A stretch of DNA of 34,622 nt from Opitutus sp. GAS368. GTDB taxonomy: Bacteria; Verrucomicrobiota; Verrucomicrobiia; Opitutales; Opitutaceae. Positions 1 through 34,622 of the stretch are shown one piece after another. The notes under the pieces are model-generated. The model ran no database searches and was not told the origin of the DNA. It was given only the letters and a program-made list of their open reading frames with translations. Position 1 is the stretch's first letter. Each line of letters starts with the position of its first letter. The translations under genes and the position numbers were made by a program. The stretch lies in assembly GCA_945861645.1 (NCBI GenBank), contig CAMAVZ010000021.1, forward strand, positions 1-34,622, in the 5' to 3' direction.

Positions 1-2
1 GC

Positions 3-989
3 TTAGCGATGATCGCGCTTTTTCAGAAAGCGGGCGATCTCTCGAGCAATCGGCATGGCCGGCGCGGTGCCAGGATGCATGACGGCGAGCGCCGCAACCG
101 CATTCGCGTAATGCGCCGCTTCAAAAATATCGTGTTTAAATTTGATGAGGCCGGCGGCAAAGCCGCCCACAAAGGCATCGCCGGCACCGGCGGTGTCGAC
201 CACTTCTACTTCATGCGCGCGGATGCTGAGAAAGACGTCAGGCTGGGAGACAAAACAGCCGCGAGCGCCTAGGGTGATGATAACGACGGGGACCTTGAGG
301 CAACGGCAGAGCTGATGCAGAGCATCCGGTGAGAGGGTGGCGAGCGTCGCGGCGGTGAAATTGCTCCGAGCCTTAAACGGCGCGGTGCGTAATAGGTTCG
401 CGCCGGCCGAGGTTTTTTTGATCAGGGCGACAAACTCGATCTCATTGGGAATGAGCACCTCCGTGTGCCGGAGTAGGGCGAGGTCAAATTGAGGGCCCAT
501 CGGCGCAGGGTTGAAAACCGTAATCGCGCCGTTGCGGTGCGCGGTGCGCAGGGCAAATGCGATGGTGCTGGGATCCGATTCGCCCTGGCAAACGACTACT
601 TGGGCCGGCGCGAGGAGGGCTAAGGGCAAATCGCGGGGGCGCAGTCCGAGGTTCGCCCCGGGGGAGATAATAATTTGATTTTGTCCGGCCGCATTGACGA
701 TGATGACTGCCGTCCCGGTCGCATGCTTGGGCTTCTCCACAAAATGGGCTTCAAGATTAATTTCTCGGGCAAACTTGCGGGCATTCAGGCCAAACGCATC
801 ACGGCCAACCGCGCCAATAAACAGCGTGCTAACTCCTGCCCGTAATGCGGCTACGGCCTGATTGAATCCTTTGCCGCCCGGGCCGAGGCGAAAATCACCA
901 ATGATGGACTCGCCGGGCTGCGGAAAATTTTCGGTGTAGAACGCGAGGTCCTGATTAAAACTACCAATGACAACAACCGAGGGCTTCAC
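3..989 (-). CDS. rbsK: Ribokinase (PfkB family)
   Basis: Motifs VVVIGSFNQD, GPGGKGFNQAVAA, NPAP, IPNEIE and the anion-hole motif DTAGAGDAFVG. Start moved from 1178 to GTG 989, where family similarity begins; a TAACGT -10-like hexamer lies 8 nt upstream. Confidence 0.9.
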   Translation of the reverse strand: MKPSVVVIGSFNQDLAFYTENFPQPGESIIGDFRLGPGGKGFNQAVAALRAGVSTLFIGAVGRDAFGLNARKFAREINLEAHFVEKPKHATGTAVIIVNAAGQNQIIISPGANLGLRPRDLPLALLAPAQVVVCQGESDPSTIAFALRTAHRNGAITVFNPAPMGPQFDLALLRHTEVLIPNEIEFVALIKKTSAGANLLRTAPFKARSNFTAATLATLSPDALHQLCRCLKVPVVIITLGARGCFVSQPDVFLSIRAHEVEVVDTAGAGDAFVGGFAAGLIKFKHDIFEAAHYANAVAALAVMHPGTAPAMPIAREIARFLKKRDHR

Positions 990-1291
990 AGCGGCAGACG
1001 TTAAAAGGGGCGCGCCCGCGGTGGCGACTAATTTTGTCGAACTCGAACAATTAATTTTGATCGGGCGGGTAGACGCTGCCTGCGCGTAGCTGGGTAACGC
1101 TGGGGATAGAATGAAGGTAAGCGCCGGCCTCCGCCTATCCCGTGGCGAGTCCGTTGGTCCTTTTACCCCTGCGCTCAAGTTGGCGAAGGCCTTGTTGGTG
1201 GGTCATGGCAATAGCACGAGCCGCCGGAGAATATACCAATCGGCCGAGGGACGAGCTTGCGGCAACGGGCGCCTCGTTGTTACGTCATCCC

Positions 1292-2428
1292 ATGGGGACC
1301 TTTTCCGCGTTTGATACGGCGGCTAAATTGCAGCACACCAAGGAACGGCTGTATGTACTTTGTCAGCTCAGTGGCTGGGGTCTTTTTTTGGTCATCCAAT
1401 TTAGCTTTGCGCGAGCGGCTGCTTTGGTGAATCCGCCGCAGTTAGGCCATGACCAGATGCTAGAAGCTGCCTCGATGGTCATGGTGGTGCTATTGGGTTT
1501 GGTCCTTACTCATTATGCCCGACCGTTGATTACGAGGTGGGGCTGGAAACAACTCGGCTGGCGGTCACTCTCACCGCGCATTGTGCTGATGGCCGCGATA
1601 TTATCCCTGCTTTGGATGGCGGCGGGTTTTGGTTATTCTTATGGGGTTCTCCAGTTGCCCTGGGCTTATAAAAGCAATCCCGCGATCGTGATAATTGCCA
1701 CTTGGCTCAATGGCATGGGCCTATTGGTTGGGTGGCTCTGTATTTATTTTTTCTATCATATCTATGAGCAATTGCAGCGGCTACAGGTCGAGCAATTGCG
1801 CTTGGTGGCGAACATCAAAGAAGCCGAATTGCGCGCGTTGAAGGCCCAAGTTAATCCCCATTTCCTGTTTAATTCTCTCAATAGCCTCCGCGCCTTGATT
1901 GAGGAAGATGCGCCGCGCGCGCGTGAAGCCGTGACGCGGTTGGCCAGCATGCTGCGCTATTCGCTCCAATCAGGTCAGCTAGAAACCGTCACGCTAGAGG
2001 AGGAACTGCGCACGGTAGAAGACTACTTAGCGCTTGAACAAATCCGTCACGAAAACCGTTTGCGCGTGAGTTGGCAGATTGCCGCGGCGGCCCGGACCCA
2101 AATCGTCCCGCCAATGTTGGTGCAGACGCTCGTGGAAAATGCGGTTAAGTATGGAGTTTCTATTCGTCGCGAGGGCGGGGAAGTGATGATTTCGGCGCAA
2201 ATTGAAAAACAGAGTCTCATCATTAGCGTGATCAATCCGGGGGAGCTGACTGCGCCCAGTAACGCCGCTTCAGCGTTAGCTGGTTCCTCCACGGGCGTGG
2301 GGTTGCGCAATGCCTCCGAACGACTCAAATTTTTATATGGTGACCGGGCTACGCTACGACTCTTCTCCGCTCCGGCCGGTTGCGTGTCGGCGGTCGTTTC
2401 GATTCCCCTGCCCGGCAGCAGCGCATGA
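1292..2428 (+). CDS. LytS/YehU-family membrane sensor histidine kinase
   Basis: About 4 N-terminal TM segments, H-box ELRALKAQVNPHFLFNSLN, N-box QTLVENAVKYG, G-box STGVGLRN. Start set at ATG 1292, just after a promoter-like motif. Confidence 0.92.
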   Translation: MGTFSAFDTAAKLQHTKERLYVLCQLSGWGLFLVIQFSFARAAALVNPPQLGHDQMLEAASMVMVVLLGLVLTHYARPLITRWGWKQLGWRSLSPRIVLMAAILSLLWMAAGFGYSYGVLQLPWAYKSNPAIVIIATWLNGMGLLVGWLCIYFFYHIYEQLQRLQVEQLRLVANIKEAELRALKAQVNPHFLFNSLNSLRALIEEDAPRAREAVTRLASMLRYSLQSGQLETVTLEEELRTVEDYLALEQIRHENRLRVSWQIAAAARTQIVPPMLVQTLVENAVKYGVSIRREGGEVMISAQIEKQSLIISVINPGELTAPSNAASALAGSSTGVGLRNASERLKFLYGDRATLRLFSAPAGCVSAVVSIPLPGSSA

Positions 2429-3147
2429 AAGCCTTACTGATCGATGACGAACGACTCGCGCGCAATGAACTGCGCCGATTGCTCAAGGCCCACCCCGAAA
2501 TTGAGATTATTGGCGAAGCGGTCGATGCCGCAGATGCGCTGAGCAAAGTGGAGGCGTTGAAGCCCGATCTGTTATTCTTGGATATTCAGATGCCGGGGGA
2601 TGATGGTTTTACTTTGCTCGAGAAACTGGAGCCGCCATTACCTCTGGTTATTTTTACGACGGCTTACGATCAATTTGCGGTTAAGGCCTTTGAATTTAAT
2701 GCGCTCGATTATCTGCTCAAGCCAGTGGATCCCCACCGGCTCACGGGCGCTTTGGAAAAACTGCGCATCAGCCGCGCCGGCCCGGCGCCGGCCGCGATCG
2801 CTCCGCGCCGCTTAGCGCCCGAAGATAAAGTTTTTGTACGCGAAGGTGAGCGCTGCTGGTTTGTCGCGGTAAAAAATATTCGCCTACTAGAGTCAGAAGG
2901 GAATTACACCCGGCTCTATTTTGAGGAGCAGAAGCCGCAATTATTCCGATCCTTAACGGCAATGGAAGAGCGGCTCGATCCGCAGCATTTCTTCCGCGCC
3001 AATCGTAAACAAGTCATCAATCTTGCCTGGGTGGAGGGGATCGAGCCGTGGTTCAGTGGGGGCTTGCTGGTCAAGCTCAAGGGCGGCGTCAAGGTCGAGC
3101 TCTCCCGCCGGCAGGCCCAGGACTTCCGCGAACGCATGAGCCTGTGA
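2425..3147 (+). CDS. LytTR-family response regulator
   Basis: REC domain (LIDDE, LFLDIQMPG, FTTAYD, YLLKP) plus LytTR domain (ESEGNY, FFRANRKQVINL, LSRR). ATGA overlap with the kinase stop. Confidence 0.95.
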   Translation: MKALLIDDERLARNELRRLLKAHPEIEIIGEAVDAADALSKVEALKPDLLFLDIQMPGDDGFTLLEKLEPPLPLVIFTTAYDQFAVKAFEFNALDYLLKPVDPHRLTGALEKLRISRAGPAPAAIAPRRLAPEDKVFVREGERCWFVAVKNIRLLESEGNYTRLYFEEQKPQLFRSLTAMEERLDPQHFFRANRKQVINLAWVEGIEPWFSGGLLVKLKGGVKVELSRRQAQDFRERMSL

Positions 3148-3164
3148 CGAATCCTTATCAAGGT

Positions 3165-3220
3165 GGAGCTCAGGAAAGTAGGAATAAGTGGTGGCAGGAT
3201 ATTCTGATTTTCTGAGTTTC
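3165..3220. repeat. Imperfect inverted repeat (REP-like hairpin)
   Basis: GGAGCTCAGGAAAGTAGGAAT (3165-3185) pairs, with G-U pairs and a few mismatches, to ATTCTGATTTTCTGAGTTTC (3201-3220). Confidence 0.45.
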
Positions 3221-3246
3221 GTATTTGTCTTTAACCCTCTCCCGCC

Positions 3247-4008
3247 ATGATCGAAGCCCGTAACCTGACTAAGACCTTTAAAGACAAGAAGCGCGGTGTC
3301 ATCACCGCCGTGAACGACGTTTCCTTCACCTGCCGGCCCGGCCAGATCTACGGGCTGCTCGGGGCCAACGGCGCGGGCAAGACCACCACGTTACGCCTGC
3401 TGGCCACGTTGCTGCAGCCCACGAGCGGCGCGGCGCGGCTCGCGGGCTTTGATGCGGCCACGGAGGCGAACCAAGTGCGGGCTCATGTCGGCTTTCTCGC
3501 CGCCAGCACGGCGCTCTACGGCCGGCTCACGGCGCGCGAGATGATCACCTATTTTGGCCGGCTCAATGGGCTGGCCGACGCGACCATCAAGGAACGGCTC
3601 AACCGGCTCGCCGCCGAGCTCGACATGCGGGATTTTCTCGACCGGCGCTGCGATAAATTTTCCACCGGGATGAAGCAGAAGACCTCCATCGCCCGCACCC
3701 TGATCCACGATCCGGCGGTGATGATCTTTGACGAGCCCACCCTCGGCCTCGACGTGATGACCGCCCGTTCCATCGTCAAGTTTGTCCGGGATTGCCGCAA
3801 TCGCGGCAAGACCGTCATCTATTCTACTCATGTCATGAGCGAGGTGGAGAAAATCTGCGATGTCATCGGTATCATCCATGACGGGCGGCTCGTGACCGAG
3901 GGCACGCTGGCCGAGCTGCGGCAGCGTTTCGGCGAGACCGACATGGAGGAGATCTTCGTCAAGGCCGTCGGCGGCGAGGCGGCTCTAGTGGCGGCGTTGA
4001 AAAATTAA
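3247..4008 (+). CDS. natA: NatA-like ABC transporter ATP-binding protein (Na+ efflux family)
   Basis: Walker [10 protein letters not shown], signature FSTGMKQK typical of NatA, Walker [12 protein letters not shown]-loop STH; directly upstream of a NatB-like permease. Confidence 0.85.
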
Positions 4009-4019
4009 GGAACCATCCC

Positions 4020-5261
4020 ATGAACTGGCAAAATATTCTCACGGTCTATCTGAAGGAGCTGAAGGACTCGCTGCGCGACCGCCGCACGCTCATCTCCATG
4101 ATTGTGGTGCCCACGCTCATCATGCCGATCATCATGTTTGGCGTTGGCACTGTCATGACCAAGGTCGTGCAGCAGGCCCAGAGCGAGACGGTGTCGGTCA
4201 TGCTTTTGGGCGGCGCGGATTCGCCAGGCGTCGTCGCCGCGCTGAAGGCGGACAAGAAATTTCGGCTCGTGCCGGCGGCCGCCGACTACCAGCAGCTGAT
4301 CTCGGACAAGAAGGTGCGTGTGGCCGTGGAGCTTCCCGCGGGATTTGAAGCGGCCCTCAAGGGCGGCGAGGTGCAGACCGTTTCCCTCTATTATTATGCA
4401 GGGGAGCTGAAATCAGGCTTTGGCCTGAAAGCCGTGCAGGACTTTTTCACCTCCCTGAAGGAAAAGACGATTGAAACCCGTCTGGCGGACCGGGGTTTGC
4501 CGGCGGCCGTCATTAAACCCTTTGTGATCCGGAAACAGAATGTCGCGCCCCCGGAGAAAGTCGGCGGTAATGCCATTGGTGGCTTTATTCCCTATCTGAT
4601 CATCATCCTGTGTTTCACTGGCGCGATGTATCCGGCGATGGACCTCACGGCGGGGGAAAAGGAGCGCGGCACGATGGAGACGCTGCTGTGCAGCCCGGTC
4701 CATCGCATCAATATCGTGATGGGCAAATTCCTCATGGTGCTGACGGCGTCCCTGACCACCGTGCTGTTGTCGATTGTTTCCATGGGGGTGAGCGCCGCGC
4801 TCGGGGTGATGTATTTCGGCGGCAAGGCCACGTCGCAGAGCGCCACTTCGGCCATGGTCGGCCAGGCGGCGGAAGGCGGTAGCATTCCGCTCATCGACCC
4901 GGTGGGCTTGATCGGGGTTGCGGCCCTGGTCTTGCCGGTTGCGGTGTTCTTTGCGGCCCTGTTGCTCGCCATTTCCCTTTTCGCGAAGAGCTACAAGGAG
5001 GCGCAAAGCTACATCTCACCCCTCATCGTCGTGGTCATCATGCCGGCGGTGATCGGCATGCTGCCCGGGGTGGAGCTGAACGCTAAGCTGGCCCTGGTGC
5101 CGATCCTCAATCTCTCGCTGGTGTGCAAAGAGATGCTCTCGGGCGTGTGGCACTGGGACTATATCGCTTTGATCTTCGGCTCCTCGTGCGTTTATGCGGC
5201 CATCGCTCTCGGCTTTGCGGTCAAGATGTTCAATCGCGAAGACGTCATGTTCCGCGCTTAG
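4020..5261 (+). CDS. natB: NatB-like ABC-2 permease
   Basis: N-terminal KELKDSLRDRRTL and the NatB motif DLTAGEKERGTMETLL; AKSYKEAQSY; multiple TM helices. Confidence 0.85.
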   Translation: MNWQNILTVYLKELKDSLRDRRTLISMIVVPTLIMPIIMFGVGTVMTKVVQQAQSETVSVMLLGGADSPGVVAALKADKKFRLVPAAADYQQLISDKKVRVAVELPAGFEAALKGGEVQTVSLYYYAGELKSGFGLKAVQDFFTSLKEKTIETRLADRGLPAAVIKPFVIRKQNVAPPEKVGGNAIGGFIPYLIIILCFTGAMYPAMDLTAGEKERGTMETLLCSPVHRINIVMGKFLMVLTASLTTVLLSIVSMGVSAALGVMYFGGKATSQSATSAMVGQAAEGGSIPLIDPVGLIGVAALVLPVAVFFAALLLAISLFAKSYKEAQSYISPLIVVVIMPAVIGMLPGVELNAKLALVPILNLSLVCKEMLSGVWHWDYIALIFGSSCVYAAIALGFAVKMFNREDVMFRA

Positions 5262-5280
5262 CTGCCGCGCTCGGGCGGGA

Positions 5281-7137
5281 CTATTCTTTCTCTAACTCGG
5301 TCAACCGGCTGGCAGCGGCTTCCCACGCCGTGGTCGCCGCTTGGAGTTGGTCGACGAGCACGCTGAGTTCGCGATTTAAATGCTGAGCCTTGCCCGGTGA
5401 GTTATATGTTTCGGGGGCCTCAAGTTCAGCAGTTAATTCATTTTGCTTGGTCTCGAGTTGGGAAACTTTTTCTTCCAGGTGGCCCACTTCCGTGCGGAGT
5501 TTTTTTACATGAGCGGGGTTAGCCTTCTTCGGGGCAGCTGGTTTTGGCGCTGCCGCGCTGGTCTGTTTCGGGCGCGCATCAGTGAAGCCGGCGGTGAGCG
5601 CGGCTCGGGCGCTGCTGGCTTTGGATTTCTCCAAGTAATAATCGTAGTTGCCAGAATAAGGGGTGAGCCGGCCGCTATGCACGTGGAGCACGGTTTGCGC
5701 TAGTTGGCGGATAAAATAGACGTCGTGGCTGATGAAGATAAACGTGCCCTCGTAATTTTTGAGCGCATTGACCAAGGAGTCGATCGACGGAATGTCGAGG
5801 TGGGTCGTCGGCTCGTCCATCAGGAGGAGGTTGGGCGGATTGACGAGCAAGCGGGCGAGGGCAAGGCGCGATTTTTCTCCGCCGGAGAGGACTGAAACTT
5901 TTTTATGCACGTCATCCTTGCGGAAGAGAAAACCGCCGAGCACGGCACGGGCCTGTTGCTCGGTGAGTTGGTTCTCGTTGGTGCGCAGCTCCATCACGTT
6001 TTCAAACACGGTGAGGTCGAGCTTAAGATTGTCGGCGCGGTTTTGGGCGAAATAGCCCGGCACCACGTTGCTCCCGAGGTTAATTTCGCCGCCCTGGATC
6101 GGGATGACACTAGCGAGAATCTTTAAAAGCGTGGACTTACCGGAGCCGTTCGGACCCACGAGGACAATTTTTTGCGCCCGCTCGGCCTCAAAATTTAAAT
6201 CGGTGTAGACCACATGATCGCCATAGGCCTGTCGGACTTTTTTTAAATTAACCACTTTCAGTCCGGAGCGCGGCGGCTGCGGGAAGCGGAAATTAATTTT
6301 TTTCAGATCCTCCCACGGCTCTTCCACGGCGACGTCCTTGAGGCGCTCGATCTGCTTTTCCTTGGATTTGGCCCGCGAAGCCATGGAGGCCTTGGCGCCA
6401 AAGCGGTCGACGAATTTCTGGAGATGAGCAATTTCGCGCTGCTGATTTTTGAACTGCGCCGCCTGCTGCTCTTTGCGGGCATCTTTCTCGTTGAGATAAT
6501 CGTCGTAGTTGCCGGTGTACTTGTTGAGGGTGCCACTCCGTAGCTCGAGGATGCCGTTGCACAGGGAATTTAAAAATTCGCGATCGTGAGAAATGAGCAC
6601 CAGGCCGCCGGGGTAGCGCGTCAGGTAATCCTGAAACCAGAGCAGCGCTTCGAGATCGAGATGGTTGGTGGGCTCATCGAGCAACAGGAGCGCCGGCTCA
6701 CTGACAAGCAAACGGGCGAGATGGGCGCGCATGACCCAGCCGCCCGAGAAGGACTTGGCCTGTTTATTGTGATCGCTTTCACGAAACCCAAGACCAGCGA
6801 GAATTTTTTTGGCGCGGGGCTCGAGCGTCCAATCGATGTCGTAGTCATCGTCGTTTTCCGGCACGAGTTTCTTGCCGCTGGTGGCGATGGCTAAAATCGT
6901 TTCGTCGCGCACCGGGGCGCTCTCCTGCGGCAGGTAGCCGAAATCGGCGCCGCGCTCCCATTCAATCGTTCCTTCGTCGGGGGTTTCCTCGCCCAAGATC
7001 AGGTTGAAGAGGGTGGATTTGCCTGCGCCATTGGGCCCCACCAGGCCGAAGCGATCCGTGCGCGCAACGAAAAGCGATACGTCCGAGAAGAGTTCTCGGG
7101 TACCGTAGGACTTGGCGACATCGGCAATGGTTAACAT
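5281..7137 (-). CDS. ABC-F family ribosome-associated ATPase (YheS/Uup-like)
   Basis: Two ABC domains (GPNGAGKST...FSGGW...DEPTNHLD and GPNGSGKST...LSGGEK...DEPTTHLD), interdomain linker, C-terminal coiled coil, no TM segments. Confidence 0.95.
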   Translation of the reverse strand: MLTIADVAKSYGTRELFSDVSLFVARTDRFGLVGPNGAGKSTLFNLILGEETPDEGTIEWERGADFGYLPQESAPVRDETILAIATSGKKLVPENDDDYDIDWTLEPRAKKILAGLGFRESDHNKQAKSFSGGWVMRAHLARLLVSEPALLLLDEPTNHLDLEALLWFQDYLTRYPGGLVLISHDREFLNSLCNGILELRSGTLNKYTGNYDDYLNEKDARKEQQAAQFKNQQREIAHLQKFVDRFGAKASMASRAKSKEKQIERLKDVAVEEPWEDLKKINFRFPQPPRSGLKVVNLKKVRQAYGDHVVYTDLNFEAERAQKIVLVGPNGSGKSTLLKILASVIPIQGGEINLGSNVVPGYFAQNRADNLKLDLTVFENVMELRTNENQLTEQQARAVLGGFLFRKDDVHKKVSVLSGGEKSRLALARLLVNPPNLLLMDEPTTHLDIPSIDSLVNALKNYEGTFIFISHDVYFIRQLAQTVLHVHSGRLTPYSGNYDYYLEKSKASSARAALTAGFTDARPKQTSAAAPKPAAPKKANPAHVKKLRTEVGHLEEKVSQLETKQNELTAELEAPETYNSPGKAQHLNRELSVLVDQLQAATTAWEAAASRLTELEKE

Positions 7138-7303
7138 GGAAAACCCGCGAGTCAGCAGAGTACCGTACCCGCGGTCAATGGCACACTTGCGGGGTCTGGT
7201 AATCTTTTGGAAGCTGATGATCGATAGTTATCTGCAAGGTTAAGATCATGAAAATAACATCGCGCCGACGCGCTCCTCGTCTCACGACGCCTTAACGCGC
7301 ACT

Positions 7304-7332
7304 TTGCATCTTAAGTTTTTATGCTCTAGCCT
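7304..7332 (+). promoter_or_regulatory. Putative sigma70-like promoter, near-leaderless
   Basis: TTGCAT (7304-7309) - 17 nt - TAGCCT (7327-7332), 8 nt before ATG 7341. Confidence 0.55.
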
Positions 7333-7340
7333 CGGCGGAA

Positions 7341-9584
7341 ATGTCTAATCGCCTGGCTGCTGAAAAATCTCCGTACCTCCGCCAACACGCGGATAATCCC
7401 GTGCATTGGCAGCCCTGGGGTGAGGCCGCGCTGGCGCAAGCTAAGACGGAGCAGAAGCCGATCTTCCTGAGTATTGGTTACTCGACGTGCCACTGGTGCC
7501 ATGTGATGGCACATGAGTCTTTTGAAAATCCGGCGGTCGCCGCGGTGTTAAATCAGGACTTTGTGCCGATCAAAGTAGATCGGGAAGAGCGGCCGGACCT
7601 CGACCGAGTTTACATGACCTATGTACAGCAGACGACGGGTCACGGTGGTTGGCCGATGAGCGTGTGGCTGACGCCCGAAGGGAAACCGTTTTTTGGCGGA
7701 ACTTATTTTCCGCCCGATGATCGGCCAGGCCGCGCTGGGTTTGTGACGGTGTTACGCGCGATCACGCGGCACTGGGCGGAGCAGCGGGCTAAAATTCTAA
7801 AGGGTGCTGATGAGGTGGTCAGCGGATTGCAGCGGGCAAGCTTAGTCAGTGGCCAGAGCGAAGGCCGCGATGAGCTTACGCCAGCGGTCCCGTTGTTCGA
7901 AGTCGCCGAGCAGGCTTTTGAACAAGGCTATCACTATTTTAAGGATGCGCATGATGAGCAGTGGGGTGGTTTTGGGGGTGCCCCAAAATTTCCCCGCGCT
8001 TCAGTGCTTAATTTTTTATTCCGGAGCGCTGCGCTGCAAGGCGGTGAGTCGGCTTTCGGCAGGGAGGCCGTGAATTTAGCAACGCATACCTTACAAAAAA
8101 TGGCGGAGGGCGGTCTCCATGATCATGTGGGCGGTGGGTTTCATCGTTACTCCGTCGATGAAAAATGGTTCGTCCCGCATTTTGAAAAAATGCTCTACGA
8201 CCAAGCGCAAATGGCGATCAACTACTTGGAGGCCAAGCAGGCCACTGGCCAAGAGGCTTTTGCTTGGGTTGCGCGCGGGATATTTGCGTATGTCGCGCGG
8301 GATTTGACTGGTCCAGCTGGGGGATTTTATTCCGCAGAGGATGCGGATAGCGCCGTGCTATTGCCGGCGGGGCAGGCCGATACTGCGGCTAAACCGGCTC
8401 ATATCGAAGGGGCATTCTACGTTTGGACGCAGGCGGAGATAATTCAGGAACTCGCCGCTGATGCCCCATTTTTCCGCGCGCATTATGGGGTTAAGGATGG
8501 CGGCAATGTGGCGCATGATCCCCACGGTGAATTTAGCGGAAAGAATGTTTTAATGCAGCAGCAGTCGCTGGCCCTAACCGCCCGCGCATTTCAACTCGAG
8601 GTGGGGGCTGCGAGTGAGCAGTTGTTGCGCTGCTTGGAAAAGTTGCGGGTGGCGCGCGGTCGCCGGCCCCGGCCCTCGCTCGATGATAAAATTATTACAG
8701 CTTGGAATGGGCTCATGATTTCCGCGTTAGCCAAGGGACATCAGGTGCTGGGTGGGGCCTTGGCGGCTCAGCCCGAAGATGCGTTTTATTTGCGGGCGGC
8801 GACGCGGGCGGCAGAATTTATTGAGCGAGAGCTCTACGATGCGGCGACCGGCGTCCTTTATCGCAGCTGGCGCGAGGGCCGGAGTGATATTGCCGGCTTT
8901 GCGGAAGACTATGCTTATCTTATCCAAGGGTTGCTTGATCTCTATGAAGCGGGCTACGAGCTCCGTTGGTTGCAGTGGGCGGAAAAACTCCAAGCCAAGA
9001 TGGACCAACTATTTTGGGATGACTCAGGTGCGGTTGGTGGCGGCGGTTATTTCAATTCACGAGCGGATGACGCGACGGTAATTGTGCGGTTGAAAGAAGA
9101 TTATGATGGAGCGGAACCGGCCCCCAATTCGGTGGCCGCGATGAATCTAGTGCGGTTGGATTGGATGCTGGGGGCGGCGGCGCAGCGTGTAGCTGCGAGT
9201 GGCGATAACCTAACTTTGGCCGAGCGCGCCCGCCTGATCACGCAGGCCTTGCAAACCCAGTGGAGTCGCGCGCCCCATGCGCTGCCCCAGATGTTGTGTG
9301 CCCTAGAATTAACGCTAGCGGAGCCCCGCACGGTAATTTTGGCGGGTGATCCTCACTCCGTGGATTTTAAAAAACTGGCCGCCGTTATACACGAAAAGTT
9401 GGCGCGGCGCCGTGTGGTGCTTTGGGCTGAGCGTGGCCCGGGGCAGGCTTGGTTAGCGGCGCGGCGGCCCGATTTAGCAGAATTACCGGCCGCAATAAAT
9501 CAGCCGGTGGCTTATGTATGCGCGGACCGTACCTGCCAGGCCCCCGTCACCACCCCGGAAGCTTTGCGAAGATTACTTGGCTAG
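7341..9584 (+). CDS. YyaL/SSP411-like thioredoxin-domain protein with six-hairpin glycosidase-like domain
   Basis: [73 protein letters not shown]-terminal YVCxxxxC. Confidence 0.93.
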
Positions 9585-10886
9585 CGCGGCGCGAACGAGG
9601 CGATCATCGCCATCGTTGGGCGCGGGTTGCAGGCCGAGCGCGGCGCAGAGCAGATTATAAACGTGAATATTATCAAAGGCCTTAAGAATTACGCCTTGGC
9701 GGAAAGCGGGTCCTTGCGCCAAAAATAATGCGCCCATATCAGAGGTGGCCGGATCCCAGCCGTGTGATCCGCGAGAATAAGTGCGGCTGCGAAATGACCA
9801 GCCGACACGGCTCTCAATATTCCAATGCTCATCTGCAATCAGCATAATGGGGGGAATCCGGGGGTTGTCGCGGTAATGTAAATTAGCGGGGACTTCTTCA
9901 CGTAAGTAGACTTGGACATGCGCCGGTTTTTTTGCGCGGATGCTCGCTACTAAGTCAGCGGCCGTGCCAGTTTTTGGCCGCACGCCACCGTTGGGCCCGA
10001 GCGACTCTACTTGGACGGTGGTGGTGTCCATCAGATCCTCTAGAAAAATAACCTTATCTGGTCCGCAGTCGGCCATGCCGTGGTCGGCGACAATCACGAG
10101 ATTGGTGGGTTCGCGGATTCCGCGCGCGGTGAGCCCCGCGAGTAATCGGCCAATCGACGCATCGACGGCGGCGACAGCCGCTTGGGTTTCAGGGGCGTCG
10201 GGTCCAAAAGTGTGGCCCGCATGATCGACCATATCAAAATAGAGGGTGCTCACTTGAGGGCGTTGGGCGGCGGGTAAATCGAGCCACGCGAGTAGTCCAT
10301 CGACGCGATCATTGCTCGGCAATTTCCCGTTGAAGGGCTTAAAAAAGCTCGGCCGAAATCCTTGCTGCGTGGTCTCTGAGCCCGGCCAGAAAAAACAAGC
10401 GCTGCGGAGGCCCTGTTTTTCCGCAGTGATCCAGATCGGCTCGCCGCCCCACCAGCGCGGATTAGTGTTACTCTCCGGCTTGCTCATCCCAAAAGTTTCC
10501 CCAAAGGCGGGATCAAAAAACCAATTGGAAACAATGCCGTGATGCTCTGGATACAAGCCGGTGACCAAAGAATAGTGATTGGGAAAAGTCTTGGTGGGGA
10601 AAACGGGATTCATCCGCTCCGCCCGCACGCCTTGCGCGGCGAGTTGCTGCAATACGGGAGCCGCGTAGCGCGCCAGGTAGTCCCAGCGAAAGCCATCGAT
10701 CGAGATTAAGATGAGCGGATTGGGCGCTGGCTTTATGCCGCCGGGCTCGAGAGCAGCCGCGGGGAGCACGCCAGCGAGCAGTAAAAAAAGCGAAGCCGCC
10801 AAGCCCCGTTGTCGATACCCCCTCCGCCTCGTGGCTGCAGGCAGTAAATGGACGATGCTTGAAAAATAATTAGGCCCAGACTTCAT
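9573..10886 (-). CDS. Exported nucleotide pyrophosphatase/phosphodiesterase (alkaline phosphatase superfamily)
   Basis: [11 protein letters not shown], catalytic-Thr motif [39 protein letters not shown]; hydrophobic signal-like N-terminus. Start codon uncertain. Confidence 0.92.
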
Positions 10887-10939
10887 GCGGGCAGTGTTGG
10901 TGGGTTGCCTCGCTCCCCGCAATCTGCATTCTGCAGTTT

Positions 10940-11140
10940 ATGAACGATGCTGAGCGATTGACCAAACTCGAGGAACGTTATGCCCATTTGCAGCGGCACA
11001 GCTTGGAACAAGACAAGGTCATGCTTGGGTTAAGCGAGGTGATGGCTAAATTGCAAAAAGACCTCACCGCGCTCCGCGGGCAACGCGGGAGTGGATCCGC
11101 GGGTGATGATTTACCCCCGGAGCGTCCGCCGCACTACTAA
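10940..11140 (+). CDS. slyX: SlyX family protein
   Basis: Short coiled coil (RLTKLEERYAH) ending in the diagnostic ERPPHY. Confidence 0.9.
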   Translation: MNDAERLTKLEERYAHLQRHSLEQDKVMLGLSEVMAKLQKDLTALRGQRGSGSAGDDLPPERPPHY

Positions 11141-12322
11141 TCAAAACAGCGCAGTGACCTCGACGTGCTTGCCGGGCTCCAAGGTAACTTCACCGGTGAG
11201 GGCCTCCGTCTCGTCGTTCTTATAGAGCTTGCACGTGATCGTCGCGGTCGCGTCGTTCGTCGACCAGCCCCACTTGCCAATAGAAACAAATTGCATCGGA
11301 GCGCCTTGGTCCCAGCTCAGGCCTGGACCTTCGCCGCGAATGAAAAGCTTGTTGCCGATGCCGATGTAGGCGGTGGCGAGCAAGCGAGTCGCGCCATCGG
11401 ACGAAGAGGCGGATTCGGCGGGCTCACGGTTCATCGTCTCAGTCGGGGCGGCTGATTCCTCACGGCCGAGCGATTCAGGGGAAATTTCGGTTCGCGATAA
11501 TTCCGATCCAGAATTTTCGCTGAGCTCAGCGATTGCTTCCGTCTTGGGTTTGCGCGGAGCGCGGGGCTTCTTGAGCTTAGGTTCGACGTCCTCCGGTGCC
11601 GCCAGCGGGGCACTGGCGTCCACCGGCGGCGTGACTAATTCGGTGGGGGCAGCGCTAATTGGCGCGGGACTCGGGGGGATGCTCTCGTGCGCCGACGCGC
11701 TGGGAGTTTCTGTTTTGCGGTGAGTAGCAGTACCTGCGGCGTGGAGGTGGGCTAGGGCGGCTTCGGCCGCGGCTAAATGTTTGCGACTGTTGGTTTCAAG
11801 CTTGGTCCAATCAGCGACCGCGAGATGAATTTTATCGGCGACGACTTTAAGTTGGGCGCTGTTGGCCGCGCGTAATTCCACCAACTCTTGCTCGAGGGCT
11901 TCGCGGTCATCATCTTCTTTACCGGCGAGGGCTTCGTTAAATTCCGCGAGCTTTTCTTGCATGCGGTACGGTAAGTTTTCCGCGGTGTGGGCGGCTTTGT
12001 GGACTGCCTCCTCGACGGCTTTGATTTGGGCCGCCGCGCGGGCGAGACTTTCGCCGGCAGCGTGTAAACGCTGGACTTGCTCGCTGACGCGTTCGCGTTC
12101 GGCTTGGACGTATTCGGCGGAGTCCGCCGAGAAATCGATGAGAAACGGAATGAGGCCTACGATGGCCGCCACGACCACACAGAGCACGGCGCTCACGAAG
12201 GGCAGTGGCGCGTAGGGATTCTTGGTATTAAAATAAACAATCAAAAAAGCCGTTAACAAAAGGACGGCATCAATGATCAGAAAGATCGATTTGGAGAGGC
12301 GCGGAGCAGGTTCGAGATTCAT
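11141..12322 (-). CDS. Hypothetical membrane-anchored protein: 2 TM, coiled coil, Pro/Ala/Lys-rich linker, small C-terminal beta domain
   Basis: 393-aa ORF with two hydrophobic N-terminal helices, a heptad-rich middle and C-terminal GIGNKLFIRGEGPGLSWDQG...GKW. Confidence 0.8.
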   Translation of the reverse strand: MNLEPAPRLSKSIFLIIDAVLLLTAFLIVYFNTKNPYAPLPFVSAVLCVVVAAIVGLIPFLIDFSADSAEYVQAERERVSEQVQRLHAAGESLARAAAQIKAVEEAVHKAAHTAENLPYRMQEKLAEFNEALAGKEDDDREALEQELVELRAANSAQLKVVADKIHLAVADWTKLETNSRKHLAAAEAALAHLHAAGTATHRKTETPSASAHESIPPSPAPISAAPTELVTPPVDASAPLAAPEDVEPKLKKPRAPRKPKTEAIAELSENSGSELSRTEISPESLGREESAAPTETMNREPAESASSSDGATRLLATAYIGIGNKLFIRGEGPGLSWDQGAPMQFVSIGKWGWSTNDATATITCKLYKNDETEALTGEVTLEPGKHVEVTALF

Positions 12323-12404
12323 GGGTGATTAGCTCGCTGGCTGTTTTCGCTCGGTAGGGGCGGTTTCTCAAGGCTAAACCAAGGCGGTCAAGGCGAGCGG
12401 AGTT

Positions 12405-12779
12405 TTAAATCATCAGCTGCCGCCACGCCATGCCGAGCAGGGAGAGAAGCATGCCAATCCGAATGGCGCCCTCGAAAGTCAGAATCACGAGAATCCACTT
12501 AAGCCCGCACGTACTACGTAAAGCGTAGCCGAGGCCGCTGACCAGCATTAGAATGATGCCCTGCGCTCGACCGACCGAGTGTAAAAGCAGCGTTGGCATC
12601 CAGAGAAAGTACCCAATTAGCCCGCTCGCCCACAGCGTCGCGGTCCAGTTGGCCATGGGCAATTCGCGCGGGTCGGCATTAACGCGGATCTGCTTAAGGC
12701 CCAAATAGCGTTCGCTCAGGAACAGTTGCCAGAGTTCAAGGCCCAAGAAAATTGGGGCGAGCAGAACGAGCGGATTCAT
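12405..12779 (-). CDS. Hypothetical small integral membrane protein (about 4 TM)
   Basis: 124-aa hydrophobic ORF starting 19 nt after the AKR stop on the same strand. Confidence 0.75.
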   Translation of the reverse strand: MNPLVLLAPIFLGLELWQLFLSERYLGLKQIRVNADPRELPMANWTATLWASGLIGYFLWMPTLLLHSVGRAQGIILMLVSGLGYALRSTCGLKWILVILTFEGAIRIGMLLSLLGMAWRQLMI

Positions 12780-12798
12780 GGGCCGCAGTACGGATCAA

Positions 12799-13788
12799 TT
12801 ATTTGCCGCCGTACCAGACGCCCCGGCGCCAGTTGTGGCGGTGTAATTGCTGGAGCAGGGCGGGCGGCATGGCCGGCAGATCGCTGACGCCGCAGTTGGC
12901 GTCAGCTTGCGCAACCGTGCGAATGCCGGGAATGACGGTCGAGACCGCCGGATGAGCCAGCACAAATTTTAAAGCTGCCTGCGGCAGCGAGTAGCCGCTG
13001 TCCGCGAGCTCTAATTTAATCGCCTCGGTGTGGGCGACGGCTCGCTCCATCCGATCGCCGGCAAAATAATGGGTGCGAAAATCGTCCGCGGCGAACTTAG
13101 TTTCCGCGGTGAACTTCCCGGTGAGCACGCCCTCATCGAAAGCCACGCGTACGATAATGCCGACGCCGTATTCTTGGGCGACGTTCAGCAATTCCGCGGC
13201 GGGCTCCTGATCAAAGATATTATAAATTACTTGTACGCTATCGACCCAGCCCCCGCGCATGAGATCGATCACGCTATTTTGATCAAATTCCGGCGTGGAA
13301 ACACCGACGAGGCCGATCAGGCCTTCGTGTTGTAGTTGGCGAAGAATTTTGAAAGGGGTGGGATGGCGATTCCAAGCGCGAGTCCAGGTGTGCAGCTGGA
13401 GCAAATCGAGGCGATCTGCGCCGAGCGTGGCGAGGCGGGTGGCGATATTCTCGCGGAGATAGTCCTCCGCGTAACGCACTTCCGCGCGACAGTAAGGGGA
13501 GGGCGGCCAGATGCCGGGCGCGGGCGGGGTCTTGGTGGCGACGAACACATTTTCTTTTTTTCCCGCGGCCGCCCGCTCGCGTAGTACTTGGCCAATTAAG
13601 CGTTCGCTGCGGCCGTTGCCGTACCCGGCGGCGGTATCAATAAAATTAACCCCCAGATCGAGCGCGCGGTGTAGGGCGGCGAGTGAGTCGCTGTCCGCTT
13701 GGGCGCCCCACGCGCCCCCGATGGCCCACGCGCCGAAGCCAATTTCTGAACAGCGGAAGTTTTGTTTACCGAAGGGACGATATTGCAT
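12799..13788 (-). CDS. Aldo/keto reductase
   Basis: IGFGAWAIGG, FIDTAAGYG (catalytic Asp/Tyr), VATK, DLLQLH, QVIYNIF, STVIPG. Start at ATG 13788 (MQYRPFG). Confidence 0.93.
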   Translation of the reverse strand: MQYRPFGKQNFRCSEIGFGAWAIGGAWGAQADSDSLAALHRALDLGVNFIDTAAGYGNGRSERLIGQVLRERAAAGKKENVFVATKTPPAPGIWPPSPYCRAEVRYAEDYLRENIATRLATLGADRLDLLQLHTWTRAWNRHPTPFKILRQLQHEGLIGLVGVSTPEFDQNSVIDLMRGGWVDSVQVIYNIFDQEPAAELLNVAQEYGVGIIVRVAFDEGVLTGKFTAETKFAADDFRTHYFAGDRMERAVAHTEAIKLELADSGYSLPQAALKFVLAHPAVSTVIPGIRTVAQADANCGVSDLPAMPPALLQQLHRHNWRRGVWYGGK

Positions 13789-13801
13789 GGGTGAAAATTG
13801 G

Positions 13802-15568
13802 TCAGTAGCCGATCGCCTTGCTGTCCGCTTTGCGGGGATCGGCCGCACCGTATCTTAAGCCAGTTTTAGGATCTATCGCGATACTCTCACCATCGCCTTG
13901 ATAGCCGCCTTCATAAGAGGCGCGCTCTTTGATGGTTTGGCCTTTCGCTTTGAGCGCCACCGCAGTGTCAGCGCTGAGGCCCTGATGTTCGAATGAGATG
14001 AAGTCAGGCATCCATTGTTGGTGGATGCGGGGAGCTTCGACTGCTTGCGCGACCGCCATGTTAAAATCGATGACGTTGGTGATGATTTGGAAGACGGTAT
14101 TAATAATGGCGGGACCACCGGGGCTGCCGGTGACGAGCACGAGGGCGCCATTTTTGAAAACGAAGGTTGGCGTCATGGAAGAGAGGGGACGCTTGCCGGG
14201 GACGATCGCGTTAGCTTCACCTTGAATGAGCCCGAACATATTAGCCGTGCCGACCTGAGCGGTGAAATCATCCATCTCGTTGTTCATTAAAATGCCCGTG
14301 CCTGGAATAGTGACGCCCGAGCCATAGGCGCCATTCAAAGTGTAGGTATTGCTGACGGCATTGCCGGCCGCATCGACGATGGAGAAATGGGTGGTCTCGG
14401 TAGATTCTGCTATTGGGCGGACCATGAATTTACCAAGCCCCGGCTGGATGGCGGTGGCTGGGGTCGCCCGATTGGGGGAGAAGTCTGTCATGCGGCCTTT
14501 GATATAAGCCGGATCGAGGAGTTGGCTGACAGGAATTTGGACGAAGGCCGGATCGCCTAAATATTCCGCGCGGTCGCGGAAAGCGCGTTTCATTACTTCC
14601 GCAAAAAGGTGATATTTAGCGGCAGAGTTTGAGCCCATCGCGGCAACGTCAAACGGCTCGATCATCCCCAGCATTTGCAGGATGGCGATACTGCCTGAGC
14701 TGGGTGGCGGCATGAGCACAATCTCGTAGCCGCGATATTTTCCGCGCAGGGGGGTGCGTTCTACGGCTTGATAGTTTTTCAGATCAGCGAGGGTGATATT
14801 CCCACCGTGGGCGGACATTGCGGCGGCAATTTTTTGGGCAGTCTCACCCTCATAAAATTCGCGTGGGCCATTTTTTTGCAGGCGAGCCATGGTAGCACCG
14901 AGATCGGCTTGCACCCAGTGTTCGCCGGCTTTCCAGAAGGCACCTTGCTTCAGGTAAATTTTTTGCGAGTCAGCAAACGGGGCGAGCAACTTAGCAAAAG
15001 TACGGAAGGAGGCGGCGTTCGCTTGCGACACGATGTGACCTTCGGCGGCCAGTCGGCGAGCGGGTTCGACTACCTGGGCCCAAGTGACTTTGCCGGAGCC
15101 GTATTTCTGCATTGCCAAAGCGAAGCCAGCGACGGAGCCGGGCACGCCGCTCGCTTGCCAACCCACGGTGGATGAACCCGCGCCTTGGCGTAACTTACCA
15201 TCTTGACCGACATACATGTCGCGAGTGGCGCTCGCTGGTGCGGTCTCGCGATAATCAATCGCGATATCGCGGCCCGTTTCTGGGGTAGCGCCCGCTAAAT
15301 GAATCATCATGAAGCCACCGCCGCCAATGTTGCCGGCAAAAGGATAGACCACCGTCAGCGCGAGGCCGGTGGCGACGGCTGCATCGACCGCATTGCCCCC
15401 TTGCTGTAAAATTTCTACGCCCGCCTGCGAAGCGAGTTCGTGCACGGAAACTACCATGCCGTGTTCAGCTTCAATGGCGGCTCGTTGGGCCGCTAGCGGT
15501 AGAGGCGTGGTCAGTAATGCTAACGCGGCCATTAACGGCGCAGTAATTAAACGGTGGGTAGTGAGCAT
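13802..15568 (-). CDS. ggt: Gamma-glutamyltranspeptidase with Sec signal peptide
   Basis: GGNAVDAAVA, GNIGGGGF, DYRETAP, autocleavage site E|TTHFSIVD, NNEMDDF, PLSSM, GSPGG, AADPR. Signal-like MLTTHRLITAPLMAALALL. Confidence 0.95.
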   Translation of the reverse strand: MLTTHRLITAPLMAALALLTTPLPLAAQRAAIEAEHGMVVSVHELASQAGVEILQQGGNAVDAAVATGLALTVVYPFAGNIGGGGFMMIHLAGATPETGRDIAIDYRETAPASATRDMYVGQDGKLRQGAGSSTVGWQASGVPGSVAGFALAMQKYGSGKVTWAQVVEPARRLAAEGHIVSQANAASFRTFAKLLAPFADSQKIYLKQGAFWKAGEHWVQADLGATMARLQKNGPREFYEGETAQKIAAAMSAHGGNITLADLKNYQAVERTPLRGKYRGYEIVLMPPPSSGSIAILQMLGMIEPFDVAAMGSNSAAKYHLFAEVMKRAFRDRAEYLGDPAFVQIPVSQLLDPAYIKGRMTDFSPNRATPATAIQPGLGKFMVRPIAESTETTHFSIVDAAGNAVSNTYTLNGAYGSGVTIPGTGILMNNEMDDFTAQVGTANMFGLIQGEANAIVPGKRPLSSMTPTFVFKNGALVLVTGSPGGPAIINTVFQIITNVIDFNMAVAQAVEAPRIHQQWMPDFISFEHQGLSADTAVALKAKGQTIKERASYEGGYQGDGESIAIDPKTGLRYGAADPRKADSKAIGY

Positions 15569-15947
15569 GGGAAAGGCTTTCTCTGATGTCGCAGTGCCTC
15601 GAGACGTCAATCCTTGGGTGAGCTCTGCCGCGTCTCCGGCCGTTTTTGTTGATGCCAGCCGTCAGGTCTTAGGAAATACTCTTATTTTATGCCCAAGCAG
15701 TTTTTTTAGATTATCTCATTCAAAAAGCTTGCCTCCGGCGGGAAAGGATAAAGTTTTTATCTTGTTTTCTTTACTATATTACTAATGTATATCTAAGCTT
15801 TAACTCATCCAGGCTATTTTTTATAAAAAACTTCCGCAGTCTCGCCGGCTTTATAACGGGGGAATCAGCAGTTGTGATTGGCGCAATGATCAATACATTT
15901 AGTTCAGGTTTGAGTATTAAAAACTCAAAATAATCTAACACACACCT

Positions 15948-18629
15948 ATGAATAATCAGAACCAAGTATCATCGATCTCGTATGCTACGGGATCCCGGCG
16001 AATCGGCTCAGTCGCTCTTTTCGCCTTTTTAATGTTAGCGGTTAATTCACCTGTCTTCGGGCAAACCGTCGCCCCGGAAGCAGCGAAGAAGAATGATACC
16101 ATTCAGTTGGAAAAATTCGTCACGACCGGGTCACGTTTCAATGACCGTTCGGTGACGCAATCCCCGGTCCCGATCGACGTCATCAGTGGCACCGAGCTCA
16201 AGCAGGGCGGCTACAATGAAACGAGCCAAATGCTGCAAGCGAACATTCCTTCGTTCAACTTCCCGCGTCCATCGTTGACGGATGGTACCGACCATATTCG
16301 CCCTGCCACGCTACGTGGATTGGCGCCGGACCAGACCCTCGTGCTCATCAATGGCAAACGCCGCCACACCAGTGCGCTCGTCAACCTCAACGGTTCAATT
16401 GGGCGCGGTTCAGTCTCGACCGACTTTAACGCTATTCCGGCGGCGATGATCGAGCGCATCGAAGTGTTGCGTGATGGGGCCTCGGCTCAATACGGCTCCG
16501 ACGCTATTGCTGGCGTGATCAATGTTATCTTGCGCAAGGATGCTGGTTGGGGCATGACCCTTGGTTACGGCGTTACGGGCGCTGGTGATGGCGAGGACTA
16601 CAAACTTGACGCCTTTACCGGGGTAGCCTTGGGCGACAAGGGTTCGCTCTTCGTGGATATTTATCTGCGCGATCACGCGCCGACCAATCGGAGCTTGGCC
16701 GATACGCGCCAGCAATATTTTGGCACCAGTACCACCACTGGCTTGCCGGTTGCGATGTCCGGTAATTATGGCTCGGGCACGGGTCTCAGCCCAGCGAACG
16801 GCACGCTCGATCCGCGTGAGGCGACGGTTAATCGCATCAACCACCGTTTTGGTGACCCGATGACGAAGGACCAAGGCCTTTGGCTCAATGGTGATTATCC
16901 GCTAGCGGAAAATCTTGATCTTTATTTCAACGGTGGCACTAGCACTCGTCACGCGAATGGCGCGGGCTTTGCGCGTCGCGCCGGCGACGATCGCACGGTT
17001 CGGAGCATTTGGCCTAATGGTTTTCTGCCGTACATCGATAGCGTCGTAAAAGATTTCTCTTTTAGCACTGGCGTTAAAGGCAAGGCGTCCAATTGGAATT
17101 ACGACCTGAGCACCATCGCCGGGACCAATACGCTTGATTATCGCACCTCTAACTCCGCCAACGTCACGTTGGGCGGCGCGAGCGGTACCGCCTTCTACGA
17201 TGGCCAGCTGAAATTTGCCCAAATGGGAGCCAACCTAGATCTCACGACTTCATTTAATACGGGTTTTGCCACGCCGCTTAAATTCGCGGTCGGCGCGGAA
17301 GTTCGCGCGGAAAGATACACCATCAAAGCTGGTGAAGCTGATTCCTACCGCAATGGTGGCGTCACTATTATTGGTGGGCCCAGCAACGGTGGCCTCGCCG
17401 CGGTCGGGGCCCAGGTGTTCCCGGGCTTCAAGCCTTCAGATGCCGGCTCCCACAACCGCCGCGCTAAGTCGGTCTATCTCGACCTCGAGCAAAATCTGAC
17501 GGATCGCTGGTTGGTTTCCCTCGCGGCTCGCTTCGAGGACTATACGGACTTCGGCAATAACAGCACGGTCAAGCTCGCCTCCCGCGTAGAGCTGACCAAT
17601 GAATTCGCACTGCGCGGCTCGGTCAGCACGGGCTTCCGCGCGCCGCACTTAGCGCAACAATGGTTCAGCGCCACGTCCACTAATTTTATCGGTGGCATCC
17701 CTTACGATATTCTCACCTTCCCCGTCAGTAATGCGGCGGCCAAAGCTTTAGGCGCCTCCAGCTTGAAGCCCGAGGAATCGACCAATATCAGCGGCGGGAT
17801 CACCTGGAATTCAAAGAAATCCGGTTTCTCTGCCTCCGTGGATATCTACAATATCGAGATCAAGGATCGCATCGTGCTATCCTCTAACTTCACCGGCGCT
17901 CCGATCATCGCGTTGCTCGCAACGCAGGGCATCACGGGCGTGGGCGGCGGTCGCTACTTCACCAACGCAATTGATACTACCACCAAGGGGGTTGATGTGA
18001 GTGGTCGTTACGTCCTGACCACCAGCACATCGGGTAAATTCACCTTCACCGGTGGCTTTAATCACAACACGACGAAGGCCAACCGGATCAAGCAGGCTCC
18101 GGCTAATCTCGCCGCGATCACCACCACGCCGCTTTTTGATCTCACCGAAACCATCCGCCTCGAAAAGGGTCAACCGCGCGATAATATTAATCTCTCGGCC
18201 GGCTGGGAATACGGTAAATTCTCTTTCTTGGCCCGCCAAGTGCGCTACGGCGAAGTTTCAGCGGTCACTTTTACCAGCGCCACTCAAGCCAATATCGATG
18301 TGCTGACTCCCGGTTATAATGTCGAGTTCGCCGCCGCTGTCCCTGGTTCCGTGGGTGGCACGACCACTAATAAACAAGTCATCCAAACTTGGGGCGCTAA
18401 GTGGCTCACTGACCTTGATGTGACTTATCATTACACAAAGAACATCATGATCTCCGTTGGCGCGAATAACCTCCTCGACGTCTATCCTGACGAGAATATC
18501 CGTTCGAAGGTTTTCAATGGCGCGGCCTATGGCGGCACGGACAACGCGGGTATCTTCCCTTATAACAGTATTTCACCGTTCGGCTTTAACGGCGTGTTTT
18601 ATTACACCAAGCTGAGCCTGAAGTTCTAA
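15948..18629 (+). CDS. TonB-dependent outer-membrane receptor (TBDR1)
   Basis: Signal peptide, TonB-box-like IQLEKFVTTGSR, plug motifs LRGLAPDQTLVLINGKR and IERIEVLRDGASAQYGSDAIAGVINVIL, C-terminal aromatic residue (KLSLKF). Confidence 0.95.
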   Translation: MNNQNQVSSISYATGSRRIGSVALFAFLMLAVNSPVFGQTVAPEAAKKNDTIQLEKFVTTGSRFNDRSVTQSPVPIDVISGTELKQGGYNETSQMLQANIPSFNFPRPSLTDGTDHIRPATLRGLAPDQTLVLINGKRRHTSALVNLNGSIGRGSVSTDFNAIPAAMIERIEVLRDGASAQYGSDAIAGVINVILRKDAGWGMTLGYGVTGAGDGEDYKLDAFTGVALGDKGSLFVDIYLRDHAPTNRSLADTRQQYFGTSTTTGLPVAMSGNYGSGTGLSPANGTLDPREATVNRINHRFGDPMTKDQGLWLNGDYPLAENLDLYFNGGTSTRHANGAGFARRAGDDRTVRSIWPNGFLPYIDSVVKDFSFSTGVKGKASNWNYDLSTIAGTNTLDYRTSNSANVTLGGASGTAFYDGQLKFAQMGANLDLTTSFNTGFATPLKFAVGAEVRAERYTIKAGEADSYRNGGVTIIGGPSNGGLAAVGAQVFPGFKPSDAGSHNRRAKSVYLDLEQNLTDRWLVSLAARFEDYTDFGNNSTVKLASRVELTNEFALRGSVSTGFRAPHLAQQWFSATSTNFIGGIPYDILTFPVSNAAAKALGASSLKPEESTNISGGITWNSKKSGFSASVDIYNIEIKDRIVLSSNFTGAPIIALLATQGITGVGGGRYFTNAIDTTTKGVDVSGRYVLTTSTSGKFTFTGGFNHNTTKANRIKQAPANLAAITTTPLFDLTETIRLEKGQPRDNINLSAGWEYGKFSFLARQVRYGEVSAVTFTSATQANIDVLTPGYNVEFAAAVPGSVGGTTTNKQVIQTWGAKWLTDLDVTYHYTKNIMISVGANNLLDVYPDENIRSKVFNGAAYGGTDNAGIFPYNSISPFGFNGVFYYTKLSLKF

Positions 18630-18655
18630 GACCTCATCTTGGTTTAGTTTTCATT

Positions 18656-18685
18656 AGGCGCGGGCGATATGCCTGCGCCTTTTTT
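18656..18685 (+). terminator. Rho-independent terminator after TBDR1
   Basis: AGGCGCGGGC-GATAT-GCCTGCGCCT stem-loop followed by TTTTT. Confidence 0.85.
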
Positions 18686-18789
18686 ATGCGCAGATGACAG
18701 CGCTTGGCTTGGTGGTCCAATGGGCATCGATGAAATATCACGCCATTGCTGCTTGAAGCAGTCCGTAGACTGGGGCGCACTGTCATTTC

Positions 18790-19815
18790 ATGGAATCGCA
18801 CGCGGTGGTCTTCACCGGCCCCCATCAAGTCGCTTACCAGGAAATTACCTCCCCTGAACCGGGGCTCGAGGATGTGGTGGTCGATGTGCATCATTCATGG
18901 ATTAGCAACGGGACGGAGGGCTCGTTCCTCCGCGGCGAGCGAATTTCTGGCGATGTTGCTTGGCGGCTGGGCGATCCCGCGCCTTTTCCCCTGATTGCCG
19001 GTTATCAAAAAGTTGGTCGAGTACGGCAGGTCGGGGCCGACGTGCAGCGTTTTGCCCCAGGGGATTGGGTGTTCGCCTCGATGAGTAAAGTGTGCGGCAT
19101 GTTTGATAATCAATTTGCCGGACACGTTTCTCCCGCCGTCTGCGCGCAGGGTGCGTTGCTGGCGTTGCCGGCAGGAATTGACCCCTTGGCTTTTGCCGGA
19201 CTCGTGTTGACGCAGGTGGGTTATAATTGTGGCACCCGTTCTCCGATTCAGTCGGGTCAACTGGCCGTCGTCCTCGGCGATGGTCTCGTGGGGCAATGGG
19301 CGGGCCAAACCCTCGCGCAGCTCGGGGCAAAAGTAGTGTTGGTGGGCCGACACCCTGATCGCTTGGCGCGATTTTCTCGTTTTGGGTCCACTGTTTTGAG
19401 TGGCACTGATAACGGTCTGGCCGCCGTCCGCGCCCTCGGCAGTGAGCGAGTGCAAGTGTTGGTGGAAACGGTGGGTAGCGCGCGCGGGCTGCAAGACTAT
19501 CTCCCCGCAATGGCGCGGGGTGGTCATATGGTCATCGCGGGTTTTTATTCCCCAGCGGGCGCCGTCAATTTACAGGAAAGTCTCCAGCAATTTCGTAACG
19601 CCGAAATTTCTTTTGACCTCGCCTCAGGCGCGACGGCCGCACGATTGCAAACGACGCTCGAGTGGATCGCAGACGGTCGGCTTGATTCGCTGGGTTGTTT
19701 GACGCACCGCTTCCCCGTGGAGCGAGCCGCGGAGGCTTGGGCCTTGATCGAGAGTAAGCGCGAAGCCGTCTTGGGGGTCGTGCTGGACTGGCCGGCTTCA
19801 CGCCTTAAGCTCTAA
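18790..19815 (+). CDS. MDR-superfamily dehydrogenase, BchC-like subgroup lacking canonical Zn ligands
   Basis: GroES-like N-domain with ISNGTE and GYQKVG in place of Cys and GHE; Rossmann motif VLGDGLVG; C-terminal THRFP. Confidence 0.85.
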   Translation: MESHAVVFTGPHQVAYQEITSPEPGLEDVVVDVHHSWISNGTEGSFLRGERISGDVAWRLGDPAPFPLIAGYQKVGRVRQVGADVQRFAPGDWVFASMSKVCGMFDNQFAGHVSPAVCAQGALLALPAGIDPLAFAGLVLTQVGYNCGTRSPIQSGQLAVVLGDGLVGQWAGQTLAQLGAKVVLVGRHPDRLARFSRFGSTVLSGTDNGLAAVRALGSERVQVLVETVGSARGLQDYLPAMARGGHMVIAGFYSPAGAVNLQESLQQFRNAEISFDLASGATAARLQTTLEWIADGRLDSLGCLTHRFPVERAAEAWALIESKREAVLGVVLDWPASRLKL

Positions 19816-19822
19816 AGTTTCC

Positions 19823-20809
19823 ATGATGATTCCCGCCACGATGAAGCTACTGCAAATTGAGGCACCCGGCCGTGCCGTGTGGCGTGATGCCGCGGTGCCA
19901 ACCCCTGGGGCTGGGGAAGTCTTGGTGCGGATTCTCGCCATCGCGACTTGTCCTCACTGGGATCTGCATATTTTCGGCGGTCAGCCCATGTTTCCGGGGA
20001 TGAAATTAGCTTATCCCTATCTGCCGGGCCAGCCGGGGCACGAGGCGGTCGGCGAAGTCGCCGCGCTCGGCGCCGGCGTGAGCACATTGCACGTGGGGGC
20101 ACGGGTGGCGGTCTGGCGTGACACCGGCCGGCGGCCGCAGGGTTGTTATGCGCAGTTTAATGTTTTGCGGGCGGAAGATTTGCTTGAAGTGCCCGCGACG
20201 CTTAGCGCCGCCGCGATCGCCTCGCTAGAATTAGCGATGTGCGTAGAAGTATCCTTTCAGCAACTAGCGCGATTGGGGGGAATTGTGGGTCGGCGCATCG
20301 GGCTGAGCGGATTGGGGCCCGCCGGATTGGTGGCGGTACAATTGGCGCGCGCGCACGGGGCCGCCGAAGTCATCGGGATTGATCCGGTAGCTGAACGCCG
20401 GGCATTAGCCGCCGTGCTTGGCGCGCATCGCACCGTCGAACCTGATGCCACGGCGTGGCCAGCCACACGGGGAGTCGGCGCCTTGGACGATGCGATCGAT
20501 CTCACGGGTGTACCCGCCTCCATTGAATTTCTCTTCGACCGCACGCAGCGTTGCGTCACCTTATTCGGCGTGCTCCGCGAAGAGGTGCGCTATGGTGGTC
20601 GGCACATGTTCGGTCCGGGTCTGCTTCTCATGGGCTATGGTGATCATAATCGGGTCGCTGCTGAGACGGCGTTGCGTTTTATCACCGAGGGAAAATTGCG
20701 CTTGGCCCCCTTAATTACGCACACCTTGCCCTTTTCTCAGTACGCCGCCGGGGTGGAATTGCTGCGCACCAAGGAGGCCATCAAAATCCTCTTCGACCCG
20801 TGGCTTTAA
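19823..20809 (+). CDS. Zn-dependent MDR dehydrogenase (catalytic Zn site only)
   Basis: TCPHWDLH, PGHEAVG and Rossmann GLGPAG; no 4-Cys structural-Zn loop. Confidence 0.88.
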   Translation: MMIPATMKLLQIEAPGRAVWRDAAVPTPGAGEVLVRILAIATCPHWDLHIFGGQPMFPGMKLAYPYLPGQPGHEAVGEVAALGAGVSTLHVGARVAVWRDTGRRPQGCYAQFNVLRAEDLLEVPATLSAAAIASLELAMCVEVSFQQLARLGGIVGRRIGLSGLGPAGLVAVQLARAHGAAEVIGIDPVAERRALAAVLGAHRTVEPDATAWPATRGVGALDDAIDLTGVPASIEFLFDRTQRCVTLFGVLREEVRYGGRHMFGPGLLLMGYGDHNRVAAETALRFITEGKLRLAPLITHTLPFSQYAAGVELLRTKEAIKILFDPWL

Positions 20810-20854
20810 GCTCGTCTCAGTGCCGCGCCGTCGCGCCCTCCGCCCGCCGCGGGG

Positions 20855-20892
20855 CCGAGGGCGAGTACGAGTACGAAGGCGTGGGCGAGGAC
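20855..20892. repeat. Degenerate hexamer tandem run (NCGAGN)
   Basis: CCGAGG GCGAGT ACGAGT ACGAAG GCGTGG GCGAGG AC. Confidence 0.55.
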
Positions 20893-20943
20893 AGTGATCT
20901 AAATTAGCCCGCCCATGGCCGCCCAAGTTCACCGCCCCGACAC

Positions 20944-20974
20944 TCGGTTTGTAACATAATATATTACAAACCGA
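20944..20974. repeat. AT-rich palindrome (REP-like element or operator)
   Basis: TCGGTTTGTAA-CATAATATA-TTACAAACCGA: perfect 11-bp arms around a 9-nt centre. Confidence 0.85.
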
Positions 20975-21060
20975 ACGAAGCGGGTGGGGGAAGGACGGCT
21001 TGTGTTGGGTGGGAGAGGCGGGGTATGGGTGGTGGGTCAGGCTAATTCATTTCTTTTTTT

Positions 21061-22203
21061 ATGTTCACTCCTTTGCCGTTAAGTCGCCGTCAGTGGTTAA
21101 TTTCTAATGGAGCTACCCTCGCGGGGCTCGCGCTGACGTCGCGGTTGATGAATTTTGAAGCGGCGGCGCAAATGACGCCCGAACGCCTGGCGGCGTCGGT
21201 TCCGGTGCGCGCGCGGCTCTCGCTCAATGAAAATCCGTTCGGTCCTTCGTCTGCCGCGCTCGAGGCGATGCTGCGCAATCTGTCAGCGGGCAAGGCGGCC
21301 CGTTATCCTTACGGCGAAGTGAATGAGTTGATCGCGCTGATCGCAAAAAAAGAAGGGGTGACGCCAGATCACATCGTCTTGAGCGTTGGCTCGGGCGAAC
21401 TGCTCGAGACGGTCGGCGTGCAATTTGGTTTGCAGAAAGGCGATGCGATCTACGCGTCGCCAGGGTATCTTCAGCTCCCGCGGGCAGTGGAGGCGCTCGG
21501 CGGTCGGGGTATTCCTGTGCCCGTTAATGCGCAGCTCGAGCACAATCTCGCGGCGATGGCGGCGAAGATCAGCGACCGGCCTACCGTGATCTATATCGCT
21601 AATCCTAATAATCCAACCAGCACGGTTGTTGAGCCAAACGCGCTGGCCGCTTTCGTTAAAGAAGTTTCGCCCAAGGCATTGGTCTTTTTGGACGAAGCCT
21701 ATCTAGATCTCGCTGACAACTATGCGGGGCGCACCCTGGTCGGGCTCGTCCACGCCGAGCGTAATTTGATTGTCGCGCGCACCTTTTCAAAAATTTATGG
21801 CCTCGCCGGTATGCGCATCGGCTACGGGGTTACTTCGCCTAAAATCGCGGCTCAGTTGAGGAGCTATGGTTTGGGCACGCTCACGGCGCCGAGTATTGTC
21901 GCCGCGGTGGCTAGCTTGCAGGATGATGGCTATGTGGCTGCGACGCGGGCGAAGATTGTTGCCGAGAAAGAAAAATTGCTGGCTCTGCTGCGCGAATTAG
22001 GTCGGCCGTATGCGGCGTCGCAGACTAATTTTGTCTTTTTCCAGACAGGTCGCGAGCACGCGAAAGTAGCGGCGGCGATGTTAGCGGAGAGTGTTTCGAT
22101 CGCCCGGGCTTTTCCGCCGATGACAGATTGGGCGCGTATTTCCATCGGACTGCCGGAGGAAAATGCGCTTGCCCGGGCCGCGTTACGGAAAGTTTTAAGC
22201 TAA
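21061..22203 (+). CDS. HisC-like class I/II PLP aminotransferase with twin-arginine signal peptide
   Basis: SRRQWL plus hydrophobic stretch and AAA cleavage site; LSLNENPFGPS, NPNNPT, DEAY and PLP-Lys motif RTFSKIYGLAGMRIGY. Confidence 0.9.
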   Translation: MFTPLPLSRRQWLISNGATLAGLALTSRLMNFEAAAQMTPERLAASVPVRARLSLNENPFGPSSAALEAMLRNLSAGKAARYPYGEVNELIALIAKKEGVTPDHIVLSVGSGELLETVGVQFGLQKGDAIYASPGYLQLPRAVEALGGRGIPVPVNAQLEHNLAAMAAKISDRPTVIYIANPNNPTSTVVEPNALAAFVKEVSPKALVFLDEAYLDLADNYAGRTLVGLVHAERNLIVARTFSKIYGLAGMRIGYGVTSPKIAAQLRSYGLGTLTAPSIVAAVASLQDDGYVAATRAKIVAEKEKLLALLRELGRPYAASQTNFVFFQTGREHAKVAAAMLAESVSIARAFPPMTDWARISIGLPEENALARAALRKVLS

Positions 22204-22230
22204 AAAAAGCCGCGACAACGGCCGCGGCTT
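22202..22230 (-). terminator. Rho-independent terminator for hppA (possibly bidirectional)
   Basis: AAGCCGCG-N8-CGCGGCTT stem preceded by an A run on + (U tract on -), between convergent genes. Confidence 0.75.
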
Positions 22231-22278
22231 GGAGAATTAAACGAACCTGCCGTAAGGGGCAGGGTCTGGTTGAATCGA

Positions 22279-24756
<2,478 letters not shown>

Positions 24757-24895
24757 AACTAAGGGTAAGGGGAACTGAACTCACGCAACCTGCCAAGCGG
24801 TCGCGAGTGAGGCCAGTTTAATTTGCCTTGAAACCGTCGCGGCATTGACCTGTTAGGTAGGTTAATTTTATCTGGGAAGACTGTTAAACGCGCTT

Positions 24896-25606
24896 ATGCC
24901 TCTGCTCGAAGTTAAAAACCTGATTAAGACCTACGCGGCGCCAGGGGGTCAGCGGCCCGACGCCGGCGCTGTTCATCGGGTGGTGGAGGTTGCTTCATTC
25001 ACTTTAGAAGCCGGTGAGCAGCGAGCGCTGCGCGGCGAAAGCGGATCGGGGAAAACGACTTTTCTTCATCTGCTCGCAGGCATCCTCGCTCCTGATAGCG
25101 GCTCTATCTTGCTGGCTGGAATAGAGATAACGCAACTAAGCGAGGCGGGGCGTGATCGGCAACGGGCGGAGAGCATTGGCTATATTTTTCAGACCTTTAA
25201 TTTACTCCAGGGGCATACGGCTTTAGAAAATGTGGAACTCGGGATGGCCTTTGGTCGTGGGGTAGATCGCGCGCAAGCCGGAGTTTTATTACAGCGGGTG
25301 GGGCTGGGCGATAAACTCGGTCATTATCCTCGCCAGCTTTCCACGGGTCAGCAGCAACGGGTGGCGGTCGCCCGCGCCTTGGCTAATCGCCCCAAGATGG
25401 TCCTTGCCGATGAACCCACGGGCAATCTCGATCGCCGCAATGCTCGGGAAGCGCTGCAACTGATTCGCGAGGTATGTCGCGAATCCGGCGCGGCGTTGTT
25501 GCTGGTGAGTCATGACGAGCGGGTGCTCGCGCAGTTTGAGCAAATGCAGGATTTCATGATGATCAACCGGGCTTTAGCCACACCGCCGACTGTTTTTCCG
25601 CGATGA
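24896..25606 (+). CDS. LolD/MacB-type ABC ATP-binding protein (ZrgB-like)
   Basis: GESGSGKTT, YIFQTFNLL, LSTGQQQRVAVARAL, ADEPTGNLD. Confidence 0.92.
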   Translation: MPLLEVKNLIKTYAAPGGQRPDAGAVHRVVEVASFTLEAGEQRALRGESGSGKTTFLHLLAGILAPDSGSILLAGIEITQLSEAGRDRQRAESIGYIFQTFNLLQGHTALENVELGMAFGRGVDRAQAGVLLQRVGLGDKLGHYPRQLSTGQQQRVAVARALANRPKMVLADEPTGNLDRRNAREALQLIREVCRESGAALLLVSHDERVLAQFEQMQDFMMINRALATPPTVFPR

Positions 25607-26808
25607 TCTTTAACCTTATCTATCGTTCATTGCGCCAGCACTTGCTGGCGACGCTGGTGACCGCGGGTAGCATTGCGTTGGCGAGCGGTTTATTACTGAC
25701 GGTGTGGGTGGTGAAGACGCAGTCGCAGGCGGTATTTGCGGCGACCAATTCTGGTTTCGATGCGGTACTCGGGGCGCGCGGGTCAAAGTTGCAACTCGTG
25801 CTGAATGCAATTTTTCATCTCGAGGCATCGCCCGGCAATCTCACGGCGGCTGATTTTGAAATGATCCGGCATCAGCGCGAGGTGAAGACGGCGATCCCGT
25901 TGGCGGTCGGGGATAATTATCAAGGGTGGCGCATCGCGGGCACGATCGAATCGTTATTCACCGAGGTGGAATATATGCCGGGCCATCGTTATCAGGTCGG
26001 CCGCGGCGAGCGGTTTTTTCAAATCGGCAAACTTGAAGCCGTGGTCGGAAGTTATGCGGCCAAAAAACTTGGCTGGCGGGTTGGGACGACTTTCCATCCT
26101 TCGCATGGCCTCATTTTCAATCCCCAGGCAGAGCAGCATGAGGAGACTTATACGGTGGTCGGGGTCTTGGCCCCGACCAACACGCCGGTTGATCGCGTGA
26201 TCTGGATTCCGTTGGAGGGAGTGCAAACCATGAAGGGGCATAATCCGCTGGCGGCGACTGAGCTGAGTGCGGTCCTCGTGCAATTACGGGCCCCGGAGGC
26301 CGGGATGCTGCTGAATTTGCGGCTCAATAGCCCAGGCGGGCGGCTGACCTTTGCCTATCCGATTGGAACAATTGTGGCGGAATTATTTAATAAAATAGCC
26401 TGGTTTGATCAGGTGCTGACGCTCGTCGCTTGGCTTGTCGCGGTGGTGGCGTCGGGCTCGGTACTGGTGAGCATCTATAATTCGATGAGTGCCCGCGCGC
26501 GGGATATCGCCATTTTGCGCGCCCTCGGCGCCCGTCGGCGGACGGTCTTTGGGGCAGTCGTCGGGGAGGCGGCCGTGATCGGTCTGCTTGGATCAACCGC
26601 GGGTTTCGCCGTCTTTGCTGGGCTCGCTGAGTCGGTGGCGGCCCTCATTCAGGCGCAGACCGGGGTCGTGCTTGAGCCGCTGCAATGGAATCTAGTTTTT
26701 TGCTGGGGCCCCGCCGTTTTTGTCGGGTTGTGTATCCTTGGCGGGTGCGTGCCGGCGTTTAAGGCTTATCGGGTGTCGGTCGCTGAGACGATTGCTCCGG
26801 TGTCTTGA
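25603..26808 (+). CDS. MacB/FtsX-type ABC permease (ZrgC-like)
   Basis: GARGSKLQLVLNAIFH, AIPLAVGD, HPSHG, IAILRALGA; 4 TM plus large periplasmic loop; ATGA overlap with the ATPase. Confidence 0.88.
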   Translation: MIFNLIYRSLRQHLLATLVTAGSIALASGLLLTVWVVKTQSQAVFAATNSGFDAVLGARGSKLQLVLNAIFHLEASPGNLTAADFEMIRHQREVKTAIPLAVGDNYQGWRIAGTIESLFTEVEYMPGHRYQVGRGERFFQIGKLEAVVGSYAAKKLGWRVGTTFHPSHGLIFNPQAEQHEETYTVVGVLAPTNTPVDRVIWIPLEGVQTMKGHNPLAATELSAVLVQLRAPEAGMLLNLRLNSPGGRLTFAYPIGTIVAELFNKIAWFDQVLTLVAWLVAVVASGSVLVSIYNSMSARARDIAILRALGARRRTVFGAVVGEAAVIGLLGSTAGFAVFAGLAESVAALIQAQTGVVLEPLQWNLVFCWGPAVFVGLCILGGCVPAFKAYRVSVAETIAPVS

Positions 26809-26864
26809 TCAGGGGTTGATGATCTTTAATCTGCGCCAAAGAGTGATCGCCCCGGCCAAATCCT

Positions 26865-26892
26865 TTGACGCGGCTAAGATCCTGAGTACTTT
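26865..26892 (+). promoter_or_regulatory. Putative leaderless sigma70-like promoter
   Basis: TTGACG (26865-26870) - 16 nt - TACTTT (26887-26892), 6 nt before ATG 26899. Confidence 0.6.
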
Positions 26893-26898
26893 GCCGAC

Positions 26899-27396
26899 AT
26901 GAAGTGTTCTCGGCGTCTCCTCAGTTTATGGTTGAGCCTCTGCGTGATCGGTTTGCCCATCGTTGGCGCGGCCGCGGTCGAATATGAGTTGGTTGGTTTC
27001 GATCGTTTGGCCTCTTTCACGTTCACCGCGCCAGAATTCAATAATGCGGATCCCAAGGCGCTACCACCATCGGGCGCTGATCAAATTCCGGCTAAGATCA
27101 AGGCGCTCGATCAGCAGAAAGTGGCGGTGACGGGTTATATGTTGCCGGTTCGGATGGAGGCCGGGTTGGTTAAGGAACTGCTTTTAGTTAAAGACCCCAT
27201 GATGTGTTGCTATGGCGTCATGCCGAAAATCAACGAGTGGGTGGTGGTCAAAATGATCGGCGCTGGCGTGAAGCCGCTGATGGACGTGCCGATTACTTTT
27301 GAAGGTAAACTTCGCGTGGGCGAGATGTACGAGAACGGTTATCTGACCGGCGTCTATTTGCTCGAGGGCGAAAAGCTGGTGGGCGTAAAAGGCTAA
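26899..27396 (+). CDS. DUF3299-like exported OB-fold protein (ZrgD-like)
   Basis: Signal peptide, KALDQQKVAVTGYMLP, CCYGVMPKINEWVVV, PITFEGKL; follows the matching ABC pair. Confidence 0.75.
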   Translation: MKCSRRLLSLWLSLCVIGLPIVGAAAVEYELVGFDRLASFTFTAPEFNNADPKALPPSGADQIPAKIKALDQQKVAVTGYMLPVRMEAGLVKELLLVKDPMMCCYGVMPKINEWVVVKMIGAGVKPLMDVPITFEGKLRVGEMYENGYLTGVYLLEGEKLVGVKG

Positions 27397-27445
27397 CCAG
27401 CCCGCGCCGCCTGGCCTCGGAGTGCTGAGACAACGGCTCCCGCCT

Positions 27446-27901
27446 TCAGCGCGAAATATCCCGCTGAGTCAGCACCTTGTAGCCGCGCGTATTGAGCGCA
27501 CTCGCCGCGAGATCATTATCTTCCACACTGAGTGCGAGAGCCGATTTTCCCTCGGGCCGCATAAAAAAAGAATAGAGATAATGAATGTTAATTTCCACCG
27601 TGAGCAGCGCCTTCAGCACGCCTTGCAGTTGCGATTCATCGGAAATCTCTACGGCCAGAACTTCGCATTCGGTGTAAGCAAAATTAGTGGCCGCCATCAA
27701 TTCGCGGGCGCGGTCAGGGTCATCCACGATTAATCGATCAATCGCGCAATCCGTCGTGTCGAGAGTGGTCATCGCCATCACGTGCACGTTATGCTTCGCG
27801 AGTAAGGCCGTCAGATCATAAAGTTGGCCGACGCGATTCGGTAAAAAAACCGAGAATTGTTTTACCGGATCAGTGGCGAGCGGGGTGGCGGTGTCAGACA
27901 T
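27446..27901 (-). CDS. Tandem ACT-domain (amino-acid-binding) protein
   Basis: KQFSVFLPNRVGQL...IDRLIVDDPDRA...INIHYLYSF; two-ACT architecture; start at ATG 27901. Confidence 0.88.
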   Translation of the reverse strand: MSDTATPLATDPVKQFSVFLPNRVGQLYDLTALLAKHNVHVMAMTTLDTTDCAIDRLIVDDPDRARELMAATNFAYTECEVLAVEISDESQLQGVLKALLTVEINIHYLYSFFMRPEGKSALALSVEDNDLAASALNTRGYKVLTQRDISR

Positions 27902-28038
27902 AAACGGCGACTGCTGTATGTCGTGGTGGCGGGTGGCGGTCAATGCCGACGTGCGTAGCCGATAGGAGGCTTGAGTGTCGTGCGGGGAGCACCCAACGTG
28001 CGGCATGGTTTTTTATCAGCAGATTTCCGCGCTCTAGG

Positions 28039-28953
28039 ATGAAGCCGTCCGATGTGCATCAAGCGGTCGCACAGCGCGCAAATAACAGTGCGCGCTTGGT
28101 GCTGCGGGGCATTGGGCTAAACGCCGTGCTGGCGGTGGTGAAATTAGCGGGGGGCATATTCGGCCACACCTATGCGCTGATTGCGGATGCAGCGGAGTCC
28201 ATGCTCGATATCTTATCTTCGACACTGGTGTGGGCGGGTTTTCGGGTGGCGGCGCGTCCGCCGGACGCGAATCATCCTTACGGGCACGGCAAAGCGGAGC
28301 CGCTCGTTGGGTTGGTGGTCGCCTTATTTATTTTTGTGATGGCCGGTTGGGTCGCCTCGCATGCCATCCATGAAATTCGGACGCCCCATCAAGGTCCGGC
28401 CTGGTGGACGTTATTAGTGTTAGCGGGCGTGATCGTTGCAAAAACATGGTTCTCGCGGCGCATGGGGATGGCGGGCGAAGAGGTGGGCAGCACCGCCCTG
28501 GGCCTTGAGGCCATGCATCATTGGTCTGATGCCATCACTTCGGGCGCCGCCTTTGTGGGTATTAGTATCGCGCTATGGGGCGGCGCTGGTTGGGAAACCG
28601 CCGATGACTGGGCCGCTTTATTTGGCTGTGTGATTATCGCCTTCAATGGTTTTAGTATGTTTATGCAGGCCCTGGGCGATGTGATGGACACGGCCGCGCC
28701 GCAGAATTTCGAAAATGAGGTGCGGGCGCTCGCCCTCGCGGTGTCCGGCGTGCACGCGCTCGATAAAGTGCGGATGCGCAAAAGCGGGCTCAGTCACCTG
28801 GTGGATATTCAGGTGCGGGTGGATGGTGATTTAACGGTGCGCGAAGGCCACGGCATCGCGCACGCTGTCAAGGATGCGCTCATTGCTTCGGCGAGTCATC
28901 GTATCAGTGATGTGACGGTGCATATCGAGCCCGCCGCTGGCCCCGGCCTGTGA
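28039..28953 (+). CDS. Cation diffusion facilitator (FieF-like) metal transporter
   Basis: ALIADAAESMLD, PPDANHPYGHGKAE, HHWSD, EGHGIAH, VTVHIEP. Confidence 0.93.
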   Translation: MKPSDVHQAVAQRANNSARLVLRGIGLNAVLAVVKLAGGIFGHTYALIADAAESMLDILSSTLVWAGFRVAARPPDANHPYGHGKAEPLVGLVVALFIFVMAGWVASHAIHEIRTPHQGPAWWTLLVLAGVIVAKTWFSRRMGMAGEEVGSTALGLEAMHHWSDAITSGAAFVGISIALWGGAGWETADDWAALFGCVIIAFNGFSMFMQALGDVMDTAAPQNFENEVRALALAVSGVHALDKVRMRKSGLSHLVDIQVRVDGDLTVREGHGIAHAVKDALIASASHRISDVTVHIEPAAGPGL

Positions 28954-29177
28954 CTGGCGGCTGCGGTCTTAACGCTAGGGCGCCTCGGCCTTAGTAGCTA
29001 AGGAGTTAGCTCGGCGGGAGCCTTACCTATAACTACGCCATCTCAGCAGGGGAGTTTAGCTAGACAATAATAGAACGAGTGGTTCATTCAGGATCTTTGT
29101 ACATTATCTTGTGGGTCTAACGCGGCTGATCGCAGGCCCCATCAATCCATCTTCCTTCCTATCATCACCCTTAACGC

Positions 29178-30050
29178 ATGCGTTGCTTTTGGCTCCTTTT
29201 CCTTGCCCTCGGTTTAGTCGGCTTGAGCCTGACAACGCGGGGGTCTGGGCCGGCTACGCGGGGGAGTTTCCTCTTTACGAGCGGCGGTCATAAATTGACG
29301 GTGTGGCATTATCGTCCGGCTGGGACAGCTGCGGACGCGCCGGTGCTGTTTGTGATCCATGGGGTGGGGCGCAATGCGGAGGAATATTTAAACGATTGGG
29401 TGGAACTGGCTGAGCAGAAAAAAGTACTACTGATAGTGCCAGAGTTCTCTAAAACTGAATTTCCCGGTGAAGAGGCTTTTAATTCTGGCAATTTATTTGA
29501 TGCCAGCGGCCAGCCGGTGCCGCGGGCCCAATGGTCCTATAGCATGATCGAGCCGATCTTCGACGCCGTTCGGGAGCGCTCGGGCAGTCAGCGCAACGAT
29601 TACATGATCTATGGCCATTCGGCGGGGGCGCAATTCGTCCAGCGATTTTTGTATTTTATACCAGAGGCGCGGGTGACTCGTCTCATCGCGGCCAATGCGG
29701 GTTGGTATATGCTGCCCGAATGGACCACTGCTTTTCCCTACGGACTTAAAGGGACTGTTTTAAACGAGGCGGCGCTCCGGACCGCATTTGCGCGCCCACT
29801 GGTGGTGCTGTTGGGCGAGGCCGATATTGATTCACAGCACAAAAGCCTTCGCCATACCCCGGAAGCTGATGCGCAAGGACTCTATCGCTTTGCGCGCGGG
29901 CACTATTTCTTTGCGCACGCTAAGGCAGCGGCCGCTGCGCTGAACACGCCTTTTAATTGGACGTTAGCTACCGTGCCTAATGTTGAGCACTCGAACCAGG
30001 GAATGGCCCCATCGGCGCTGCAACACCTCTTGCCACTTTCCCGTCTTTAA
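29178..30050 (+). CDS. pahZ1: Secreted alpha/beta serine hydrolase, poly(aspartic acid) hydrolase-1 (PahZ1)-like
   Basis: Signal peptide followed by GSFLFT, LFVIHGVGRNA, IEPIFD, YGHSAG (Ser at 29619-29621), AANAGWY, PYGLK, LLGEADID, TPEAxxQG, HSNQGM. These match, in order, motifs I recall from Sphingomonas sp. KT-1 PahZ1; no alignment was run. Confidence 0.75.
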   Translation: MRCFWLLFLALGLVGLSLTTRGSGPATRGSFLFTSGGHKLTVWHYRPAGTAADAPVLFVIHGVGRNAEEYLNDWVELAEQKKVLLIVPEFSKTEFPGEEAFNSGNLFDASGQPVPRAQWSYSMIEPIFDAVRERSGSQRNDYMIYGHSAGAQFVQRFLYFIPEARVTRLIAANAGWYMLPEWTTAFPYGLKGTVLNEAALRTAFARPLVVLLGEADIDSQHKSLRHTPEADAQGLYRFARGHYFFAHAKAAAAALNTPFNWTLATVPNVEHSNQGMAPSALQHLLPLSRL

Positions 30051-30070
30051 CTTAATTAACCCTAACACCT

Positions 30071-33000
30071 ATGAACCTAACACCCTATACACTTCGTCGC
30101 GCGAGCAATCTCGCCCTGCTGGCTTTTGCCGCCAGCCTTTCTTTAGCCCAAGCTCAATTGAGCCCGACCGCGCCGGCGGCCCAGAGCTCCAAAGAAGAGA
30201 CGGTGGTGCTCCAGACTTTCACCGTCACGGGTTCTAATATTAAGCGCCTCGACGCGGAAAAGAGCCTCCCGGTCACAGTCATCGATCAAGAGGCCATGGA
30301 AGTTCGCGACGCTGCGCAAGCGGCGGATCTGCTTACTTCGCTCCCGCAAGTCACCGGTTTGCCTGGCAACGAAACCGCCACGCTGGGCGCCACCGCGCGC
30401 GGTGACAACGCCACGGTTTCATTGCGCGGCATCCCTTCCAGCAACACGCTCGTCTTGTTGAATGGTCGCCGGCTCGCCCCGCACCCGATCAGTCAATCGG
30501 AGGCTGGGGTCCCCACGCTCTCAACCAATGTGAACCAACTGCCGAATCGCGGCCTCGATCATATCGACGTGTTGCGCGATGGCGCTTCCTCGATTTACGG
30601 CACCGACGCGGTGGCGGGGGTTATTAACTATATTACGCGCCGTAACTATAACGGCACCGAGCTGCAATTACGTTACGGGGAGACTAATTATCGCGACGGG
30701 GCGGAATTTCGCTCCACCCTCACGCATGGCTTCGATTTTTCTAATGGGAAGGGTCGCGGCATGATCGTGGCTGATTACTATACGCGCCAAGCGATGTTTG
30801 CGCGGGATCGGGAGTTTTCAGCTGAGGCCGACAACACCTACCGCGCCCCGGCGCCGTGGAATGTCGCCACGAACACCACGTTCAATCTGCGCTCCGCCAC
30901 CAGCGAATATGGTAATTATCTGCTCGGCACGATCACGGCGACCAACGCCTATGGGGCGGTCACCGGCTTCACCGGGGCGCGGCCAACGGGCGTGCCGACG
31001 ACCCTCGCTTCCGCGACGGGCGTATTTTATCTCGCCCCCAATGGCAATGGGCTAGGCGGCGCGCAATTTCTAACCGCGGTGCCCTCCCGGGCTGGGATTA
31101 CGCATGACTATTACTGGAATAATAACGCCTACCGCGTGATCCAGCCTCAGTCGAAGCGCTATAATATTTTCGCCAGCGGCGAGTACGATCTGAATAGCCG
31201 CATTACTTTATTCACTGATCTGAGTTTCTATCGCGCTGATTCGCTGACCTATCGTGAGCCGGACGGGATCACGCAGAGCACCGATGGCTTCATTATCGTG
31301 CCTGCCACCAATCCGTGGAATCCCTTTGGCACGCGCTTCTGGTCCACCACTGGCGCCGCTAACACCGACGGCACCGCCCGCCTGACGGGGACGCCTTCAG
31401 CTGTCTCCATTACCAATAAACGCCTGACTGATTTGATGGATCGCACGGCCACGGTGACCAATATCATTTATCGCGGGGTCGCCGGGCTGCGCGGCAAGCT
31501 TTTCAACAACTGGACCTGGGAGAGCGCGGTACTCTATTCGCAAGCTCACGTCACCGATGAAGAGGCAGGCCCGAGCCGGAAGAGCCTGCTCATCGCCGCC
31601 ATTAACCAGACCGATCCTTTGAAGGCTTTTAATCCTTTCACCCGGACCTTTGCCGTGCAGAACGGCGCCCTCGTGGTGACGGGTCCGTACGTTAATTCTT
31701 CGATGGTGCAGTCGGGCTTCCGCTCAAAATTTATTCGTGAGGGCATCACAAAATTGGCGAGCGGCGACGTCCGCGCGGCCGGCGATGTGCTGTCGATCTG
31801 GGGCGGCAACGCGATCGGCGCGGCAGTCGGGGGCGAATGGCGCTACGAAGGCTATGACGATATGCGTCCAGCCTACGCCGGCTTAAATCCGGCTGGCTCC
31901 GGTTTAGACGGATCCACTAACGATTTCCTCGGGTTCTCCCCCAACCCGGACACCCACGGTACGCGTCACGTGGAGGCGGCTTACGTGGAGACCAACCTAC
32001 CGCTGGTGGGTAATAAATTCCGCCTGCCGCTGGTGCGCTCCCTTGAGTTGTCGGCCTCGGCGCGCTTCGAGAGTTACTCTGACTTTGGTGATACCACCAA
32101 ACCCAAGCTCGGGGTTAACTGGCGGCCTTTTTCTTGGGCGATGGTGCGCAGTTCCTACAACGAGGGGTTTCATGCGCCTAACTTAGCGCAACTTTTCACC
32201 GGTACCTTGATTCGCACCGTGACGGGCAGCACGGATACTTATCGCAGCGGCGTTACCGGTCTGACGACCGACGGCCCCTCGAATCGCCGGAGCGTGGCCG
32301 CGGGTAATCCCAATCTTCAACCGGAAGAATCCAAGGGTAAGTCGGCGGGAATCGTGATCGAGGTGCCGCTGGTTAAAGGCCTATCCTTCGGAGTTGATTA
32401 CTGGGAGATTGCGCAAACCAATGTCATCGCTTCTGCGGGCTCGATTACCGATGACAACTTAGCGCTGAACGTAGCCACGCAGGCCGCGCTCGCGTCCGGT
32501 CAGGCGATTGGCTCGATCGATTTAGGCTCCGGCACCGCAAATTATAAGGGGGATGGCGCCGTCGTGCGCTTGGCGGTCACGCAGGCCGATCGTGATTCCT
32601 TCACGCTCTACAATTCCACCCGGACCGCCGGTAATCAAAAGGCAGTGGTCGGCGCGATCGATATCCTGCGCACGACTTATTTCAATAAAGCATCGGAATT
32701 TGTGAACGGCTTTGATTTCGATTTGAACTACCGTTTCCCCGTCACCGCCATCGGCAATTTCACGTTTAACACGACGTGGACTAAGCTCATCGACTTCTAC
32801 GCTTATAACGCCGCTGGGGCCTCGCGCACTAATCTGCTCTGGACCAATTCTTCTACAGTCGGCGGCGCTACTCCGGTCTGGCGCGGTAGCGCTTCGCTCG
32901 GTTGGCGGCGCAATGCTTGGAGCGCCGGCCTCTCGGCTTATTATATCGGCGACTATAGCGATAGCGGGGCCACGACAACCCAAGCGATCTATGATTCGCT

Positions 33001-33274
33001 TGGTGCGCCGAACTACATCGTGCCCGTGGTCACGAATAGCACCACCGTCTATCGGTACCGCGTCAGTGATTCGATTACCTACAACGCGAATATCTCCTAT
33101 CGTTTGCGCACAAAAAATAAGTGGACCAATGATACCACGATTCGCCTCGGGGTTATTAATCTGCGCAACACCAAGCCACCGCTCTCCAGTGATTCACGCG
33201 GCTATGATCCTGCGATCTATAATTTGATGGCCCGCGGTCAGTCCTGGTCGCTCCAACTGACCAAGAAGATCTAA
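30071..33274 (+). CDS. Large TonB-dependent receptor (TBDR2, 1067 aa)
   Basis: Signal peptide, VVLQTFTVTGSNIKR, LRGIPSSNTLVLLNGRR, IDVLRDGASSIYGTDAVAGVINYI, ARFESYSDFGDTTKPK, GNPNLQPEES. Confidence 0.95.
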   Translation: MNLTPYTLRRASNLALLAFAASLSLAQAQLSPTAPAAQSSKEETVVLQTFTVTGSNIKRLDAEKSLPVTVIDQEAMEVRDAAQAADLLTSLPQVTGLPGNETATLGATARGDNATVSLRGIPSSNTLVLLNGRRLAPHPISQSEAGVPTLSTNVNQLPNRGLDHIDVLRDGASSIYGTDAVAGVINYITRRNYNGTELQLRYGETNYRDGAEFRSTLTHGFDFSNGKGRGMIVADYYTRQAMFARDREFSAEADNTYRAPAPWNVATNTTFNLRSATSEYGNYLLGTITATNAYGAVTGFTGARPTGVPTTLASATGVFYLAPNGNGLGGAQFLTAVPSRAGITHDYYWNNNAYRVIQPQSKRYNIFASGEYDLNSRITLFTDLSFYRADSLTYREPDGITQSTDGFIIVPATNPWNPFGTRFWSTTGAANTDGTARLTGTPSAVSITNKRLTDLMDRTATVTNIIYRGVAGLRGKLFNNWTWESAVLYSQAHVTDEEAGPSRKSLLIAAINQTDPLKAFNPFTRTFAVQNGALVVTGPYVNSSMVQSGFRSKFIREGITKLASGDVRAAGDVLSIWGGNAIGAAVGGEWRYEGYDDMRPAYAGLNPAGSGLDGSTNDFLGFSPNPDTHGTRHVEAAYVETNLPLVGNKFRLPLVRSLELSASARFESYSDFGDTTKPKLGVNWRPFSWAMVRSSYNEGFHAPNLAQLFTGTLIRTVTGSTDTYRSGVTGLTTDGPSNRRSVAAGNPNLQPEESKGKSAGIVIEVPLVKGLSFGVDYWEIAQTNVIASAGSITDDNLALNVATQAALASGQAIGSIDLGSGTANYKGDGAVVRLAVTQADRDSFTLYNSTRTAGNQKAVVGAIDILRTTYFNKASEFVNGFDFDLNYRFPVTAIGNFTFNTTWTKLIDFYAYNAAGASRTNLLWTNSSTVGGATPVWRGSASLGWRRNAWSAGLSAYYIGDYSDSGATTTQAIYDSLGAPNYIVPVVTNSTTVYRYRVSDSITYNANISYRLRTKNKWTNDTTIRLGVINLRNTKPPLSSDSRGYDPAIYNLMARGQSWSLQLTKKI

Positions 33275-33278
33275 TCCG

Positions 33279-33379
33279 GCAAATTTTGCGGGGCAGGGGG
33301 CGTGATTAAATCACGCGGCGGGGCGCTACGATTAAATGAGTAGCGACCCCTCTGACGGTGACCCTGCCCGCGTTTTTGC
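33279..33379 (+). other. Multi-branch structured intergenic element (RNA structure or REP composite)
   Basis: Outer stem 33288-33298/33362-33371 encloses two inverted repeats, each centred on GATTAAAT, and is followed by GTTTTTG. Confidence 0.6.
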
Positions 33380-33417
33380 TGAACGTAGCTCAATGGTGTT
33401 AAATTTAGTTCGTCTTT

Positions 33418-34622
33418 ATGATGTCTGACGCTGCGCCGCTTCGCGTGCCTATCCCGAGTGGAACCAGCAGCAGCCAAAAGCAGTTGCTGGCCTGTACCCT
33501 CGTGGTGGTGGTGGCCAGTTTGCTGGCTTCACTCATTCAGAATTCTGGTGGGCGGGTGCAGGTCATGGATCTCAAGATCCCCACCCAGAATGGGCAGTGG
33601 TTGGTCGCCGATCTTTTCCGGCCCCGCTCTGCTACGAGTGAGCAACCGGCTCCGCTGGTTATTGTCGTACCCGGGTTTCAGCGCTCCAAAGAATCGCTGG
33701 CTAATATTTCCCTCGAACTGGCGCGGCGGGGCCTAGTCGTCATCGCGCTCGATCCGTACGCTCAGGGCGGATCAAGTTCCTCGGCGACCGCCCAGTCCGC
33801 CACCACCGAAGGTTATGGGTTATTCGCGGTGGTGAACTACGCCGCCAACACGAATAATCTTAACTATATTGACCAAGCGAAAATCGGCGCGACTGGTCAT
33901 TCGGCGGGGGGCAACGCGGTGCTGCAAGGCGCTAGTTATTTTGGCCAAGAGGCTTTGCGCTTAGGTCGCCCGAGTAAATTGCATGCCGTGTACATCTCGG
34001 GTTACGCGCTTTCGCTCACGGCGAAAATTCTCAAGAATGTCCGGTCCCACGTCGGTTTTAGTTACGCTTTTTTTGATGAAGGCGCCTACCGCAATGAATT
34101 ACAAAATGGCGATATGCGTCACGCTCCAGAGGCGCTGCGCTTAATTAATTCAGCGCTTGATCCGGCGGAAGACGCGCCCACTGAGGTCGCGCTGAATCAT
34201 TACTACGGGACGGCCGCAGCGCGCAATTTACGCGTGGTACATAATGAGCGGACGCTGCATCCCTTCCAGCCGTACAGTCGCGAAGCCACGGCGCACCAGC
34301 TCGATTATTTTACCCAGGTCTTTGGTCTCACCGGCGATCTCGCTAGCGATGATCAAGTGTGGCTGTGGAAAGAATTACTGACCCTGGTGTCGCTCGTGGC
34401 TGCGTTTCTCGGCTTGGTCCCCCTGGCGCATTTACTGCTCACTCATCTGCCATATTTTCAACAAGTCGTCCGACCACTGCCAGTGGCCCCGCCTGCCCCG
34501 TCGGGCGCGGGGCGCTATTTATTTTGGGGTCTGCTCATCTTGGGGGCTTTGGTGGCGTGTTTCTCTTATATTCCCCTGACCGAGTTAGCCCAAAAAATAT
34601 TTGTGGCCGCCGCCGGTCGCGC
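33418..34622 (+). CDS. Membrane-anchored alpha/beta hydrolase, 3'-truncated by window end (absent from ORF track)
   Basis: Read manually from ATG 33418 with no stop to the window end: N-terminal hydrophobic anchor, PAPLVIVVPGFQRSKE, ELARRGLVVIALDPY, ATGHSAGG (Ser at 33901-33903), FFDEG, TLHPFQPY, then TM helices from WLWKELLTL. Confidence 0.9.
   Translation, partial: MMSDAAPLRVPIPSGTSSSQKQLLACTLVVVVASLLASLIQNSGGRVQVMDLKIPTQNGQWLVADLFRPRSATSEQPAPLVIVVPGFQRSKESLANISLELARRGLVVIALDPYAQGGSSSSATAQSATTEGYGLFAVVNYAANTNNLNYIDQAKIGATGHSAGGNAVLQGASYFGQEALRLGRPSKLHAVYISGYALSLTAKILKNVRSHVGFSYAFFDEGAYRNELQNGDMRHAPEALRLINSALDPAEDAPTEVALNHYYGTAAARNLRVVHNERTLHPFQPYSREATAHQLDYFTQVFGLTGDLASDDQVWLWKELLTLVSLVAAFLGLVPLAHLLLTHLPYFQQVVRPLPVAPPAPSGAGRYLFWGLLILGALVACFSYIPLTELAQKIFVAAAGR

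Follow-up and report, generated by a model that had tools for sequence, protein, structure and literature searches.

A TonB-dependent receptor linked to a PahZ1-family hydrolase in Opitutaceae, with a probable role in the use of beta-linked aspartyl peptides

The window, i.e., the whole 34,622-nt stretch of DNA analyzed here, is an entire contig (C21) from Opitutus sp. GAS368 (genome G000), a bacterium of freshwater (lake) habitat. It ends in three ORFs encoding a PahZ1-family hydrolase (gene 1), a TonB-dependent receptor (gene 2), and a membrane hydrolase (gene 3); the ORF calls confirmed the co-oriented, closely linked arrangement given in a preliminary description of this DNA. Gene 3 reaches the window end without a stop codon and, since the window is the whole contig, is incomplete by assembly; a relative's copy, 96% identical, is 625 aa long. 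In the closest relatives, gene 3 is followed by a gamma-glutamyltranspeptidase-like (GGT-like) gene, the C-terminal part of which opens contig C93 of G000 (93.7% identical to the relatives' copy), and the locus thus runs on past the window, as had been guessed earlier. At the site upstream of pahZ1, the relative G004 carries a TPR histidine kinase and a response regulator; G000, whose assembly is 84% complete, lacks both there and showed no close match to either at any other place. Carrier and regulator genes are not within the G000 locus itself, and its iaaA and dctA genes sit on contigs other than the locus contig.

Table 1. Features of the locus, with window coordinates.
Feature	Position	Strand	Basis
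Upstream intergenic region	28954..29177	.	compared with relative G004
PahZ1-family alpha/beta serine hydrolase, 290 aa (gene 1)	29178..30050	+	PDB sequence matches, residue alignment
pahZ1–receptor gap, 20 nt	30051..30070	+	ORF calls
TonB-dependent receptor, 1067 aa (gene 2)	30071..33274	+	plug and barrel domains
Structured spacer, two inner hairpins	33277..33381	+	folding, copy search; terminator scan did not call it
Membrane alpha/beta-hydrolase, 401 of about 625 aa (gene 3)	33418..34622	+	relatives, residue alignment

A PDB search with gene 1 returned PahZ1 of Sphingomonas sp. KT-1 (6VE6, E 7.5e-74), a second PAA hydrolase-1 entry (9O7U, E 5.3e-60), and 3D0K, with nothing further at E<=0.001; Pfam gave zero matches. 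The 6VE6 alignment covers residues 28–280, about half of them identical, which places gene 1 in the range of at least about 40% identity to the KT-1 enzyme, where all four tested homologs were active (PMC13017698). Besides a GHSAG lipase box, gene 1 retains S148, D216, and H271, equivalent to the KT-1 triad S157, D225, and H280, as well as R237, equivalent to the substrate-positioning R246, while H221/K222 align with the flanking basic pair H230/H231; the catalytic and specificity roles of these residues in KT-1 are described in PMC13017698. The R237 equivalent is invariant in 129/129 other sequences and, separately, in 77/77. By sequence, gene 1 is assigned to the PahZ1 family with its predicted triad and specificity arginine intact, in agreement with the preliminary description; a PahZ1 assignment calls for measured hydrolysis of thermal polyaspartate (PMC13017698). 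The enzyme had also been termed secreted, which goes beyond its signal-peptide-like N-terminus, the characterized PahZ1 homologs being periplasmic (PMC13017698). PahZ1 of Pedobacter sp. KP-2 cleaves beta but not alpha bonds, prefers L-Asp over D-Asp junctions, and leaves both tested Asp dimers uncut (PMC4456602). Some homologs join the PahZ domain to an M20/M28, GGT, M14, or CapA domain; the PahZ–CapA fusions, present in 4 of the 41 long representatives scanned and in L063, are likewise reported in PMC13017698.

Gene 2 reached no cut-off among curated NCBIfam models, and its clade (at least 60% identity) is present in 84 of 301 Opitutaceae genomes. Linkage was surveyed across these 301 genomes, a gene being counted as near when it lay within 10 kb. 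PahZ matches at or above 53% identity were near a receptor ortholog in 26 of 28 cases, compared with 1/16 at 45–52% and 10/67 below 45%, and a PahZ-like gene occurred in 74 of the 84 genomes with a receptor ortholog vs 17 of the 217 without, although these genomes are kin and the counts are not independent. PahZ was nearby for 1 of the 64 receptor paralogs listed. Seen from the receptor side, 37 of 86 orthologs had PahZ within 10 kb and 34 had neither PahZ nor a GGT-like gene nearby, the number without partners being raised by draft contig breaks. The receptor clade is found paired with either of two PahZ subfamilies that diverged deeply, in differing gene orders. The PahZ1–receptor module is therefore loose and the membrane hydrolase optional: of the linked three-gene unit proposed earlier, the pairing of PahZ1 with this receptor clade stood, whereas the unit as a core did not, the membrane hydrolase occurring in only 10 of 40 loci that hold both receptor and PahZ. 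Net charge was considered as a sign of polyanion binding and was uninformative, the clade not exceeding the other receptors of G000 in basicity.

The 143-nt spacer between the receptor and gene 3 folds at -61.2 kcal/mol (z -3.95; 0/200 shuffles as good), bearing out the structure noted earlier. It is single-copy in G000, where the one full copy rules out a REP or MITE repeat, and good alignment was limited to the 3 nearest of 9 relatives compared; a role as a stabilizer or partial terminator is possible. Scans for sigma-70 promoters (0 sites vs 2.6 expected) and terminators (5 vs 4.7 expected) were uninformative. RNA run X1 gave flat cover over all 30 bins, intergenic DNA included, and was for that reason left aside as likely DNA carry-over. 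Among the RNA-library contigs listed for runs X2, X4, and X9, none spans the pahZ1–receptor junction and genes 1 and 3 are covered in patches, a listing that carries no weight for or against co-transcription.

Gene 3 comprises an N-terminal TM helix, a hydrolase domain that also bears GHSAG (S162/D220/H281), and a multi-TM domain, in keeping with the second hydrolase previously placed downstream of the receptor. Lasso isopeptidase and PETase were rejected as identities, the matches being far under cut-off or at fold level only. For the C-terminal membrane domain, the top structural matches were the SagB–SpdC complex (VIA Z 10.9, rmsd 4.3, 213 aligned) and Rce1, of the CPBP fold (VIA Z 9.0, rmsd 5.0, 206 aligned; next row Z 6.3), which stand under the safe level for helical bundles; Foldseek returned nothing at E<=0.001, Pfam nothing significant and no CPBP, and Atlas unnamed clusters only. 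The catalytic motifs of CPBP/Abi proteases are EExxxR, FxxxH, and HxxxN. Across 72 sequences of the domain these were not found, the Glu-Glu pair not being conserved and a single His being invariant. The modeled domain is thus only weakly CPBP/SpdC-like and has no conserved protease residues. SpdC is described in bioRxiv 2020.05.21.109470 as a non-catalytic scaffold for a hydrolase; the resemblance is only suggestive, and in gene 3 scaffold and hydrolase would form a single chain, with an alpha/beta serine enzyme as the hydrolase. In marine loci, PahZ lay near the membrane hydrolase in 0/80.

Neighboring genes were counted in the 40 Opitutaceae loci holding both receptor and PahZ. A GGT-like gene, more constant than the membrane hydrolase, was present in 19, DctA in 17, PEP carboxykinase (PEPCK) in 9, IaaA and NhaC in 8 each, and DASS in 3, so that a carrier (DctA, NhaC, or DASS) accompanied 27 of the 40. 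The DctA neighbors passed the NCBIfam cut-off, and the carriers tested in Opitutaceae loci score as DctA, not GltP. Of two candidate identities for the Asparaginase_2 neighbor, IaaA, the isoaspartyl peptidase of E. coli, matched best (E 3e-86), and glycosylasparaginase was rejected on its far weaker match (E 7e-30). PahZ2 and aspartase were found in 0/40 loci; in G000 (84% complete), PahZ2 had no tblastn match at E<=1e-8 and no aspartase exceeded the cut-off. Outside the order, locus L156 reads ECF–FecR–receptor–pahZ1–iaaA–pahZ2 (PahZ2 match 7LJH, E 1.4e-93), L132 and L157 contain aspartase-subfamily genes, and PahZ2 and aspartase are among the recurring neighbors in Proteobacteria. Of the 64 PahZ loci from outside Opitutales, 6 have a PahZ2 ortholog beside the PahZ1 homolog and 34 contain none of the marker genes. 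The partners predicted earlier, namely isoaspartyl peptidase, PahZ2, and aspartate-capable carriers, were thus found beside homologs. Genes for D-aminoacylase-like proteins and FAD oxidoreductases (DAO family) also recur near homologs, regulators of the two-component, ECF/FecR, or GntR type accompany versions of the locus, and glutamate-type partners (GltS carrier, AbgT, CapA, CCP-like M14) occur near the receptor family. The M14 neighbor was rejected as CphZ or MpaA: its best matches are CCP-like M14 peptidases, MpaA scores E 0.48, and a cyanophycin dipeptide hydrolase is absent among the matches listed. PEPCK also flanks unrelated receptor paralogs, and some neighbors therefore mark a chromosomal site rather than a pathway.

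The GGT-like enzyme, encoded in full length in the G004 and G016 loci, shares the Ntn fold family and the nucleophilic Thr (32/32) with GGT and class IV cephalosporin (glutaryl) acylase. It is about 30% identical to canonical GGT, from which it differs by a donor pocket shifted toward the acylase type, and scores 339.8 against the TIGR00066 cut-off of 357.85. In E. coli numbering, Arg114 is missing in 32/32, a new Arg appears at 461 in 31/32, and N433 and A484 occur in 30/32 and 25/32; Asn411 and Gln/Glu430 are also absent and Asp433 mostly so, and the canonical donor-binding set is not present. PMC8062742 reports that D433N, together with Y444A and G484A, turns E. coli GGT into a glutaryl acylase. 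Because changes of the D433N/G484A type are natural here and Arg114 is missing, the residues point to a dicarboxylic acyl group without a free alpha-amine as the likely substrate, which would make this subfamily a natural counterpart to engineered glutaryl acylases.

Taken with the linkage, these partners make it reasonably probable that the locus serves to take up beta-(iso)/D-aspartyl peptides and hydrolyze them to aspartate, i.e., the TonB-dependent utilization of short acidic peptides joined via aspartate beta-carboxyls (isoaspartyl bonds, often beside D-residues). The receptor, judged by its linkage, would bring oligomers into the periplasm, where PahZ1 would cleave in-chain beta-L-Asp amide bonds, as its homologs do with synthetic substrate. 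The GGT-like Ntn amidase, judged by its active-site residues, may strip dicarboxylic acyl units without a free alpha-ammonium, e.g., N-blocked iso-Asp, succinyl, or fumaryl ends, and in the weakest step the membrane hydrolase may act as an optional accessory on blocked or acylated ends. Aspartate and small products would enter by a DctA-, NhaC-, DASS-, or DcuC-type carrier and IaaA would split leftover beta-Asp dipeptides; the functions of these families are established and their coupling to the locus is presumed. Carbon would then pass through oxaloacetate and PEPCK. DctA and PEPCK suit malate or succinate equally with aspartate. The most economical natural source is isomerized, racemized protein debris in dissolved organic nitrogen, and a beta-linked aspartate polymer may be an alternative.

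TonB-receptor utilization loci (CUT/PUL) combine a receptor, periplasmic hydrolases, an inner-membrane carrier, and a dedicated sensor in one cluster. The present locus is a variant of this design: across relatives, the receptor is conserved beside degradative enzymes, a carrier, and a regulator, whereas its enzymes are amidases and peptidases and no carbohydrate-active enzyme or SusD was found among the recurring neighbors scanned. Compared with the PahZ1/PahZ2 system of Sphingomonas sp. KT-1 and PahZ1 of Pedobacter sp. KP-2, gene 1 is homologous, with an equivalent triad and R246, while PahZ2 is missing from G000 and the 40 loci, which have the GGT-like amidase, IaaA, and membrane hydrolase instead. 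We found no mention of a TonB receptor or operon in the PahZ1 literature examined, nor such a locus in the literature searched. PahZ1 is known only from a man-made polymer, and a conserved importer–hydrolase–carrier locus makes its natural role testable. If the reading is true, it would tie common freshwater Verrucomicrobia to the turnover of isomerized, D-amino-acid-rich dissolved nitrogen and may account for polyaspartate breakdown in rivers. A wider proposal, speculative and itself rather unlikely, is that a dedicated pathway common to aquatic bacteria handles an abundant but undescribed natural class of beta-linked, L/D-mixed aspartate polymers or peptides. This locus would then be the Verrucomicrobia importer and would contribute enzymes of two new types, namely a naturally occurring GGT-family dicarboxylic-acyl amidase that cuts at isoAsp within N-blocked peptides and a serine hydrolase joined to a CPBP membrane scaffold that has no protease activity.

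Several of the neighbors would also suit poly-gamma-DL-glutamate or gamma-glutamyl peptides; PahZ1 would then cut beta-Asp bonds as a secondary activity, on an analogue shorter by one carbon. The GGT-family partner, the PahZ–CapA fusions, the M14 neighbors nearest cytosolic carboxypeptidases, and GltS, AbgT, and CapA beside the receptor or its paralogs are consistent with this, and a preference for L-to-D bonds would fit DL-PGA. However, the GGT-like pocket lacks the gamma-glutamyl donor binders (Asp433 mostly), the tested carriers score as DctA, and IaaA, PahZ2, and aspartase are directed at aspartate; we regard a glutamate substrate as unlikely. A polymer or conjugate of C4 dicarboxylates that contains no aspartate nitrogen, for example poly(beta-L-malate), which occurs in nature, or succinylated/fumarylated peptides, would agree with the DctA and PEPCK neighbors, with the amine-free pocket of the GGT-like enzyme, and with the descent of PahZ1 from PHB-depolymerase-like esterases (PMC4456602), which the weak NCBIfam matches of gene 1 echo, but it is quite unlikely given that amidases (IaaA, PahZ2, Ntn, D-aminoacylase-like) make up the partner hydrolases and that two loci contain aspartase. 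Breakdown of non-ribosomal acidic peptides or lipopeptides with iso-Asp, D-Asp, or hydroxy-Asp (cyanopeptides, amphiphilic siderophores), the membrane hydrolase acting on lipid-tailed forms, is very unlikely: FecIR signaling with some receptors, D-aminoacylase-like, PLP fold-III (weak BhcC-like), and beta-lactamase-family neighbors, and the hydrolase joined to an SpdC/Rce1-like domain all suggest it, yet each such partner is a minority, the core showed no iron-handling genes, and the fold match is below the safe level.

Cyanophycin-derived material had been offered as a substrate, and the freshwater habitat would suit it. Cyanophycin scavenging clusters combine cyanophycinase with IaaA, IadA, or CphZ. 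IaaA, a partner in common, clusters with cyanophycinase in scavengers (PMC10206079). Two rare PahZ fusions (P0310, P0376) include a domain that exceeds the cyanophycinase cut-off, and L141 has two sub-cut-off cyanophycinase-like genes beside receptor, iaaA, and pahZ. This source is nevertheless disfavored and highly improbable: cyanophycinase went unmatched in G000 and in 13 genomes of its genus, exceeded the cut-off in 5 of 301 genomes, and occurred in 0/40 loci; no arginine-catabolic partner recurred, and PahZ1 specificity is a poor fit, the KP-2 enzyme leaving alpha bonds and both tested Asp dimers uncut. Uptake of isoaspartyl or amide polymers, as first suggested, is thus partly supported, by the PahZ1–receptor linkage and the aspartate-directed partners, with the three-gene core not borne out and the cyanophycin source disfavored. 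Just as improbable is a chromosomal site shared by descent without a common substrate. Half of the receptor orthologs have no PahZ nearby and PEPCK adjoins unrelated paralogs, but the genes have paired anew repeatedly, in varied orders and with various PahZ subfamilies, carriers, and regulators, and similar gene sets occur in other phyla. Cultured Opitutaceae also carry the locus (L083, L085).

The window, one entire contig of the 2.3 Mb, 84% complete Opitutus sp. GAS368 genome, carries three same-strand ORFs as in the preliminary description, including the 20-nt gap and the structured 143-nt spacer, and the contig end truncates gene 3. In the closest relatives, gene 3 is followed by a GGT-family (gamma-glutamyltranspeptidase-like) gene with a signal peptide, often then by a porin. 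Contig C93 of the same genome opens with the last 205 residues of the GGT-like gene (93.7% identity); the locus thus continues past the window, as had been expected. Based on the relatives' gene order and this C-terminal part, the most likely operon order is pahZ1, receptor, membrane hydrolase, GGT-like. In the 84% complete genome the porin has no match, and the sensor kinase and response regulator located upstream in the relative G004 are absent at this site. Parts of the window are present in 17 freshwater RNA runs; in three runs from three studies the receptor gene is largely covered by contigs, and a single contig crosses the spacer into gene 3, such contigs being blind to strand, level and single-transcript state.

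Coordinates of features in the window and in comparison loci (L numbers)
Sequence	Positions	Strand	Feature
Window	11141-12322	-	ORF (393 aa), no Pfam match above cut-off
Window	13802-18629		Canonical GGT (passes TIGR00066), divergent from a second, unrelated TonB receptor (893 aa)
Window	18895-19527	-	ORF (210 aa), no Pfam match above cut-off
Window	22279-28953		Conserved upstream site: H+-pyrophosphatase, ABC/FtsX permease, DUF3299, ACT-pair and cation-efflux genes; also adjoins a different receptor paralog (L034)
Window	29178-30050	+	Gene 1, PahZ1-family hydrolase
Window	30071-33274	+	Gene 2, TonB-dependent receptor
Window	32863-33490		RNA-run contig
Window	from 33418	+	Gene 3, membrane alpha/beta-hydrolase, incomplete
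L023 (relative)	8214-9508		Porin downstream of GGT-like gene, broken into two frames
L034	5115-16508		Sigma54 regulator, CapA-domain gene, paralogous receptor (about 41%), M20, N-formylglutamate-amidohydrolase-family gene, AbgT, porin
L035	4718-14607		As L034, up to AbgT
L141 (marine Opitutales)	722-15927		One cluster of receptor, NhaC, iaaA, three PahZ-domain genes and CapA gene; two cyanophycinase-like genes below cut-off

All four proteins were searched in one set of 301 Opitutaceae genomes; since these are related and mostly draft, the counts are given without a p-value. PahZ-like genes were detected in 91 genomes and receptor orthologs in 84 (at least 60% identity; two candidates scored per genome, a further 17 weaker matches lying outside the list); 100 genomes have the GGT-like gene and 40 the membrane hydrolase. 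The proposed linkage of PahZ1 and receptor in other genomes was supported: 26 of 28 PahZ matches with at least 53% identity lie within 10 kb of a receptor ortholog, as do 1 of 16 at 45-52% and 10 of 67 below 45%. Within the same distance, PahZ accompanies 37 of 86 ortholog matches and the GGT-like gene 34, with one or both present at 52; among the paralogs listed, PahZ is near only 1 of 64. A PahZ-like gene occurs in 74 of the 84 ortholog genomes versus 17 of the other 217. It is also found in 38 of 40 membrane-hydrolase genomes, and only 17 of 40 membrane-hydrolase matches are near a receptor ortholog or PahZ. A long branch (support 1.0) divides two PahZ subfamilies that join the same receptor clade in different gene orders, and receptors adjoining the second nest among those adjoining the first; as a sign of linkage, this pairing appears more telling than the raw counts. 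The second subfamily also accompanies an ECF/FecR-signalling receptor form together with DctA and as many as three M13 peptidases (L026-L029, L079, L271).

From 100 regions taken around matches, 94 were tallied, and 40 contained both receptor and PahZ. These 40 loci include the GGT-like gene (19), DctA (17), a kinase (16), PEP carboxykinase (9), the isoaspartyl peptidase IaaA (8), an NhaC-family carrier (8), ECF sigma (7), GntR (7), M13 (5), M14 (4), DASS (3) and a D-aminoacylase-like gene (2). The membrane hydrolase is present in 10, so that of the suggested three-gene unit the receptor–PahZ pairing recurs but the third member is not constant. Frequently, pahZ1 is directly adjoined by iaaA, of the E. 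coli isoaspartyl-peptidase type, and 27 loci carry a carrier from one of several unrelated families, which seem to occupy the same role. These families are annotated for C4-dicarboxylates or aspartate, NhaC less strictly. The downstream partners predicted earlier were therefore recovered in part, as isoaspartyl peptidase and aspartate-capable carriers, but PahZ2, cyanophycinase and also aspartase occur in none of the 40 Opitutaceae loci.

In the PDB, gene 1 matched no more than three sequences, and two of these are poly(aspartic acid) hydrolase-1 entries. Its S148, D216, H271 and R237 align with the triad and specificity arginine of Sphingomonas KT-1 PahZ1, whose roles are described in PMC13017698. 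There, thermal polyaspartate is hydrolysed by all four homologs tested, and two of them share the low pI computed for gene 1 (6.9). According to PMC4456602, PahZ1 of Pedobacter KP-2 cleaves beta, not alpha, bonds, requires a trimer and prefers L-Asp-to-D-Asp junctions. With 2912 representatives at E<=0.001, this is a broad family; fusion partners among 41 long representatives include M14 (5, one assigned through an AstE/AspA domain only), CapA (4), GGT (3), beta-lactamase family (3), M20/M28 (2) and cyanophycinase (2). CapA shares homology with the peptide epimerase MslH (PMC8179263), which suits D-residue handling but polyglutamate as well.

Residues of the GGT-like enzyme were numbered by aligning it with 2E0W and with the canonical GGT encoded in the window. 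All 32 sequences keep the nucleophile Thr, and in all 32 the positions equivalent to E. coli Arg114, Asn411 and Gln430 carry other residues. Asp433 is Asn in 30, 25 sequences have Ala at 484, and 31 have gained an Arg at 461. According to the review PMC8062742, D433N abolishes transpeptidation and confers glutaryl acylase activity, Y444A with G484A raises this activity 50-fold, hydrolysis is only weak once the Arg is changed to Met or Leu, and beta-aspartyl transfer is reported for one Pseudomonas GGT. From the active-site residues we infer an enzyme that hydrolyses dicarboxylic acyl groups lacking a free alpha-ammonium; isoAsp within a peptide is such a group, as is succinyl.

Models of near-identical full-length relatives of gene 3 (pLDDT 84.5 and 79.7) begin with a TM helix, which is followed by an alpha/beta domain (structural match: Z 21.1, rmsd 2.9, 209 aligned) and a multi-helix membrane domain. 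In the alpha/beta domain, Ser, Asp and His are invariant in 85 of 85 sequences. The two best matches of the membrane domain, a SagB-SpdC entry and Rce1, are suggestive only, and the protease residues are not conserved in it. Across 80 metagenome loci, for which a gammaproteobacterial homolog was the seed, the membrane hydrolase neighbours M14 peptidase (15), D-aminoacylase-like (11), DASS (8) and receptor (6) genes, and PahZ was detected in none; locus L126 combines this set with PahZ1. These neighbourhoods point to an optional member of the same catabolic neighbourhood, whose substrate is the least certain assignment of the locus. Six metagenome loci (L161, L165, L187, L190, L191, L193) share a conserved set of LysR, receptor, DASS, D-aminoacylase-like, M14 and membrane hydrolase without PahZ.

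For other phyla, the best 80 of 548 confirmed PahZ loci were taken and, after removal of 16 labelled Opitutales or unplaced Verrucomicrobiota, 64 remained: 14 have a flanking receptor (in 8 of them co-oriented and no more than 300 nt from the match), 9 a DctA/GltP-family carrier, 6 PahZ2, 2 aspartase and 2 IaaA, and 34 lack every marker gene sought. The fullest pathway is in L156 (ECF, FecR, receptor, pahZ1, iaaA, pahZ2), and the SusD-linked L114 has both PahZ1 and PahZ2. In a 100-sequence receptor tree, most non-Opitutales and marine membrane-hydrolase-adjacent receptors join the window's clade (support 1.0), with six outside; given the neighbourhood-chosen set, midpoint root and just five control receptors (others from the window's genome), the tree is supporting only.

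Together, the enzyme set would target acidic residues with omega linkages and D configuration, and the locus probably serves beta-/iso-aspartyl peptide utilisation. IsoAsp and D-Asp arise in ageing proteins (PMC10206079). Aged protein debris would be the most economical source of such peptides. The PahZ-CapA fusions also suit polyglutamate, an unlikely substrate; the aspartate-specific members (PahZ1, PahZ2, IaaA, aspartase, DctA) outweigh the glutamate-type ones. Amine-free C4 conjugates, for which succinyl would fit the GGT-like enzyme, rank next and are also unlikely, and non-ribosomal peptides are quite improbable. Cyanophycin is a highly improbable substrate: no cyanophycinase was found in this genome, in 13 same-genus genomes or in the 40 Opitutaceae receptor–PahZ loci. 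Chance clustering, set beside the recurrent pairing, appears just as improbable.

The locus would work like a PUL but for a non-sugar polymer, and belongs neither to the PahZ1/PahZ2 pairs nor to the cyanophycin clusters. In the papers searched, nothing ties PahZ1 to a TonB receptor or gene cluster, though substrate panels or locus maps may have been published before; "TonB" and "operon" are absent from the main texts of PMC13017698 and PMC4456602. This analysis adds the SusD-less form in Verrucomicrobia and Proteobacteria together with the linkage counts, and two further enzymes, the altered GGT-like one and the membrane hydrolase. The L034/L035 cluster is a candidate gamma-/D-glutamyl counterpart. 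In L245, L247 and L248, a sodium/glutamate symporter and a D-aminoacylase-like gene lie upstream of tandem receptors, one from the window's clade and one paralog.

Follow-up and report, generated by a model that had tools for sequence, protein, structure and literature searches.

A PahZ1-family serine hydrolase gene next to a TonB-dependent receptor gene in an Opitutaceae genome suggests a utilisation locus for beta-aspartyl-type acidic polyamides

Polyaspartate is marketed as a biodegradable replacement for polyacrylate. According to a 2026 study, degradation of this polymer has been demonstrated for only six PahZ1 enzymes, whose natural substrate is unknown (PMC13017698). The hydrolysis of thermal polyaspartate (tPAA) is named there as the required characteristic of PahZ1, and all four newly tested homologs, including a verrucomicrobial one (PahZ1Bfg of Brevifollis gellanilyticus), degraded tPAA. 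By TM-align, the identities of these four homologs to the PahZ1 of Sphingomonas sp. KT-1 were 45–93%, and that of the already-active PahZ1 of Pedobacter sp. KP-2 was 39%; a TM-score of > 0.90 to the KT-1 structure (6VE6) was reported for all PahZ1 members (PMC13017698). The best tPAA degraders were cationic (pI 8–9.7), and two homologs with a pI of 6.3–6.8 reached approximately 75–79% of the KT-1 degradation at 24 h. The activity of the KT-1 enzyme was abolished by mutation of S157 (S157A), D225, H280, or R246 (R246A, R246E, and R246K), and the role of its H230/H231 pair was derived from MD simulations (PMC13017698). Here, we compare these enzymes with the product of a gene of Opitutus sp. GAS368, located in a stretch of 34,622 nucleotides that was analyzed as a whole (hereafter, the window), and describe the genes around it.

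The gene (Table 1) is a single ORF on the + strand with exactly the ends that the initial annotation had given, and it opens with ATG, the first start codon past the upstream stop. The three motifs that had been read in its translation, GHSAG (residues 146–150), LLGEADID (residues 211–218), and HSNQGM (residues 271–276), were all recovered. The N-terminus consists of M-R followed by 16 hydrophobic residues (C3–L18; Kyte-Doolittle 11-residue means of 1.7–2.8), and the confidence of the AlphaFold (AF2) model is lower here (pLDDT 66–70 in the first two ten-residue blocks), which fits a putative Sec signal peptide, in line with the signal peptide of the initial annotation. The alignment of homologs to the protein begins only at approximately residue 25–30, and the sequence past the hydrophobic core contains no lipobox cysteine. 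Judged from its sequence, the protein looks like one exported via a Sec-type N-terminus. The mature protein is near neutral rather than strongly cationic, with a pI of 6.6–7.3 and a net charge of approximately −0.1 to −2 at pH 7.4.

Table 1. Features of the PahZ1-like gene, its product, and the adjoining genes, in window coordinates.
Feature	Coordinates	Strand	Basis
Non-coding spacer, 224 bp, from the CDF (cation-efflux) gene to the PahZ1-like gene; presumed promoter region	28954..29177	.	ORF ends
PahZ1-like serine alpha/beta-hydrolase gene, 290 aa	29178..30050 (stop codon counted in end)	+	ORF, PDB phmmer, AF2, Foldseek
Probable Sec signal peptide, ~residues 1–21	29178..29240	+	Hydrophobic N-terminus, low-pLDDT helix 4–20
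Nucleophile elbow GHSAG, residues 146–150; Ser148 = KT-1 S157	29613..29627	+	phmmer alignment, conservation
Asp216 codon, catalytic acid = KT-1 D225	29823..29825	+	Alignment; invariant 72/72
His221-Lys222 = KT-1 basic pair H230/H231	29838..29843	+	phmmer alignment
Arg237 codon = KT-1 R246, substrate-positioning arginine	29886..29888	+	Alignment; invariant 72/72
His271 codon, catalytic base = KT-1 H280	29988..29990	+	Alignment; invariant 72/72
TonB-dependent receptor (TBDR) gene, 1067 aa	30071..33274	+	Pfam Plug, TonB_dep_Rec_b-barrel
Membrane-bound alpha/beta-hydrolase gene, first 401 of ~625 codons, runs off window end	33418..34620	+	Pfam, L001 relative

Among 177,635 PDB sequences searched with phmmer, the protein matched the KT-1 PahZ1 (6ve6; E 7.5e-74; query residues 28–280 on chain residues 36–289, with one single-residue gap), the KP-2 PahZ1 (9o7u; E 5.3e-60; query residues 40–278), and LpqC (3d0k, “putative PHB depolymerase”; E 6.3e-49), and the fourth-best match had an E-value of only 0.13. 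The identity to the KT-1 enzyme is 45% by a hand count on the phmmer alignment (114/254 columns) and 43% by Foldseek, and the identity to the KP-2 enzyme is 40% (Foldseek); this ∼43–45% identity to KT-1 lies within the span of the tested enzymes. The AF2 model (pLDDT 94, pTM 0.90) gave target-normalised Foldseek TM-scores of 0.93–0.94 for 6ve6 and 0.92 for 9o7u, which become 0.86 and 0.85, respectively, when normalised to the 290-aa query including the signal peptide. For the PahZ1 and LpqC structures together, the target-normalised TM-scores were 0.83–0.94, and the next PDB fold matches fell to ∼0.6 with ≤ 18% identity (generic esterases). The full-length similarity to both PahZ1 enzymes that the initial annotation had anticipated was therefore found by both methods, and the resemblance goes beyond that of alpha/beta-hydrolases in general. 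Pfam returned no family match to the protein at E-values up to 1 and so supplies no name for it; it also indicated no extra domain, and the protein is one compact domain of 290 aa. By homology and predicted fold, the product is a member of the PahZ1 family, and the gene thus adds a new member to an already known family. Because this family is very large (2912 clusters at 50% identity), one more member is not rare in itself. Proteins of Sphingopyxis (L066) and a Sphingomonadaceae bacterium (L080) were considered as stand-ins for KT-1 PahZ1 and discarded: against 6ve6, their scores are 224 and 237 bits, whereas the window protein reaches 251 bits, and neither is a close KT-1 ortholog.

The predicted catalytic residues are those of PahZ1. 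Ser148, Asp216, and His271 align with the KT-1 triad, and all three are invariant in the 72 aligned homologs, in agreement with the Ser-Asp-His triad of the initial annotation. Its expectation of conserved basic residues in the substrate trench was likewise borne out by R237, the counterpart of KT-1 R246, which is invariant in 72/72, as are R65, R156, and R240 and the elbow residues G146, H147, and G150. The window protein and the KT-1 enzyme thus have in common the GHSAG elbow, the triad, the R246-equivalent arginine, and the first histidine of the basic pair (H in 43 of the 72 homologs at position 221). The second residue of the pair is Lys222, compared with H231 in KT-1, so a basic pair is kept at these positions. 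The two enzymes differ in their hosts (Verrucomicrobiota and Alphaproteobacteria, respectively) and in charge, with a pI of 8.02 reported for KT-1 (PMC13017698) compared with the near-neutral value of the mature window protein. The KP-2 enzyme shares the triad and the arginine, but, as described in the same study, its elbow His is replaced by F and the His pair is missing (PMC13017698). Because the window protein retains H147 and H221, it resembles the KT-1 type. PahZ1Bfg resembles it in belonging to the Verrucomicrobiota and in a near-neutral pI (6.75 reported), and lies at a similar distance from KT-1 (48.8% reported), but is a ∼70-kDa fusion with a CapA-like domain (PMC13017698), whereas the window protein is single-domain and paired with a TBDR. 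Four proteins that combine PahZ1 with a PGA_cap domain (P0126, P0130, P0139, and P0168) are 45–51% identical to the window protein. The initial annotation had regarded the lineage as one without a characterised example; this now applies to the class or the family but no longer to the phylum, because the verrucomicrobial Brevifollis homolog is active (PMC13017698). LpqC of Bordetella parapertussis shares the sub-fold (TM 0.83–0.85, 33% identity), but is further from the window protein than either PahZ1, and because its name is a prediction, it offers no functional guidance.

Automatic names suggest another reading, in which the protein is a polyester hydrolase that would depolymerise poly(3-hydroxybutyrate) (PHB) or cleave the esters of its oligomers, or would act in one of these ways on an anionic beta-polyester, e.g., poly(beta-L-malate). 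The JGI automatic names of many close relatives are “poly(3-hydroxybutyrate) depolymerase,” and the SDF-family symporters encoded beside relatives (see below) would carry malate too, as DctA-type carriers of this family do. In addition, a common ancestry of PahZ1 and PHB depolymerases has been suggested (PMC4456602). Weak similarity to the NCBIfam model of extracellular short-chain PHA depolymerases (NF050058) and to TIGR01840 also points this way, but NF050058 reaches only 47.9 bits (cutoff, 150), on residues 33–163 only, and TIGR01840 only 21.9 (cutoff, 107.85). Moreover, extracellular PHB depolymerases have a linker and a polymer-binding domain, whereas the window protein, one domain of 290 aa, lacks the latter. 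With scores below the curated cutoffs and no binding domain, an identity as a PHB depolymerase was rejected. The arginine required for polyaspartate hydrolysis is invariant, and the recurrent gene partners of the family are amide hydrolases (PahZ2-like M20/M28 peptidases, isoaspartyl peptidases, and GGT), with no ester-pathway enzymes among them. We consider a polyester substrate improbable on this evidence, and a polyamide remains the substrate class that we favour.

The TBDR gene begins 20 nt past the stop codon of the PahZ1-like gene on the same strand. In NCBIfam, the receptor matches no specific subfamily at its cutoff, and its SusC signature scores 19.1 bits against a cutoff of 46.2. A second TBDR gene lies at positions 15948–18629. 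The third gene encodes a membrane-bound hydrolase, for which a full-length relative (93% identical) is present in locus L001 (positions 4597–6474), and it also sits after the TBDR in L001 and L009. Pfam PETase, DLH, and Abhydrolase_1 matches are confined to residues 64–249, and both P0271 and the AF2 model show a TM segment at the N-terminus, a hydrolase domain with GHSAGG, and 7–8 predicted TM helices. An Atlas search with this protein returned generic alpha/beta-hydrolase clusters only, and in the PDB fold search, the hydrolase domain alone was matched (query-normalised TM ≤ 0.28), with no match for the membrane domain. A scan of the spacer upstream of the PahZ1-like gene for sigma-70-type sites gave no promoter-like site on the + strand, and the presumed promoter there is placed solely from the gap. 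In positions 28800–34622, sigma-70-type promoter and intrinsic-terminator sites were no more numerous than in shuffled sequence, so these scans do not delimit the operon boundaries. No PahZ2 homolog, isoaspartyl peptidase, SDF transporter, or NhaC transporter was found in the 34.6-kb window; thus, the strongest “aspartyl” partners were seen solely in relatives, and the window differs from the two-enzyme PahZ1/PahZ2 system of KT-1 in that no M20/M28 partner was found in it.

The order of the first two genes is conserved. In all eight of the orthologous Opitutaceae loci that were kept, as well as in the window, the PahZ1-like gene (53–90% identity) is directly followed by a TBDR gene (∼1065 aa, 62–94% identity to the receptor of the window). 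The flanks are also conserved, with CDF upstream and PEPCK downstream, and the cassette between them varies in its other genes, with the PahZ1-like and TBDR genes always adjacent. In L004 and L006, for example, the interval between the CDF gene and the PahZ1-like gene carries NhaC-family and isoaspartyl-peptidase genes that are absent from the window. Based on the 20-nt same-strand gap and this conserved order, the two genes are probably co-transcribed. The order could instead be inherited synteny without shared function, the protein being a general periplasmic esterase or peptidase unconnected to the receptor. The scans detected no operon signals, these genomes contain many TBDR genes (the window has two), and in a quick tree with SH-aLRT support, from which L007 was left out owing to a stop codon in its matched stretch, the eight loci with identical order all fall in one family-level clade and therefore count as few independent events. 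Nevertheless, the short gap, the persistence of the pair while other cassette genes come and go between CDF and PEPCK, and the occurrence of long TBDRs of the same class (∼1000–1180 aa) next to PahZ1-like genes of alpha- and gammaproteobacteria, in separate clades, all argue against this explanation, which we regard as very improbable.

The gene neighbourhoods of the wider family were surveyed with profile searches over six-frame ORFs in the best 80 of at least 548 loci, counting partners within 6 kb. Among these 80 loci, a TBDR was found in 24, an Na+:dicarboxylate (Asp/Glu/C4) symporter of the SDF family in 11, an Asparaginase_2 gene of the isoaspartyl peptidase type in 8 (directly adjacent every time), an M20/M28 peptidase (PahZ2 homolog) beside the PahZ1-like gene in 8, a GGT-like gene in 6, and an NhaC-family gene in 6. 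At least one partner family (or a DLH-type hydrolase) was present in 36 of the 80 loci; among the 44 loci whose flanks extend for ≥ 5 kb in both directions, the count was 24. No partner family was present in 44 of the 80, many of which are short contigs. The associations with PahZ2 homologs, isoaspartyl peptidases, GGT-like amidases, and Asp/dicarboxylate symporters extend over five phyla. The M20/M28 neighbour matches the PDB entry “Poly(Aspartic acid) hydrolase” (7ljh; E 1.5e-93), and the Asparaginase_2 neighbour matches isoaspartyl peptidase structures of the E. coli type (E 2.3e-64); these two are the tightest neighbours outside the window (gaps ≤ 146 bp). As a control, 95 full-length flanks were split at the midpoint, and the near and far halves contained 5 and 0 Asparaginase_2, 4 and 0 NhaC, 6 and 1 M20/M28, 5 and 1 SDF, and 12 and 5 TBDR genes, respectively. 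TBDRs are common in these phyla and five lay in the far flanks, which makes the link to TBDRs weaker across the family than within the clade. For GGT-like genes, the counts were 2 near and 3 far, a result explained by the 3.2-kb TBDR gene that separates them from the PahZ1-like gene. The loci of relatives also encode an inner-membrane carrier, together with ECF sigma/FecR or TPR histidine kinase regulators. Furthermore, 12 of 30 long homologs scanned contain a peptidase- or amidase-type domain (PGA_cap, 4; M14, carboxypeptidase-like, 3; M20/M28, 2; S51, 1; GGT, 1; S9, 1), and in one PahZ1-PahZ2-type fusion, the C-terminal part is 50% identical to a PahZ2-like neighbour.

These partners also bear on which acidic polyamide is the true substrate. 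If it were poly-gamma-glutamate or gamma-glutamyl peptides, the enzyme would be an endo-hydrolase of a different acidic polyamide with omega linkages and would hydrolyse polyaspartate as a side activity. A GGT-family amidase is the most regular extra partner in the clade of the window (L001, L003, L004, L005, and L010), and in the closest relative, it follows the PahZ1-like, TBDR, and membrane hydrolase genes. This protein matches gamma-glutamyltranspeptidase (4y23; E 1.2e-65) and CapD (3g9k; E 4.2e-29), a poly-gamma-glutamate-processing enzyme. The PGA_cap, M14, and GGT fusions listed above point in the same direction, as does the CapA-like fusion of the tested Brevifollis enzyme (PMC13017698). 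Our literature search, which lay outside the early enzymology papers, found no published tests of PahZ1 on poly-gamma-glutamate. On the other hand, polyaspartate was cleaved by every family member tested (PMC13017698), and the tightest neighbours elsewhere are isoaspartyl peptidases and PahZ2 homologs. We consider a primarily gamma-glutamyl substrate unlikely, and note that the presence of both an isoaspartyl peptidase gene and a GGT-like gene in L004 means that the beta-aspartyl and gamma-glutamyl readings are not exclusive.

Taken together, the adjacency of the PahZ1-like and TBDR genes and the family-wide partners suggest a locus for the TonB-dependent use of acidic polyamides of the beta-aspartyl type. 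TonB-dependent polymer loci, such as SusC-type polysaccharide loci, encode an outer-membrane importer beside exported hydrolases, and the PahZ1 loci share this juxtaposition. They differ in having amidases and peptidases in place of glycoside hydrolases, and no SusD-like partner was seen in them. We found no published description of a TonB-dependent locus with PahZ1, and the early PahZ1/PahZ2 papers, outside our search, may hold data on gene neighbours or substrate range. It is likely, in our view, that the protein is an exported, single-domain PahZ1-family serine hydrolase, encoded by the first gene of a probable operon (PahZ1-like, 1067-aa TBDR, and membrane-bound second hydrolase), that acts on an acidic polyamide. 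Points against this reading are the near-neutral pI, the Lys in place of KT-1 H231, the “aspartyl” partners not found in the window, the relatives' loci with no partner family, and the scans that gave no operon signal above shuffled sequence. The Ser148-His271-Asp216 triad on the GHSAG elbow would attack an amide bond of a polyanionic chain, which Arg237 and nearby basic residues (Arg65, Arg156, Arg240, and His221/Lys222) would grip. The expected reaction, as for the KT-1 and KP-2 enzymes, is the endo-cleavage of beta-linked aspartyl amides to oligomers. The receptor may bring the acidic oligomer or polymer through the outer membrane, PahZ1 would then cut the chain in the periplasm, and downstream hydrolases would complete its breakdown to free amino acids.

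In a family of this size, a single further gene such as the PahZ1-like one is to be expected, and its context adds more. The gene contributes an Opitutaceae candidate polyaspartate hydrolase with a near-neutral pI, and its pairing with a TBDR, together with the PahZ2, isoaspartyl peptidase, GGT-like, and aspartate-carrier neighbours, makes the question of the natural substrate experimentally concrete. Cultured Oleiharenicola strains (Oleiharenicola lentus, L005, and Oleiharenicola sp. Vm1, L003) have orthologous loci that could be used for such experiments. More tentatively, and with somewhat more doubt than conviction, we propose that PahZ1 is not an accidental degrader of a synthetic polymer but the endo-acting part of a widespread modular TonB-dependent locus for natural omega-linked acidic polyamides (beta-aspartyl and perhaps gamma-glutamyl). 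In at least five phyla, such a locus would combine an outer-membrane receptor, PahZ1, an exo-acting finisher (a PahZ2-type M20/M28 peptidase, an isoaspartyl peptidase, or a GGT-like amidase), and an Asp/dicarboxylate carrier. In the Opitutaceae variant, the conserved membrane-embedded second hydrolase would act as the finisher, along with the GGT-like amidase in the closest relative. If this proposal is true, the organic matter of freshwater and soil would be expected to contain polymers or peptides rich in beta-aspartyl residues, a natural pool that has gone unrecognised.

The PahZ1-like gene, which encodes a member of the poly(aspartic acid) hydrolase-1 (PahZ1) family, is a single ORF whose ATG is the first start codon past the upstream stop. 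The motifs quoted in the initial annotation were confirmed in the translation: GHSAG at residues 146–150, LLGEADID at 211–218, and HSNQGM at 271–276. At the N-terminus, Met-Arg is followed by a 16-residue hydrophobic run (C3–L18), residues 4–20 form a helix in the structure model, with a pLDDT of 66–70 in the first two ten-residue blocks, and homolog alignments begin only at about residue 25–30, all of which fits a putative Sec signal peptide. A lipoprotein signal was ruled out, because no cysteine follows the hydrophobic core.

Pfam gave no family match for this protein at E up to 1. A sequence search of the PDB matched PahZ1 of Sphingomonas sp. KT-1 (6ve6, E 7.5e-74, query residues 28–280 with one single-residue gap), PahZ1 of Pedobacter sp. 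KP-2 (9o7u, E 5.3e-60, residues 40–278), and LpqC, a “putative PHB depolymerase” (3d0k, E 6.3e-49, residues 40–277); the fourth-ranked match was an unrelated hydrolase (E 0.13). By hand count on the pairwise alignment, 114 of 254 columns (45%) are identical to KT-1. The AlphaFold2 model, with a 72-sequence alignment as input, had a mean pLDDT of 94.0 and a pTM of 0.90. In Foldseek, its target-normalised TM was 0.93–0.94 to 6ve6 (43% identity), 0.92 to 9o7u (40%), and 0.83–0.85 to 3d0k (33%), and the matches below these three were generic esterases (TM about 0.6, identity ≤ 18%). This gap in both searches therefore assigns the protein to a distinct PahZ1/LpqC sub-fold; its nearest structures are two proven polyaspartate hydrolases, KT-1 and KP-2. 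The full-length similarity to these two that had been expected was found, and the fall in TM beyond the PahZ1/LpqC structures speaks against generic alpha/beta-hydrolase similarity only.

In the pairwise alignment, S157, D225, H280, and R246 of KT-1 correspond to S148, D216, H271, and R237 of the window protein, and H230/H231 to H221/K222. All four residues of the first set, together with R65, R156, and R240, are invariant across 72 homologs that are 37–92% identical to the window protein, so basic residues are conserved as predicted; position 221 is His in 43 of the 72. The S157A, D225A, and H280A substitutions established KT-1 PahZ1 as a serine hydrolase, and R246A, R246E, and R246K each abolished its activity (PMC13017698). 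By homology, fold, and residues, PahZ1 family membership is nearly as certain as sequence evidence allows, and the gene belongs to an already known family rather than a new kind.

A 2026 study reported the structure of the KP-2 enzyme along with four new homologs, picked by BLAST at > about 40% identity to KT-1, all four of which degraded thermal polyaspartate; one comes from the verrucomicrobium Brevifollis gellanilyticus and is fused to a CapA-like domain (PMC13017698). The TM-align identities of the tested enzymes to KT-1 are 39–93% (PMC13017698), and the 43–45% of the window protein lies inside this range. Because all six assayed enzymes hydrolyse polyaspartate and bracket this identity, we consider it quite probable that the window protein would do so in vitro. 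The main caution is its near-neutral pI, computed as 7.3 to 6.6 for assumed mature starts from residue 21 to 29 (net charge at pH 7.4, −0.1 to −2.1), whereas the KT-1, KP-2, Spyx, and Spd enzymes are cationic (pI 8.0–9.7). It is similar in pI to PahZ1Bfg (6.75) and PahZ1Ebac (6.26), which are active and reach about 75–79% of KT-1 degradation at 24 h (PMC13017698). KP-2 PahZ1 is reported to cleave beta-Asp amide bonds (PMC4456602), and the location given for PahZ1 enzymes is the periplasm (PMC13017698, citing Hiraishi and Maeda, 2011).

An exhaustive profile search of 50% identity clusters found 2912 PahZ1-like clusters at E ≤ 0.001 and 706 of these at E ≤ 1e-30. A word-indexed search scored 8000 candidates, 1998 of which were matches. 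The top 120 of these 1998 are 55–99% identical to the window protein and are annotated as “alpha/beta hydrolase,” “hypothetical protein,” or, by JGI, “poly(3-hydroxybutyrate) depolymerase”; their named sources are Opitutae, Opitutus, Lacunisphaera, Oleiharenicola, or “Verrucomicrobia,” the sole exception being P0066 (71% identical), labelled Acidobacteriota. These sources point to an Opitutaceae-type verrucomicrobium as the window's host, and a quick tree of related loci is in agreement.

The PahZ1-like gene is preceded by an ABC/FtsX pair, a 165-aa protein without a family, an ACT-domain gene, and a cation-efflux (CDF) gene, from which a 224-bp spacer separates it. A TonB-dependent receptor (TBDR) gene with Plug and barrel domains starts 20 nt past it, and an alpha/beta-hydrolase gene follows 143 nt past the TBDR gene. 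No specific NCBIfam subfamily was found for this TBDR. Co-transcription of the PahZ1-like and TBDR genes is suggested by spacing and strand only; in promoter and terminator scans, nothing exceeded the shuffled background. The true CDF start is probably an internal Met, because the Pfam match starts only at residue 55. Elsewhere in the window, a second TBDR gene is divergent from a gamma-glutamyltransferase gene, and this pair is followed by two zinc-type alcohol dehydrogenase genes and an aminotransferase gene; the gamma-glutamyltransferase shares only about 30% identity with the GGT-like genes at PahZ1 loci.

Coordinates of features in the window and at related loci
Source	Feature	Position	Strand	Remark
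Window	393-aa ORF	11141-12322	-	No Pfam or NCBIfam match
Window	124-aa ORF	12405-12779	-	No Pfam or NCBIfam match
Window	Gamma-glutamyltransferase	13802-15610	-	Full TIGR00066 match, 561 bits vs cutoff 358
Window	Second TBDR	15948-18629	+	893 aa
Window	165-aa ORF	26899-27396	+	No Pfam or NCBIfam match
Window	ACT-domain gene	27446-28006	-
Window	CDF gene	27943-28953	+	Listed start overlaps ACT gene by 64 nt
Window	PahZ1-like gene	29178..30050	+	290 aa
Window	TBDR	30071-33274	+	1067 aa
Window	Alpha/beta-hydrolase (625-aa type)	33418-34620	+	Partial; runs off window end
L001	625-aa hydrolase	4597-6474		Full length
L001	Phosphate-selective-porin-like gene	8594-9508		Cassette end
L001	GTP-type PEP carboxykinase (PEPCK)	9943-11232		Cassette end
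L004	GTP-type PEPCK	16576-18465		Cassette end
L062	PahZ1-like paralogs in a row	5244-12000		Opitutales MAG
L076	ECF sigma to PahZ2-like row	about 4400-12825		Emcibacter sp. MAG

In a scan of species-representative genomes, 599 stretches were matched; a relative is encoded in 548 of them, and the 80 best of these 548 were kept as loci (L001–L080). In the quick tree, the window's own clade comprises the window, L001–L006, L009, and L010; L018, a proteobacterial locus without any partner gene, was also grouped there. A TBDR ortholog lies directly 3′ of the PahZ1-like gene on the same strand in the window and in all eight of these clade loci, with identities to the window of 62–94% for the TBDR and 53–90% for the PahZ1-like protein. 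An NhaC-family carrier and Asparaginase_2 are directly upstream in L004, L006, and L009, a TPR histidine kinase is upstream in L002, L003, L005, and L010, an SDF-family symporter is 3′ of the TBDR in L003 and L005, and a GGT-like gene is downstream in L001, L003, L004, L005, and L010. The window's upstream flank (165-aa-type hypothetical, ACT, and CDF genes) is common to L004 and L006, and the cassette closes with PEPCK in L001 and L004. Because the partner genes vary while the flanks and the pair stay, PahZ1-like–TBDR forms the constant core of a cassette with conserved flanks. Judging from L001 (PahZ1-like protein 90% identical), a GGT-like gene probably lies just past the window end, and genes like the porin-like and PEPCK cassette ends probably also lie beyond it. 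We found no published description of this architecture; the main text of PMC13017698 does not mention operon, genomic context, TonB, natural or native substrate, or cyanophycin, and early subscription-journal PahZ1/PahZ2 papers could hold relevant data.

Across the best 80 of the 548 loci, partners within 6 kb were counted with profiles built on neighbour clusters: TBDR (24 loci, plus the window), SDF symporter (11), Asparaginase_2 (8), M20/M28 peptidase (8), GGT-like (6), NhaC-family (6), and ECF sigma and FecR (5 each). Of the 80 loci, 36 have one or more of seven partner families (the six listed first and a DLH-type hydrolase), as do 24 of the 44 loci whose flanks are both at least 5 kb long; 44 of the 80 have none within 6 kb. 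For 95 flanks that extend 9.5 kb or more, near (0–4.75 kb) versus far (4.75–9.5 kb) counts by gene midpoint were 5 vs 0 for Asparaginase_2, 4 vs 0 for NhaC, 6 vs 1 for M20/M28, 5 vs 1 for SDF, 12 vs 5 for TBDR, and 2 vs 3 for GGT, the last because GGT genes sit past the 3.2-kb TBDR gene. The partners are scattered over several clades of the quick tree (SH-aLRT support only; L007 left out for an in-frame stop) and five phyla: Verrucomicrobiota, Pseudomonadota, Acidobacteriota, Bacteroidota, and Planctomycetota. An acyl-CoA dehydrogenase recurring in 11 loci, most of them in one Erythrobacteraceae-type clade, was read as lineage synteny.

The Asparaginase_2 neighbour matched isoaspartyl-peptidase-type structures (2zak, E 2.3e-64; 9hnc “beta-aspartyl-peptidase,” E 6.4e-56), and the M20/M28 neighbour in L076 matched 7ljh “Poly(Aspartic acid) hydrolase” (E 1.5e-93), which we take to be PahZ2 of KT-1. 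L076 carries ECF sigma, FecR, TBDR, PahZ1-like, isoaspartyl peptidase, and PahZ2-like genes in one row, a complete-looking putative polyaspartate-type locus. In L062 and L049, both Opitutales MAGs, several PahZ1-like paralogs stand in a row 3′ of TBDR, NhaC, and isoaspartyl peptidase genes, and some of their ORFs (544–741 aa) are probably multidomain.

Among 30 long homologs scanned against Pfam, a peptidase or amidase-type domain accompanies the PahZ1-like domain in 12: PGA_cap (4), Peptidase_M14/AstE_AspA (3), M20/M28 (2), S51 (1; the cyanophycinase/aspartyl-dipeptidase family), GGT (1), and S9 (1). Other fusions were Beta-lactamase (1), Exo_endo_phos (1), CBM96 (2, one with GH114), Ig domains (2), and DUF1570, GDSL/DUF4886, TPR/PG_binding, CarboxypepD_reg, and Big_1 (1 each); 7 of the 30 had no extra Pfam domain. 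P0144 (717 aa) and P0150 (719 aa) combine PahZ1-like and M20/M28 domains in one polypeptide. Over 401 residues, the C-terminal half of P0144 shares 50% identity with a PahZ2-like neighbour protein; therefore, PahZ1–PahZ2-type fusions exist, and P0144 appears to be a natural fusion of both enzyme types of the KT-1 system.

The hydrolase downstream of the window's TBDR is full length (625 aa) in L001 and P0271. Its conservation is unusually high: the mean column identity is 74% over 35 sequences, whose names place them in Verrucomicrobiota, Planctomycetota, Gammaproteobacteria, Gemmatimonadaceae, and others, and identity across several phyla is 62–96%. An N-terminal membrane helix and a GHSAGG hydrolase domain precede 7–8 predicted membrane helices (residues about 315–617). 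No Pfam match was found for this membrane domain, and a PDB fold search matched the hydrolase domain only (query-normalised TM ≤ 0.28). Databases name it no more specifically than “dienelactone hydrolase family” or “alpha/beta hydrolase.” Because only the window, L001, and L009 have this gene 3′ of the TBDR, its link to PahZ1 is weak.

Beta-aspartyl peptides are the substrates of isoaspartyl peptidases, and gamma-glutamyl amides those of GGT-family enzymes; PahZ2 completes the degradation of oligo(Asp), and SDF-family carriers import aspartate, glutamate, and C4-dicarboxylates. This set of neighbours argues that the PahZ1 family naturally serves to break down acidic polyamides whose residues are linked through side chains. 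A polyester such as PHB or poly-beta-malate is an alternative substrate to consider, and common ancestry of PahZ1 with PHB depolymerases has been argued (PMC4456602). We disfavour a polyester, since the window protein scores below the curated cutoffs of the NCBIfam polyester depolymerase models (NF050058, 47.9 bits vs 150, residues 33–163 only; TIGR01840, 21.9 vs 107.85), lacks a polymer-binding domain, and belongs to a family whose partner genes encode amidases. For acidic polyamides, the constant PahZ1-like–TBDR pair in Opitutaceae suggests import followed by periplasmic cleavage: an acidic oligomer or polymer would enter through the TBDR, and the PahZ1-like enzyme would cut the imported chain in the periplasm. 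Candidate natural polymers are beta-aspartyl-rich peptides, cyanophycin-derived material, and poly-gamma-glutamate.
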